Origin: a virus
Taxonomy: Duplodnaviria > Caudoviricetes
DNA: 64,000 bases
Virus record (IMG/VR): IMGVR_UViG_3300020434_000055
Direction: 5' to 3' (one strand)
Shown one piece after another: positions 1 to 64,000 of this stretch (its first letter is position 1; every line of letters starts with the position of its first letter). The position numbers were made by a program, and so were the translations under genes. Under the pieces are notes generated by a model, which was not told the DNA's origin, searched no databases, and worked only from the letters and a program-made list of their open reading frames with translations.

Positions 1-2
1 CT

Positions 3-482
3 CACTATGCTAATAACCTTGGTAACACTATAGCATATGAAGTTTTTACTGCAGAAAGTACTTCTTCAGCCTGTAATGCTTTTGAATATAATGCTTCTAG
101 AGGATCTGTAGCAACTCCTCTTATACTACAAGCTAATGACTTGGTATTTTCTCATACAGCAAAAGGTCGCGATGGTACACAATTTATTGATGTAGGTTAT
201 ATAGGATTTGGAATAGATTCATCTGGTACAATTGGTACTGGTAATTTACCAGGAAAAATCTTCTTAACTACAACAACAGATGGTGGAACTTCAACTCATG
301 ATGCAACACTTGATTCAAAAGGTACTTTTGCAATAACTGGTGCAATGCAATTAGCTGTTTATGCCGATGACGCCGCAAGAGATGCCGCAATAGCTTCTCC
401 GGCCGCTGGTATGACAGTATTCAATACTACTGGTACAAAATTCCAAGGATATACAGGCGCCGCCTGGGTCGACTTAAACTAA
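3..482 (+). CDS. C-terminal part of a virion/tail-fibre-type protein (5'-truncated by window edge)
   Basis: Frame is open from position 3 (HYANNLGNTIAYEVF...SRGSVATPLILQAND) into the listed ORF 141-482. Gly/Thr/Ser-rich beta-type composition and a terminal GMTVFNTTGTKFQGYTGAAW motif like those ending phage fibre proteins. Confidence 0.55.
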   Translation, partial: HYANNLGNTIAYEVFTAESTSSACNAFEYNASRGSVATPLILQANDLVFSHTAKGRDGTQFIDVGYIGFGIDSSGTIGTGNLPGKIFLTTTTDGGTSTHDATLDSKGTFAITGAMQLAVYADDAARDAAIASPAAGMTVFNTTGTKFQGYTGAAWVDLN

Positions 483-487
483 TTTAA

Positions 488-1633
488 TTAAATTGTTGAT
501 AATTGTTTTTCTTTAAAGTCTTTCTGACTTTTATATGTCCATTTAGTAAGTTCGTATTCTTTTACATCATTAGGTTTAAACATATATTTTTCTGGGACTG
601 TATCGTGCAATAATTTACCTTCATTAACAACTGCATCACGTAACATTATTTGATGTAAAAAATTTGTTACTGGTTTTCCTGGAACAAAATCGCACCAAGG
701 ACCACATTGTAATTGTTCTAGGTCTATAGTTTTAGGATCACTCCATTGAATAATCCTGTGAGGTATTCCATTAATGTTTACCATATAATGATATAAATTA
801 TCATCAGCAGTTTTCTTTTCCCAAGTCCAACCTTTGCGTTCGCATATTTCTTTAATCTTTGCTACGTGTCTACTTAAAAAGAATTTAGGTTCGTCTGGAG
901 ATCTACCAATATCAGACCCTGCTCTAATTCTATATTGCCAAGATTTATTTCCTAAACTTTGTATTTCTTCTAAAACTTCTTCCATATGATCCAAATGCTC
1001 TAAAGTGTATCCTACATAGTAAACAAAAATTCCTTCTTTTATACAATTGTCAATTCCAATTAATTGTTTTTCATGAATTTTTTTACCTTGATAACTACAA
1101 TGATTCATTCCAATCATAACTGCTGTTATACCTGCTTCTGCAATTTGACGTGTCCAATTTCTATCTGAAAATTTTACACCATTTGTTAATATAGCAATAT
1201 CTTCTTTTCGATTACATTTACGCAAAGTATTTCTAATTTGTGTAATTAATTCGGGCAAATCTTTTCTTACTGTAGGTTCTGCACCAGCTAAAATAACTAC
1301 GCCAGCGTCTGAATGTAATCTATTTTCAACTTGCGAACAAATTATGTTTATAGGTTTGTCTAGTGTTCTATTATCTGGTCTATGATAACAATGAGGACAA
1401 TTTAAATTACATTTGTCTGTAACTTCTATTAATACTCCATCCGGTATAGTATATCCTGCTTTATCATAAATCAAACTGTTGTAAAATTCAACATCAGTTT
1501 CTACAAGATACTCCATATGTCCGTGTTCAGGGCACGTTTTATTAAGATAAACTGCATTATTTTTAGTAATACGTTCTGCTGGAATATGTCTATAACAAGT
1601 ATGACACAAACTTATTGTTTTAGTATCGTTCAT
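488..1633 (-). CDS. Radical SAM protein, tetraether lipid synthase (Tes/MJ0619)-like, shortened
   Basis: N-terminal rubredoxin-like ligand set SLCHTC...KTCPEHG, core motif VTDKCNLNCPHC, AGAEPTVRKDLPELI and TNG. The family call relies on my recollection of the MJ0619 sequence. Confidence 0.75.
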   Translation of the reverse strand: MNDTKTISLCHTCYRHIPAERITKNNAVYLNKTCPEHGHMEYLVETDVEFYNSLIYDKAGYTIPDGVLIEVTDKCNLNCPHCYHRPDNRTLDKPINIICSQVENRLHSDAGVVILAGAEPTVRKDLPELITQIRNTLRKCNRKEDIAILTNGVKFSDRNWTRQIAEAGITAVMIGMNHCSYQGKKIHEKQLIGIDNCIKEGIFVYYVGYTLEHLDHMEEVLEEIQSLGNKSWQYRIRAGSDIGRSPDEPKFFLSRHVAKIKEICERKGWTWEKKTADDNLYHYMVNINGIPHRIIQWSDPKTIDLEQLQCGPWCDFVPGKPVTNFLHQIMLRDAVVNEGKLLHDTVPEKYMFKPNDVKEYELTKWTYKSQKDFKEKQLSTI

Positions 1634-1637
1634 ACAA

Positions 1638-2324
1638 TTATTTATAGATACTTATTGCTTGGTCAATGAAGTCATCTGGGTAGCTATTACGAAAACTTTC
1701 AAAGCATAGTAATTGAGCTTTATCAAAGGATACAGGAGCATTAACGTCTATATTCATAGCTTTCATTTGTTCATACATTATTACTTTTCTATCATTTGAT
1801 ATATGACTTAAATGATCTTTAACAGTGATTTTAGGTTCGTGAACCATATAACTAAAAAAATAATTAATAGATTTAAGTCTACCTTCTACTACAAAATAAC
1901 TGCTAGGATGAAGACTATACTTGTACATACCTATATCTTTATGTGCTTGAATTATTTCTAACATCTGTTCTTTCCAATTAGGCAATACATCTTCATATGT
2001 TTTATTATGACTTTGCTCCCAGAAGTCTACACCTTCTATACCTAAATGAATTTTTTTCTCTGTATAATTTATATCAAGTATGGATGGTATGTGTTGAGGA
2101 TACTTACTATGCATTTTTAATAACATATTAGTTTCTCTCAACCATTTTTGATTCATTAATTCTGCATCTATTATTTGATTATGTCCTTTATGATATAATG
2201 TATCATTAAAAAACCACTGTACAAATTCAGTTTTATCTTTGTTTACTAAACTAGTATAAACTAAATTATTCCTACATAGCCCTTTATCAGGAACATTATT
2301 ATAATAATATTCGTAATTAATCAT
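1638..2324 (-). CDS. Hypothetical protein with degenerate protein-kinase-like fold
   Basis: RETNMLLKM (helix-C-like), IPSILDI, KYSLHPSSYFV (cf. HGDLHPxN) and KSINYFF (cf. LIDFG) occur in the expected order; the catalytic Asp residues are absent. Confidence 0.4.
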   Translation of the reverse strand: MINYEYYYNNVPDKGLCRNNLVYTSLVNKDKTEFVQWFFNDTLYHKGHNQIIDAELMNQKWLRETNMLLKMHSKYPQHIPSILDINYTEKKIHLGIEGVDFWEQSHNKTYEDVLPNWKEQMLEIIQAHKDIGMYKYSLHPSSYFVVEGRLKSINYFFSYMVHEPKITVKDHLSHISNDRKVIMYEQMKAMNIDVNAPVSFDKAQLLCFESFRNSYPDDFIDQAISIYK

Positions 2325-2916
2325 TATATCTCCATAATCTTTGTTTATATAATTGAGATAAAAATATTTGAGGATTTAAACGCCAAATACTTTGTGGAGT
2401 ATTTCTATAATTTAAATCTTTAATATATTCTAAACAACCAGATTTTGCTAACATAGGTGCCCATATTTTATGCACTAATTTTTGAGATCCTGCTTCATTT
2501 TTGTTTGTTGTTATATAAAGTTTTTTGTTTTCTAATGAATACCCCCCATAAGGTTTACCTAAAAGTCCTACCCATTCAATACAAGCAGGCATAAAAAATT
2601 GAGGTGTAACACTTTGATGTTCTACAATTTGTTTTTTAGTTCTTACATTATTAATTGGCAATTCATCTGTGAACACGCAAGTTCTTGCCAATATTCTATA
2701 ACTATTTTCTCCCATTTCATCAAAAGAATGTGCGGCAGTAGACCCAACAATTTTATTTTTATATTGTAAAAACCAAACTTGCCATTCTCGTTCTTTACTA
2801 ATAGAATCTATTAATATTTTTTTTGAACTATTATTTTCGAATCCTTTTTGTTTAGCATTTTGGTAAAAATTAACTAAATCTAAACTTTCTTCGTAAGGTA
2901 TTATTTTGTAATCCAT
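2317..2916 (-). CDS. Putative GNAT-fold acetyltransferase
   Basis: VWFLQYKNKIVGSTAAH followed by YRILARTCV resembles GNAT beta2-beta4. 199 aa. Confidence 0.45.
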   Translation of the reverse strand: MDYKIIPYEESLDLVNFYQNAKQKGFENNSSKKILIDSISKEREWQVWFLQYKNKIVGSTAAHSFDEMGENSYRILARTCVFTDELPINNVRTKKQIVEHQSVTPQFFMPACIEWVGLLGKPYGGYSLENKKLYITTNKNEAGSQKLVHKIWAPMLAKSGCLEYIKDLNYRNTPQSIWRLNPQIFLSQLYKQRLWRYND

Positions 2917-2932
2917 GAATTTTTTCCGGCAT

Positions 2933-2954
2933 CAATATTTAACACTAAATATTG
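2933..2954. promoter_or_regulatory. Back-to-back TAAATA late-promoter pair forming a 9-bp inverted repeat
   Basis: CAATATTTA-acac-TAAATATTG. TAAATA lies on + at 2946-2951 and on - at 2941-2936, between divergent genes. Confidence 0.6.
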
Positions 2955-2956
2955 GC

Positions 2957-3736
2957 ATGATTAAAGGAATTGGTGGTCAACCATATATAAATTTAGATCC
3001 TTACATTGATATAGACACATACAAAAAACTTCATTATAAATTGTGTGAAGGTTTGGTAAAATCAGAATATAAAAAAGAAGGTAATATGGTAAAACCTGGA
3101 GGTTGCGAAGGTGCTTATGATTTATGGTTTAAACCAATCTATCAAGTGTTAGAAGAATATCATGAATTGCCTGACGACCACGAAATAAAACAAATTGGTA
3201 AAAAAATTGGTGAGTACGATAATAGAGATCAATTTATACTATTTTTAAAATTGTCTATGGGAGCATATGATCCTTATCAATTTATTTTTATAAAATCTGA
3301 AGAAGGTGGTTGGGAAAGTAGATTTGAAGAAAAACAATGGACATCTGATTCTAAATATTTTCCAGAACTAAGACAGTGGTTAGAAAAACTTGTGTCTGAT
3401 AAAGTTTTTGAACATTTAGGAAGAGTAATATTTTTCAAAGCCGAACACGATGTATTCATGCCATTGCATAGAGATTTAATACTACCTAATGAAAATGATT
3501 ACACAGATCATCGACATGAATTTATTCATATACGTACTAACTTAGACAAACCTGTTTATATATGGGACGGAAAAGACAAAAAAATACTTATTGAAAGCCA
3601 TGCTACGTTCTTTAATGATCAAGACTGGCACGCAGGTGGAAAAACTCCTAAACAAACTTTTAGTTTAAGAATTGATGGAAAATTTACTGAATCTTTTAGA
3701 AAAAAGATAGGAATAGGCCATTTAGAAAATTACTAA
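2957..3736 (+). CDS. Cupin/2OG-Fe(II) oxygenase-like protein (Asp/Asn beta-hydroxylase-like C-terminal domain)
   Basis: GRVIFF...PLHRD...FFNDQDWHAG gives an HxD...H facial triad. Start moved from 2915 to ATG 2957, 5 nt after TAAATA. Confidence 0.6.
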   Translation: MIKGIGGQPYINLDPYIDIDTYKKLHYKLCEGLVKSEYKKEGNMVKPGGCEGAYDLWFKPIYQVLEEYHELPDDHEIKQIGKKIGEYDNRDQFILFLKLSMGAYDPYQFIFIKSEEGGWESRFEEKQWTSDSKYFPELRQWLEKLVSDKVFEHLGRVIFFKAEHDVFMPLHRDLILPNENDYTDHRHEFIHIRTNLDKPVYIWDGKDKKILIESHATFFNDQDWHAGGKTPKQTFSLRIDGKFTESFRKKIGIGHLENY

Positions 3737-4293
3737 TGAAAATATTAATCACAGGACATACATCACCAATGGGTAAAGATGTTTATGAACACTATTCAAA
3801 AGATCATGAGTGTTTAGGAGTAAGTAGAACATCTGGTTACGACTTAAACAAATCAGAGGATCAGAATAGAGTAGTTACTGAAGCATTAGCACATGATATA
3901 TTTTTAAACATAGCACACGTTGACGCAGTACAATCAATATTATTAAACAAATTAAACGAACGTTGGACTGCTGAAGCACCACTTAAAAAAGTAATTACAA
4001 TAGGATCATTAATTACAAAATTAGATAAAAAGTTATTAGATAAAGTTAACATAGACAAAAAATATCTTGCAGACAAACATCATCTAGATAGTGTAAGTGA
4101 TTCTTTAAGCAATGAAAAGCCATTTGGCTCACAACTACAATTCAGTTTGATTAGAGTCTTAAATTATGGACCTAAAACAGGAGAACGTGAAGGCGAACCA
4201 ACTTGCAATGTAAACGACATTGTACGTTCTATTGATTATGTAATTAATGAACCTATGTATATAGGTATGATGAATATAAGGAGAAGAGTTTAA
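3736..4293 (+). CDS. Short-chain dehydrogenase/reductase-like protein
   Basis: MKILITGHTSPMG Rossmann start, DIFLNIAH, ITIGS, and a YxxxK motif (YLADK). Confidence 0.65.
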   Translation: MKILITGHTSPMGKDVYEHYSKDHECLGVSRTSGYDLNKSEDQNRVVTEALAHDIFLNIAHVDAVQSILLNKLNERWTAEAPLKKVITIGSLITKLDKKLLDKVNIDKKYLADKHHLDSVSDSLSNEKPFGSQLQFSLIRVLNYGPKTGEREGEPTCNVNDIVRSIDYVINEPMYIGMMNIRRRV

Positions 4294-4294
4294 G

Positions 4295-4900
4295 ATGAAT
4301 CATGCAAAACTTTATGATAATTTTAAAGACAAATTTGATTGTGAAAAACTAATATCGCAATTAAAAAAACATAAGGGTGTTAGACGTTCATCTGATATTC
4401 CAACTGAAGATACAGAATATGGTGACAAAGCAGTATGGAGAAAAACTGTTGGAGACCTTTGGAAAAGTGTTGGCTACACAGAATTAGATTCTGTAGAATG
4501 GTGGAATTTATATTCTGGTGAACATTTTGATTCAGACTTTGTAACACAATTTGAAAATCTTGTAAATGCTGATAAATTTATGTGCTGGGTAAGTTCTATT
4601 AACCCAGGCAAGTGTGTTCCTAATCATTATGACATTGTACCAGAGTATAGCAAATTAAAAGATGATCCTAAAATGGTCAGATTTGCTTTTTTCATAGACA
4701 AACCTGAAACAGGTAAAGTATTCATCATTAAAGACCAAGCCTTTCATATGTGCAACCAAGGAGATTGTTACGTATGGAATAAATGGGACGAATGGCATAT
4801 GGGTATGAACACTTCTAGTTCAATAAAGTACATTTGGAATTTTATCGGATTAAAAAGAAAAGAAGGCGGAGATGTTTTGAAATTTAGACATTTCTTTTAA
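4295..4900 (+). CDS. 2OG-Fe(II) oxygenase/cupin-like protein
   Basis: INPGKCVPNHYD...GDCYVW..WDEWHMGMN: HxD...H plus double-stranded beta-helix pattern. Confidence 0.65.
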   Translation: MNHAKLYDNFKDKFDCEKLISQLKKHKGVRRSSDIPTEDTEYGDKAVWRKTVGDLWKSVGYTELDSVEWWNLYSGEHFDSDFVTQFENLVNADKFMCWVSSINPGKCVPNHYDIVPEYSKLKDDPKMVRFAFFIDKPETGKVFIIKDQAFHMCNQGDCYVWNKWDEWHMGMNTSSSIKYIWNFIGLKRKEGGDVLKFRHFF

Positions 4901-4903
4901 AAA

Positions 4904-5560
4904 ATGATAGATACATCAATTAAAGTTTTTAATAAATTCAAAGATGGTTCTTTACCGTGGTTAGAATTAGATTTGGATTTTAGTTCATATATAAAAGAAT
5001 CAGAATTTACTGCCGTTGAACCTTATTATGTAACACACAGAGAAGGCGAAACACATAAAGATTGGGAAAGTTGTTGCATTCATGGATTAGGTATTGACAA
5101 AACAAGAGTAGCAACAGATTATGAATATGACAATGAGTTAACTGCGCCATACGATTGGACTCCGTTAGCAAATTTGGCTCCAACAGTTAGAAAATTTTGG
5201 GAAGAGTTCCCAGCAGAAAAATACACTAGAATACGTTTTATGAAATTAAAGCCAGGCGGTAAAATAGATTGGCATAACGACCGTCCACAAAAATTACCTG
5301 ATGATATATGCGAATCAGTAATACCAATAAATGTTGCTGTAACAAATCCAGCATTATGTTATATGGAAATAGAAGATCACGGTATTGTACCTTGGAGAAA
5401 CGGCAAAGTATTTTTAATTAATATTTTAAAAAATCATACAGTAGTCAATAATTCAAATGCTGATAGAATTCATATGATTGGTACTGTATATGTAGGAAAC
5501 AAAAGAAAAGAATTTAATAGTTTACTTGAAAAAAGTTTAAGAAGAAAATTGATTAAGTAA
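4904..5560 (+). CDS. Aspartyl/asparaginyl beta-hydroxylase family protein
   Basis: RIRFMKLKPGGKIDWHND...INILKNHTVVNNSNADRIHMI. Confidence 0.75.
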   Translation: MIDTSIKVFNKFKDGSLPWLELDLDFSSYIKESEFTAVEPYYVTHREGETHKDWESCCIHGLGIDKTRVATDYEYDNELTAPYDWTPLANLAPTVRKFWEEFPAEKYTRIRFMKLKPGGKIDWHNDRPQKLPDDICESVIPINVAVTNPALCYMEIEDHGIVPWRNGKVFLINILKNHTVVNNSNADRIHMIGTVYVGNKRKEFNSLLEKSLRRKLIK

Positions 5561-6163
5561 AATTTCATGAGCCATAACAATTCTCCATTCAGGTATAGGA
5601 GTACCTACTCCATCATAATTTTCTGATACGTCTATATCTTTATACCAAGAATAATGAGGATATGTAGGATTAAATGCCATCTTACCTTGTCTAACAAAAG
5701 CTCTCTTTTTTTCTCCAACACAAATACCACATTTCATTATATCTTCAGTAGGTATAGCTAAACTGTATAAAATTGTATAGCATTTTCCTAAATGCTGATC
5801 CTTTTCAGAATCTCCATTAACTTCACTTTGTGGAGGTACGCCATTAAGAGAGACTTTATGTAATCCTTTTAAATTTTCTCTAGCAAACTCTGTACTCTTT
5901 TTAAAATATTTGTATGCTTCTTTTTCTTGACCATTTAAATAAACTTGCTTACTATACCGAGAATTAATATTGTCAAGATATTCTGATATGTTAAGTTCTG
6001 ATTTCCAATTTGGTCTATCTCTAGGAATTTCTAAATTCCAACTTATTTTTTGTAAATGGTCATTACCATCAACAAAATACCAATTATAATCAGCAGTTAA
6101 TAATTTATGATATTCTTGTAATTTATCGTAACTATTATATGTTTTTAAATCTATGAATTCCAT
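5537..6163 (-). CDS. Degenerate beta-hydroxylase-like cupin
   Basis: KVSLNGVPPQSEV...YTILYSL...AFNPTYPHYSW follows the fold of its neighbours, but the HxD is replaced (NGD); only the distal His is kept. Confidence 0.4.
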   Translation of the reverse strand: MEFIDLKTYNSYDKLQEYHKLLTADYNWYFVDGNDHLQKISWNLEIPRDRPNWKSELNISEYLDNINSRYSKQVYLNGQEKEAYKYFKKSTEFARENLKGLHKVSLNGVPPQSEVNGDSEKDQHLGKCYTILYSLAIPTEDIMKCGICVGEKKRAFVRQGKMAFNPTYPHYSWYKDIDVSENYDGVGTPIPEWRIVMAHEILLNQFSS

Positions 6164-6171
6164 TGTATCTT

Positions 6172-6177
6172 TATTTA
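6172..6177 (-). promoter_or_regulatory. TAAATA late-promoter-like motif
   Basis: 8 nt upstream of ATG 6163, with no Shine-Dalgarno between them. Confidence 0.5.
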
Positions 6178-6210
6178 CTTTCTTTCATTTGGTCTGAATT
6201 AAAAGAAGAA

Positions 6211-6882
6211 TTAGTCATAGTCTATAAGCACCTCAAAGCCACAATCTCGTTTTAAATTTAACACTTCTTGCAAAGCAAATTGTTCAACTTGAAATGTTAT
6301 ACAAAAATCAGAAATTTTTTTAAAATCACTAATTAAACCATCTTTATTAAGCCTGTTTAATAAACAAGAAAAACTACGATCAAAAAGATATCTTAAATTA
6401 TATGGAGGATTTTCTACTTTACAAGTTACTACTGTAGGTTCTTGTAAATCAATTTTATTTAAAAGTTTTCTAATTACTAATTCATATCTATCTTTATATC
6501 CATAATTACTTGCAGTATGCAACCGACCTGCATCCATTTCATATAAAATATCATTAGCAACACAAGGATATGTTACCAATCTTTCTATATCAGTTAGGTA
6601 ACTCTGTTCAGATTCTAATGTTAAATGATAACGATCATCTATATCAGCATGAGCAGTATAACACTCTCCTGGTTTCATTACATTTATTCTTGCTTCTCCT
6701 ACGGGTCCTATATTATAAAATAATTCTCCAAGACTAGTACCATTATACACAGGAAGTAACTCCCATTCATCATAAAAGAAATCACCTTTTGGTTTAGTCA
6801 AAACGTTTTTACCAGGACCAAAATGTTTAACTAAATCAAATATTTCTTTAGAGGAATGTGTTATACCAGTCTTTTTAAGCAT
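6211..6882 (-). CDS. Aspartyl/asparaginyl beta-hydroxylase-like protein with C-terminal extension
   Basis: ARINVMKPGECYTAHADIDDRYHL...MDAGRLHTASNYGYKDRYELVI. Confidence 0.7.
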   Translation of the reverse strand: MLKKTGITHSSKEIFDLVKHFGPGKNVLTKPKGDFFYDEWELLPVYNGTSLGELFYNIGPVGEARINVMKPGECYTAHADIDDRYHLTLESEQSYLTDIERLVTYPCVANDILYEMDAGRLHTASNYGYKDRYELVIRKLLNKIDLQEPTVVTCKVENPPYNLRYLFDRSFSCLLNRLNKDGLISDFKKISDFCITFQVEQFALQEVLNLKRDCGFEVLIDYD

Positions 6883-6887
6883 ACCAA

Positions 6888-6918
6888 TATTTACCGTGAA
6901 AAATAATATGCATATTTA
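6888..6918 (-). promoter_or_regulatory. Tandem TAAATA late-promoter-like motifs
   Basis: TAAATA at 6918-6913 (followed by TGCATA) and at 6893-6888, the latter 5 nt before ATG 6882. Confidence 0.55.
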
Positions 6919-6938
6919 ATTACGATAAGTATTAATTG

Positions 6939-7757
6939 ATGCCTATGAATAAACGAGTAAAAAAACTTTACGAAAACAGTACCTACAAAAACATAATTCA
7001 CAATGTTGCTGATGTATATTTTCCTTTGGATCCAAAATGGAAAAACATAGGAATAAGCCTTAGTGGTGGATGTGATAGTGCTTTATTGGCATATGTTATA
7101 TGCGACATAATTAAACAGAAAAAACTTTATACCAAAATACATATAATCTATAACGTTAGATTATGGAAAACACGTCCTTGGCAACAATATATTTTTAAAC
7201 AAGTGCTTTCTTGGTTTAAAGAAATGTTTAAAGATTTATGGTTTGTTGAACATACTAATTTTATTGCACCAGATTTAGAATGGGGCTCTAAAGGTCCAAA
7301 TATCATAGACGAATATGGCAAATTAAAAAGTGGTAATCAAATTGAATTAAGATCACACGCAGAATATATAGGTCACAAATATGAATTAGATGCTTGGTAT
7401 TGCGGACTTACTAAAAATCCTGAAACAGAATTTGATGAGCGACTCTTAGATAGAGATAGTACATTAACAAATGATACTATTGAAAATCTACATCGATTGA
7501 TAAAGCCACACATGAATGGCGTGGCTTGTCATCCTTTCACCTTCGTACAAAAAGACTGGATAGTATCTCAATATAAGAGATTAGGCATCATGAATCTATT
7601 CAATCTTACTAGAAGTTGCGAAGGTGATAAGGAAACTTATCCCGAAATATTTAAAGACTTGGATTATAAAACATATGTTCCAGGTAAAGATGTTCCTGTA
7701 TGTGGTAAATGTTTTTGGTGTAAAGAAAGACAATGGGGTATAGACAATAGTGACTGA
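6939..7757 (+). CDS. QueC-like PP-loop (adenine nucleotide alpha-hydrolase) protein
   Basis: IGISLSGGCDSALL PP-loop and C-terminal TRSC...CGKCFWCKER Zn-binding pattern typical of QueC-like enzymes. The ORF track start 6936 is TTG; the first ATG is 6939. Confidence 0.7.
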   Translation: MPMNKRVKKLYENSTYKNIIHNVADVYFPLDPKWKNIGISLSGGCDSALLAYVICDIIKQKKLYTKIHIIYNVRLWKTRPWQQYIFKQVLSWFKEMFKDLWFVEHTNFIAPDLEWGSKGPNIIDEYGKLKSGNQIELRSHAEYIGHKYELDAWYCGLTKNPETEFDERLLDRDSTLTNDTIENLHRLIKPHMNGVACHPFTFVQKDWIVSQYKRLGIMNLFNLTRSCEGDKETYPEIFKDLDYKTYVPGKDVPVCGKCFWCKERQWGIDNSD

Positions 7758-9168
7758 AAGTAATGAATATTGGTTAAATCCTAAAGATTCTAAATTAGGT
7801 AAGTGGCAAAGAGAAATAGAATCCGTTAGTGGTTCTTGTACTTTTTGTGTATTACCTTGGATCCATTTTGCTACTCGCCCTAATGGAGATATGCGTTTAT
7901 GTTGTAGTGCTAATGCCAGTGGAGCAGGTAAGGATCATAAAGTAGGTCTTGTTAAAAAAGAAGATGGCACACCAGCAAACTTTGGAAAAGATACACCAAT
8001 GAGTGCTTGGAATAATGAATATATGAAATCAGTTCGTAAAACTATGTTAGCAGGAAAAATTCCTGCTAGTTGTACTAAATGTTTTAACGAAGAAAAAATA
8101 GGAGTAGTTAGTAAACGTGTCTGGGAAACGGGTACGTGGCACAAAGACGGTATAGACATTCCAGAATTAATAAAGCAAACAACAGAAGACGGCATAGTAC
8201 CTGAAACTTTAAGATATTTAGATTTACGATTAGGTCATACTTGCAATATTAAATGTGTTATGTGTTCACCACATGATAGTTCAAGATGGGTAGCAGATTG
8301 GCAACAACTTATGCCACAACTAACAATACCTACTGTTAAAAAACAAATGTCTTGGGGTAAACAAGAATTTAACAACAAGTGGCACGAAAAAGATACATTT
8401 TGGGCAGAAATGAATAAGCAAATTCCTAATTTAAAACAAGTATACTTTGCTGGGGGCGAACCTTTAATGATTAAAGAGCATAAAACATTTATTGAAGAAA
8501 TTGTACGACAAGGATATCAAGATAAAATCTTATTACGATATAATTCAAATGGAATACTAGTAGACAAAGACTTAATTGAATTATGGAAAAAATTTAAAAA
8601 AGTTAAATTTGCAATTAGCATGGACGCTTGTCATGAACGAGATGAATATATACGTTTTCCAACTAACTGGGATACCGTAGAAAAGAATCTTCGTATGTTA
8701 GACGACACTCCCGACAATATACAAACAAGTTTAGCAACTGCTATACAAATTTTTAATGTAAAACACTTGCCAGACTTTATGAAATGGAAAGTAGAATCTA
8801 AATTTAAAAAACTTAATTTAGGAACTGTACCCGGTGGTACACAAATGGGAGGTGGATTAGTTAATATGCACTTGCTTTACATACCTACATTTTTAAGTAT
8901 TCAAATATTACCTAAAGAGGATAAACAAGAAGTTCGTGAACGTTATACAGAATTTAAAGAATGGTTATGGAAAAACTACAGACAAGATGATGAATATTGG
9001 AAACACAATCCTTATGGCTGGAAACGTTGGGAGGCTGTAATGGATCATATGGATGAAAAAGATAATAGTCATCTACTTCCAGGATTTAAAGAATACGTTA
9101 CTAAACTAGATCGTATAAGAAAATTATCTGCTAAATCCACTTTTCCTGAGTTATCACATCTTTTATAA
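7750..9168 (+). CDS. Radical SAM protein with N-terminal SPASM/twitch-like Cys domain
   Basis: CTFCVLPW...LCC...CTKC precedes the core LGHTCNIKCVMC and FAGGEP. Confidence 0.85.
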   Translation: MTESNEYWLNPKDSKLGKWQREIESVSGSCTFCVLPWIHFATRPNGDMRLCCSANASGAGKDHKVGLVKKEDGTPANFGKDTPMSAWNNEYMKSVRKTMLAGKIPASCTKCFNEEKIGVVSKRVWETGTWHKDGIDIPELIKQTTEDGIVPETLRYLDLRLGHTCNIKCVMCSPHDSSRWVADWQQLMPQLTIPTVKKQMSWGKQEFNNKWHEKDTFWAEMNKQIPNLKQVYFAGGEPLMIKEHKTFIEEIVRQGYQDKILLRYNSNGILVDKDLIELWKKFKKVKFAISMDACHERDEYIRFPTNWDTVEKNLRMLDDTPDNIQTSLATAIQIFNVKHLPDFMKWKVESKFKKLNLGTVPGGTQMGGGLVNMHLLYIPTFLSIQILPKEDKQEVRERYTEFKEWLWKNYRQDDEYWKHNPYGWKRWEAVMDHMDEKDNSHLLPGFKEYVTKLDRIRKLSAKSTFPELSHLL

Positions 9169-9826
9169 GATTAAAAACTTGTTTATCTCCTTCAGGCCCT
9201 AAATGATTAACTCTGAAGCCAACTAAATTTTGTAAAAATGGTAAATTTTCTTCACACCAGGCTCTTTTTGGATCTGTTCTACAACTAATATAATACAAAG
9301 GTTTTCTTATTTCTGTTCCGTGTTTCCAAGTGTACAAATAATTAATATCTTTTAATTCTGCTTTGTTCCAAGGTTCAACTTTAGTATCTCCAAAACTCCA
9401 TAAGTGTAAAATTTTTCCTTTCATTTTAGACAAGTATTCATGGTCTAACCAATAAGCAACAGCCTGAAAATTTAATCTTTCTTTATTCCATTCTACTAAT
9501 TCTTCATAAAACATTTGAGCGGCTTTATGTTTTTTACTAGAACCGTCATAGGCACTAACTGGATTTAAATCTCCTTTTGAATGATATGTTCTAAAAGGAT
9601 CGGTCCAAGCAAATATACAATAATCTAAATCTTTAAATTTGTGAAAGTTTTTTGTAAAATGTATAATAGCAGTCCAATAACTTGAACCACCTATACCTGT
9701 ATTCACAATTTCTGCATCTAATAAATCTGCTATTCGACCCATCCAATTGTCTTTAAGAGGATGAGCAATAAAACTGTCTCCGAAGAAACCTATCTTGTTT
9801 TTGGCACTTGAATGTCCGCTATACAT
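9131..9826 (-). CDS. SGNH/GDSL hydrolase-like protein
   Basis: GFFGDSF (block I), NTGIGGSS (block II), C-terminal NHLGPEG (block V His). ATG 9826 is preceded by AAGG. Confidence 0.65.
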   Translation of the reverse strand: MYSGHSSAKNKIGFFGDSFIAHPLKDNWMGRIADLLDAEIVNTGIGGSSYWTAIIHFTKNFHKFKDLDYCIFAWTDPFRTYHSKGDLNPVSAYDGSSKKHKAAQMFYEELVEWNKERLNFQAVAYWLDHEYLSKMKGKILHLWSFGDTKVEPWNKAELKDINYLYTWKHGTEIRKPLYYISCRTDPKRAWCEENLPFLQNLVGFRVNHLGPEGDKQVFNLIKDVITQEKWI

Positions 9827-10770
9827 ACACACCTTTCTTGATTACAAATAACTTCATTTGTTGGAAATTTAAATTCTTCATCATATTTTTTACCTGTAAA
9901 TCCTTCAGATAATACTCTACAACCTGCTCCTAAATACATTCGCTTATCAAAATTAATATAAATTCTGTTTATTCCTGCTTTACATTTATAGCCACGCCAG
10001 TCTACAATATCATTTGCTACTGCCCAATAAGGATCAAATTCTTCTAAAATATCTGACTTAATCATAACCATACTTCTATCAAATTTAGTATCTACTTTTT
10101 CATTAACTCTTTGTTGAGATCTAATCGTATGTTTAAATATTTGTTTTTGTTCATCTGTATACGGATATAAATCTCTTTCAGTTGCGTTGTCAGTTTGCCA
10201 AGCATGATGTAAAGGTTTAGCTTGTATTCCCCACTCAGTTCTTTTACTATTTTTTAATATGTCTATTATTTCCATACATTTAGACCAGTCATCTGGTTTT
10301 ATCATTACATGACAAATACTGTCTATGTTATTGTCTGTCAAAAAGTCACACACATCTCTGATGTGTTCCGCCTTACAAAATTCTGGATGAACACTAAAAT
10401 GTACTGCAAAAAAATTTTTATAATTGTCTTGCCACCATTCCATTTTTCTACTACCATTTGTAATAGGTATAATTAAATTATTATCATTTTTATTAATATA
10501 TTCACATAGTTGTGAAAAGTCTTTATAAAGAGTTGGTTCACCTCCTCCAAATTTCCAAATAAAATGTGTAATACCTAATTTAGTATAATGTTCATGTAAC
10601 TTATCTATAAATTTTTTACTAGCTTCTAAGTTAATCCAAGGAAACGAATTATCATGTAATACAGGCAAACAATAAGAACAATTATAATTGCACGTATTAC
10701 CTAGAGTCCATTCAATTTGTAAAACATTGTTTAATTCAGGAAATTTATAAGTTATTTTGTGTATTTTCAT
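9790..10770 (-). CDS. Radical SAM protein with C-terminal twitch-like Cys motif
   Basis: IEWTLGNTCNYNCSYC, FGGGEP, CKAG...CNQERCVCIAD. Confidence 0.85.
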   Translation of the reverse strand: MKIHKITYKFPELNNVLQIEWTLGNTCNYNCSYCLPVLHDNSFPWINLEASKKFIDKLHEHYTKLGITHFIWKFGGGEPTLYKDFSQLCEYINKNDNNLIIPITNGSRKMEWWQDNYKNFFAVHFSVHPEFCKAEHIRDVCDFLTDNNIDSICHVMIKPDDWSKCMEIIDILKNSKRTEWGIQAKPLHHAWQTDNATERDLYPYTDEQKQIFKHTIRSQQRVNEKVDTKFDRSMVMIKSDILEEFDPYWAVANDIVDWRGYKCKAGINRIYINFDKRMYLGAGCRVLSEGFTGKKYDEEFKFPTNEVICNQERCVCIADIQVPKTR

Positions 10771-11662
10771 TTTTTATTTTTGTTAAATTTATATCCGCGG
10801 CGCAAGTACACCACTCTCTTGTACATACAATAGGATCTATAGGAAATTGAAACGTACCATTATAAATGTTACCTAAACTACCTCCTACTCTACAAGTTGC
10901 TCTATGCACATCACCGTCCCAATTAATCATTAAACTTTCTAAACCTGCATTACAAAGCCATCCTTTAAATTTATTAGTTTTTAAAATTAACATATCATTT
11001 ACATTACAAGTTTTGGTTTTATCTATTAAAGTATTGTGCGGTGGATTATGGTTTTGGATTTTCAAAAACTTTTTTTCTTCTTCATTATATCGATTCATAT
11101 CTTCAAAATCATCATGCTTTTTGGTCCAACGTATTGGACGTAAACTATACTTTATATTACCATTTAAAAGGCGTCTACAAGCGTCATGCACGTCGTTTAG
11201 TAAGCCGGGAAGCATCATTACGTGTACAAGAGCGTTCTTATTAACTGAGCTGTTAACTGCCCTTATAATAGTTTCCAAAACCTTTTTCCAGTCGTATTCA
11301 AAGTGCAAACTGAATACAATATGGTTAAGATAATTGTCCAAAATACTTTGATAATATTCGGCTGTTCTGGTCCCGTTGGTCGTTACATTTATCCATGTTA
11401 CTTTTGGTTTTGCGTATTCTAAAAGCTCTGTAAATTTTGGATGTACACAAGGCTCACCTCCTGTAAAACTTATTCTAGGTTTGTTCATTTTAGAAATAAT
11501 ATCTACAGTTTTTTTAAGGATTTCTATATCTGTATGTTCACTAAAATTATCATGTATCTCTGCAGGACAATAACTGCAATCATAGTTACATCTTTTACCT
11601 ATGTTCCATTCTATTTTGGTACTTTGCCGTACTTCTTCATATAAATGTTCTACTTTATACAT
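10745..11662 (-). CDS. Radical SAM protein (paralogue of 9790-10770)
   Basis: IEWNIGKRCNYDCSYC, FTGGEP, CNAG...CTREWCTCAAD. Start ATG 11662 overlaps the upstream stop. Confidence 0.85.
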   Translation of the reverse strand: MYKVEHLYEEVRQSTKIEWNIGKRCNYDCSYCPAEIHDNFSEHTDIEILKKTVDIISKMNKPRISFTGGEPCVHPKFTELLEYAKPKVTWINVTTNGTRTAEYYQSILDNYLNHIVFSLHFEYDWKKVLETIIRAVNSSVNKNALVHVMMLPGLLNDVHDACRRLLNGNIKYSLRPIRWTKKHDDFEDMNRYNEEEKKFLKIQNHNPPHNTLIDKTKTCNVNDMLILKTNKFKGWLCNAGLESLMINWDGDVHRATCRVGGSLGNIYNGTFQFPIDPIVCTREWCTCAADINLTKIKNENTQNNL

Positions 11663-12923
11663 ATGGAGCAAACTCCGGAATAATTTTTTCAAGCGGACCT
11701 TGATTTCTTGTTTTATCTAGTCTATGATTAAAATCTACACAATCTTTCCAATACTTGTTTAGATCTCTTGCTTTAAGAAAATTAATATTATCCTGAATTT
11801 GTTGTAATGTAATTTTTTCTAATATTGGATGTTCTTGAACTAATCTATATTGCTTAACTTTGTCCTTCATTAATTCTAATTTAGATATAACTTGATCTTT
11901 TAATTCTTTAGGTAATACTTGGGCACTTAAGGCTCTTGGATATTGTACTCTATGACTATAAAATACTATTTCTAACTTGTTTAAAAAGTAATCTATTACT
12001 TTGTCTATTTGCATTATATTATTAGACTGTACTGTAAATGCTCCTACTATTCTACTTACAGTAGGAATAGTTTTCATTATTCTAATATTATCTACAACAT
12101 CTTGAAATTTTCCATTGCTTCTAACATATTCATATACATCGTCTAAGCCATCTATACTAACATTAACAGCCACAGATTTAAATTTAGGCCAATAGTCTTT
12201 AATCCATCTTCCTTTTATTCCTAATACTGTACCATTTGTTGCATATTTTATTTCTATATTTTTTCCATTTTCACTAAGAAGATCTAAAATTTTATAATGC
12301 ATAGGATCCATTAATGGTTCTCCGCCAGCAAATTCTACTCTTTTAAAATGAGGTAATAGCTTTCTTAAACTATCCCAAAATTCTTTTTTATCATCAAATA
12401 ATCCTACATATGGAGCTTCTGTTAAACCTAAATCTTCTACTGCTTTAACAAGGTAATTGTCTTCCTTTTTATAATGTTCTACAATACTATTCCAATCTTT
12501 CCATTGCGTACTATCTAACGGATTGCACATACGACATTTTAAATTACATAAGTTATTAATTTTAATTTCAATAGTAGGTAATTCAAAAGGCATTGTCATA
12601 TCTGTAGTAAGACTTTTAAGTGCGTCAGGGTAAAGATTAACTCTTGATTCTGGCATATTATCTGCAATATGTCTTTGTCTTAAACTTTGTACTCCTTGGT
12701 CTTCTAGGTCAAAACACGGTTTACATACGTCAGGACGTTCATCGCTTAATACTTGACGTCTAACTTCACGCATATTTTCACCATTCCACGCTTCTTCTAA
12801 AGTTTCGTTTTTAATATTACCAATAGGAAGGCTTCTGCAACATACTTTAATTGCGCCATCTTCTCTAGTAGCAAGACCTGTAAAAGGGTGCATACAAAAC
12901 GTGCAACTTTTATTCTTTTTCAT
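11655..12923 (-). CDS. Radical SAM protein with N-terminal SPASM/twitch-like domain (paralogue of 7750-9168)
   Basis: CTFCMHPF...VCC...CKPC, core NLCNLKCRMC, FAGGEP. Confidence 0.85.
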   Translation of the reverse strand: MKKNKSCTFCMHPFTGLATREDGAIKVCCRSLPIGNIKNETLEEAWNGENMREVRRQVLSDERPDVCKPCFDLEDQGVQSLRQRHIADNMPESRVNLYPDALKSLTTDMTMPFELPTIEIKINNLCNLKCRMCNPLDSTQWKDWNSIVEHYKKEDNYLVKAVEDLGLTEAPYVGLFDDKKEFWDSLRKLLPHFKRVEFAGGEPLMDPMHYKILDLLSENGKNIEIKYATNGTVLGIKGRWIKDYWPKFKSVAVNVSIDGLDDVYEYVRSNGKFQDVVDNIRIMKTIPTVSRIVGAFTVQSNNIMQIDKVIDYFLNKLEIVFYSHRVQYPRALSAQVLPKELKDQVISKLELMKDKVKQYRLVQEHPILEKITLQQIQDNINFLKARDLNKYWKDCVDFNHRLDKTRNQGPLEKIIPEFAPYV

Positions 12924-12931
12924 AATATTAG

Positions 12932-12937
12932 TATTTA
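12932..12937 (-). promoter_or_regulatory. TAAATA late-promoter-like motif
   Basis: 8 nt upstream of ATG 12923, no SD. Confidence 0.5.
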
Positions 12938-12945
12938 ATGGGATT

Positions 12946-14325
12946 TTAAGTGTCTAAATCTTTCCAGTCATCTCCAAATCTCCACATAGGGGCTTTTAAT
13001 GAATCAAGGTCTACTTCATCAAATTTTTCTACAGGACCTGAGTACTGTTTATAATCTACAAAGCCTGACCAAGCATGAACTGAAACAATTAATTGTATTT
13101 TGGAATATTTTTCTTTTAATATACGTAAAAGTTTATTTTCTTTTTCTAATCTTTGTGTAACAGTCATAAAAGCTACTGTGGGCTCATAAGCAAAAATATT
13201 ACTAACATTAAAAATTGTATTTTCATCATTATTAACTTTTATATTAAACTCATTTAATAAATCACATTGAACAAAATCTATTTTTACTTCATCTTTTATA
13301 TTCCATAACTTGGAAATTTTACTAAATCTAGTAACAATTTCTTGTTTACTTTGAAACCAATCTGGTGCTTTTTTAATTAATTCTTCATCTTTGATTAATT
13401 CTTTTAAGAACTTATGATAGTCATGTCCTTTAAATTCATTAATTGTTTCTTTCATATACCACAATGCATTAGGATTATAATCATAAAATATAACTTCTGT
13501 ATTTTCATCATATCCATATTTGTCTAAATATAATAACCAATTAAATCCACTTGCAGGAACAATTAATTGTGTAATAGGTCCTTTTATTTTAACTTTTTGA
13601 AGTTTTTCTGTGTTAGTAGGATAATAAAGTCTATTCGCGGCAAAATTATATTTTTGATATATTTTTTCACTATTTTCTTGAAAGTCTGAATCGTATTCAG
13701 CATAATAACATTTTTTACCATCTCTAAATTTTTGATCAAATATAACTATATCCTCATCATTATCTAAAGCAATACTAATTATATTCCAACCATGACATTT
13801 ATCTTCATACTCTGTCATTTCATTACCAGGTTTAATCCAAATAGGTGTATGGTTATCATGATAATTTTCTTCACTTCTAATAGGTATTGCTTTTAAATGT
13901 TTTTCTTTTTCTTTTTCAGCACCTATTTCTGGATATTCATATTCGGCCCATTTTTTTAAATTAATAATATAACATTGATCATGAAGTTCGTAATAACTTC
14001 TTTTTCTATCTAATATATGTCCTGCTATAAAAAAATCTGTTTTAATTAATTCTTCGAGTTGTTCAAAAAATTGACTTCCTTCAAATTCTGTATCTGCTGT
14101 ATAAACTACTGCATGAGTATAATCTTTTTCACTTTGTTTTAAACCATTTTCTTCTGTTATTGCTGTTAACAAGTCATACCCATTACTATTAATATTCTGT
14201 ATTTGATAATCAGCAATATTTTTAATTAATTCTTTAGTCCACGCTCTTTGTATTTTGTACATATTGTCTATACAAATAAACACAACATCGGACGTTCTAT
14301 TCATAGCGTCAAATTTATATGCCAT
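12946..14325 (-). CDS. Hypothetical two-domain protein (possible GT-like N-terminus, SAM-binding-like C-terminus)
   Basis: C-terminal half has VPASGF...VIFYDYNPNAL...FVQCDLL, resembling methyltransferase motifs I-III. N-terminal assignment is weak. Confidence 0.35.
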   Translation of the reverse strand: MAYKFDAMNRTSDVVFICIDNMYKIQRAWTKELIKNIADYQIQNINSNGYDLLTAITEENGLKQSEKDYTHAVVYTADTEFEGSQFFEQLEELIKTDFFIAGHILDRKRSYYELHDQCYIINLKKWAEYEYPEIGAEKEKEKHLKAIPIRSEENYHDNHTPIWIKPGNEMTEYEDKCHGWNIISIALDNDEDIVIFDQKFRDGKKCYYAEYDSDFQENSEKIYQKYNFAANRLYYPTNTEKLQKVKIKGPITQLIVPASGFNWLLYLDKYGYDENTEVIFYDYNPNALWYMKETINEFKGHDYHKFLKELIKDEELIKKAPDWFQSKQEIVTRFSKISKLWNIKDEVKIDFVQCDLLNEFNIKVNNDENTIFNVSNIFAYEPTVAFMTVTQRLEKENKLLRILKEKYSKIQLIVSVHAWSGFVDYKQYSGPVEKFDEVDLDSLKAPMWRFGDDWKDLDT

Positions 14326-15032
14326 TAAAGAAAACCACCTTTCTTCGGTAGAGCTTTTGGATCTGTATTTCTAATATTACCATCGTCTATAGTCGTCTTG
14401 ACCATTTGACTATTAGGAGAATTACATCCTATAATCATATATCTTGTATATTTTTGTGTCTTCAATTCTACAGGTGGAAGAATTTCTTCTAAGTCTGTGG
14501 ATTCTGCAAATTCTGTCAAACTATTTTTACAATTTATATGACCTTTCCCTTCAGAAAAGTTATTACTTTGACATATTATTGTTTTGTTTTTAGGTAATAA
14601 TGTTATCCATTTATTAAAATCTTCTTGCGTCATATGTTCACACACTGTATTAATGATTATATCATAATCATTATAATTTTTAAAATTTAACATATCACAA
14701 GTTTCTGCTTTAAATCTTCCTTTTATTTCATATTCTTTATTCATTTCATAAGCTATTTTTTTACAATCTTCGTCTATATCAATGCTTAAAATCTTACTCA
14801 CAGATATTTCACTATTAAACAATAGTGTTGCCATTACACCATTCCAACCACCACATATAAGAACTTTAGCATCTATGATTCTTTGCATTTTATGAACTTC
14901 TTTAAGTCTTTCACATAACCAAACCTTACTTAATACTTGTCCCTTCCAAAAACTTTCTAATGTTTTATCTCTATCTTCGGATCCTCTTATAGTATCCATC
15001 CAGTATAATATGTCTTTAATATTGAGTTTCAA
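14325..15032 (-). CDS. Class I SAM-dependent methyltransferase-like protein
   Basis: VLICGGWNG (motif I), ILSIDID (motif II), TCDM, YDIIINTVCEH. Confidence 0.65.
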   Translation of the reverse strand: MKLNIKDILYWMDTIRGSEDRDKTLESFWKGQVLSKVWLCERLKEVHKMQRIIDAKVLICGGWNGVMATLLFNSEISVSKILSIDIDEDCKKIAYEMNKEYEIKGRFKAETCDMLNFKNYNDYDIIINTVCEHMTQEDFNKWITLLPKNKTIICQSNNFSEGKGHINCKNSLTEFAESTDLEEILPPVELKTQKYTRYMIIGCNSPNSQMVKTTIDDGNIRNTDPKALPKKGGFL

Positions 15033-16005
15033 ATTGTTCTCCTAATCTATCAAATTTTCCACATTGTTTTGAACATTCCATTAAAGGTTTATCTGTCCAA
15101 GTATCTTCTATTTTTCTAAAAAATTGCGAATCAAATATTTCTTTTAAAGATTTGTTATGCAAATTAGTAAATTCTCCTATTTGATCCATATAATCTACCC
15201 TTGAGTCTTGTGTAGGCAATGTCCATTGCAAATCTAACCAACAACAAGGACTAACAGTACCATCTGCTGAAATATATATTTGACTATATTTTTTAGCTTT
15301 ACAATCTATGACGCAAGAAGTTATTTTTGCTTCTTGCATTTTAGCTATCATTTCAAAACTTTTTTTACTTGGCTCCAATATATGCGTTGTCTTTCCTGTT
15401 TCATCTATAGCGTGAAATTTATCACTTTTAAATCTTGATGTATGTTTATAACTAAAAGATTTAAAGCCCAATTCCTTACTCATTGTATGGCATTGTTCTA
15501 CTTGATGTTCATTATGTTTAAAAACTAACATATGCCATTTTGCATAACCCCCTGCTTTAATAAATGCTTTTGCATTTGTAATTATTTTTTTCCAGTCAGT
15601 AGAAACACGATATAGATGATGAGTGTCTGCCAAACCATCTATACCAAAAGTTGTTTTTACATTTTCTTTAGCCAATCCTTCCCACCAATTTATATCTCTA
15701 GCACTACCATTTGTATGCATAGCTAATCTAATTTTTGGATTAATACTTTTAATATATTGATAAATTTCTAATGTATCTTGAGCAATTATAGGATCTCCTA
15801 AATTACCACACATGAATAAACTTTCTAATTGAATCAAAAATTCTGTTGGAAACCATTTTTTAAATGTATCTAAATTAATTTCCACAAGATGTATTAATGG
15901 ATTTAGAGGACCTCCACCTATTCTTCTAGGACACATAGGACATCTAGCTTGACATTTGCTAGTAATTTCTAAATGCACATCTTTTATTTCTGAATAATTA
16001 TACAT
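15016..16005 (-). CDS. Radical SAM/SPASM protein
   Basis: LEITSKCQARCPMC, GNLGDP, C-terminal CKAK...YISADGTVSPCCW...CSKQC. Confidence 0.85.
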   Translation of the reverse strand: MYNYSEIKDVHLEITSKCQARCPMCPRRIGGGPLNPLIHLVEINLDTFKKWFPTEFLIQLESLFMCGNLGDPIIAQDTLEIYQYIKSINPKIRLAMHTNGSARDINWWEGLAKENVKTTFGIDGLADTHHLYRVSTDWKKIITNAKAFIKAGGYAKWHMLVFKHNEHQVEQCHTMSKELGFKSFSYKHTSRFKSDKFHAIDETGKTTHILEPSKKSFEMIAKMQEAKITSCVIDCKAKKYSQIYISADGTVSPCCWLDLQWTLPTQDSRVDYMDQIGEFTNLHNKSLKEIFDSQFFRKIEDTWTDKPLMECSKQCGKFDRLGEQFETQY

Positions 16006-16978
16006 TTTTTTCCTTTGGTATTTTAGAATCTGCTGAACTTACACACGTTGGTGTTATACAATTTCTCGGTCTCTTAAACAATTTAAATCCACCTTCTATA
16101 GTTCCTAATGGTTCATCATGACAACTATACCCTCTTTTAATTTCTCCTCCCGGTTCTCTTATTATACAACTTTGATATCCTGCACTACAACTCCATCCTT
16201 TAAATTTATTAAATCCAAATGCATTAAGTCTTTCAGCTTGATCTAATTCATATTCTTTTCCTACTGCATCATACAATAATAATTGTTTTACTTCCTGGGT
16301 CATTTCATTTTGTAGTATATTAGCTTGTTCTTCTGTATATCCTTGTACAATAAAACTTGCTGTAGGATCACTTTGAGGTTTAAGAGTTACATTTAATCCT
16401 TTGTCTCTAAATCTTTTACATCTATTATAATACTCATCCCAACGTTCTGGAACCATAACTTGATTTATTGTTATAAGTATTCCATGTTCTTGTAAAAATT
16501 TAAGTTTATCACCAAATTCTTCCTCATTAGAAAATTCTGCATGGTAACTTGCTGTAATACTTCTACGATCCAATGGATAAGTTGTTTCTAACCATCGATC
16601 CCACCATTTTAAACCTGGACTACAATTACTAGTCATATGCACACTAAGATATTCACTTATAGGATCAGCATAATAATCTAATAATTCTATTAAACCTTTA
16701 TATGTTGTAGGTTCTCCTCCACTAAAACTAAAATGAAATTTACTAAATCCATATTCTCCTGCTTGTTTTTTAATTTCTTTTATAGTATTTTGATATTGTT
16801 CTAGTGGTCTATGATCTAAAACTTTACTTTTAGCATATGGCCAACAATAGCTACAATCATAATTACAAAATCTTCCAAGAATCCAGCTAACAGAGAACAC
16901 ATTTTGTTCCAACATTGTTCTTTGTCCCAATTTAACAATATTGTTAAACGGTATATTATTTTGATAATCCACAAACAC
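15998..16978 (-). CDS. Radical SAM protein (third paralogue of the 9790/10745 type)
   Basis: VSWILGRFCNYDCSYC, FSGGEP, GWSCSAG...CITPTCVSSAD. Confidence 0.85.
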   Translation of the reverse strand: MFVDYQNNIPFNNIVKLGQRTMLEQNVFSVSWILGRFCNYDCSYCWPYAKSKVLDHRPLEQYQNTIKEIKKQAGEYGFSKFHFSFSGGEPTTYKGLIELLDYYADPISEYLSVHMTSNCSPGLKWWDRWLETTYPLDRRSITASYHAEFSNEEEFGDKLKFLQEHGILITINQVMVPERWDEYYNRCKRFRDKGLNVTLKPQSDPTASFIVQGYTEEQANILQNEMTQEVKQLLLYDAVGKEYELDQAERLNAFGFNKFKGWSCSAGYQSCIIREPGGEIKRGYSCHDEPLGTIEGGFKLFKRPRNCITPTCVSSADSKIPKEKNV

Positions 16979-17663
16979 TATCCTTCATTTTATATTTGTA
17001 ATATTCTTTTAACCACGTAAAATTATTAATTAATTTTAATTTACTTGGTAAATCTTTACTTTCAGACCCGTATTCTTTTCCTGCTAACGCTCCTTTAATT
17101 GCATATGACCCAAACAGTTTATCTTTTCCTACGGTACACCAAACATCTAATCTACTATCTGTTTCTTTATCATCTCCTCTATCAATAACTTTACTACTTA
17201 ATTTTACACACTCTCTAAATGCCGATTTAAAAGTATTGAACGCATCTGTATTAAAAACACTAACATTGGATACTTGTTCCATAGGTCTGAATCTATCACT
17301 AATACTTGTTGTCATATCAACTGTATCTTCATTTATTTCTAAAGTTTTTCTACGAGGTAATAGTTTTACGCCCCCGTAACCATACTCTAAATTATTAATT
17401 GGATTCCTACTTCGCCAAACGTGTACTACATTTTCATTTCTTTTTTCAGGTACAAAGTCAAAATTAAAACTATCTAATATATCTGCATCTGCATCTACCA
17501 CCCAAAACATTTTTGTTAAACATTTACTTGCGGCTACTTTATGTGCTTTATGAATTCCTTTTATTCCATTAACTCTTTGAGCTATTGGAAATCGTTTATG
17601 CAAATTATTAAAATGCTTATCAGCAGTAGCTTCATTATAGCTTATAAAAACAATATCATACAT
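16956..17663 (-). CDS. GT-A-fold glycosyltransferase-like protein
   Basis: DIVFISYNE start, FWVVDADA DxD motif, YGYGGVKL. Confidence 0.65.
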   Translation of the reverse strand: MYDIVFISYNEATADKHFNNLHKRFPIAQRVNGIKGIHKAHKVAASKCLTKMFWVVDADADILDSFNFDFVPEKRNENVVHVWRSRNPINNLEYGYGGVKLLPRRKTLEINEDTVDMTTSISDRFRPMEQVSNVSVFNTDAFNTFKSAFRECVKLSSKVIDRGDDKETDSRLDVWCTVGKDKLFGSYAIKGALAGKEYGSESKDLPSKLKLINNFTWLKEYYKYKMKDSVCGLSK

Positions 17664-18631
17664 TACAATGTTCTCTTTTTAAAAATTCTTGGACTATTCA
17701 TATACACCGATTTAAAAAATTTACTCTGTTCAGGGGTCAATGGTAATACAGGTATATCTATTTCTTCTCTATTTTTTATATCTTGACCCATTTGTGTTAT
17801 TCGAGTTATTAATTCTTCCTCAGTTAATTTAGAATGACCTCTTCCTAAAGTATTTTCCTCATTAAGAATTGCATTTCGATGAAATATTGGACCAGATGGA
17901 TTAGATTGCCATTCTTCTAAAAGATATTGAAAATCTCTTGTATACATTAAATCCCAATCTGTGCAAGTAATATTATAACAACCTAACCTTGCTCCATATA
18001 TTGCCCATAAACCATTTTCAACATCTGCTCCAACAGACATCCATACTAATAATCTATGATAATTTTGCCACCAAATGTCTTTAAGCCTTGGAACTCTAAC
18101 GTATCTGTCAATACTCATTTTTACTCCTTCTCTAAATCCTGATCTCCAGGCCTGATAAGGACTAGCATTAACATAACTTGTAGAATAATTTTCATTAAAT
18201 TGATAGTAATTTGGAAAATGACAAAATTCTATTGCATTTTTATCTTTACCATCATGAATTTCATGAGTTTTCATATTTTTAACAAAGTCTTTAGTCCACA
18301 TTTTTAAACTACCATTACCATACATTAATCCATTCATAGCAATTTTACCACACCAACTAAATTGATATGTATTATCTAGTCCTAAAGCATCTAAATCTAT
18401 TTCTACATCTAAAAAATTCTTGTCTACTATTGTGTCAGCATCTATTGTAATAAATCTTTCTGTTTCAGATATATTTGCACACGCCTTATGAGCCGCATCT
18501 AATCCTTTTACCGCGTGTACTCTTTTAGCCCATGGAAATTTCTTTTTAAGATCAGCATAATTCCTATCAGCATTAGGTTCATCATAACTTAAAAACACAA
18601 AATCTGCATCTTGAACTTTTATTCTATTCAT
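17663..18631 (-). CDS. GT-A-fold glycosyltransferase-like protein (paralogue of 16956-17663)
   Basis: DFVFLSYDE, FITIDADT, YGNGSLKM, AWRSGFREGVKM (cf. FKSAFRECVKL in the neighbour). Confidence 0.65.
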   Translation of the reverse strand: MNRIKVQDADFVFLSYDEPNADRNYADLKKKFPWAKRVHAVKGLDAAHKACANISETERFITIDADTIVDKNFLDVEIDLDALGLDNTYQFSWCGKIAMNGLMYGNGSLKMWTKDFVKNMKTHEIHDGKDKNAIEFCHFPNYYQFNENYSTSYVNASPYQAWRSGFREGVKMSIDRYVRVPRLKDIWWQNYHRLLVWMSVGADVENGLWAIYGARLGCYNITCTDWDLMYTRDFQYLLEEWQSNPSGPIFHRNAILNEENTLGRGHSKLTEEELITRITQMGQDIKNREEIDIPVLPLTPEQSKFFKSVYMNSPRIFKKRTL

Positions 18632-19223
18632 TTACAACCTCATAACTATAATCATGCATTTTCCTACAATATAAAGAAGGAGTGTTATTACTTTTGTGCT
18701 TCATTATAAGTCTTTTTTGTTCAATCAATTCATTTAAATTTAAAGGTAATACATAGTCCAATATATTAGCATCATCTAATTTAGTAACATAAAAGTCTAA
18801 TATTGTTTTTTGCGACAAATCTAAAGTATTTTCTAACTCTTTACTTAATTTGTCATCTATTTGAACTTCCCATTCCTTCTTCTTCATATCTAATTTAAAT
18901 GAAATTTTATTATCTGGAGTATTAGGATTAATTTTATATACATGACTATTTTCTATTTTTTTATTTGCTTGAATTTTATGTTCTACCGAATCCATTGACT
19001 CTTTAGATTTCACTACATACTTCCCTTGCTGTAAAATTACTTCATATTGCGATAAATTTTTTATTCCTACTGCAATATCTGTACCTAAAGACTCTGTTAT
19101 TTCTATACAATTTCCTTTTTTAACTACACCACAATAAATTACTTGCCCAGATTCTTTATTAAAGCCAAAATACCATTGTTGTTTTTTTATAACAGGTTTA
19201 AATGTTAAATCTGGTCTATACAT
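18624..19223 (-). CDS. Hypothetical protein
   Basis: 199-aa ORF overlapping both neighbours in an operon; no motif recognised. Confidence 0.7.
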   Translation of the reverse strand: MYRPDLTFKPVIKKQQWYFGFNKESGQVIYCGVVKKGNCIEITESLGTDIAVGIKNLSQYEVILQQGKYVVKSKESMDSVEHKIQANKKIENSHVYKINPNTPDNKISFKLDMKKKEWEVQIDDKLSKELENTLDLSQKTILDFYVTKLDDANILDYVLPLNLNELIEQKRLIMKHKSNNTPSLYCRKMHDYSYEVVNE

Positions 19224-20049
19224 TTGCCTCCAATTTATTTAATATGTCATCTGAAAGAAATTCAGGATCAACATAATGAAATATACCGTTTTGTTTATAA
19301 TTTCCTATTTTTAAATTACACTTTTCATCAAAATAAGGGTTCACATAAGACATCCACTTATTAGTTTTATGTTTCCAATTTTGTGCATAAGATTTCATGT
19401 GTGTAAAAGTTAAAAAGTCTACTTTAGATGTTATTTTGTTCATATTATTAACCAAGTTACTTGCTAAAGACACAGATACGTCCATACTACACCAATTTTG
19501 AGTATGCAAAGGGATAAATCTTTTATAATACACTTCATAATTCTTTATTATATGTTCTACTAAATTAAAAAAATTAAAATTACTTTTAGTTTTTTTAAAA
19601 TAGTGCATACCACAATATAAATTGGGTAAATTATTTTTTGTAAATGCTTTTCTATAAAAATCTGATGTAACAATTTCATTTCTATATGTTTTTACTTGTG
19701 ATGTAAAAAATAATTCAAAATTGTTTAAAAATTTCCACCAATGATCAAGATTTTCTAACACTAACATATCTGCATCAAGCACCATCGTTTCATCATAGGG
19801 TGAAGCATTGTATATTTTACATCTATTTTCTATTTTCCAAGTACTAAACTCTGCATAGTCTTCCCCTGGTATATCTATGATACTGTTAAAGTACTTCTTT
19901 TGTTCATTAGGGATCGAAACATTGGTCATTAAACTAATTTTTGCTTGTTTATTATGTAATCTTATACTCATAGCTAAAGCAATTGCTTGTTTAAAGTAAT
20001 CTACACTATCATTTTGTTGTGCAAAAATAAGATAACCTTGATTTATCAT
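19216..20049 (-). CDS. GT-A-fold glycosyltransferase
   Basis: SPYDETMVLDADM DxD motif, YCGMHYFKK. Confidence 0.7.
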   Translation of the reverse strand: MINQGYLIFAQQNDSVDYFKQAIALAMSIRLHNKQAKISLMTNVSIPNEQKKYFNSIIDIPGEDYAEFSTWKIENRCKIYNASPYDETMVLDADMLVLENLDHWWKFLNNFELFFTSQVKTYRNEIVTSDFYRKAFTKNNLPNLYCGMHYFKKTKSNFNFFNLVEHIIKNYEVYYKRFIPLHTQNWCSMDVSVSLASNLVNNMNKITSKVDFLTFTHMKSYAQNWKHKTNKWMSYVNPYFDEKCNLKIGNYKQNGIFHYVDPEFLSDDILNKLEANV

Positions 20050-20894
20050 ACTTGTTCCTCTTTTATCCAGCGATCATACATTATTGCACGATTTAATGCT
20101 AATTTGTTCATTATATGTAAATCCATACCATTTACTCTACATGGATAATATTTTTTAGTATCAATGGAAAGCATTAATTTCCAAGATCCATCAAAATGTA
20201 TAACATCATCTCTATCTGTTATGTAATATAACTTGCCTGGCAAGTTCATTGGCCAATTAGTTTCTTTAAAATCGTTTAACATATGAATAGCAATACTAAA
20301 AGAATGATCATTTCTATAATTTTGTCCTATAATTTGATACGTGAATCTATAAAATGACCAATTATTTTTAATATGCTTAATTAATTCAAAGAAAGTTTTC
20401 ATTTTTTTAGTTTTTCTAAAAAAGAAAACAGTAGCCCAATACATAGGAATGCTAGAATCACTTACATTTTTATCGATTAAATCTTCTCTATGTTGATAAT
20501 TGATATATTCTGCATCTTTGTTTATAAGAAAATCAGCATTTGATTGAAAGCATTTTAAAAGATGATTATTTCCTACAATGTAATCTGTATCCATAACAAT
20601 AGTTTCATCATATGGTGTTAAATCATAACAGTTAGGTCTTGAAAAATTATGCCACAAAGCAGTATGCTTGGTCATTGAACCATCTGAAAAAGATTTTATT
20701 TGTGTTGTATTAGTATTTTCTACGGATATAATTTTGTCAAATAGGAATTTCTTGTCATCTGGTACTTTATTTGACGTTACTAAACTTACAGATAAGTTTA
20801 AATGTTTTTTAATTTGTTCACTACAAAAGATAGCCTGCGATACATAATCTATCAGGCCATTATTATGAGCAAATAGTAATACACCTTTAGTCAT
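20046..20894 (-). CDS. GT-A-fold glycosyltransferase (paralogue of 19216-20049)
   Basis: TPYDETIVMDTDY, WATVFFFRK, RNDHSFSIA. Confidence 0.7.
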   Translation of the reverse strand: MTKGVLLFAHNNGLIDYVSQAIFCSEQIKKHLNLSVSLVTSNKVPDDKKFLFDKIISVENTNTTQIKSFSDGSMTKHTALWHNFSRPNCYDLTPYDETIVMDTDYIVGNNHLLKCFQSNADFLINKDAEYINYQHREDLIDKNVSDSSIPMYWATVFFFRKTKKMKTFFELIKHIKNNWSFYRFTYQIIGQNYRNDHSFSIAIHMLNDFKETNWPMNLPGKLYYITDRDDVIHFDGSWKLMLSIDTKKYYPCRVNGMDLHIMNKLALNRAIMYDRWIKEEQV

Positions 20895-21234
20895 CCTTCA
20901 ATATTTCACCTTTTGACTTTTCTAACTTACGATATTCTAGCCAATAAGCATTAAGATTCTTTTGATATAAGTCAGAAATGTTGTCAAAAAAGTCCTGAAC
21001 GTTATCTACTTTAACAGGAACTTTGTAATCATCTAATATAATAACGTCTTTATTCTTGTTTAAATCTAATAGTCCTTTACAATAGTTGATTAATGCTACA
21101 TTAATCGTAAATTGATGACCTTCGTGGAAATGAATATTAGAATCCACAAACTTTTCTTTCAGAATTCTAGTTTGGTTATTGTGGACTTTTAATCTGTCCG
21201 CAAGTCGCAAGGCTTTTTGTTGTATTTCTTCCAT
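20887..21234 (-). CDS. Hypothetical protein (possibly tail-fibre assembly chaperone-like)
   Basis: 115 aa, directly downstream of the fibre genes. The function guess is positional only. Confidence 0.4.
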   Translation of the reverse strand: MEEIQQKALRLADRLKVHNNQTRILKEKFVDSNIHFHEGHQFTINVALINYCKGLLDLNKNKDVIILDDYKVPVKVDNVQDFFDNISDLYQKNLNAYWLEYRKLEKSKGEILKDD

Positions 21235-21292
21235 ACGTTTTGTATTGCGATTATAACAGGATTTGTGAATTTAATCAAGTTGGATTTTGGTA

Positions 21293-22180
21293 TTAAAGAG
21301 TGCTGGTTCCATCTATGGCAAAAGCTGGTGTTGTACCAATTACATCTATATAAGCAGTACCAGAATCTATAGTAGCTGTAGCATTACTAACTGTTTCATC
21401 AATATTACCTGCCGCTTCGTCACGATATTCCATAGTAAACATTAATTGAGTATTTGATACAGTTCTTGCCTCAATAGTAAAATCATTCGCCGCATAGGCG
21501 CCTCCGCCTCCATCAATACGTTGATATATGTATTGATCAGTCCCAGTTAATTGGTAATTTCCTATAGCAGATCCTACTGTTCCTTGTGGATCTCCTGATG
21601 CTTGTGTTGTACTATTTGCTCCAAATGAAATAGTACCTGCCTGAGCTAACATCGTATTCCAAGATGAGTCTTTAGCACTTCCGCCTGTAACACTTGCCGC
21701 TATTCTAATTGTTCCTCCTGAATTGAAAAAATATCTTCTTTCATCTTCATCAGTAAAAGTAACCGTGAAAAGATGTGTAATTGTACCATTCCATGAACTA
21801 CTTCTAGTCTTAGATGCACTTGTACCTTGTACTTGAATTTGATTAATGTGAGCTGTTAGTCTATTTGTTGCAATAGCTAGAGCTAATGCTTCGTATTGAT
21901 CCCAACCTTTATAAGTTGTTGTATCATCATCTACAATTAAGTCTGCCGCTACTACTTCTTGAAGTTGTCCTGATGTTGGATTACCACCATTTTGGTGTTT
22001 ATAGCATTTTCTAATATCTTCATAAAGGTTATTAATGTTAGTTGCTTCTACAAGTTGGGCTACTGATACCGTACTACTAGTTGCAGTTTGTCCATAACCT
22101 GAATCTCCGGTTCCTGTACCAAGTACGTTATACACATCTTGTCTTAGATTGTTATATCTAGTTGCAGTAACTAATGCCAT
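21293..22180 (-). CDS. Putative virion structural/tail protein
   Basis: Thr/Gly/Ser/Ala-rich beta-type composition; last gene of the fibre block. Confidence 0.55.
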   Translation of the reverse strand: MALVTATRYNNLRQDVYNVLGTGTGDSGYGQTATSSTVSVAQLVEATNINNLYEDIRKCYKHQNGGNPTSGQLQEVVAADLIVDDDTTTYKGWDQYEALALAIATNRLTAHINQIQVQGTSASKTRSSSWNGTITHLFTVTFTDEDERRYFFNSGGTIRIAASVTGGSAKDSSWNTMLAQAGTISFGANSTTQASGDPQGTVGSAIGNYQLTGTDQYIYQRIDGGGGAYAANDFTIEARTVSNTQLMFTMEYRDEAAGNIDETVSNATATIDSGTAYIDVIGTTPAFAIDGTSTL

Positions 22181-22201
22181 TTGAATATTCCTTTAGAGTA
22201 T

Positions 22202-23674
22202 TTACACTTTTAATACGCACTGAACTAATTTTTCTGAAGCTTTATTGTTTTCTTCTAATGATATGCCTACAAGTCGTCCGATATCATGAGCCATTGGTCT
22301 ACCAATTCCTACACCACCTGGTCCTGCATATACGTGTCCACCTTTTTCTATTGATCCTACAACTCTTATAGGAACTTTACCTACAAAAGCAATAGCCTGT
22401 CCTGGACCATCTGAATTCATTAAGTATGCTGGACTTTCTGATATAACTCCTATTGGATTTGTACCATCATCTGCTGTAGCTTCTTTGGCTCCGCCAATTT
22501 TTACTATAGTACCTGTAGGATAAGTTTCATCTGTATCATATTTTTCCGCCAAATCTGCGTATTGTGCCTGCGTGGCAGTACCAATAAAAAGATTTGCAGT
22601 AATATTAGAACTAACATCTCTTAAAGCAGTTGAATTTGCTACGGCAGTCGTCGCTCCTGCATAGTCAACACTAGCAAATTTAATTGCTGTAGCCGAATCG
22701 GCATTTCCTTTGAAACTAGTTGCATGAACTTCATACCACTTATCAGCCGAGTCTCCTATATTTCTATTTCCAGTTCCTGGAAGTATTCCTGCTGTAGTAA
22801 TTTTAGCAATATCAGTTACAGTTCCAGTATCATTTACTTTAAATTCAATTTTTGATCCTACTTCATTTGATACCGAAGCTTCGTTACCATTTATAATAGA
22901 TACTCTAAGGTCATTACTATCTCCTACAGTATATCCTACATCAGAAAAAGAAGCAATAGTTGTAAAAGTTGTTGTACCTTGACCAGTTGTTAAATATTCG
23001 CTGGCAAGTTTACCGCCTAATTTTAATGAGTTAGAAGCAGTACCCCAAGTATAAGTGTCTGTAGATGTAACTCCACCTGTAGCGGCTTTTGTATCTTTAA
23101 GTGTAATACCTGTTTTAATTCCATCAAAACCTGTAATAAGATTACTTGGATCTGATGTGCCTATTGTAAATTCTGATCCACTAATTGTAAGAATTGTTTC
23201 ATCATTTACAACAGCTTCAATAATTAAATGGCTAGCACCAACATCATCTTTAATTGTTCTACTTTTTAACTGGGTAACAACTGTTCCTACCCCTTGTGGA
23301 CCTACTAAAACAAAACTAGATCCGTTCCAAGCATATAATTGATCATTACCAGTATCCCACCAAAAATCTCCAGTGGTTAATCCTGATGGAGCGGCAGTAT
23401 CTACTTCTGCGCCACCTGTTGTTCTCCATTTAGTACCATCATAAAACTTTAATTTACTAGTTGCATTATCGAACCAAACTTGTCCACTAACAGCTTTTGA
23501 TGGAGAAGTTGCTCCTGAAAAGTTTTCTAATAAGTGTAAAAAGTTTTCATTTTGAATTTCACCATATCCTGCATAATTTCGTCCTATAAATCTTATATCT
23601 GTAGTTTGATCTATAGTACCGTCTTCTACAGTTGTAATTAATGTTCCGTCGTATTTGTTTACAATATATGCCAT
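22202..23674 (-). CDS. Tail fibre/baseplate protein with C-terminal peptidase-G2/intramolecular-chaperone-like domain
   Basis: Shared N-terminal module (GRNYAGYGE..NENFLHLLENF, GQVWFD). C-terminal QYADLAEKY...GVIS..PAYLMN...VGKVP. Confidence 0.65.
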   Translation of the reverse strand: MAYIVNKYDGTLITTVEDGTIDQTTDIRFIGRNYAGYGEIQNENFLHLLENFSGATSPSKAVSGQVWFDNATSKLKFYDGTKWRTTGGAEVDTAAPSGLTTGDFWWDTGNDQLYAWNGSSFVLVGPQGVGTVVTQLKSRTIKDDVGASHLIIEAVVNDETILTISGSEFTIGTSDPSNLITGFDGIKTGITLKDTKAATGGVTSTDTYTWGTASNSLKLGGKLASEYLTTGQGTTTFTTIASFSDVGYTVGDSNDLRVSIINGNEASVSNEVGSKIEFKVNDTGTVTDIAKITTAGILPGTGNRNIGDSADKWYEVHATSFKGNADSATAIKFASVDYAGATTAVANSTALRDVSSNITANLFIGTATQAQYADLAEKYDTDETYPTGTIVKIGGAKEATADDGTNPIGVISESPAYLMNSDGPGQAIAFVGKVPIRVVGSIEKGGHVYAGPGGVGIGRPMAHDIGRLVGISLEENNKASEKLVQCVLKV

Positions 23675-23697
23675 ATGTGTCCTATTTTAAATATTTA
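23675..23697 (-). promoter_or_regulatory. TAAATA late promoter plus AGGA Shine-Dalgarno
   Basis: The minus strand reads TAAATATTTAAAATAGGACACAT-ATG. Confidence 0.6.
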
Positions 23698-23701
23698 TCT
23701 A

Positions 23702-25978
23702 TTAGTACAGTTCTCTATCAAACTCCCACGAGCCACTACCTGTGCCAGTAGGGTCATTAACAACAAACTGTAATAAACCTCTTATTGGTGTAAATCCTAT
23801 AGCACCTGCGGCTTGAGTTGGAAAACTAATATCCTCTACAACTTGTTTATTTGAACTACCAACTACAGGTGTTCTTTCTATTGTACCTGTATTTGCATTA
23901 TAATTTGTACCTGAAAATTGCCCAAGTGGTCCACCTGATTGAGAATTAAGATCAATAGTTAATGATATGTAATTCGGAGCCTCAGCGGCAAATTCTGATG
24001 CTATTACAGTATAATTTCCATCAATAGTTGCTCCACTTGGCGGTGTTGTACTAAATGTTGTACCTGTAATTACAACTGATTGTCCTGCTTCATAATAATG
24101 AGCAACAGAACAAGTAATTTTTGTTGTTACACCTAAACTTGCATCAGTATTATGAGTTACTATAGAATTAATAGTTCTTTGACTAGCTGTTATTGTTTGA
24201 TCAACAGGTGTATAATCTATTAATTTTACTGCATCTACATCAATTCCTGATACTGCACCAGTTGTTCCAAAATCAACTGTACGAACTCTTGCTAATAAAC
24301 CATGCGATTTTTTTCCAATTGCAATTATAGGATTAACAGATGTCAATGGTGCTCGAGTATTACCATTATAAGTCCAATTAGGACTGCTATATCCTGCTAC
24401 AGGATAAAGATCATTTAAAGCAGTGATTATCCAATTATGAACAGCAGTGTCTTGATATCCTGTACCTATTCCTGATATATCAAGTTCAATTGCCGCACTA
24501 ACTCCACCATCTGCATATTGTTTAGTTACTGCATCAGTTGGATTTACTGGTTCACCTAGTCCTGTAATTCTTTGACTACCTTGTTGACTCGAACTATCTA
24601 AAATTGTAATAGGCGTGTCACTCTTAAGGTGTAATGTTTCTGCATTTATGGACTCAATGGTGTTTGCATTTAATCTTATGTCATCAATAACAAGTTCGAC
24701 CATTGTTCCTAAAGTTGTTAAAGAAGAAAATTCTACTTGTGATCCTAATGTATCTCCTGATAATACCATGTTTCCATCAACTTTATAGTTTTTGCCTACT
24801 GCTAAATCTATATTTTCTGTTGACGTCCAACTATCTGTAGCATTTTTCCATGTAAAATATTTGTCACTGTCTGATGATTTAAGAATTATTCCTCCATCAT
24901 CTACTGCTATATCATTTCCTACAACTTGACTTTCATCTATACCTAATTCAATATTTTTATCTTCTACTTGTAAATTAACAACTCCAATATTAGTTTGAGT
25001 ACCACTTACTGTAAGATTTCCTGAAATGTTTACATCTCCTCCTACGTCAAGTGTTTTTGCAGGTGTTCCTTGAAATATTCCTACACGACTATTTGCGGCA
25101 TCAACTTTAATTGCTGATGTTGGTGTAGGATTACGTACTTTTAAATTAAAATCTTGATCAGTTAATACATTTTCAATTGTAAATGCATTTGAATCAAATT
25201 TTAATTGAGTATTTTGATTTAATCCTACTATTAATCCTGCATTATTTTGTACAGTTATTGAACCTGTAGTTGTATCATTGGCATCTGCATACAAATATTG
25301 ATCACCTGTTCTTGCAACGCCGGCCGCATTAGTTAAATTTTCTGCTTCTGTAACTCTTCCTCTATATTTGAAATCTGTAGAAACAACATTAAATCCTCTA
25401 TATATTATGCCATTAGGATTAGTATTTGGATCAACTAGTTCTGTTATTTTGTCTGCAGGTACTGGTGTAAATTCTGCGTTAGCATAAGCACCTATAACAA
25501 CTCCTTTAATAAAAAATTTAATAACAGTTTGCGTTACGTTCTGTGTATCTAAAACTGATACTACATCAAAACCTGATTGTCCTTGTGTAAGAGAATATTG
25601 TGGACCTACTAATTTAAGAACTGTACCATCAAAAAAGTATAATTGTTGTTTAGAGCTGTCTATCCATAGATCACCTGACACCATATTTGGTTGTGTAGCT
25701 GAAACTGTTACACCGCCACCTGCTACAAATTCTGATCCATTATAAACTTTTAATTTATTTTCAGATGTATCATACCAAAGTTGTCCTGTAATAGGATGTG
25801 CTGGAGCAGTTGTATTAGAAAAACTTTCTAGTACTTTAATAAAATTTTCATTAAGAACTTCACCAAATCCTGTATAATTTCTACCAATTAAAGAAAGATC
25901 AGTAGATGTAGTATCTAATTGACCATCAACTAAATCAGTTAATAAACTTCCATCTGTTTTGTTTAATTTATAACTCAT
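23702..25978 (-). CDS. Tail fibre/baseplate protein (paralogous N-terminus)
   Basis: GRNYTGFGE..NENF, GQLWYD, GDLWID repeats; VEDKNIELG fibre motif. Confidence 0.65.
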   Translation of the reverse strand: MSYKLNKTDGSLLTDLVDGQLDTTSTDLSLIGRNYTGFGEVLNENFIKVLESFSNTTAPAHPITGQLWYDTSENKLKVYNGSEFVAGGGVTVSATQPNMVSGDLWIDSSKQQLYFFDGTVLKLVGPQYSLTQGQSGFDVVSVLDTQNVTQTVIKFFIKGVVIGAYANAEFTPVPADKITELVDPNTNPNGIIYRGFNVVSTDFKYRGRVTEAENLTNAAGVARTGDQYLYADANDTTTGSITVQNNAGLIVGLNQNTQLKFDSNAFTIENVLTDQDFNLKVRNPTPTSAIKVDAANSRVGIFQGTPAKTLDVGGDVNISGNLTVSGTQTNIGVVNLQVEDKNIELGIDESQVVGNDIAVDDGGIILKSSDSDKYFTWKNATDSWTSTENIDLAVGKNYKVDGNMVLSGDTLGSQVEFSSLTTLGTMVELVIDDIRLNANTIESINAETLHLKSDTPITILDSSSQQGSQRITGLGEPVNPTDAVTKQYADGGVSAAIELDISGIGTGYQDTAVHNWIITALNDLYPVAGYSSPNWTYNGNTRAPLTSVNPIIAIGKKSHGLLARVRTVDFGTTGAVSGIDVDAVKLIDYTPVDQTITASQRTINSIVTHNTDASLGVTTKITCSVAHYYEAGQSVVITGTTFSTTPPSGATIDGNYTVIASEFAAEAPNYISLTIDLNSQSGGPLGQFSGTNYNANTGTIERTPVVGSSNKQVVEDISFPTQAAGAIGFTPIRGLLQFVVNDPTGTGSGSWEFDRELY

Positions 25979-25979
25979 C

Positions 25980-27992
25980 TTACGAAGTGCCTCCTGTATA
26001 AATTATGAAGTTAATAGCCAAGAAAGGATTCATAACGTTTAATGCTTGTCCTATAGTACCATCTATTCCACCACTAGTAGGAATTGCTTGAGCAGTATTA
26101 GAACCTGTAGGTCCATCATATACAATAACTTCTGGATCTGTAGGTACTGCTGTAATGGCTCTTGTAGCAAAAAATTGATCATTATTATCTGCTTTTAAAT
26201 TGTGTTCGTGATCAGGTAAATTTTCTTTTACAAGAGTTTTAGTTTCAGTTCCACTATAACCTGCTAAATTATCAGCTTCTTGTAATTTAACACGATCAGC
26301 AGATGTTCCACCCATATTATCCAAACCAAGAGGAAATCTTCCTCTTAAATCTGGAAGTTTAAAAAGAGCAGTATTTGAAGGTGTTCCAAATTGAGTTCCT
26401 ATAATTGCATATAACTTAGAATATGTTGATCTAGATTTTTCACTACCATCACACATTAACCAATCTGAAGGAGAAGTTGCTCCTGCATATGGCATCATAG
26501 AACCTATAGGTGGTGTTGCTACAGCAGATAAAAATTGTTCTGCTGGAATTTTGTAAACACCTGTGTTTCCTGTTGTTCTATTAAGTATAATTTCATCTGT
26601 GCTTTGTGTTGAAGTTGTTAATGTTTTGTCTGCTATAAAAGTATTGCTTATAACAGTATTAAAAGTTTTTATTGTTCCACCTGTTTGACCATCAAAACTA
26701 AATGACGGTGCTGAAACATCTCCAGCCATTTGAAAAGTAGTTGCTGAAGATAATTTATTGGCGGAGCCAGCCGTTCCGCTTACTGTACCACTGACATTAC
26801 CCGTTAAGGTTCCTACAAAATTATTAGCATAAACATTTAAATATTGATTATTACTAGCACCTAAACTATCAGTATTATTAGCCGTTGGTACAATTGATCC
26901 TGCTGTTATTCCACCTACAATATTAACATTAGCACCTGCATATAAATCTTTAGCAATACCTATTCCTCCTTTAACAATTAAAGAACCTGTACCTATTGAC
27001 GTTGAATCAGTTGTGCCATTAGCAAGTATATTTCCACTTGTTTTAATATTACCTATTACATCTAAAGCTTCGGTTGGTGCAAGATTATTAATTCCTACTT
27101 GTGAAGTAGCGTCTAATCTCATAACTGTTTCAGTTACACCTTCATTATTAACTTGAAAGTCTATATGAGAACCAGATGTTTTATGAGTTATTATTCCTGC
27201 TTGTCCTTCAATTCCCATTGTAAATGTACCACTTGATCCAACTTCAAGTCCAGTATCATTTTTAATTTTAAGTGGAAAATTAGCAATATTAGTTGTATCT
27301 GCTCTTAAAAAATTTCCTGAAGCTACTATGCTACTACCAACTAAAAGATTTTCTGCCTTTTCGGCAACGCCGTAAAATTTACCTACACCATCTCCTGCTA
27401 TATCTAATGAACTTAAATTTACTCCAGGATTAATTGATGAAAAACCGCCAATAGTAGATTTAGGTGTAAATGATTCAGTTGCAACAATGGCAACTGGTTT
27501 AGCACCAACTTCTATTTGTACTATAGTATGAGATAAGTCGTCTGTACCAACAACTGTTGCCGGAGATGCCCCTGTTGACAATCCTGCACTATATTGTGGA
27601 CCTATTAAAATCCAACCTGTTCCTGTAAAAAGATATAATTGTTGATTATCTGTATCAACCCAAAGGTCACCTGCAATACTTTCACTGGCGGCTGGTTGGT
27701 TAAGTGCTTTTTTTAAACCTCCACTAGCTACCCAATTAGTACCATCATAAATTTTTAATTGGTTAACTCCAACAGTACTATCAAACCACAATTGTCCTTC
27801 TATAGGTCTTAATGGTGCAGAATTTTTTGCAAAATTTTCTAATAAATGCAAAAAGTTTTCTGCTATTACAGTACCATATGATGTCGTAGATTTTCCTGGT
27901 AACGATAAACTAGTTTCCTGATTGACAGTATTGTCTTCTACAGTAACACCAGTTTTACTTACGCTGTCAGAAAAATTGACTGTGTATGCCAT
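25980..27992 (-). CDS. Short-tail-fibre-like protein with phage tail collar domain
   Basis: Same N-terminal module. C-terminal PPIGSMMPYAG...WLMCDG...LPDLRGRFPLG...NPFLAINFII is the tail collar signature. Confidence 0.8.
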   Translation of the reverse strand: MAYTVNFSDSVSKTGVTVEDNTVNQETSLSLPGKSTTSYGTVIAENFLHLLENFAKNSAPLRPIEGQLWFDSTVGVNQLKIYDGTNWVASGGLKKALNQPAASESIAGDLWVDTDNQQLYLFTGTGWILIGPQYSAGLSTGASPATVVGTDDLSHTIVQIEVGAKPVAIVATESFTPKSTIGGFSSINPGVNLSSLDIAGDGVGKFYGVAEKAENLLVGSSIVASGNFLRADTTNIANFPLKIKNDTGLEVGSSGTFTMGIEGQAGIITHKTSGSHIDFQVNNEGVTETVMRLDATSQVGINNLAPTEALDVIGNIKTSGNILANGTTDSTSIGTGSLIVKGGIGIAKDLYAGANVNIVGGITAGSIVPTANNTDSLGASNNQYLNVYANNFVGTLTGNVSGTVSGTAGSANKLSSATTFQMAGDVSAPSFSFDGQTGGTIKTFNTVISNTFIADKTLTTSTQSTDEIILNRTTGNTGVYKIPAEQFLSAVATPPIGSMMPYAGATSPSDWLMCDGSEKSRSTYSKLYAIIGTQFGTPSNTALFKLPDLRGRFPLGLDNMGGTSADRVKLQEADNLAGYSGTETKTLVKENLPDHEHNLKADNNDQFFATRAITAVPTDPEVIVYDGPTGSNTAQAIPTSGGIDGTIGQALNVMNPFLAINFIIYTGGTS

Positions 27993-27995
27993 CTA

Positions 27996-28607
27996 TTATT
28001 CCTCGTTAAAACCTGTCAGACTTTGCACTCTTACAGTATAATCTATTTGAATTAATCTGTTTAAACTTTTTTGAACAGGGTGAAATATTACGTGAGTAAG
28101 TAAATTTCCAGTACCACTAGGAGAATAACTCATCAAACCTAATTCGTCGAATACGTATAATCCTTCTGAATTACTGGCATTATCTACTGCGTCTTGTCCG
28201 CTTGGTTCACCATAATCTAATAAACAAGTAACTAAAACATCTGTATAATTTGTTCCGTTTACGTGTCTTGTCTCAATTTTATTTCTTATTGGATCAAGAT
28301 TTGAAACTGATCTATCATCTACAACTTTACTAAAAGTTTGATTGTATAGACTAGCATTAGTACCTGTTGAATTAGGTGTCAAATATGTTATAATTCCTGT
28401 AGGATCAATTGACGTTCCACCATTACCAAACACCATAGAATTTACGAATCCTTGACCCGCATTAGCAAGACTTTCTGCAAGTGCTAAACTCATATTTTCG
28501 TAATGTATGGCGTTTCTTTTATTCACAAATACATGGCCAGAATCCGGATCATGTATCTTTATATGTCCTTGAAGTAATACACCGTTATTTTCTTTTATGT
28601 TATTCAT
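27996..28607 (-). CDS. Baseplate/tail-fibre attachment-type structural protein
   Basis: MVFGNGG...FDELGL...HPVQK pattern resembling tail-collar-fibre proximal domains; lies between the giant wedge gene and the fibre genes. Confidence 0.45.
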   Translation of the reverse strand: MNNIKENNGVLLQGHIKIHDPDSGHVFVNKRNAIHYENMSLALAESLANAGQGFVNSMVFGNGGTSIDPTGIITYLTPNSTGTNASLYNQTFSKVVDDRSVSNLDPIRNKIETRHVNGTNYTDVLVTCLLDYGEPSGQDAVDNASNSEGLYVFDELGLMSYSPSGTGNLLTHVIFHPVQKSLNRLIQIDYTVRVQSLTGFNEE

Positions 28608-28612
28608 TTACG

Positions 28613-28634
28613 CTCCAGTTCTTAGCTGTATTTA
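28613..28634 (-). promoter_or_regulatory. TAAATA late promoter plus GGAG SD
   Basis: TAAATA at 28634-28629, GGAG at 28616-28613, ATG 28607. Confidence 0.55.
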
Positions 28635-31600
28635 TTGCGGCAATGCCACTTCTTTTTGTCGCAAGAATCTAGCAATATCATTTTTCGTTTGACTTAATGG
28701 ATCTGTGCCAGTTTGCCATTTTTTACCTATTTTCCTAACAATTAGGATTTTTGTATCTACTACAGGGGTTTGTGTAAGTGTTATTCTAGCACTTGTTCCA
28801 TCTACACTAAATTCTGCAGGTATTATTGTATCAGCTTCTGGACTATCTTGACCATTAGCTGGGTCATATGCAGAAATAGGAGTTTTTTTCATCCTTTTAC
28901 CACCCACAAATAATTCAAATTCATTAACATTATTTGGTGTAAAACCAATAGTAATTATATTAGTACTACCATCTGCTGTATAAACTTCTGTTAAAAACTC
29001 ATCTTTATAAGGCACAGTTTGAAATTGTCCTTGATCAAACACTTCAGTACCTATAATATGTGTATTAGGTACTCCTGTTCCAAATGTTCCTCGTCTAAGT
29101 TGAGAAACTGTATTTCCTGATTTCATATAATATTCTATTCTTTCACCATCAATAAACAATACTCCAGGATTTCTACTTCCTATACTAGGTTGTGTTAATT
29201 CTGTTGCATCTATAAATTCTATTGACTGATCTGACCATAAAAGATTAGATGCTAAGAAAAATTTGTTATTATTTCCTAAACGTTTATAATGAGTTTTATT
29301 CATCATATCTTTAAATTGTCTATAACCAAATTTACCTATAAATCTTGGTGCTGTAAAGTGTACAATATCTATAACATCATCTTTAGCTAATCGTCTGTTT
29401 ATTTTTAGATACATTTGATCATTAGTTACTTTATAATCTACACTAGGTGCTAACATATCTCCATTAACTGAAACCCAAACATATTGAGCATCTTCAGCCA
29501 ATTGTCTTAATTTTATAAGTCCATTTGTTAATTGTTGATATAGATAATAATCATCTGTACCTACAGTAATAGATAATCTTGCAACTACGTCATAATTAAT
29601 TCTTTCTATTTTAGCTATATCATGATTACTAAATTGATATACTGTAATAGTTTCACTTTGAGCAGGAGCATTATTAATAGTAATTACACCTGTAGTTTCA
29701 TTTAAAGTATAATCACCATTTGACATTCCAAAAACTTTAAGTGTATCACCTATTTCTCCTACTCCTGTAATAAGTGTTATACTAGAAGTTCCAGCATTCC
29801 ATATATATTGAGATCCTTGAGATATTTCTACACCATTAAGAAATGCTCTTACGTCTGCAGGAAGTATTGTACCAGGTAATTGTTGCCAAGTTTCAAATTC
29901 ATATTCTCTATTATTATCTATTGTGAATACTTTATTAAATCCTGCATTAAGAATTTTATCTCCTACTTTAACAACAACATTATATGATAAAGGTTTTTTA
30001 TTAAAAGGTGTTTGACTTAATTGGAATGTATTAGTACTACCATCTCCAACAAAATTATCTTGAGTAACTTCACTAAAAGTTTGACTAGTACTTGCATATA
30101 CAACTATACTAACAACATCATTTTGTACTGGAGCAGTTGCAAATCTTACAACTACTCTGTTTTGAAGTGCATAAGAACTATCTGATTCGAAAATTGTATA
30201 TGAAACAACTTGACCATTCACTCTAACAAACGTATTAATACTATTAGGAATCCATACTGCTCTTGTTACAAAATCTGTAGTACTACCATCTGCGGTAAAT
30301 GTATCAAAGTCAAGTATTTTTTCTCCATTATTACTCATTGTAATAAAATTAACTTTAGAATTTAATCCTGGCGCGGTTACAAAGTCTATTTTTTTATTTT
30401 GATAATTTACAGTATATAAATTAGATTCTTGCAAAATATTATCTACTGTAACAAATATAGCATTAGCACTTTGAGGATATTCATCAAAGAAAAATGCTTC
30501 ATTTACTCCATCACCTATGTAATTGTAACTATTAATTTTACTTCCAGTTTCTCCTCCTTTATCATAAACTTGAATATCTACAGTATCAAGAACTTGTCCT
30601 GGTATAAATTCTTCTGGACCTTTAGATGTAGTAGGTGATACAAAATCATCACCTTCTACTATAATGTCTTCTGCTTTTAATCCTGTTGCAGTTGAATATG
30701 CTAAATCTCCTCCTTCTAATAAAGTATCATAGTCACCTGGATCTGGTAAGAAACTACCATCACTAGTAGATTTTCTTACTACAATTATATCACCATCAAC
30801 TGTAGGTACAGTATCAAAAGCAATACTTTGAGTAGAATCATCTCCTGTAATACTTTGAATCATTGCATTTGTATTAGTCACTGGAGTTGATGTTCCATAA
30901 TTAGGATCATCTATTCTAATTCCATTTTTATAAACATTATAAACTACTCCTGATTCTAAAGGTTTGCTTAACGTAATAACATTAGTACTACCATCCATTC
31001 TTAAAACTTCATCTTCATAAGCTGTATCATAAGTATCCCATGATCCGCTCATATAAGGATCACTATCCCAACCTGTAGAAGTGTCAAATCCTAAAGCTCT
31101 AACTTCCACACCTCCATAATCTATTCCATCTAAAATTTGTGCTAATTGATTACCAGGCATTCCTTCAGTTGGTTTATAGAAAAGAGTAATTCTGTCTTGA
31201 GCTTGTAACACAAATGCATCTATTGTATATTCTACTTTAATAGCATGAAGATTAGCAGGAGGCAAAGTAAATTGAATATGTCCTATGTATCTATTGTATT
31301 CTTTAGTTTTATCTAATATATTAGTAAAAGTATATTCACTTGTTAAACTTTCTACATTATTGACAGTTACTTTAATTGTATTAGATTTTAAATCCATTGG
31401 CCATTTTAAATAATAATCCAGTTTAGAATTATTTCCTGTAAATGTTTCTGTTCTTGCTAATGAAGTTATTAAAAATGTTCCTGTAGTTCTATCGAACTTA
31501 ACAGTAAGATGAGTAGATTTAACTAATGAACTTCCTAATACAGCACTTGCTCTAGCTGTTGTTCCAAGAGTTCCTCCTTGTAAAGTAACTGTAGGAGCTG

Positions 31601-34600
31601 AAAGATATCCTTCACCTTCTTTAGTAATTTCTATAGAAGTAACTTTTCCATTATTAATATATGATACAGCAGTAGCACCTGATCCACCACCTCCTGTTAT
31701 ATTAACTACCGGTGCATTAGTATAACCGTCACCTGCACTTCCTACATTAATTGATGTAATTTTAAATCCAACATTGTTTAACCAATGTTTAGCAGGATAA
31801 CTTATAATTTTTTGAGTACCTACTAAAGCACTATCTATAACTTTTGCAGTATTAGGTTCTATTTGTTTAAGATCATTATAAGCAGGTGCTAAATCAAAGT
31901 CAGTAACAACTGAACTAGATGGTTGCATTTCTTCATAAGAACTTACATATTCTCTAACGTTAGTTTTATAAGGTTTAGCTTCTTTAATATAATCTTCAAA
32001 ACTAGAAAGATTATCATTTTGGTAAGTAACTTTTTGTTTAAGGTCACCTACATTGTGTTTTGCCTTTACAAAACTTGTTTTAAATGCAAAATCTATTAAT
32101 TTATTTTCGCTAAATGCATATCTTAAACTAGAAAAGAAAAGTTTGTTATATTCTACTTTTAAATCATCAACAAATATTTTATCTCGTAAAGTTTCTAAAA
32201 TTGTTCTTGCTTCTATTACTGGTTGTCGATCATACAATACAGTATCATAACTAGTTGATTCATATCCTACAGTGCTTGAAGTAAAATTATATAAAGAATC
32301 TTCAAATGCAATTGTACCATTTTGTCTTCCAACAGTTTTATAATTTACAGTATAATCTACATTAGGTTGATCATCTATTTTTTCTAATATTAACCATCCA
32401 CCAGATCCTATATTTTCAATTTTTACTATATCTCCTACTTCATCAGATAAAGAATCTAACAAATATGATTGACTAATAGCATAATCTATTACTGTAAATT
32501 GGCTGTATCCTACATCATACCAATCAACATATTTCCAATAAAGATCAACATTATATTTTTGTGATGATGTTCTATTCCAACTACTTAAATCTGTGTCATA
32601 TGAATGTATTGCCCACTTACCAGCAATTCCAATATCACTGCTTACAAGTACACTAAATTTTCTAACAACAATTTTTGCCGCCGCAGTATAATTTTCTCCA
32701 GAAGCTTTCACAATTGCACTAGTAATTTTTCCATCACCATCAATTGCTAATTCTATTACTGCACCTTTTCCATTATCACCTATAATTTCATACGTAGGAA
32801 TAGTTTTATATGCTTTACCTGGATCAAGAATAGATACAGAAGTAACTTTTCCATTTTTAATAATTGGCATTAAAGATGCCTGTTTAACTTGGCTAACTCC
32901 TACAAAGTCTAAATCTCCTACTACATCTACTGTTTTATCATAAAGTCTAGTATATGTTGAAGGTAAAGGATCAGATTTTGTTAAAGGAGATAAATCTAAT
33001 TCATCTACAATTAAATGAGTTAATAATACAGAATTAATTTTTTCTATTACTTGTTTAAATGCTTCTTGATGATTAATAAACCATCCTTGTCTAGGTTTGT
33101 GTAAAGTTCCATATCTAAGTTTAGGACTTAAACCTTTATCAGGTACACTATTAAAGTTTTCATCATATCCAATTAAACTATTAAACCAAACTTTTTCTAT
33201 TTCTTTAGAAGGCATACTAGTTTCTAATCCTTCTGCCATAATTTGATATTCATTATGAATATTAAGTTCTTGATTAGCTATTGTCCAATAACGAACATTA
33301 AGAACAGTATCTAAACCATCCAATTGTGAATCACAATTAACTAGTGCAAATTTATTATTACTAAAAAATGTAACATATTTGTAACCTTGACCTTTAGGAT
33401 TATCTATAAGTTTAGCAATAGATTCTGCACTAAGATTTCTATATTCAAGTTCTGGTACTGATTGTTTATTTTTTACCCAATAATAATATTTAGGTGTAGT
33501 TATTTGAGCTATTTTATCGTAAACATTTCTAGTTACATATGCATTATCTACATATTTTGTTGTTCCAGTTACACCTAAAGCTACACCTTCAGAAGTATCT
33601 TTATATTGATCCCATTCACTAGGTTTGTAATCTGATTCTACCCACTCATATACATCAATAGATGATCCTACAAATTGTTTATTCCAATAATTATTGTTGA
33701 ATATAATATTACTTTGATAAGGATAATAATATTTTGCAGTACTTAAATCCCACCAAAGTCTTCCTACTTGTTCTGACGCCCAATAATTATTTTCATCTAT
33801 TACAACACTTGCAGTCGCAGTATTATAAACTGCTGGATCATAATAAGTTTTATAATATAATTCTTCTTCAGCAACACCTGGTATTTTACCTAACACAGGA
33901 TCAATATAATCTAAATTAGTAGTAACAACATTTGTTCTTTTATTATAAATGAACACACTTTTAATTTTATCAACATCTACTTGATCTACACCTTCGGCTG
34001 TTTGTGTCCAACTTGAAGCTCCTTTAGTTTTTCTAAAATCTACTATTGTTCCTGCATTCTTATCAGGTAACGTAAGTGAAGGCAATCCAACATAAATGTG
34101 ATTATCTTTAACCAACAAATTATTTCCAAATTCTACAATACCATCATTAGCATATGCAAATTTTTCAGCGTATAATAAAGAATTTCCTGATATTTCAAAT
34201 AAATGAACTACGCCACTATCAGACATTATTTTGTAAAATGTTGTTGCTCCTGTATCAAAAACTGTAGTTGTAGAATCAAATGCTGTATTAACTTGCATAT
34301 CTCCTTTTAGACTTGTAACTGCTAAAGTAGTGCCATCAAATCCTAACTGATGACCAAAGTTTTCTGAATTTTCACTATCAGGACTTACTAAACTTTGATT
34401 TAATACAAATACACCGTCTTGTTGAAGATATGTATAAACTATTCCTGCATCTACAGAATTAACAAAATCTTTTTTCGGACTACCTATAGCTATTATTGTA
34501 CCATCCTTAGATATGCTTACACTATTAGCAAAATTAATATTAGGTGAAGAATCTTCTGGAGTAGTAATAGTTTGAGAATATGTATAATAACCATTTTGTA

Positions 34601-37600
34601 ATCTATATACAGCAACTTTTTGTGCATCATTACCGTATAATAAATTAGATACAATAACTGTTCCTGTTGAATTTATATCGAATTGTTCTCCAAACATTAC
34701 TAAATTACTTTGATTTAGAGTTGAATCGCCTTCTAATGTTAACCCTGTATCATTAGGAACATAACCAAGATAATCTGTACCAGTACTTTGTAGAGTCCAA
34801 AAACTTTCGTCCCAAGCATTTGGTGAAAGATTAGTTTTTGCTTTGTATAATTCTAAATTATAAATTACTAAATCTCCTTCAGCATATGTAAGGGTTGGAT
34901 CGAACACACCCATATATAATTCATTTGTTCCTAACCACCAATTTTTAGTATTACTTTTTTTAATAAAATAAATTTTTCCAGCATTATTAGATATTAAATT
35001 ACCTTTAGCTCCTACATAAGCAACAGTTTCATCACCTACTTTTCTTATTTCTATTTTACTACCTAATCCTAAATTATCTTTAGTATCAGGTACTATGTAA
35101 GTACCATTGTATTCAAAGTCTCCACTTGTACCAAGTTCATAAATTACATATGCTCCTTGATTACTTTTAGCACTTTTATATCCGTCTCCTGCAATAATGT
35201 TGTATACTTGAAGATAATTTTTATTAGTATTTCCAGGTATTTCAGCAGTTCTTGCCACACCATCTAATGTAGATTCATCCCAGAACCAATATTCTAAATC
35301 AAAATGTCTTACTTCTATATCTGCTAAAGTTGTTGATTTTAATGTTTTTCCAGAATCAAATACAAAGTATGGTCCTCCTTGACCTAATGTATCTATTTGA
35401 GCTTCTTTAAGAACTCCTACTTTTCTATTTGGTGTTCCTAATAAAATTATATCAGTTGGAGCACCTGCATCACTTCCTTGAAAGAAAATGCCTGAAGCAT
35501 TTTTAAGAAATAATTGTAATCTATTAAATTCAATTGTTTTAACATAAGTGACTTCTGCTGTAGATCCTGATGTATCATCTTTTATATTATCGCCGACTAT
35601 TGGTACATAAAAATTACCTAAATTATCTGCTTGAGCATCTACAGTTATCCAACCATTCCATACGTCATTTATTGTAAGCTCTTTATTAATGTCAGCAAAA
35701 TCTAATCCCATTATACTTGGAGAAAAAACACTATTTTGATTATCTCTTAAAGTGTTTAACCAAGCATTAACAGTATTTCCAGCAACTTTGCCAGTCATAA
35801 CTCCTGGGCCTACTCTTAAAAAGAATCTTGAATCGGTAATTAAACCTGTAACAACAGGCTGACCTTGAATACTATAAGTTTTTTCATAAGATAAAATTCC
35901 TATTTCTGATGTTCTTACAACACCTGGTGAAGGAGTATTTTGAGATATTCCTAAAACATTAAAGTATTCATTTAGTGTTCTAGTAATTCCTTGTCTAATA
36001 ATATCTTGTACTACAAGATACGGGTTTGTTTCAGCACCTAAACTAGTATTAATAGTTGCCCCAACATCTATTTTCCACCAGCCACCTACGTAAGCATAAT
36101 CTTCTGTGAATGCTCGTATATAAGTTCCTACATTTATAGATCCTGCTTTAAGACTATCTGTAGTTGAAAAATTACCTTTAACATTTTTTAAGTAAATTAT
36201 AGATTGTGTACCTTCTTGATGCACATATGCTACTGTACCATCTGCTGTATCTGTACTAACAGTCTCGCCTCCATAAAGGCTGTTTAAAGTATCTGGTACA
36301 TTTAAAATATCATCTATTTTTTCTTGAATTACTTGTGACCCAGTAAGTACTGCTGTTACGTTTGCATCTACGCCATTAAATGGTTCATACGCAGAACCAC
36401 TTGGTGGTACAAAAGTATTAAATCCATTCCATTTTAATTGTAACTTATCTCCTACTGCTGTACCTTGATATTGATCTAATGATGCTCTAATTAATAAGTG
36501 ATCTGTAGTAGTATTTGGAAAAATATAATTTCCTACAATGATACTAGATATTGGGTCATAATTTCCTGTATTTGAATCATACGTTGATTCTTTTGCATGA
36601 GCATGACTGTCAAACGTTGTAAAGTCTACTGAAGGATCTTCAGCTAATATCGGATTTACAACTCTCCATAATTGTTGTTTATATTTTACTATGTCTCCTA
36701 TGACATATGTATTTGCTACATCATAATCTCCTTTGTAATAAGTTTTAACATTACTTGCCTCTGGGGCACCGACCATAAGATATTTTCCATCAGAACTTAT
36801 TGCTACGCTAGATCCGTATTTGCTACCAGCATCGAATACTTCTAAACTATTCAATATAGAATCTTGTGTTGGACAATCAATTGCTTGAACTAAAGTTGCT
36901 GTTGTGGCATCACTTGGTCTTTTAAAAATATAAACTTTTCCATCAGATTCATTTGGAGCACCTACTACTAAAATAGTATTTGAATCATTAGCTGACAATA
37001 CTTGGCCAAACAAAGTGTTTACTGTTACATTAGGATTAGATATTTCTTGGTGTGTTTTATATACAAATTTATTATTTAATACAGCCCATTTTTCATTGTC
37101 ATTTTGATCTACCCAAAATTTCTCATTACTTTGTAAACCACTGTCATTAATTTTTGAATTTATATCACTAATAGTTGCAATTCTTGATGATACAAATCGA
37201 CTTATATATCCTACTGCAGGATCTACAGCTACAACTGATTCGTTCTCATCACAAGTTATTACATTTAATTCTACTTTGTTTGCTTTTAAAGTATATGTAG
37301 AGTCACCTACTCTAATAGTAAAAATTTCACCAACAGTTATTTCTGCATTATTTTGTGTGGTAACTTTAACTAACTTGTTACTATCTAAAGTAATTAAAGT
37401 TATTTTTTGTTTAGAGTTAGAAAACTTAACAACATTCCAAGTATTATTATGATCACCTATCCATATATAGTTTCCTTCTTTTAATACAGAAGTATCCATA
37501 GTTAAAATATCATCATAATTTGCTATAGTAAAATCTATATCACTAGGATCTACTGGACCTGCAGTACGCAAATACGTATCTTTAATATATTTGGTCGGGA

Positions 37601-40600
37601 AAGGCGTATGTGCATAACCTTCAGGTTTAAGATATGTTTCATTATCTTTTTGTCTTATAACAAGATCTGTAGTTGTTGAATCTATGGTGTTAGTTAATTC
37701 AATAGGTTGTGGATTAAGTCTAAATTTACTTTCATCTAAAATATATTCTACTTCTTCAAATCCTTGAGTTACACCATAATGCCCTTTTCTTATAGCCCAT
37801 TCTTCATAAAATTCTACGCTATCTTTATCTGCACTACTTAATGCATCAAATAATTTAGTTAATGAATTTTTAGTTCCTTTGTCTTGAATGAATCCTTGAT
37901 AAAATTTATATTGAGATACATCATCATTAATTATATTTTGTAAGTATTGTCTTTTTTGATATCCTATTAAATGTTGTGCCATTCTTTGTTGACTTGAATC
38001 AAAATTATCTGTATCCAAATCATAAAAATCTGCAAATTGATTAGTTTTGTATTCAAAATTAGGTAATAAATCTGCTTTAGGTCTACCTTCTAATTTGCTC
38101 CATTCCTCATCATCAAAAGTAGCTGATCCTTTTATTTTATTTCTAGCAGTATAATAATATTCTTTATGTTTAACTAAATCACTCATTGCATAATCAGTAT
38201 AAGGTACCCAATCAACAACTAGAGCGTGGTCGTAAATAAATCCTGGAATGTTTAATCCACCTGTCCAGTCTTCTGTAATATAACCAAGAATTTTTATTCT
38301 ATCTTGTCTATAACCTGTCTCTGGATTATATATTGTATCATTGAATACAGTTGTATTATCAATTAATGCAACGTGTTCTTTTTGAACTAAAGGAATCTTA
38401 GCATAATAAATTCCATTAATAGTATTTTTAGTTAACAATTCATAGTCATTATATTTTTTTACTACTCTTATAAATTCTTTATCAAATTTAGTTCCATCTT
38501 CTTTAAATAATGTATAGTCATAAAAATTATCAAATACATTATCTCCTACACTATATTCTGTTTTTAACGTTAATTTATTAGCTAATGGACTTAAAGATAT
38601 AACTGATCCTTCTCCCCAATTCTGTGTAGTCCAGAATAAAAATTCTTTAGCACTCAATTGCCAATTAGCAACAGAACCTATATCACGATTAAATTCATTA
38701 AATTGAAAACCTTTAGATTCAAGATATTTTCCATAACCTAAAATAAAATCAACAACATCTTGAATTTTTCTAAACAAAGTACCATATGCAATTTCAGATG
38801 TAGTAGTTTCGAAATTTTGAGAAAATCTTGCTGAAGATCCTCCTTCAACAGGTAACTCTTTTAATAAAATAAATTTTGTATCATCAAATGTTGTACCCGA
38901 CATATGTTGTTCTTTTGTAGAATAAAAATCATTACTAAATTTTGCAATCATTCCTACATCATATCTTTTATTTTCTGCCCAATTAACATAAGAAGCACTT
39001 ATACCTCCTATTGTAAATTCTGGATCCATTGATTTTGTTATAGGTGCAAAATATTTAAGAGTTGGATCATTTTTATCATAACCTTTAATTGTAAATCCAG
39101 ATGTTAATTTTTCTATAATCAATCCACTGTAAGTTAATATATCTATAGGAGAACTTGTATTATAAATGATTTGATAATTTTCATCTGGTACAAATACGCT
39201 ACCTGTATTTGTAGGAGATTTACTATCTAATAATAATTTAAATTTGTCTTTTTTAGTATAACCACGAATTTTAAATCCTAATTGATTAGTAATTTTTTTA
39301 ACATTATTTCTGTAATCAGTATAATTTGTTAATACGTCAGTTTCAATGTATTCAAAAATATAATTTATTAAACCTGATGTATGCACTACTGTTTTATCAT
39401 TAACTGAATTTGGAAATTTTAAATTAGCTAATTTAAATCTAGAACTTGTATCTTTATATACAATTTGTTTTGCACTATTTCTAATTACTCTTGATCTATC
39501 AAATCCTAAAGACATAACATGACTTGGTTGATTTACTAACCATGCTGTTATAATTGCAAAAGGGTAATCCGAACTTCTTCTCCAAGCATTTTCCACTGGA
39601 GAATGATCACCAAATTTAAAAGGATTTCGAGTAAATTCTTGAACATACTCCTGAGCAAAATTACTATCAAGAGGACTTATAACTTCTCCTGAAGAATTAA
39701 CAGGAATATGTTTTAATAAATCTGGTCTTTTATATTCATCTTTTATTACAACATTTTTATCAGGTTCTCTAATTACACCGTCTTGTAAATCTTGCCATAA
39801 AATTAAATTATCACTAGTATAAGGAGCTGACCCATATGTAGTGTCCCACCAAGTTGGTTTTCCCACAAAACCTAACATCTCCCAAGGATGTGTATGTGGT
39901 CTATCTGTATCATAAGCGTGTTTATAAACACCTCTCCAGTGTCCTAACAAAGGATTTCCATCTGGACTAGACATATATCCATAATTGTAAGTAAACGAAT
40001 CAGTTCCACTATGATATGAATTTGTCGTATAATCGATATTATCTACATATGATAACCAATTAGTAAAATCTATTAATAAACTTTTATTGATAGCACTTAA
40101 AGAATAATCTGTTTTTCTGTATTCTCCTGGAACAAAATCAGTTAAATTAAATATTTCTGTATCATATTTTACTTTAATATTATTGTAAATTCTTTTTTCT
40201 AATTCTAATAATAAATCATCTCTATAATCATCATATGCAACACTAATATTTCCATCATGACCTTGAATCACATTGACTGGAGTTATTGCTGTAGTGTCAC
40301 TATATTTTGATGGTATAAATTTAGGATATAAACCTAATTTTGTTGGTGTTGCAGGAATAAAGCAACCATTTGTTGATTCATATTCAACAATAGTAAGAAT
40401 ATCATTTAATATTAAAGTAGATTTAATTTTTATAAATCCTTCTGTTGTAAATGTGTAATCTGTATCATGCAATAATTGTGCATCATTTTTATAAATTAAT
40501 ATAGATTTTGAACTTAATTCATCTAATGAAAATACATTTGTTAATTGATAATATGGATTACCTGGATCTGTAATTGTAAATGTTGTTTTCTTTGCTCCAC

Positions 40601-43289
40601 CATATCCTATCATATCTGTAAAATAAAAAGGATATGTAATTTTTCTTTTATTTTTATTCAGTCTTTTAATTACTTCATCGACCATTTGAGCTGGTGTGCC
40701 GTCAAATCCTAAATTTTTTGCTTGTTCAACAAATAACCTTTTAAATTTTGTGTATTCATGTTGAGAATGTCTTATTGCTTTAACAATATTGGCTTCTTTA
40801 TTACAAAGATGATATAAAGCAAGATTTATTAATCCAGAATGTTGTAGAAATTTTCTTCCATATTTAGATACATTACCTAAATCTCTTAAATTATTGCTAC
40901 CTGGAAACGATCCTTCAAATCCTGGAACTTCATCTACCATTGAATTTACGTGATCTCCTACTTGGCCTAAAGTAAATGTAGACAATTTATCATTTAAAGG
41001 ATTAGACTCAAGATTTTTAGGAAATTCGTAATATCCATTTTTATTTTTTATTGTGGCGCTTTTTGTTTTTAAATGAACTATGTCTCCAGCAGTTAAATCT
41101 TTTGTAAATCTTATATATGCTATACTATTAATTCTATTAATAGCATAATCAGTTGTTAATTTTTTAATTTTATGATTAACAAAAACTGTAACATCTAGGT
41201 CATTTATATCACCACTTTTATCATATACATCTACTGCAAAATCATTAACTAGAGTAGATACATCATATTGTCTAATAACTCTTTGATAACTTTTAACATC
41301 AGCAGTTTCCCAGCCAGACACAACTTTAAAAGTAGTTAAATCTGAATATTTTCTTAATAATCCTGAATTAGTATTTGTTGTTAATACAGTATCCCCAGAT
41401 TGATAAGAAAATGTCTCATTAATTAAATTAAAATCAAAAACAATATCTCCTATATTAGAAACATTTTGATATGTTAAAGGAAATCCTAATTCTGTATCAT
41501 TACTTCCTGTACCTTCTTTATAACTAAAAATTTTATTTCCGAAAAAATTAGTACTTGTATATGTAGATGAATCTGAAAAACTAATACCACTATCATCAAA
41601 TAAATCAAATTTAGGAGACTCATTAACTTTAGTTTTAGCTTGAGTTACTTTCCATTTAGAACCTGTATAATAATACATTTTTCCACTATTAACAGTTCCA
41701 TTTTTAATTAACACAACATCATTAGTAGTTGGAGTGGTGTCCGTAGCTTCTTTAAGAGCAATTTGTTTTGTAACTACACCATCTACAGTAAAATCTATAA
41801 TGTTTACATCATAAATTTTATTATTAACAGTTGAGTCAGTATCAGCAGTAACTAATAACCTCGTACCATGTGCCAATAATGTACCATCTACATAATATCC
41901 TGTTGACCCTTCTATATCAGACATTACATCAGTTGTTTTTGTATCTATTAAAGTAACATTGTCTTTAGCACCAGTACCAAATTGATGTAATTTTAATCCT
42001 GCCTCAAATTCTATAATAGGACGTTGTGCTCTTAATGTTTCATCAAATGTAGGAATTTCTTTATTAATTATTGCACTTGTTTCTATAACTGATTTATGTG
42101 TCCATCTATTATAACGTGACCAAGGGTTTTTATCTGGTGAAGACTTATTAATTACAATATAATCTTTTACAACTGCATATGTTGTTGCTGTTCCAAACCC
42201 TACTCTATCAAATTTTTGAGAATCAAAAGGAACTTCAAAAGTTTGAGAATATACACTAGGAATTTCTAAATCTTTATCTTTAATTAATTTAATAGATTCT
42301 CCTACACCTTCAACATACCATTCATCTGTTTTATATTTGTCTGGTGTTACATTTCCTCTAAAATTAACTTTCATTCCATTTGAAAGTTTTGTTCCATCTT
42401 CAAAAATATAAGTTTTTTTACCTATAAAATCTGCATCTACATTTATAGAAGTGTTTTCACTAATATTATAAATTTTAAATTCACCAAATACATTAATATC
42501 ATTAGCACTACCATAATATAAAAGATCAGGTGCGTTTATAGGTACTGTAAAAGTTACTGTTCCTGATTCTACGTTTTGTGCAGAAACTCCGTCATTATAA
42601 AGATAATCACTACTTAAAGATCTAACAGTTTTAATTGTAAAAGGTAAACCTTGTGTTGATATATCAAAATTATAAGTTTGACCTCTATATAATTTTAAAC
42701 TAGGATTTTGAGTTAACCCATCTGGGGTAAACAAATATGCATAACTATCTACATTGTTTTTAATTTCTACAGTATAGGTACTTTGAACATTTTCTTGTTG
42801 TCCGGTAACACTTACAGTCAATGGACCGTATGTCATCCAATAATATTCTCTAAAATTATAAAATTTGTCCCAATGTATATGAGGTGCCCAAGCATAAAAT
42901 TCTTGTTTATTAAGAATGCTATGATTATCTACATTACCACCTAACGCTTTAATTTGATTAATATAATCAATATAATCTTTATAAAAAATCGTATTATCTA
43001 AATCATCTTTGATTACTGTTCCTGATTCTAATTTATAATTTTCTCTATCAGATGATACTTCAGGTACATAAACATCACTAGTAGTATATGCTTTACTACT
43101 TTTTCTACCATAATAAGCACTTAATTTTTGTACCGATCCTGGTGATAATAATTGATCTACAGTACTATGAAGAAATTTTTCATTTACAGGTGTTCTAAAA
43201 TACTTAGGTAAGAATGCCGCTGTCTGACGCTTTTTGGGATCTGATCCTGCAGGTAAAGGATATTCTTTTTGATTTTTATCGTATGCCAT
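28632..43289 (-). CDS. Giant (4885 aa) virion protein in the gp7 baseplate-wedge position
   Basis: Uninterrupted 14.66-kb ORF coupled to the gp6-like stop. Contains FG-GAP-like propeller repeats, a cupredoxin-like module and GxGY..P.V.I.GGGG.GA repeats typical of large T4-like structural proteins. Confidence 0.7.
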   Translation of the reverse strand: MAYDKNQKEYPLPAGSDPKKRQTAAFLPKYFRTPVNEKFLHSTVDQLLSPGSVQKLSAYYGRKSSKAYTTSDVYVPEVSSDRENYKLESGTVIKDDLDNTIFYKDYIDYINQIKALGGNVDNHSILNKQEFYAWAPHIHWDKFYNFREYYWMTYGPLTVSVTGQQENVQSTYTVEIKNNVDSYAYLFTPDGLTQNPSLKLYRGQTYNFDISTQGLPFTIKTVRSLSSDYLYNDGVSAQNVESGTVTFTVPINAPDLLYYGSANDINVFGEFKIYNISENTSINVDADFIGKKTYIFEDGTKLSNGMKVNFRGNVTPDKYKTDEWYVEGVGESIKLIKDKDLEIPSVYSQTFEVPFDSQKFDRVGFGTATTYAVVKDYIVINKSSPDKNPWSRYNRWTHKSVIETSAIINKEIPTFDETLRAQRPIIEFEAGLKLHQFGTGAKDNVTLIDTKTTDVMSDIEGSTGYYVDGTLLAHGTRLLVTADTDSTVNNKIYDVNIIDFTVDGVVTKQIALKEATDTTPTTNDVVLIKNGTVNSGKMYYYTGSKWKVTQAKTKVNESPKFDLFDDSGISFSDSSTYTSTNFFGNKIFSYKEGTGSNDTELGFPLTYQNVSNIGDIVFDFNLINETFSYQSGDTVLTTNTNSGLLRKYSDLTTFKVVSGWETADVKSYQRVIRQYDVSTLVNDFAVDVYDKSGDINDLDVTVFVNHKIKKLTTDYAINRINSIAYIRFTKDLTAGDIVHLKTKSATIKNKNGYYEFPKNLESNPLNDKLSTFTLGQVGDHVNSMVDEVPGFEGSFPGSNNLRDLGNVSKYGRKFLQHSGLINLALYHLCNKEANIVKAIRHSQHEYTKFKRLFVEQAKNLGFDGTPAQMVDEVIKRLNKNKRKITYPFYFTDMIGYGGAKKTTFTITDPGNPYYQLTNVFSLDELSSKSILIYKNDAQLLHDTDYTFTTEGFIKIKSTLILNDILTIVEYESTNGCFIPATPTKLGLYPKFIPSKYSDTTAITPVNVIQGHDGNISVAYDDYRDDLLLELEKRIYNNIKVKYDTEIFNLTDFVPGEYRKTDYSLSAINKSLLIDFTNWLSYVDNIDYTTNSYHSGTDSFTYNYGYMSSPDGNPLLGHWRGVYKHAYDTDRPHTHPWEMLGFVGKPTWWDTTYGSAPYTSDNLILWQDLQDGVIREPDKNVVIKDEYKRPDLLKHIPVNSSGEVISPLDSNFAQEYVQEFTRNPFKFGDHSPVENAWRRSSDYPFAIITAWLVNQPSHVMSLGFDRSRVIRNSAKQIVYKDTSSRFKLANLKFPNSVNDKTVVHTSGLINYIFEYIETDVLTNYTDYRNNVKKITNQLGFKIRGYTKKDKFKLLLDSKSPTNTGSVFVPDENYQIIYNTSSPIDILTYSGLIIEKLTSGFTIKGYDKNDPTLKYFAPITKSMDPEFTIGGISASYVNWAENKRYDVGMIAKFSNDFYSTKEQHMSGTTFDDTKFILLKELPVEGGSSARFSQNFETTTSEIAYGTLFRKIQDVVDFILGYGKYLESKGFQFNEFNRDIGSVANWQLSAKEFLFWTTQNWGEGSVISLSPLANKLTLKTEYSVGDNVFDNFYDYTLFKEDGTKFDKEFIRVVKKYNDYELLTKNTINGIYYAKIPLVQKEHVALIDNTTVFNDTIYNPETGYRQDRIKILGYITEDWTGGLNIPGFIYDHALVVDWVPYTDYAMSDLVKHKEYYYTARNKIKGSATFDDEEWSKLEGRPKADLLPNFEYKTNQFADFYDLDTDNFDSSQQRMAQHLIGYQKRQYLQNIINDDVSQYKFYQGFIQDKGTKNSLTKLFDALSSADKDSVEFYEEWAIRKGHYGVTQGFEEVEYILDESKFRLNPQPIELTNTIDSTTTDLVIRQKDNETYLKPEGYAHTPFPTKYIKDTYLRTAGPVDPSDIDFTIANYDDILTMDTSVLKEGNYIWIGDHNNTWNVVKFSNSKQKITLITLDSNKLVKVTTQNNAEITVGEIFTIRVGDSTYTLKANKVELNVITCDENESVVAVDPAVGYISRFVSSRIATISDINSKINDSGLQSNEKFWVDQNDNEKWAVLNNKFVYKTHQEISNPNVTVNTLFGQVLSANDSNTILVVGAPNESDGKVYIFKRPSDATTATLVQAIDCPTQDSILNSLEVFDAGSKYGSSVAISSDGKYLMVGAPEASNVKTYYKGDYDVANTYVIGDIVKYKQQLWRVVNPILAEDPSVDFTTFDSHAHAKESTYDSNTGNYDPISSIIVGNYIFPNTTTDHLLIRASLDQYQGTAVGDKLQLKWNGFNTFVPPSGSAYEPFNGVDANVTAVLTGSQVIQEKIDDILNVPDTLNSLYGGETVSTDTADGTVAYVHQEGTQSIIYLKNVKGNFSTTDSLKAGSINVGTYIRAFTEDYAYVGGWWKIDVGATINTSLGAETNPYLVVQDIIRQGITRTLNEYFNVLGISQNTPSPGVVRTSEIGILSYEKTYSIQGQPVVTGLITDSRFFLRVGPGVMTGKVAGNTVNAWLNTLRDNQNSVFSPSIMGLDFADINKELTINDVWNGWITVDAQADNLGNFYVPIVGDNIKDDTSGSTAEVTYVKTIEFNRLQLFLKNASGIFFQGSDAGAPTDIILLGTPNRKVGVLKEAQIDTLGQGGPYFVFDSGKTLKSTTLADIEVRHFDLEYWFWDESTLDGVARTAEIPGNTNKNYLQVYNIIAGDGYKSAKSNQGAYVIYELGTSGDFEYNGTYIVPDTKDNLGLGSKIEIRKVGDETVAYVGAKGNLISNNAGKIYFIKKSNTKNWWLGTNELYMGVFDPTLTYAEGDLVIYNLELYKAKTNLSPNAWDESFWTLQSTGTDYLGYVPNDTGLTLEGDSTLNQSNLVMFGEQFDINSTGTVIVSNLLYGNDAQKVAVYRLQNGYYTYSQTITTPEDSSPNINFANSVSISKDGTIIAIGSPKKDFVNSVDAGIVYTYLQQDGVFVLNQSLVSPDSENSENFGHQLGFDGTTLAVTSLKGDMQVNTAFDSTTTVFDTGATTFYKIMSDSGVVHLFEISGNSLLYAEKFAYANDGIVEFGNNLLVKDNHIYVGLPSLTLPDKNAGTIVDFRKTKGASSWTQTAEGVDQVDVDKIKSVFIYNKRTNVVTTNLDYIDPVLGKIPGVAEEELYYKTYYDPAVYNTATASVVIDENNYWASEQVGRLWWDLSTAKYYYPYQSNIIFNNNYWNKQFVGSSIDVYEWVESDYKPSEWDQYKDTSEGVALGVTGTTKYVDNAYVTRNVYDKIAQITTPKYYYWVKNKQSVPELEYRNLSAESIAKLIDNPKGQGYKYVTFFSNNKFALVNCDSQLDGLDTVLNVRYWTIANQELNIHNEYQIMAEGLETSMPSKEIEKVWFNSLIGYDENFNSVPDKGLSPKLRYGTLHKPRQGWFINHQEAFKQVIEKINSVLLTHLIVDELDLSPLTKSDPLPSTYTRLYDKTVDVVGDLDFVGVSQVKQASLMPIIKNGKVTSVSILDPGKAYKTIPTYEIIGDNGKGAVIELAIDGDGKITSAIVKASGENYTAAAKIVVRKFSVLVSSDIGIAGKWAIHSYDTDLSSWNRTSSQKYNVDLYWKYVDWYDVGYSQFTVIDYAISQSYLLDSLSDEVGDIVKIENIGSGGWLILEKIDDQPNVDYTVNYKTVGRQNGTIAFEDSLYNFTSSTVGYESTSYDTVLYDRQPVIEARTILETLRDKIFVDDLKVEYNKLFFSSLRYAFSENKLIDFAFKTSFVKAKHNVGDLKQKVTYQNDNLSSFEDYIKEAKPYKTNVREYVSSYEEMQPSSSVVTDFDLAPAYNDLKQIEPNTAKVIDSALVGTQKIISYPAKHWLNNVGFKITSINVGSAGDGYTNAPVVNITGGGGSGATAVSYINNGKVTSIEITKEGEGYLSAPTVTLQGGTLGTTARASAVLGSSLVKSTHLTVKFDRTTGTFLITSLARTETFTGNNSKLDYYLKWPMDLKSNTIKVTVNNVESLTSEYTFTNILDKTKEYNRYIGHIQFTLPPANLHAIKVEYTIDAFVLQAQDRITLFYKPTEGMPGNQLAQILDGIDYGGVEVRALGFDTSTGWDSDPYMSGSWDTYDTAYEDEVLRMDGSTNVITLSKPLESGVVYNVYKNGIRIDDPNYGTSTPVTNTNAMIQSITGDDSTQSIAFDTVPTVDGDIIVVRKSTSDGSFLPDPGDYDTLLEGGDLAYSTATGLKAEDIIVEGDDFVSPTTSKGPEEFIPGQVLDTVDIQVYDKGGETGSKINSYNYIGDGVNEAFFFDEYPQSANAIFVTVDNILQESNLYTVNYQNKKIDFVTAPGLNSKVNFITMSNNGEKILDFDTFTADGSTTDFVTRAVWIPNSINTFVRVNGQVVSYTIFESDSSYALQNRVVVRFATAPVQNDVVSIVVYASTSQTFSEVTQDNFVGDGSTNTFQLSQTPFNKKPLSYNVVVKVGDKILNAGFNKVFTIDNNREYEFETWQQLPGTILPADVRAFLNGVEISQGSQYIWNAGTSSITLITGVGEIGDTLKVFGMSNGDYTLNETTGVITINNAPAQSETITVYQFSNHDIAKIERINYDVVARLSITVGTDDYYLYQQLTNGLIKLRQLAEDAQYVWVSVNGDMLAPSVDYKVTNDQMYLKINRRLAKDDVIDIVHFTAPRFIGKFGYRQFKDMMNKTHYKRLGNNNKFFLASNLLWSDQSIEFIDATELTQPSIGSRNPGVLFIDGERIEYYMKSGNTVSQLRRGTFGTGVPNTHIIGTEVFDQGQFQTVPYKDEFLTEVYTADGSTNIITIGFTPNNVNEFELFVGGKRMKKTPISAYDPANGQDSPEADTIIPAEFSVDGTSARITLTQTPVVDTKILIVRKIGKKWQTGTDPLSQTKNDIARFLRQKEVALPQ

Positions 43290-46200
43290 TAGTATCCACT
43301 TCCACTACTGGCTCCTGTTGAACTCACCACTCCAGTACTGGTCGAGGATGTTGACGATACAACTTTGCCAGATGATTTAATTTTAGCCGCCGTTACAGCA
43401 TCTATAATTTCTATATTATCTAACGTTGTTCCACTAACAAAGATTTCATCACTTTCAGATTTAACTTCATAAAGACTACCGAAAGTTTGTGTTGTTTCAT
43501 TAGGTACAATAATGAAAATTGAAATATCTGGAGCTAATTGAGTCATTACGTAAGCACTCAATTCTGAGAAATAAAATGTTTCCCCAAAATCCCAATTATC
43601 TAATGCAAAAAATTCGTCAATAGCAAGTTTAATTCTACTTTTAATATCACTATCGTTAGTTACTTCACCTACATTTTTAACAACTTTAAATGAAGCCTGA
43701 AAATTAGTTTCTGCTTGTGATCCAAATAAAATTTTATATTTTACAGGATGATATATAATTTCATCACTAATAGATTTTACTGAAGCAAGTTCTGTACCAT
43801 AATTATTGAATAAACTAGAACTACTAGGAGGTAAAGGTTTTATAGAAAGTGTACCATCTAACCATTGTCTAAAATTAGTATTATAAGTTTTAGTTACTAC
43901 ATATAAATCCATAATATTAGTTGAACTAGGATCTAATCTAGTATCACCATCTACAGTATGTACGTATTGAAATTTAAGTTTATCTCGACCTATATGTTGT
44001 TTATAATCAGTTGTATCCGTAAGTGTATTAGAAGTACCGTTTACTATTTTAAATGCATCTTCATCTGCTAGATAAATTACGCTATCATCAACATAGGTAC
44101 TATATGCACCTATGGCACTTGTATTTTGTTTCACAATAATACTTTCTGTTGTTGCATCAACATATCTCCAATCTTCTACATTTGATGATGTATATCTTTT
44201 TTGAAAAATATATTTTGTAAGAGGATTGATAGAAGAAGCAACGACATCATCAAATGCTGTTGGATTATCTACAATACCGTCTTGATCTGAATCATAATGA
44301 GTTAATTCTATTTTTTTACTATCTACATAACCATTTACATCTCTATATTCTTTAGTAATATTAAATACGACTTCATTAGTCATTGGCGTTATTACATCAG
44401 GAGCAGTGTTTATGCTTAATACAGAAATTTTATCTTGTAATGTTTTTCCTGTTTTATAATCATAATTTCTATCTGCACTATCAAAAAAGAATCTAATTTC
44501 TTTGTCACTTTCAAATATATAACGCATACCTCTTGACGTCATAGTATATGTTTCACCATTATTGGTAAACAAAAGTATCCAACTAGAATCTAATTGCATA
44601 TTACTAGAGTCACCTGTTTTTCCTGTGCTAAATGTACCATAAATGTTAAGATTGTTTTCATCAATTACTTTCCAATTTCTTGATGATACATCATATCTTA
44701 AAGCAAAAGTTTTGTATGAATAAATTTGATCAATTAATTGAATTTTTATATCATTAGTAAGATATTTGTTAAATTTTGGAAGAATCTGTGTTAATATTGC
44801 ATTGCTTGGTATAATATCATTAAATTTAATTGCGCCTGATCCATCTGTATCGTTTGTTGTACCATCCCCTAAAACACTAACTACACCTGTCCATTTGTAA
44901 GTAGATGAACCACCATGATCGGCATCGCCCGCCATTAATGTTCCATCAGACATAAAATGATAACCTGTTGGCGCTTCAAATTTACAAAGTGCCCCTGCTT
45001 CTAAGTATTTTAATTGACTTGCTGTATATGAACCTACATCATATTTCGTTGCATTTGCATCTTGAAAATAACCTGTACTTAAATTTGTATCTTTAGTTAC
45101 TTGAGTCCACGTAGGAAGAAGATCAGTTAATAAAATTTTTGGAAATTTATCAGTATAAAAATTAAAAATTCGTTTAGTCGCCAATCCAGGTTCTATAGTA
45201 TTAATAATAACTCCGTCAATGTCTGTCCGTGTAGAAAAAGTAAAAGTACCTAAATCGTCTACATTTTCTTTATAAACTACTCCGTCATTACCATATAAAT
45301 TAGTATTACTATATTTTCCTGTAGCATCTAATAAATCAAAATATCTAGATATACCACTTGATGTTCTATTGACAGCTTTAATTTTTAAAATTTCTTGATT
45401 TTTTGTTAATGGTACAATATTATAATCTTCTCCTGTAATCATTCTATTTTGTGTATAATAAGTGGAAGGAGCATTTGTACGTATTTCTGCATTTGTTTCA
45501 GAAGTAGTTGCATTATCTACTGTATATTTTAATCCCATAGTTAATGATAATGTTTCTGTTTTATTATTTTCACTAACATAAGGAATATCAATTTGAATAT
45601 TTTGCATATCTTCAGGAATTATTTTAAATCTTCTATTATCACTTACTCTATAATAAACTTTAAATGATCCTTGAGGTAAATTCCCAAAAACTCCATCAGA
45701 AAATTGTAATCTTACTCTATCATCTGTTTTAGTAATAACAGAATATATATTTCTAATATTTTTAGCAGTACTATTATAAATTGCATTATTACCTTCAGTT
45801 GATGAAAGTTGTTCCCAAAGTGCGGTTTCTATATTAAATTCATTTACAGAATACAACCAAATATCTGTATTATTAATATTAGTAGAATCTATATCAACTG
45901 CTTGATTTGAACTAGGATTATCAATTGCATAATCTCCTGAATCTAAAACACCTTGTCTAAAATGCATAAAGAATCCAGTATTATTACTTCCATTACCTCT
46001 ACCATCATCTCTATGTACTAAAGATGTTTGTCTTCCGGCTAATGGAGCTTCTTCTGTTATAGTTAATTCATCTGTTGTAGTTGAAACTATTTCAAAATCA
46101 GTATTTTTACCATCTATATTTTTTGCAAAACTATACACTGGTACAAGACTTGATACAGAAGTAAATTTATATTGATGTGTTGGTATACCATCTATTGTTG

Positions 46201-46729
46201 TTTTTCGAACTGGTTTTCCAAATTTTTCATTAACTGGTAAAGCAACATTTAAAACTTTTATAAATTGTTCGTACCAATTAGCATTACTAGGATCATTCCA
46301 TGATACAGATTGATTTGATAAATTTAAATTATTACTATCTAATAAATCTTCTGTAGTTGATATTGCATCTATCTTAAGAATTCCATTTGCCGCTTGATTT
46401 CTTGTAGCATTATAACTGAGTAATCTTGCTAATCTTAAAATTGATTCTCTTCTTTCTGCTAATTCTAAATAATTTTCTCTTGCATTTAAATCTATTCTAA
46501 AAGCAATATTTTGACTTAAAAATGCAATCATATCTATTAATGCTAGATATTCACTACTTTCAATATAATCATTAAAATCTTCTGGATAATTTTGTCTTAA
46601 ATAGGTGATTAAAGTTCTTCGAATTGTATTAAAATCATAACTTTTAAATTCAGCATTTTTATAAGTCTGATAAATTCTTTTCCAATCTTCTGCTAATAAT
46701 AATCTATTTTGTCTATCTGTAGATGACAT
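43289..46729 (-). CDS. gp6: Baseplate wedge subunit, T4 gp6-like (1146 aa)
   Basis: YDFNTIRRTLITYLRQNYPEDFNDYIESS, LAERRESILRLARLLSY, QNRMITGEDY. Confidence 0.85.
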   Translation of the reverse strand: MSSTDRQNRLLLAEDWKRIYQTYKNAEFKSYDFNTIRRTLITYLRQNYPEDFNDYIESSEYLALIDMIAFLSQNIAFRIDLNARENYLELAERRESILRLARLLSYNATRNQAANGILKIDAISTTEDLLDSNNLNLSNQSVSWNDPSNANWYEQFIKVLNVALPVNEKFGKPVRKTTIDGIPTHQYKFTSVSSLVPVYSFAKNIDGKNTDFEIVSTTTDELTITEEAPLAGRQTSLVHRDDGRGNGSNNTGFFMHFRQGVLDSGDYAIDNPSSNQAVDIDSTNINNTDIWLYSVNEFNIETALWEQLSSTEGNNAIYNSTAKNIRNIYSVITKTDDRVRLQFSDGVFGNLPQGSFKVYYRVSDNRRFKIIPEDMQNIQIDIPYVSENNKTETLSLTMGLKYTVDNATTSETNAEIRTNAPSTYYTQNRMITGEDYNIVPLTKNQEILKIKAVNRTSSGISRYFDLLDATGKYSNTNLYGNDGVVYKENVDDLGTFTFSTRTDIDGVIINTIEPGLATKRIFNFYTDKFPKILLTDLLPTWTQVTKDTNLSTGYFQDANATKYDVGSYTASQLKYLEAGALCKFEAPTGYHFMSDGTLMAGDADHGGSSTYKWTGVVSVLGDGTTNDTDGSGAIKFNDIIPSNAILTQILPKFNKYLTNDIKIQLIDQIYSYKTFALRYDVSSRNWKVIDENNLNIYGTFSTGKTGDSSNMQLDSSWILLFTNNGETYTMTSRGMRYIFESDKEIRFFFDSADRNYDYKTGKTLQDKISVLSINTAPDVITPMTNEVVFNITKEYRDVNGYVDSKKIELTHYDSDQDGIVDNPTAFDDVVASSINPLTKYIFQKRYTSSNVEDWRYVDATTESIIVKQNTSAIGAYSTYVDDSVIYLADEDAFKIVNGTSNTLTDTTDYKQHIGRDKLKFQYVHTVDGDTRLDPSSTNIMDLYVVTKTYNTNFRQWLDGTLSIKPLPPSSSSLFNNYGTELASVKSISDEIIYHPVKYKILFGSQAETNFQASFKVVKNVGEVTNDSDIKSRIKLAIDEFFALDNWDFGETFYFSELSAYVMTQLAPDISIFIIVPNETTQTFGSLYEVKSESDEIFVSGTTLDNIEIIDAVTAAKIKSSGKVVSSTSSTSTGVVSSTGASSGSGY

Positions 46730-46833
46730 TATTTCCCTTTTGGTCTTACAATTGTTTGCGTAGACCCATCTGTTAAAGTTACAGTTGTAATAGTGTAACT
46801 ATTGTTTTGTGTATATGTAAAACTGCTAATCAT
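46729..46833 (-). CDS. Unannotated 34-aa microprotein (MISSFTYTQNNSYTITTVTLTDGSTQTIVRPKGK)
   Basis: Translated by hand. Preceded by TAAATA (46860-46855) and AGGA 7 nt before the ATG; its TAA overlaps the gp6 ATG (TAATG). Confidence 0.6.
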   Translation of the reverse strand: MISSFTYTQNNSYTITTVTLTDGSTQTIVRPKGK

Positions 46834-46840
46834 TAATATG

Positions 46841-46860
46841 TCCTATTTTAAGTATATTTA
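46841..46860 (-). promoter_or_regulatory. TAAATA late promoter plus AGGA SD
   Basis: The minus strand reads TAAATATACTTAAAATAGGA-catatta-ATG. Confidence 0.55.
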
Positions 46861-46889
46861 TTTCCTCTCTATAACTACCCAGTTAATTT

Positions 46890-47333
46890 CTAAATTAAAC
46901 CAGCGGCCTCATCAAATTTCATCCTTAAACTTTCTGATATATTATAAGGAAGATAGGTTAAATTGCATTCAATTTGTATACCACTTTCATATGAAGTAAT
47001 TGCTATACCTTCAGCCTGAATTCTTGGGTCAAAATTGATTATGTTAGAAACATCTTCTTCTATAACTTCTTTTAATCTTTCTGTTAATGGTTCATGAAGA
47101 ATATCCCATATTATTGTCCCAAATTCTGGATTTTCTAATTTTTCTCCCTGCCTAATATGAAAATGATTAATTAAATCTTGTTTAATTAAAGCAATGTCGT
47201 GAAGTGTAAAACTATTATTATCAGAATTAGCCGTACTAATTCCTTTATAATGCCTTTGAAAAGCCGGTGCTTTAGGTTTTTCATTAGACTTAACACTAAT
47301 TTGTTTATATAAATCTTTTTCTTTTGTGCTCAT
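46890..47333 (-). CDS. gp25: Baseplate wedge subunit gp25-like
   Basis: IKQDLINHFHIRQGEKLENPEFGT...FDPRI is the GPW/gp25 signature. Confidence 0.9.
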   Translation of the reverse strand: MSTKEKDLYKQISVKSNEKPKAPAFQRHYKGISTANSDNNSFTLHDIALIKQDLINHFHIRQGEKLENPEFGTIIWDILHEPLTERLKEVIEEDVSNIINFDPRIQAEGIAITSYESGIQIECNLTYLPYNISESLRMKFDEAAGLI

Positions 47334-47341
47334 ATAATTAT

Positions 47342-47653
47342 TTAACCTCCTGCAAAAACGTTACTTGAACCTGTTGTAATATCTTCCGATCCATTATATT
47401 TTGAACCTAATGTAGCAACATTTAGATTATTAGCAAATACTGTAGGCTGATAATCCGCGTCTAGTGGCGGAGAATGAGATGGACACGGCGGTAATGGTGG
47501 CCAAGTATGTGTAGTAACTAAATCAGTTTTACGAACAACACCGATATTATTAGCAAATACGTTACCCGAACATTCATTTGTAGTTGTTGTTCCAGTACAC
47601 ACGTGATTTGTAGCTACTGTATCTGTTGTATCTCCTCTTGCTACTTTTGGCAT
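47342..47653 (-). CDS. PAAR-domain spike tip (T4 gp5.4-like)
   Basis: VARGD..D...H.C...SGNVFANNIGVVRKTD..H...C.H...TGSSNVFAG. Confidence 0.9.
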   Translation of the reverse strand: MPKVARGDTTDTVATNHVCTGTTTTNECSGNVFANNIGVVRKTDLVTTHTWPPLPPCPSHSPPLDADYQPTVFANNLNVATLGSKYNGSEDITTGSSNVFAGG

Positions 47654-47662
47654 ATATCTCCT

Positions 47663-49462
47663 TTAATAACTCGACCCTTTAGTTGATGTATTTAAAAAAG
47701 TATCTGGTATTGGCGTTAAGTCTTTATCATTTGTAACTGTAATTGCTCCTTCTTCTTTTTCAAACGCATCTCTATCTGTTAATGTAGTTTTAAATGCTAA
47801 TGGGTTTAAATTTTCGTGTTGATTCCAAGGTTCATGTTGTGGTGAACGTTGCACTAAAATTGGGTTTTCTTCATGCCCAGGTAATTTGTGAGTTGTAAGT
47901 GGTACAACTTCTAAAGATTTTTCAGCCTCAAGAGCCAAACCGGCTTCAGCGGCGGCAGGACCATTCATATGAATATTTGAAGCAGTTTCTATATGATCAC
48001 CACCCGACTTAATATGAGATGTTCCTCCTGATGTAATTTTTGTTTCTAAATCAGTATGAATATGAGTATTTCCACTTTCCGCAGTTAATTTATTATCTAT
48101 AACAGAAAGAACTTCAAAATTTTCTCCAGATGTAATTTTAGTTGTCTGTGTCGTATTAATATCTAATTCACCCAAAGTAGTCACTAGCATATCACCTGTT
48201 GTATGTGCTTCAAAATTTCCTGTTGTTGTAATATACATTCCATTTCCCACAAGTAAACTTGTTTCTGCATTTGATTCTAATTGTATTCTTCCTAATTTTT
48301 CTAAACTACCATCATCTTTTAAAGGACCTTTAAGTGTTTTATCTCCTGCATATTGACCACTTGCTTTAAGATTTATATTTCCTCCTGCTTCAATTGTTAC
48401 GTCTCTATCTGCTGTTAGATTAAAATCATTTTTTGTATGAAAACTTATACTATCTTCTGCAAATACATCCACTTTCCCATCAGAGCTTAATTCTACCCAA
48501 GAAGTTCCATTTGCATTACCAATATAAATTAAATCCTCAGAGTTATGAAAAAGAAGTTGGTGACCTGTTCTGGTTCTTATTCTAGTTAATTCATTATGTG
48601 GAACATCTACTTTTCCAGTTGATGGTTGATCACCTCGTTCTATATTAATATATTCAGAATGACCTTCACTTGCATTAGTTTTTCTAATAAATTTGTCATC
48701 ACCATCATCCATTACAAAGCTACTTCCACCTAATCTCGAATGAGGACGACCGTCCATTGAATCTCTATGTTTTTTATCTTTTGGTCCAGGTGTATTAATA
48801 CCAAATACAGCAGAAGGTACTTCACGTCTGGCACTTGACGTTGTTATGCCCCTTGTTTCATCTTCTAATAATCCTTGGGTTTCTAAAACAGTCTTAAAAT
48901 CTGAATTTACTGGTTTTGGAAGTCTAACATATTCTCTTACAGGATGTCCAGGCTTATTAAATGCCATTCTTATTTTATTATGTTCTCCTACAGGTAGTTT
49001 CTTTTTTTCTACATTAGTCCCATCAATATTACGAGTTGCAGTCCGACCATCTGGAACCATAAAATTCATTAATTCTTGTTGAACACATCCAATCCAATAA
49101 CCATTATTAAGTTGTCCTTCCACAAATATAACTAAAACCATATTTCCTACATCTGGTGGAACCATCCACATACCATAACTTTGTTGACTAGCTTTATATC
49201 CTGGGTTGCTTGTTAATCCTTTTTCAGATGTAGTACCATAAAAAGGATACAAATATTTTACAAAAGTTTTTTGTCCTGATCTTATTGGATTTCCTCCGTC
49301 TACACTTCTTATTAGTTCTACTTCAAGGGATCCTCCATAATTAGGATCTAAAACATTTGTAACAATTGCTTCAAATGGTCCCGAATCTCGATTTATCTTC
49401 CCTTTTTCTAATTGGTTAGAATCTCGTTTTACTATAGGTTTAAAATCATCAGCTTCAAACAT
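47663..49462 (-). CDS. Baseplate central spike, gp5/VgrG-like (OB-fold plus beta-helix)
   Basis: DPNYGGSLEV...GMWMVPPDVG..VLVIF...YWIG OB fold, followed by RTRTGH and repeated 8-residue beta-strand units; adjacent to PAAR. Confidence 0.8.
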   Translation of the reverse strand: MFEADDFKPIVKRDSNQLEKGKINRDSGPFEAIVTNVLDPNYGGSLEVELIRSVDGGNPIRSGQKTFVKYLYPFYGTTSEKGLTSNPGYKASQQSYGMWMVPPDVGNMVLVIFVEGQLNNGYWIGCVQQELMNFMVPDGRTATRNIDGTNVEKKKLPVGEHNKIRMAFNKPGHPVREYVRLPKPVNSDFKTVLETQGLLEDETRGITTSSARREVPSAVFGINTPGPKDKKHRDSMDGRPHSRLGGSSFVMDDGDDKFIRKTNASEGHSEYINIERGDQPSTGKVDVPHNELTRIRTRTGHQLLFHNSEDLIYIGNANGTSWVELSSDGKVDVFAEDSISFHTKNDFNLTADRDVTIEAGGNINLKASGQYAGDKTLKGPLKDDGSLEKLGRIQLESNAETSLLVGNGMYITTTGNFEAHTTGDMLVTTLGELDINTTQTTKITSGENFEVLSVIDNKLTAESGNTHIHTDLETKITSGGTSHIKSGGDHIETASNIHMNGPAAAEAGLALEAEKSLEVVPLTTHKLPGHEENPILVQRSPQHEPWNQHENLNPLAFKTTLTDRDAFEKEEGAITVTNDKDLTPIPDTFLNTSTKGSSY

Positions 49463-52146
49463 TATAAAAATCCTTTAATTTCTTTAACTTTTTGGTTCAT
49501 TTCATATAGTATTTGGTCCTCAGATTTCTTTTTTCCTTCAAGATCATATATTTTACCTATGTTTTCTGCTTTTTCTGAGTAAGAATATTTTTTTGGATCT
49601 ATTTTTTCTGAATTATCTTCTTTTTTAATAACTGCTTTAGTTGTCTTTTTAAGTTGTCCGACTGGTTGATTGTTTATTCTAACTAATGATAAAGTTTGTT
49701 CAAATTTACCATTAACAAATTGACTATTAACAAATATAACTCTCCATATTCCACTAAGAGCTTGTAAATTTTCTCCTTGACCACCTTTTAATGTTGATTG
49801 GTCTGAACTTGCCTTTTGAGTGGGGAAATCCATTCCTCCTTCATCATTATAATCTAATGGTGATCTAAATTCTAATACTAAACATACTTGTCCTAAAGTA
49901 AAAGGCGCTGTGTTATCATCATCTCTAAAACCTTCAGGCCTATTCCATTCGTCTGTTACAACATATTTTGCTTGATAATTGCTCAGCCCAGTATTAGGCA
50001 TCCAATAAACATCACCCATAATTTTTAGATCGCATACAGCCAAATCTACATTACTATTAAGTATCATGTCATTAAAATATCTTGCGATTCTTATAGAATT
50101 TGTTTCTGTTCCTTGACCAGTAAGACCAGCAACACTTCCATTTATTACTTGACCTCTAAATTGTCCAGAGCCTACCGCAGTACCGTCTTGGCTTACTCCA
50201 AATTGAGCTTTATCTTCCCAAATTCCTCCGGCCTTTACATTCATATGATTTTGCGGATAAGCACCGTCATCAGGTGGAACTTTTGAATAGAACGCCGCTT
50301 TAATATCAATATTAAAATCTAACACATCTTTGTTTATTCCTTTATAGAGATAGGTATATTTTTTATTACAAAGGTCTTTTAATTTTTCCATAGAATTAGC
50401 ATAATCACCTGGTGACAAAAACAAACCTTCTACTACTTCATGTTCGATTACTGAATATACATATATTTCAGGATGTCGTCCAGTTGCTTTTAAAATTGCA
50501 GAATCCGATAATTGAAATCTAGTAGGCACAATTTTAAACCAATCTACAAGACCAGTTTTTTTAAAATTAATTCTTTCTGGTAATTTTCCTGCCCATTCGC
50601 TTAATAATATTACTTGTTCTATTATAGTTGGAATAGGTGTTCCTCTTGCAAAACTAAAACTTCTTGCCTTAGGATCAAATGTTATAGCACCTCTGTTATA
50701 AGTATCAGTTTTTTTATCATATACAAGCATCACAGCTTTTCCAGCCATTGCAAATCGAACATCCGTTTGACCTTCGTCGATCTCCTGAGTTTTTTTACCC
50801 AAATTATTATAAAAAGTATTATCAGTCACTAATGGTGAATCACCTATTTCATTACCTGTAAAATTACCGTTTGAAAAATCATCTACATATTCCTTTTGAT
50901 TAAGTCTAAGTCCTGAATCATAATTAACGGAAGCATCTACACCTTTTCCAAAAAGCGATTTTACTTTTTTACCTATTTTGTATTTTCCTGCCGTAGATTT
51001 TATACCGGCTTCATATATGGTAGGAGAAATGTCCCCAGCCCATGGTTTGGCTAATTTTACTGTGGCTCCTTCAGAACCATCATGGTCCGGTGCATCATTA
51101 ATTGATTGTCCTAATAATTGATTACTTTTAGGAAAAAATATAGCAAAATCATAAGGTTTTCTTTTACCTATTTTTCCATACCCTTGTTCTGCTGTATAAA
51201 CACCAATATCTGGAGTTGGTGCAGAGTAGGTTTTTACAAATTTTACATTTAATTGTTCTTGTAAACTATTTTTACCCCATTGTAAAACTTCGCCTACAGT
51301 TCTTCCTGATAAATGAATTTCTTTTCCAATCTTTGCAATATGATTTGCAAAAATATGTTCATTATTTGCATATGCTTCTACTGAATATACTGCTCCTCCT
51401 TGATTTACAGAGAAATCCATACTCGCAACAGTGATGTGAATTATTCTTCTTAAAGGATGTATATCTTCTAATGTTAATTCTTCTTCTTGTTCACCTTTAA
51501 AATCTATTATAAGAGCATACTGGGCGTGTAAGTGACTTGTTCCTTTATATCCTCCAATATCATTATTAGCCGCTTCTGCCTTCAATTGCATTGCTTCTAA
51601 AGTTTTTCCTATGCTATAAGGTTCGTGAATTTTAAAATTTATAGCTGTTGCTTTTGAATGTCCGGTTTTTGGAGATTGACTTACATAAGCATTAACTTCT
51701 ACTTCATCTACATAAAGTTCTAATCCGTCATGAGCAGGAGCATACCCTCCTCCTGATTTGGCTATAATATGTTGGGGCGGTCGTTGTTTTAATACTGAAG
51801 GATAATTAATTTCCGTTTCTGTTAAAGCCGCAAAGGTAAAAATTGTATTAACAGCACTATACTTATGAAGAGAATTTCCTTGTAAATTATTACCTGCATT
51901 AACGTTTTTCTTTGCGCCATTTTCTTGACTTGTACTTTTAGAAGTAAAATTTTCATAAAGGGGAGCTACAAGTCCTATATCTCCTTCTGTAAGATTAGGT
52001 TTTACTACTGAAATATTACTATTAACTTTTATATTATTAAATGTTTTAAGATAAGAATTCGTACTTTGTTTTGTAGCTCTTTGAAGATTTAATCTTTCTT
52101 TTATAATGTTTGGCTCTTTACCTATTGTCCATGCTGGTTTGACCAT
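49462..52146 (-). CDS. Putative baseplate hub protein (gp27-like position)
   Basis: Lies between the LysM/gp53-like and gp5-like genes; LKIMGDVYW...G.WRVIFV.SQFVNGKFEQTLSLVR C-terminus. Confidence 0.5.
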   Translation of the reverse strand: MVKPAWTIGKEPNIIKERLNLQRATKQSTNSYLKTFNNIKVNSNISVVKPNLTEGDIGLVAPLYENFTSKSTSQENGAKKNVNAGNNLQGNSLHKYSAVNTIFTFAALTETEINYPSVLKQRPPQHIIAKSGGGYAPAHDGLELYVDEVEVNAYVSQSPKTGHSKATAINFKIHEPYSIGKTLEAMQLKAEAANNDIGGYKGTSHLHAQYALIIDFKGEQEEELTLEDIHPLRRIIHITVASMDFSVNQGGAVYSVEAYANNEHIFANHIAKIGKEIHLSGRTVGEVLQWGKNSLQEQLNVKFVKTYSAPTPDIGVYTAEQGYGKIGKRKPYDFAIFFPKSNQLLGQSINDAPDHDGSEGATVKLAKPWAGDISPTIYEAGIKSTAGKYKIGKKVKSLFGKGVDASVNYDSGLRLNQKEYVDDFSNGNFTGNEIGDSPLVTDNTFYNNLGKKTQEIDEGQTDVRFAMAGKAVMLVYDKKTDTYNRGAITFDPKARSFSFARGTPIPTIIEQVILLSEWAGKLPERINFKKTGLVDWFKIVPTRFQLSDSAILKATGRHPEIYVYSVIEHEVVEGLFLSPGDYANSMEKLKDLCNKKYTYLYKGINKDVLDFNIDIKAAFYSKVPPDDGAYPQNHMNVKAGGIWEDKAQFGVSQDGTAVGSGQFRGQVINGSVAGLTGQGTETNSIRIARYFNDMILNSNVDLAVCDLKIMGDVYWMPNTGLSNYQAKYVVTDEWNRPEGFRDDDNTAPFTLGQVCLVLEFRSPLDYNDEGGMDFPTQKASSDQSTLKGGQGENLQALSGIWRVIFVNSQFVNGKFEQTLSLVRINNQPVGQLKKTTKAVIKKEDNSEKIDPKKYSYSEKAENIGKIYDLEGKKKSEDQILYEMNQKVKEIKGFL

Positions 52147-52148
52147 AA

Positions 52149-52445
52149 TTATAGACCTAATAGTTCTCTTAATTCAGGCCCTCGAGGAATATAAATTTCT
52201 ACACCAGGTTCTAAATCAAATATTGGATCTTTTAACACATCCATATTTCTTTGAGCAAATACCCACCATAACTTTGCATTACTATAAAGGTCATGAGCTA
52301 AAAGATCAGGTCTATGATTATATTGAGGTTCTACTGTATACAAATAATCTTCAGGATGAACAGGGACAGGTCTTATTGTAAGTGTTTCAAGGTGAATATC
52401 ATTTATTTCTGTAAGATGCCAAGGACTGGTAATTGTGTAAGACAT
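52149..52445 (-). CDS. gp53-like LysM/tail-X baseplate protein
   Basis: YNHRPDLLAHDLYSNAKLWWVFAQRN..DPIFDLEPG.EIYIP. Confidence 0.8.
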   Translation of the reverse strand: MSYTITSPWHLTEINDIHLETLTIRPVPVHPEDYLYTVEPQYNHRPDLLAHDLYSNAKLWWVFAQRNMDVLKDPIFDLEPGVEIYIPRGPELRELLGL

Positions 52446-52447
52446 AA

Positions 52448-53332
52448 TTAAATAAATCCTCTTTTATTACCACTATTATAATCGCCTTTAATAAAGTCAT
52501 TAAAGTTAAATTCAGAAATTTCTTTTCTAGTATATTGTGGAACAATTGATATTGTTAATAAACTCATTGTAGGAGCATATGAAACTTTTTCTGTGTCTAT
52601 GCCTCCGTTTCCACCTGGTGCTCCAGAAAATCTACTATTTTCATAGCCACAACTAATATAGTCTACATCTGCTGGAGAATCAAATGTAAAATCTTGAACT
52701 ATTACTGGCACATTATTAAAAATATGGTCCCCATAGGCATTAAATTTTACTCTAGGAGGTGGAGAACCAGCATCTGGTGTATTCCCACCATAATGCATTT
52801 TAGTTACACATCTTAAATAATGAATACACGCCACCCAGTATCTAGCCTCCATGGCATTTTGTACATAAAATTGACCAGTGATTGTTATTCGTCCTACGCT
52901 ACTATTTTGATAAGCCCAGTATGGATAATTTGTATGAACAGGCTGTAATGAATTATATTCAGCGTGTTGTTGAATCATTACTGTTGGATTTGTAGGATAT
53001 ACAAGTCCGCCAGAATGTTCTAATGGAGCCATTAAATCTCCTTCTTGAGGAGTGTCCCACTTCGCAGGAAAACTTAATTTTACTCTCCAATCTTTTGTAC
53101 CACTTGCGTTAACAAAACTTGCACCGGCATTTGATTTTGTAATAGTAGAAATTCCATCTTTCCAATTTTTCAATGAACTATACATTCTATTAGCCTTAGA
53201 TGAAAATTTTGACATATTGATTCCATCTTTGGAAACCACGCTTGACATATCTGCTTCTGTTACTATATTAGTAAGTGCAGTTGCTTTGTTAGTAACGTGG
53301 TTTTTGAGTGTTGTAAAAATATTCTCGGCCAT
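52448..53332 (-). CDS. Tail tube initiator/baseplate protein (gp48/gp54-like)
   Basis: GLVYPTNP...Y..QNS....ITITGQF...GSPPP..KFNAYG..FNNVPVIV. Start ATG 53332 lies 10 nt after GGAG. Confidence 0.6.
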   Translation of the reverse strand: MAENIFTTLKNHVTNKATALTNIVTEADMSSVVSKDGINMSKFSSKANRMYSSLKNWKDGISTITKSNAGASFVNASGTKDWRVKLSFPAKWDTPQEGDLMAPLEHSGGLVYPTNPTVMIQQHAEYNSLQPVHTNYPYWAYQNSSVGRITITGQFYVQNAMEARYWVACIHYLRCVTKMHYGGNTPDAGSPPPRVKFNAYGDHIFNNVPVIVQDFTFDSPADVDYISCGYENSRFSGAPGGNGGIDTEKVSYAPTMSLLTISIVPQYTRKEISEFNFNDFIKGDYNSGNKRGFI

Positions 53333-53342
53333 ATGCCATAAT

Positions 53343-53360
53343 CTCCTATGCAAATATTTA
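53343..53360 (-). promoter_or_regulatory. TAAATA late promoter and GGAG SD heading the baseplate operon
   Basis: The minus strand reads TAAATATTTGCATAGGAG. Confidence 0.6.
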
Positions 53361-53361
53361 G

Positions 53362-53390
53362 TTGACAAAATTAACTACTATGTTTATACT
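53362..53390 (+). promoter_or_regulatory. Sigma70-type promoter for gp55
   Basis: TTGACA (53362-53367), 17-nt spacer, TATACT (53385-53390). Confidence 0.8.
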
Positions 53391-53411
53391 GTAGATAATT
53401 AATAATACTAC

Positions 53412-54257
53412 ATGAAAAAAGTAAATTACCTAAATAATAAGGATTTGTTGAGTGAAATACACAAATCTAAGAGTAGCTTTTGCAGTTATTCGGACCCGGA
53501 TTATGCAACTTACGACCTAATTGTCCCTAACATAGAAAAAATCAACATAAGAACTATTGCCCAAGCAAAACGTAACAAAGCAAGGCGACTAGGTGCGTTA
53601 GAATATGAAAGAAGAAAGAAAATTAATCCAAAAGTTAGATATAGCGATTGTGAAATAGGTTATCAAAAAATTTTAAAAAAAGACTTGGTATTTAGAGTAA
53701 TGACCTATGACCATGTACCAGATGAAATAGGACGTAGAAGAAATCCTAGAAGTGTTGCAGATCGAAAAACCAAAGTTAATTTTCCACCTTTTCAACATTG
53801 GAAATTTAATAAAAATGAGAATTTAGTATGCATAGGTAAAAGCCATTGGGAGGGAGGACTTCACAATGGTAAATTTAATAAAGGCATAGGTCAAGTTACT
53901 AATAGATTGGCCATGATGTGGATGAAACTTTGTGAACGTTATGCTACTAGAGGTAATGTAAGAGGATATACTTACAACGATGAAATGCAAGGTCAAGCTA
54001 TATTACAATTAGCACAAATTGGTTTACAATTTGATGAATCAAAATCAAATAATCCTTTTGCATATTACACAGCCGCAGTAACAAATTCTTTTGTCAGAAT
54101 TATTAATATCGAAAAAAGAAATCAAAACATTCGAGATGACATAATGGAAATGAATAATATGATGCCTAGCAGTACTAGGCAGGCACAAGCTACTAATACA
54201 GTACCCGGAGTACCACCTCAACCAACTCCTACAAAGAAACCGGTTAAAAAAAAATAG
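53412..54257 (+). CDS. gp55: T4 gp55-like late-transcription sigma factor
   Basis: YLNNKDLLSEI...RGYTYNDEM...QFDESKSNNPFAYYT...F.RI...EK; upstream of gp47/gp46 as in T4-like phages. Confidence 0.9.
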   Translation: MKKVNYLNNKDLLSEIHKSKSSFCSYSDPDYATYDLIVPNIEKINIRTIAQAKRNKARRLGALEYERRKKINPKVRYSDCEIGYQKILKKDLVFRVMTYDHVPDEIGRRRNPRSVADRKTKVNFPPFQHWKFNKNENLVCIGKSHWEGGLHNGKFNKGIGQVTNRLAMMWMKLCERYATRGNVRGYTYNDEMQGQAILQLAQIGLQFDESKSNNPFAYYTAAVTNSFVRIINIEKRNQNIRDDIMEMNNMMPSSTRQAQATNTVPGVPPQPTPTKKPVKKK

Positions 54258-54265
54258 CATTAAGG

Positions 54266-54294
54266 TTGACATAAAAATAAATTTAGTTTAAACT
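54266..54294 (+). promoter_or_regulatory. Sigma70-type promoter for gp47-gp46
   Basis: TTGACA (54266-54271), 17-nt spacer, TAAACT (54289-54294). Confidence 0.7.
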
Positions 54295-54326
54295 AAAGAG
54301 CAAACTAAAATCGCAGGAGAAGTGAC

Positions 54327-55331
54327 TTGTTTAAAAAATTAGCAGTATTTACAGATATACATTTTGGATTAAAAACGAATTCAAAAATTCATAATAACGA
54401 TTGCGAAGAATTTATAGATTGGTATATAGAACAAGCCAAAAAACATAATTGTGAAACAGGAATGTTTTGTGGTGATTGGCATCATAATAGAAATTCTTTA
54501 AATTTAACTACTATGGACGCTTCCATAAGAAGTTTAGAAAAATTAGGAAAGGCTTTTGAAAATTTTTATTTTTTTCCTGGCAATCATGATTTATATTTTA
54601 AAGATAAACGTGATATTCATTCTGTAGAATTTGGAAAATTTATTCCCGGAGTTACAATAGTTAATGAAATAACCACAATGGGTGATGTTACAATGGTTCC
54701 TTGGATGGTAGGTAACGAATGGAAAAAAGTATGTAAAATAAAAGCCAAATATATGTTTGGTCATTTTGAATTACCTCATTTCTTAATGAATGCTATGATA
54801 GAAATGCCAGTTGCTGGAGAATTAAAAGCTACTCATTTTACAAATCAAGAATATGTATTTTCTGGTCACTTTCATAAAAGACAAGTAAAAAATAATGTAC
54901 ATTACATTGGTAATACAATGCCTCACAATTATGCAGATGTTGATGATGATGAGCGAGGAATGATGATATTAGAATGGGGCAAAGAGCCTACATATCTTAA
55001 TTGGTGGAATTGTCCAAGATATAAAAATATTAAATTAAGTGAATTATTGGACAAAACAAAAGAAATAATGAAACCAAAAATGCATTTAAGAGTAACTTTG
55101 GATGTAGATATTAGCTATGAAGAAGCAAGTTTTATTAAAGAAAATTTCATGAAAGAGTATCATTGTAGAGAAATTATATTAATACCTAGTAAGAAAGAAG
55201 AAGAGATTCAAACAGATTTAGACGTTACCAAATTTGAATCTGTGGATCAAATTGTTTCTAAAGAAATAGAAGCAATTGATTCTGACAATTATGACAAACA
55301 AGTATTATTGTCAATTTATAGAGATTTATAA
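54327..55331 (+). CDS. gp47: Recombination endonuclease, gp47/Mre11/SbcD-like
   Basis: TDIHFG, GDWHH, PGNHD, GHFE, SGHFH phosphoesterase motifs. TTG start with AGGAG SD. Confidence 0.95.
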   Translation: MFKKLAVFTDIHFGLKTNSKIHNNDCEEFIDWYIEQAKKHNCETGMFCGDWHHNRNSLNLTTMDASIRSLEKLGKAFENFYFFPGNHDLYFKDKRDIHSVEFGKFIPGVTIVNEITTMGDVTMVPWMVGNEWKKVCKIKAKYMFGHFELPHFLMNAMIEMPVAGELKATHFTNQEYVFSGHFHKRQVKNNVHYIGNTMPHNYADVDDDERGMMILEWGKEPTYLNWWNCPRYKNIKLSELLDKTKEIMKPKMHLRVTLDVDISYEEASFIKENFMKEYHCREIILIPSKKEEEIQTDLDVTKFESVDQIVSKEIEAIDSDNYDKQVLLSIYRDL

Positions 55332-57133
55332 TGATTAAAATTAATAATCTAACTGTAAAAAATTTCATGAGTGTAGGACAACAAACTCAAGCAATAAATT
55401 TCCAACAACAATTATTAACATTAGTATTAGGAGAAAATCTTGATATGGGAGGTGATGATTCTGGAAGTAGAAATGGTACAGGTAAAACAACCATTATAAA
55501 TGCTTTGAGTTATGCATTATTTGGTGAAGCACTAACCAAAATTAGAAAAGATAATCTAGTTAATAAAACTAATAATAAAAATATGTTAGTTACATTAACA
55601 TTTGAAAAAGAATCAACGAAATACAGGGTGGAACGAGGGCGGAAACCCAACACATTGAAGTATTATGTAAATGATCAAGAACAAGAAATGTCCGAAGATG
55701 CCCAAGGAGATAGTAGAAGAACACAAGATGATATAAATCGAATGTTAGGTATTAGCTCAAGGATGTTTAAACATATTGTTGCTTTAAACACATATACACA
55801 GCCTTTTTTAAGTTTACATCATACAGAACAACAAGATATAATTGAACAATTATTAGGTATAACAATGCTGTCTGAAAAAGCGGCAATACTTAAAGAAAAA
55901 ATTAAAACAGTAAAAGAAGAAATTACTTTAGAAACTGCAAGATTAGAAGGAATTAAAATTAGTAATGAAAAAGTTGAAGAAACAATAATTTCTTTAACAC
56001 ATAAATCAAAAGCGTGGGAAACACAAAAAACAATTGATTTAAAAGATATGCAATCTACTATAAAAGAATTAGAATCTGTAGATATAGATAAAGAATTAAA
56101 ACAACATCAACAGTTGCAAGAATGGACTAAACTTAATGACAAATTGGAACAATTACAAACTGATGTTGATAATTATGAATCTACTATTGCACAATCAGAT
56201 AAAATTGCAAAAAAACTAGATAAAGACTTAGATGATTTGCACGAAGAAGCTAAATGTTATGCTTGTGGTCAGGATCTTCCTAAACAAAAAATAGAAGAAA
56301 TGCTAAAAAGTTTACAAGCAGAATATGGTGATGCAAATAGTTATGTAATAGATTTAAGTGTAAAATTAAGTAAGGTACAAACTAATATAACAAGCATAGG
56401 AAACATTGGCCCAGAGCCTAAAACATTTTATGATACAATTAATAATGCATATGAACATAGACAGCATTTAGAAAACTTAAAATCAAATCTTAAAACAAAA
56501 TATTTAGACGTTAACCCTTATAATGATCAAGTAGACGAACTTAAAAACCAGGCTGTACAAAAAATTGACTGGAATACTGCTAATGAGTTACAAACATTAA
56601 AAGAACACCAAGAGTTTTTAATGAAATTATTAACTAACAAAGATAGTTTTATTAGAAAGAAAATTATAGACCAAAATTTAGGATTCCTTAATAGTAGATT
56701 ATTACAATACCTTGATGCATTGGGTTTGCCACACATTGTTACATTTAAAAATGACTTAACTGTTGAAATAACACAATTAGGACAGGATTTAGACTTTGAT
56801 AATTTAAGTAGAGGGGAAAGAAATAGACTAATATTGGGTTTAAGTTTTGCTTTTAGAGATGTTTGGGAGAATTTATATCAACAAATTAATTTATTGTTTA
56901 TAGATGAGTTAATAGATAGTGGTATGGATGTAGCTGGAGTAGAAAGTTCTTTAGCAATTCTTAAAAAAATGAGCAGAGAAAGAAATAAAAACATATTTCT
57001 TATTAGTCATAAGGATGAATTAATAGGTCGTGTGAACAATGTACTTAAAGTAATAAAAGAAAATGGGTTTACTTCTTATGCAAATGACATAGAAGTTTAT
57101 GAATCCATTACTTCACAAGAAACAGTGGTTTAA
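55331..57133 (+). CDS. gp46: Recombination ATPase, gp46/Rad50/SbcC-like
   Basis: Walker A NGTGKTT, CYAC zinc hook, LSRGE signature, Walker B LFIDE, ISH. Confidence 0.95.
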   Translation: MIKINNLTVKNFMSVGQQTQAINFQQQLLTLVLGENLDMGGDDSGSRNGTGKTTIINALSYALFGEALTKIRKDNLVNKTNNKNMLVTLTFEKESTKYRVERGRKPNTLKYYVNDQEQEMSEDAQGDSRRTQDDINRMLGISSRMFKHIVALNTYTQPFLSLHHTEQQDIIEQLLGITMLSEKAAILKEKIKTVKEEITLETARLEGIKISNEKVEETIISLTHKSKAWETQKTIDLKDMQSTIKELESVDIDKELKQHQQLQEWTKLNDKLEQLQTDVDNYESTIAQSDKIAKKLDKDLDDLHEEAKCYACGQDLPKQKIEEMLKSLQAEYGDANSYVIDLSVKLSKVQTNITSIGNIGPEPKTFYDTINNAYEHRQHLENLKSNLKTKYLDVNPYNDQVDELKNQAVQKIDWNTANELQTLKEHQEFLMKLLTNKDSFIRKKIIDQNLGFLNSRLLQYLDALGLPHIVTFKNDLTVEITQLGQDLDFDNLSRGERNRLILGLSFAFRDVWENLYQQINLLFIDELIDSGMDVAGVESSLAILKKMSRERNKNIFLISHKDELIGRVNNVLKVIKENGFTSYANDIEVYESITSQETVV

Positions 57134-57135
57134 TT

Positions 57136-57357
57136 ATGGATGATGTACACGATAAAATAATTAAAAACGTAATAGACTATGTTAAGGCTAATGAATTGTT
57201 TCAAAAAAAGCATAGCAAAAAGCCAAAAGTAGCGGCTAGACGAGCTCTTGGCAATTTGCGTATATTAGCAAGAACTAGAAGAAAGCAAATAAAGGATGAA
57301 TATGAAAAATCATTTAAAGAGAGGAAATTATTAAGGACTATTAACAATGGCAAGTAA
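57136..57357 (+). CDS. Small basic protein, possible histone-H1/Hc1-like nucleoid protein
   Basis: 73 aa, Lys/Arg-rich; AARRALGNLRILARTRRKQI resembles the Hc1 helix ARKALxxLxKxxKxxRKxI. Confidence 0.45.
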   Translation: MDDVHDKIIKNVIDYVKANELFQKKHSKKPKVAARRALGNLRILARTRRKQIKDEYEKSFKERKLLRTINNGK

Positions 57358-57895
57358 AAGTAAAAACAAAGGAAAGTCATTTGAAAGAGAAATGGCTAAC
57401 TTTTTATCGGATTTATATCAATTATCGTTTATCAGGGTGCCATCGTCAGGGGCCTATGTTGGCGGAGCCAACGCGGTTCGCAAGGACACTTTGTCCGAAG
57501 GACAAATCCGCGGAGCGAAAAGCGACATAATACCTCCTGACACGTGGAATTACTTCAATATGGAATGTAAAAACTATGCTGACTTTCCTTTTCATCATTT
57601 ACTATGGAATAAACCTATTCCTAACTTAAACAATTGGCTGGAACAAACACTGGATTCTGCAAAAGACAACGACTTTAATATTCTAACAATGAAGTTTAAT
57701 AGAAAAGGCAGGTATGTTTGTGTTGAATCACGATTAATAGCACCAGATTATAAAAACAGACTATATACCAATAGTCATGTTCTATATAATCACGTTAAAT
57801 CTAATACTCAATGGGTTTTTACCGAATTTGATTCATTTTGGCAACTTAATAAGTCACAGGTTGCAAGACTTTCCACCCAAGGCATACAACAATAA
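57347..57895 (+). CDS. PD-(D/E)XK Holliday junction resolvase-like nuclease
   Basis: SKSKNKGKSFEREMA...RVPSSGA...SDII...MECKNY. Confidence 0.75.
   Translation: MASKSKNKGKSFEREMANFLSDLYQLSFIRVPSSGAYVGGANAVRKDTLSEGQIRGAKSDIIPPDTWNYFNMECKNYADFPFHHLLWNKPIPNLNNWLEQTLDSAKDNDFNILTMKFNRKGRYVCVESRLIAPDYKNRLYTNSHVLYNHVKSNTQWVFTEFDSFWQLNKSQVARLSTQGIQQ

Positions 57896-64000: not shown

Follow-up and report, generated by a model that had tools for sequence, protein, structure and literature searches.

Background

To our knowledge, Tes is the only characterised enzyme with its particular fold, and its chemistry depends on auxiliary clusters. The enzyme has four metal sites, namely the iron of its ribbon, [4Fe-4S]N, the SAM cluster and [4Fe-4S]C; the ligands of [4Fe-4S]N are C73, C77, C80 and a histidine, and those of [4Fe-4S]C are three cysteines and a labile Met439, with a sulfur of the latter cluster carrying the C-S intermediate through which Tes must pass to join two lipid tails (PMC9433317). 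The ribbon ligands are spaced as C9-X2-C12-X20-C33-X2-H36, Q268, S271 and R275 sit in the adenosine-binding loop, and the strictly conserved Tyr459 lies next to the substrate carbon (PMC9433317). Two hydrophobic pockets, one of them made of amphipathic helices, receive the lipids, and the surface cofactors have been proposed as the point of electron entry (PMC9433317).

We analysed a radical SAM gene near one end of a 64,000-nucleotide stretch of viral DNA (IMG/VR record IMGVR_UViG_3300020434_000055, hereafter the window), which is AT-rich (about 30% GC), belongs to a T4-like phage and encodes a gp46-type SbcC, fibre and virion proteins and an ORF of 4885 aa. The original prediction, made from the letters and ORF translations of this DNA, had described the gene as a stripped-down relative of Tes/MJ0619 that either acts on a different substrate or remodels host membrane lipids. 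A search of the literature found no paper on this family, the sole mention being of "radical SAM cassettes" in the host-recognition clusters of pelagimyophages. New in the present analysis are the fusions of family members to GNAT domains, the recurring kinase partner and the placement of the genes in virion modules across unrelated phages.

Results and discussion

An intact gene of a large, mostly phage family

The reading frame is open, starts with ATG and encodes a protein of 381 aa (P0001; Table 1). All rubredoxin-type and radical SAM motifs that the original prediction had quoted were found in its translation, namely SLC10-HT-C13 ... C34-PE-H37-G, VTDK-C75-NLN-C79-PH-C82 and AGAEPTVRKDLPELI. 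In Pfam, residues 5-45 match Zn_ribbon_HMPTM (PF23545) with 56.5 bits (cut-off 27) and residues 69-223 match Radical_SAM (PF04055) with 49.4 bits (cut-off 29.5), and there is no GNAT domain within the protein itself. The features of the PF04055 superfamily, CX3CX2C, a GGE-type motif and a partial TIM barrel, are all present, with C75, C79, C82, G117 and E119 conserved. Among 89 diverse relatives the three cysteines of the ribbon are invariant and the histidine is found in 93%. The C-terminal domain carries the SAM-loop motif YRIRAGSDIGR and a set of family-specific residues (H282, I295-Q296-W297, H327-Q328 and R332-D333).

Table 1. Positions in the window of the radical SAM gene, its domains and the adjoining genes
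Feature	Position	Strand	Basis
Radical SAM enzyme P0001, mostly phage family, Tes fold	488..1633	-	ORF and translation, Pfam, AlphaFold2 model, 7TOM match
N-terminal metal ribbon, residues 5-45; ligands C10, C13, C34, H37	1499..1621	-	PF23545
Radical SAM cluster motif C75-X3-C79-X2-C82	1388..1411	-	Invariant in both alignments of relatives (29 close, 89 diverse)
Radical SAM core, residues 69-223; GGE-type motif G117-A-E119, T150-N-G152	965..1429	-	PF04055, 7TOL alignment
C-terminal domain, residues 224-350; Tes fold, without conserved cluster ligands	584..964	-	Structural alignment, invariant columns
g228, protein-kinase-like fold, directly upstream of the radical SAM gene	1638..2324	-	TTK profile match, Atlas look-alikes
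g199, GNAT-fold acyltransferase-like, first gene of the operon	2317..2916	-	AlphaFold2 model, structural matches
g273, conserved neighbour, divergent from g199	2915..3736	+	tblastn synteny
Fibre-like gene, C-terminal part, converging on the radical SAM gene with a 5-nt gap	3..482	+	ORF list, sequence

A chance ORF can be dismissed because one homology search returned 367 homologues, all of them with ribbon and core and mostly 340-385 aa in length, and an exhaustive search returned 2341 representatives at E ≤ 0.001, of which 67 lie at E ≤ 1e-30. Short, near-identical contigs covering the radical SAM gene, g228, g199 and g273 at low depth are present in RNA libraries of three studies; they are not proof of transcription and may be explained by DNA carry-over. 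A T4-type late promoter candidate, TATAAATA, located 7 nt upstream of the start, was dropped because it coincides with the Tyr-Lys-stop codons of g228 and is kept in only 2 of 21 closely related loci.

P0001 belongs to an Atlas cluster of 879 members, and all those for which a taxon is recorded are viral. Eleven genomic contexts of short-form members were sampled, among them T4-like loci, podovirus-like contigs and P22/SU10-like contigs; phage hallmark genes were found in ten of them, and the remaining one (L038) lacks the length needed for a classification. Scanning 185,579 prokaryote species genomes with two peptide patterns, by which relatives may be missed, gave two partial matches of 32-33% identity over the N-terminal 200 residues. 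Neither the protein (tblastn) nor 12 kb of the window (megablast) found a match among the deposited phage genomes of INPHARED, a set from which records close to this genome may be missing, and the viral structures of BFVD yielded generic radical SAM matches only (best TM 0.45). A tree of 123 relatives separates, with an SH-aLRT of 99, a clade of proteins mostly at least 400 aa long from the remaining 95 rows, which are mostly of 316-395 aa and include P0001. Two members of the long clade were sampled: the gene of P0216 adjoins genes for UbiA and DUF362 proteins, and that of P0240 clusters with an SDR gene and further radical SAM genes.

Resemblance to Tes

The best NCBIfam models for P0001 are TrsS (NF045646) with 100.2 bits against a cut-off of 490, Tes (NF045702) with 77.1 bits against 450, and MoaA (TIGR02666) with 48.2 bits against 284; none of the named families tested by HMM reached its own cut-off, and the Tes match spans residues 68-198 only. 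The best solved relative by sequence is 7TOL (GDGT-MAS/Tes), with E 5.6e-21 for the single protein and 5.7e-49 for a family profile built from 89 relatives, the core of P0001 being aligned with residues 112-295 of the 7TOL chain. We place P0001 in a large, mostly phage sister family of Tes. We compared the AlphaFold2 model of P0001, built on the alignment of relatives (pLDDT 94.3, pTM 0.92), exhaustively with solved structures, and 7TOM came first with Z 29.8, an rmsd of 4.0 Å and 23% identity over 329 aligned residues. Since this alignment covers residues 2-339 of the model, the resemblance to Tes extends from the ribbon through the core into the C-terminal domain. The top structural matches are all radical SAM enzymes, the next neighbours being MoaA (Z 17.4), BlsE (16.9), SkfB (16.6) and viperin (16.1), and Foldseek agrees.

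A comparison of equivalent positions, with the residue mapping to Tes resting on the alignments of HMMER, showed that: 1) the phage ribbon, C10-X2-C13-X20-C34-X2-H37, has a ligand spacing identical to that of Tes. 2) The CX3CX2C and GGEPTVR-type motifs are common to Tes and the phage enzyme. 3) In the SAM-binding loop, Q268, S271 and R275 of Tes are aligned with R237, S240 and R244 of P0001; as the YRIRAGSDIGR motif falls on the adenosine loop of Tes, SAM binding is predicted to be intact. That these three residues, which are part of the conserved polar motif, fall on the SAM-binding loop of Tes and not on a substrate site weighs against the polar substrate proposed below.

The other described proteins are less close. 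The radical SAM (seleno)protein TrsS has the ribbon and the radical SAM core in common with P0001; however, its match is restricted to residues 67-210 and scores far below 490 bits, and in the TrsS profile the region of the SAM cluster begins some 20 positions further on than in the phage protein. MoaA, BlsE and viperin, which act on nucleotides or nucleoside sugars, have the same core fold (Z 16-17), and viperin is like P0001 in lacking an auxiliary cluster, but none of the three has an N-terminal ribbon and their C-terminal domains are unlike that of the phage enzyme. In the case of MoaA, the score falls well short of the cut-off, and conserved C-terminal cysteines that could bind a cluster like the C-terminal, GTP-binding one of MoaA are absent from P0001. 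The higher scores of TrsS and Tes over MoaA, the PF23545 match and the first rank of 7TOM bear out the proposed Tes/MJ0619-like identity; an outcome in which an unrelated family such as MoaA matched best and the rubredoxin match was missing was looked for and not seen. P0001 is a real, stripped-down relative of Tes/MJ0619, yet it is no Tes.

Absence of both auxiliary clusters

The predicted lack of the [4Fe-4S]N segment was confirmed by the profile alignment to 7TOL, in which the Tes motif GCPYDCGLCPNH lies within a 25-residue insertion without counterpart in the phage family; the translation of P0001 has no cysteine between C34 and C75. Only one of 239 relatives has a second CX3CX2C between the ribbon and the SAM motif, and therefore the insertion of Tes is the special case. 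To describe the phage enzyme as derived implies a loss; with the motif almost absent from its relatives, the change may have gone in either direction, and being stripped-down compared with Tes need not mean that anything was lost.

Just six cysteines, three of the ribbon and three of the SAM motif, are invariant in both the 29 close and the 89 diverse relatives. After C82, cysteine occurs among the 89 in 40% at C310, 35% at C197 and 22% at C314, none of which is conserved; C310 and C314, the two variable cysteines of the C-terminal domain, both lie in the stretch QC310-GPW-C314. As there is no conserved cysteine outside the ribbon and SAM motifs in the 89 relatives, a C-terminal cluster of the Tes type cannot form. 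Lacking [4Fe-4S]C, the enzyme has no place to keep a first substrate radical while a second is being made, and hence it cannot synthesise tetraethers in the way known for Tes. In a second, weak stretch of the profile alignment, which is not significant alone and whose two ends fit the structural alignment, C438/M439 of Tes are paired with I294/I295, C455 with C310, Y459 with C314 and C470 with L326. The position of Tyr459 is in this alignment taken by the variable C314, and no tyrosine in residues 300-330 is conserved at a level of at least 70%. Between the SAM-binding loop and this second stretch, Tes has about 150 residues versus about 40 in the phage protein, which is about 110 fewer.

In the C-terminal part of the close family, the invariant residues are for the most part polar or aromatic (N177, H178, Y181, Q182, Q190, R235, H282, Q296, W297, H327, Q328, R332, D333, N337, D344 and Y350), a set that suits a polar ligand more than it does a lipid tail. 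Beyond residue 170, the broad family has just 11 positions with a conservation above 70%; given this poor conservation of the C-terminal half, subfamilies may differ in their substrates.

These observations bear on a Tes-like lipid chemistry, in which the enzyme would act at the terminus of an acyl or isoprenoid chain in a host membrane lipid or in lipid A. The whole fold, C-terminal domain included, is indeed nearest to Tes, a cellular relative of about 400 aa adjoins a gene for a UbiA prenyltransferase, and the neighbourhood of the phage gene offers a match to an LpxO-family-like hydroxylase and look-alikes of Kdo kinase, besides an acyltransferase-like protein (g199, below) that resembles long-chain N-acyltransferases among other GNATs. 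Yet the cluster that would carry the C-S intermediate cannot form, the positions aligned with Met439 and Tyr459 are not kept in the weak alignment, the protein has the shorter C-terminal part noted above and the Tes HMM gives 77 bits against 450. The remodelling of host membrane lipids considered in the original prediction finds no footing in the missing [4Fe-4S]C ligands, the polar C-terminal residues and the fusion of relatives to GNATs of the small-amine kind, and we regard lipid chemistry as very improbable.

Acetyltransferase and kinase-like partners

A further difference from Tes is that the phage enzymes come with partners of the GNAT and kinase types. In the window g199 and g228 overlap by 8 nt and 4 nt separate g228 from the radical SAM gene. 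The three genes are directly adjacent in 17 IMG/VR loci and within 2 kb of one another in three more. In the window they stand at the start of an island of 16 kb in which seven radical SAM genes lie; genes of the SPASM/twitch radical SAM type and a gene for an Asp/Asn-hydroxylase-like protein are found there. The trio had been taken for a separate unit: it does travel together, but it is not fully separate, as g273 goes along with it. In one distant locus (L027), where the radical SAM protein is 34% identical to that of the window, g199 and g228 (47% and 54% identical) stand divergently beside the radical SAM gene and g273 lies directly downstream of it. For g273 itself there was no match in Pfam, NCBIfam or the PDB, the last searched by profile too.

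The kinase-fold and GNAT labels first given to g228 and g199 hold at the level of the fold. The profile of g228 matches the TTK kinase domain as its best PDB match (E 1.4e-5), and its look-alikes in the Atlas belong to the Kdo, RIO1, APH and Pkinase families; the aspartates of the HxD and DFG motifs appear to be replaced in the sequences H139-P-S and N154-Y-F. For g199, all 50 of the 50 best structural matches of its AlphaFold2 model (pLDDT 77) are GNAT enzymes with Z 9.2-11.6; the protein has no match in Pfam, and its profile found nothing among PDB sequences. These best structural matches include the long-chain N-acyltransferases NcdE and FeeM, a likeness that leaves room for an acyl-chain substrate and in this respect tells against the function proposed below. 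A complex prediction for g199 with residues 1-352 of P0001 scored 0.00, below the mark, and weighs neither way.

In relatives, the association with GNAT domains takes the form of gene fusion. C-terminal extensions occur in six members of the short family, and GNAT models are matched by five of these extensions: those of P0248, P0260 and P0241 match Acetyltransf_1 with 27.7-36.2 bits (cut-off 20.7), and those of P0215 and P0183 reach 19.2 bits, just under this cut-off. Four more fusions of ribbon, core and GNAT families are found in precomputed Pfam matches, and the GNAT fusions occupy two subclades of the tree. The fused domains match an uncharacterised acetyltransferase (E 4e-8) and diamine acetyltransferase 2 (5e-6), as well as phosphinothricin and aminoglycoside acetyltransferases, and by sequence appear to resemble N-acetyltransferases of small amines. 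Profile comparison of g199 with the fused domains gave no significant sequence similarity, the fold alone being in common, and the link between them rests on this fold and on the repeated association. The fusions together with the operon position of g199 mean that a GNAT partner recurs in both fused and unfused form. The sixth extension, of 200 aa in P0132, has no match to g228, g199 or g273, and its gene overlaps that of a P-loop kinase of the APS_kinase/AAA_33 type; a kinase-type partner accordingly recurs in two unrelated folds. Some members of the family stand without a GNAT or kinase neighbour.

The P-loop kinase-type gene that follows P0132 recalls Kti12, the partner of Elp3. The fused relatives also share the domain order of Elp3, radical SAM and then GNAT, and the window encodes both domains in one operon. 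In an Elp3-like reaction the GNAT would bind acetyl-CoA, the radical SAM enzyme would take a hydrogen from the acetyl moiety, and the carbon radical so formed would add to a nucleobase of tRNA or phage DNA, or to another unsaturated acceptor. Elp3 is the tRNA carboxymethyluridine synthase (PMC13315578). However, its radical SAM domain is a distant structural match to P0001 (Z 10.1, rank 39), the fused GNATs match small-amine acetyltransferases with no Elp3 chain among the 48 matches listed, the radical SAM protein of the window is unfused, and the genes usually lie in structural and not in nucleic-acid modules. We therefore hold it to be quite unlikely that a Tes-fold enzyme and a GNAT, fused or split, turn acetyl-CoA into a carbon radical that is grafted onto a nucleobase or a virion component; if they did, this would be a second, independently evolved and phage-specific radical SAM-GNAT system besides Elp3.

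The same three kinds of enzymes, kinase, radical SAM isomerase and GNAT acetyltransferase, are combined in known pathways of DNA hypermodification (PMC8989533), and the operon could by analogy act on a modified phage base, with a thymidine-type hypermodification as in M6 and PaMx11. This proposal is weak because the known systems require a P-loop kinase, a radical SAM enzyme like spore photoproduct lyase and an aGPT-Pplase transferase (PMC8989533), whereas g228 has a protein-kinase fold, spore photoproduct lyase is a weak structural match to P0001 (Z 9.9) and no aGPT-Pplase-like transferase is present among the island ORFs tested. We give it hardly any credence.

Placement in virion modules

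The fusion genes sit in late virion modules of phages: one follows a fibre gene with a Collar domain in a phage whose coat is of the P22 type, and others are flanked by the genes of a gp10-like hub protein and a gp7-like ejection protein in an SU10/P22-like phage. Among other relatives, one comes after an Mtd_N fibre gene and another lies between portal and capsid genes. A gene related to the fibre-like one of the window converges on the radical SAM gene in all 21 closely related loci. The radical SAM gene is usually found in virion or tail-fibre modules of unrelated phages. This placement suggests that it is expressed late and that its product has to do with the virion or with host recognition; the adjacency to fibre genes may also reflect just a common insertion site for accessory genes.

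Such neighbours raise the possibility that the substrate is a virion protein of the tail fibre, the capsid or the ejection apparatus, with the radical SAM enzyme altering one of its side chains or a backbone position, the GNAT acetylating its N-terminus or a lysine, and the kinase-like protein phosphorylating it or acting as a scaffold. Besides the convergent fibre gene and the Mtd_N, Collar, portal/capsid and gp10-like/gp7-like neighbours, this would accord with the best PDB match of g228 being a protein kinase and with the SPASM/twitch and Asp/Asn-hydroxylase-like genes of the island, which are of kinds that often act on proteins. On the other hand, P0001 has neither the SPASM/twitch cluster nor the conserved free cysteine that are common in peptide-modifying radical SAM enzymes, the fused GNATs match small-amine acetyltransferases better than protein acetyltransferases, and no conserved candidate substrate gene stands beside the solitary copies sampled. 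Modification of virion proteins is in our judgement unlikely, although it is the likeliest of the alternatives.

Proposed function

From the fold, the two retained metal sites, the absent ligands of the auxiliary clusters and the gene links, we infer that P0001 is a radical enzyme with a single cluster that acts together with an N-acetyltransferase on a polar, amine-bearing substrate and not on lipid tails, a reading in which our confidence is a little better than even. P0001 keeps two of the four metal sites of Tes, the mononuclear Cys3His ribbon and the [4Fe-4S] cluster that cleaves SAM. The ribbon site would probably pass an electron inward, in the manner proposed for the surface cofactors of Tes, and one reductive cleavage of SAM would yield one 5'-deoxyadenosyl radical and remove one hydrogen atom from the substrate. 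With no auxiliary clusters, the substrate radical could not be held on a cluster sulfur. The enzyme would work with a GNAT N-acyltransferase, encoded in the operon here and fused elsewhere, and usually with a kinase-type protein as well. The reaction would then consist of a single hydrogen-abstraction step, leading to rearrangement, elimination or addition on the polar, amine-bearing substrate, and the GNAT would acetylate the substrate afterwards, or alternatively the radical SAM enzyme would use its acetylated form. The candidates that we favour as substrates are an amino sugar, a polyamine-like amine or an amino acid derivative.

Implications

The family shows what the bare scaffold of Tes can do, with the fold and the Cys3His site kept and both auxiliary clusters dropped, and it points to an unassigned radical reaction widespread among ocean phages. 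It also carries a warning for annotation, as its members are labelled in the sources as MoaA, AslB or "organic radical activating enzyme", yet the MoaA HMM gives 48 bits against the 284 required. The repeated fusion or pairing with an acetyltransferase offers a practical way towards the substrate. Should the product act on virions or in host recognition, the family would represent a new kind of tailoring chemistry in phages.

Radical SAM genes and neighboring genes of the window

Within 16.5 kb of the window (488-16978) there are seven genes for radical SAM enzymes, which show three or more different architectures. Cupin-like, SDR-like and PP-loop genes are interspersed among them, and much of the gene set of this island recurs in the related locus L027.

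Positions of the radical SAM genes and two further features of the window
Feature	Position (strand)	Profile match
Radical SAM, ribbon type	488	
Radical SAM, N-terminal twitch type	7750	NF033640, 400 bits
Radical SAM, N-terminal twitch type	11655	NF033640, 333 bits
Radical SAM, C-terminal SPASM type	15016	
Radical SAM, other	9790	
Radical SAM, other	10745	
Radical SAM, other	15998	
g228, kinase-like fold	1638-2324 (-)	
4885-aa ORF	28632-43289 (-)	

In the kinase-like protein g228 both catalytic aspartates are apparently absent: H139-P-S occupies the position of the kinase HxD motif and N154-Y-F that of DFG, with little or no variation at these sites across 11 orthologues. g228 may be a pseudokinase or may catalyze some other chemistry. 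The start codons of the divergent GNAT-fold gene g199 (-) and the conserved neighbor g273 (+) overlap by two bases (2915-2916), and therefore the promoter of each must be located inside the coding sequence of the other. The T4 late-promoter octamer TATAAATA is strongly depleted, with only 2 occurrences in the entire 64 kb window versus approximately 20 expected from shuffles. One ORF of 4885 aa lies amid the tail and fiber genes.

Genomic contexts of the ribbon radical SAM family

Two viral contigs of 127-221 kb, L022 and L023, each carry two paralogous ribbon radical SAM genes (in L022 at 3356-4345 and 6001-7017, with 1.7 kb between them), the copies showing 31% and 33% identity to that of the window; near these pairs are homologues of g273, g228, a g201-like gene and a twitch radical SAM gene. 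On a high-GC podovirus-like contig (L026, 7337-9035) a solitary family member is found between the portal and capsid genes, two genes downstream of a Tad2-like gene, the Tad2 family being known as an anti-Thoeris sponge. In L031 (2194-6444) the gene for P0216, a cellular-type relative of about 420 aa, is flanked by genes for a DUF362 Fe-S protein and a 622-aa UbiA prenyltransferase, and this placement between the two suggests that the P0216 branch acts on prenyl lipids.
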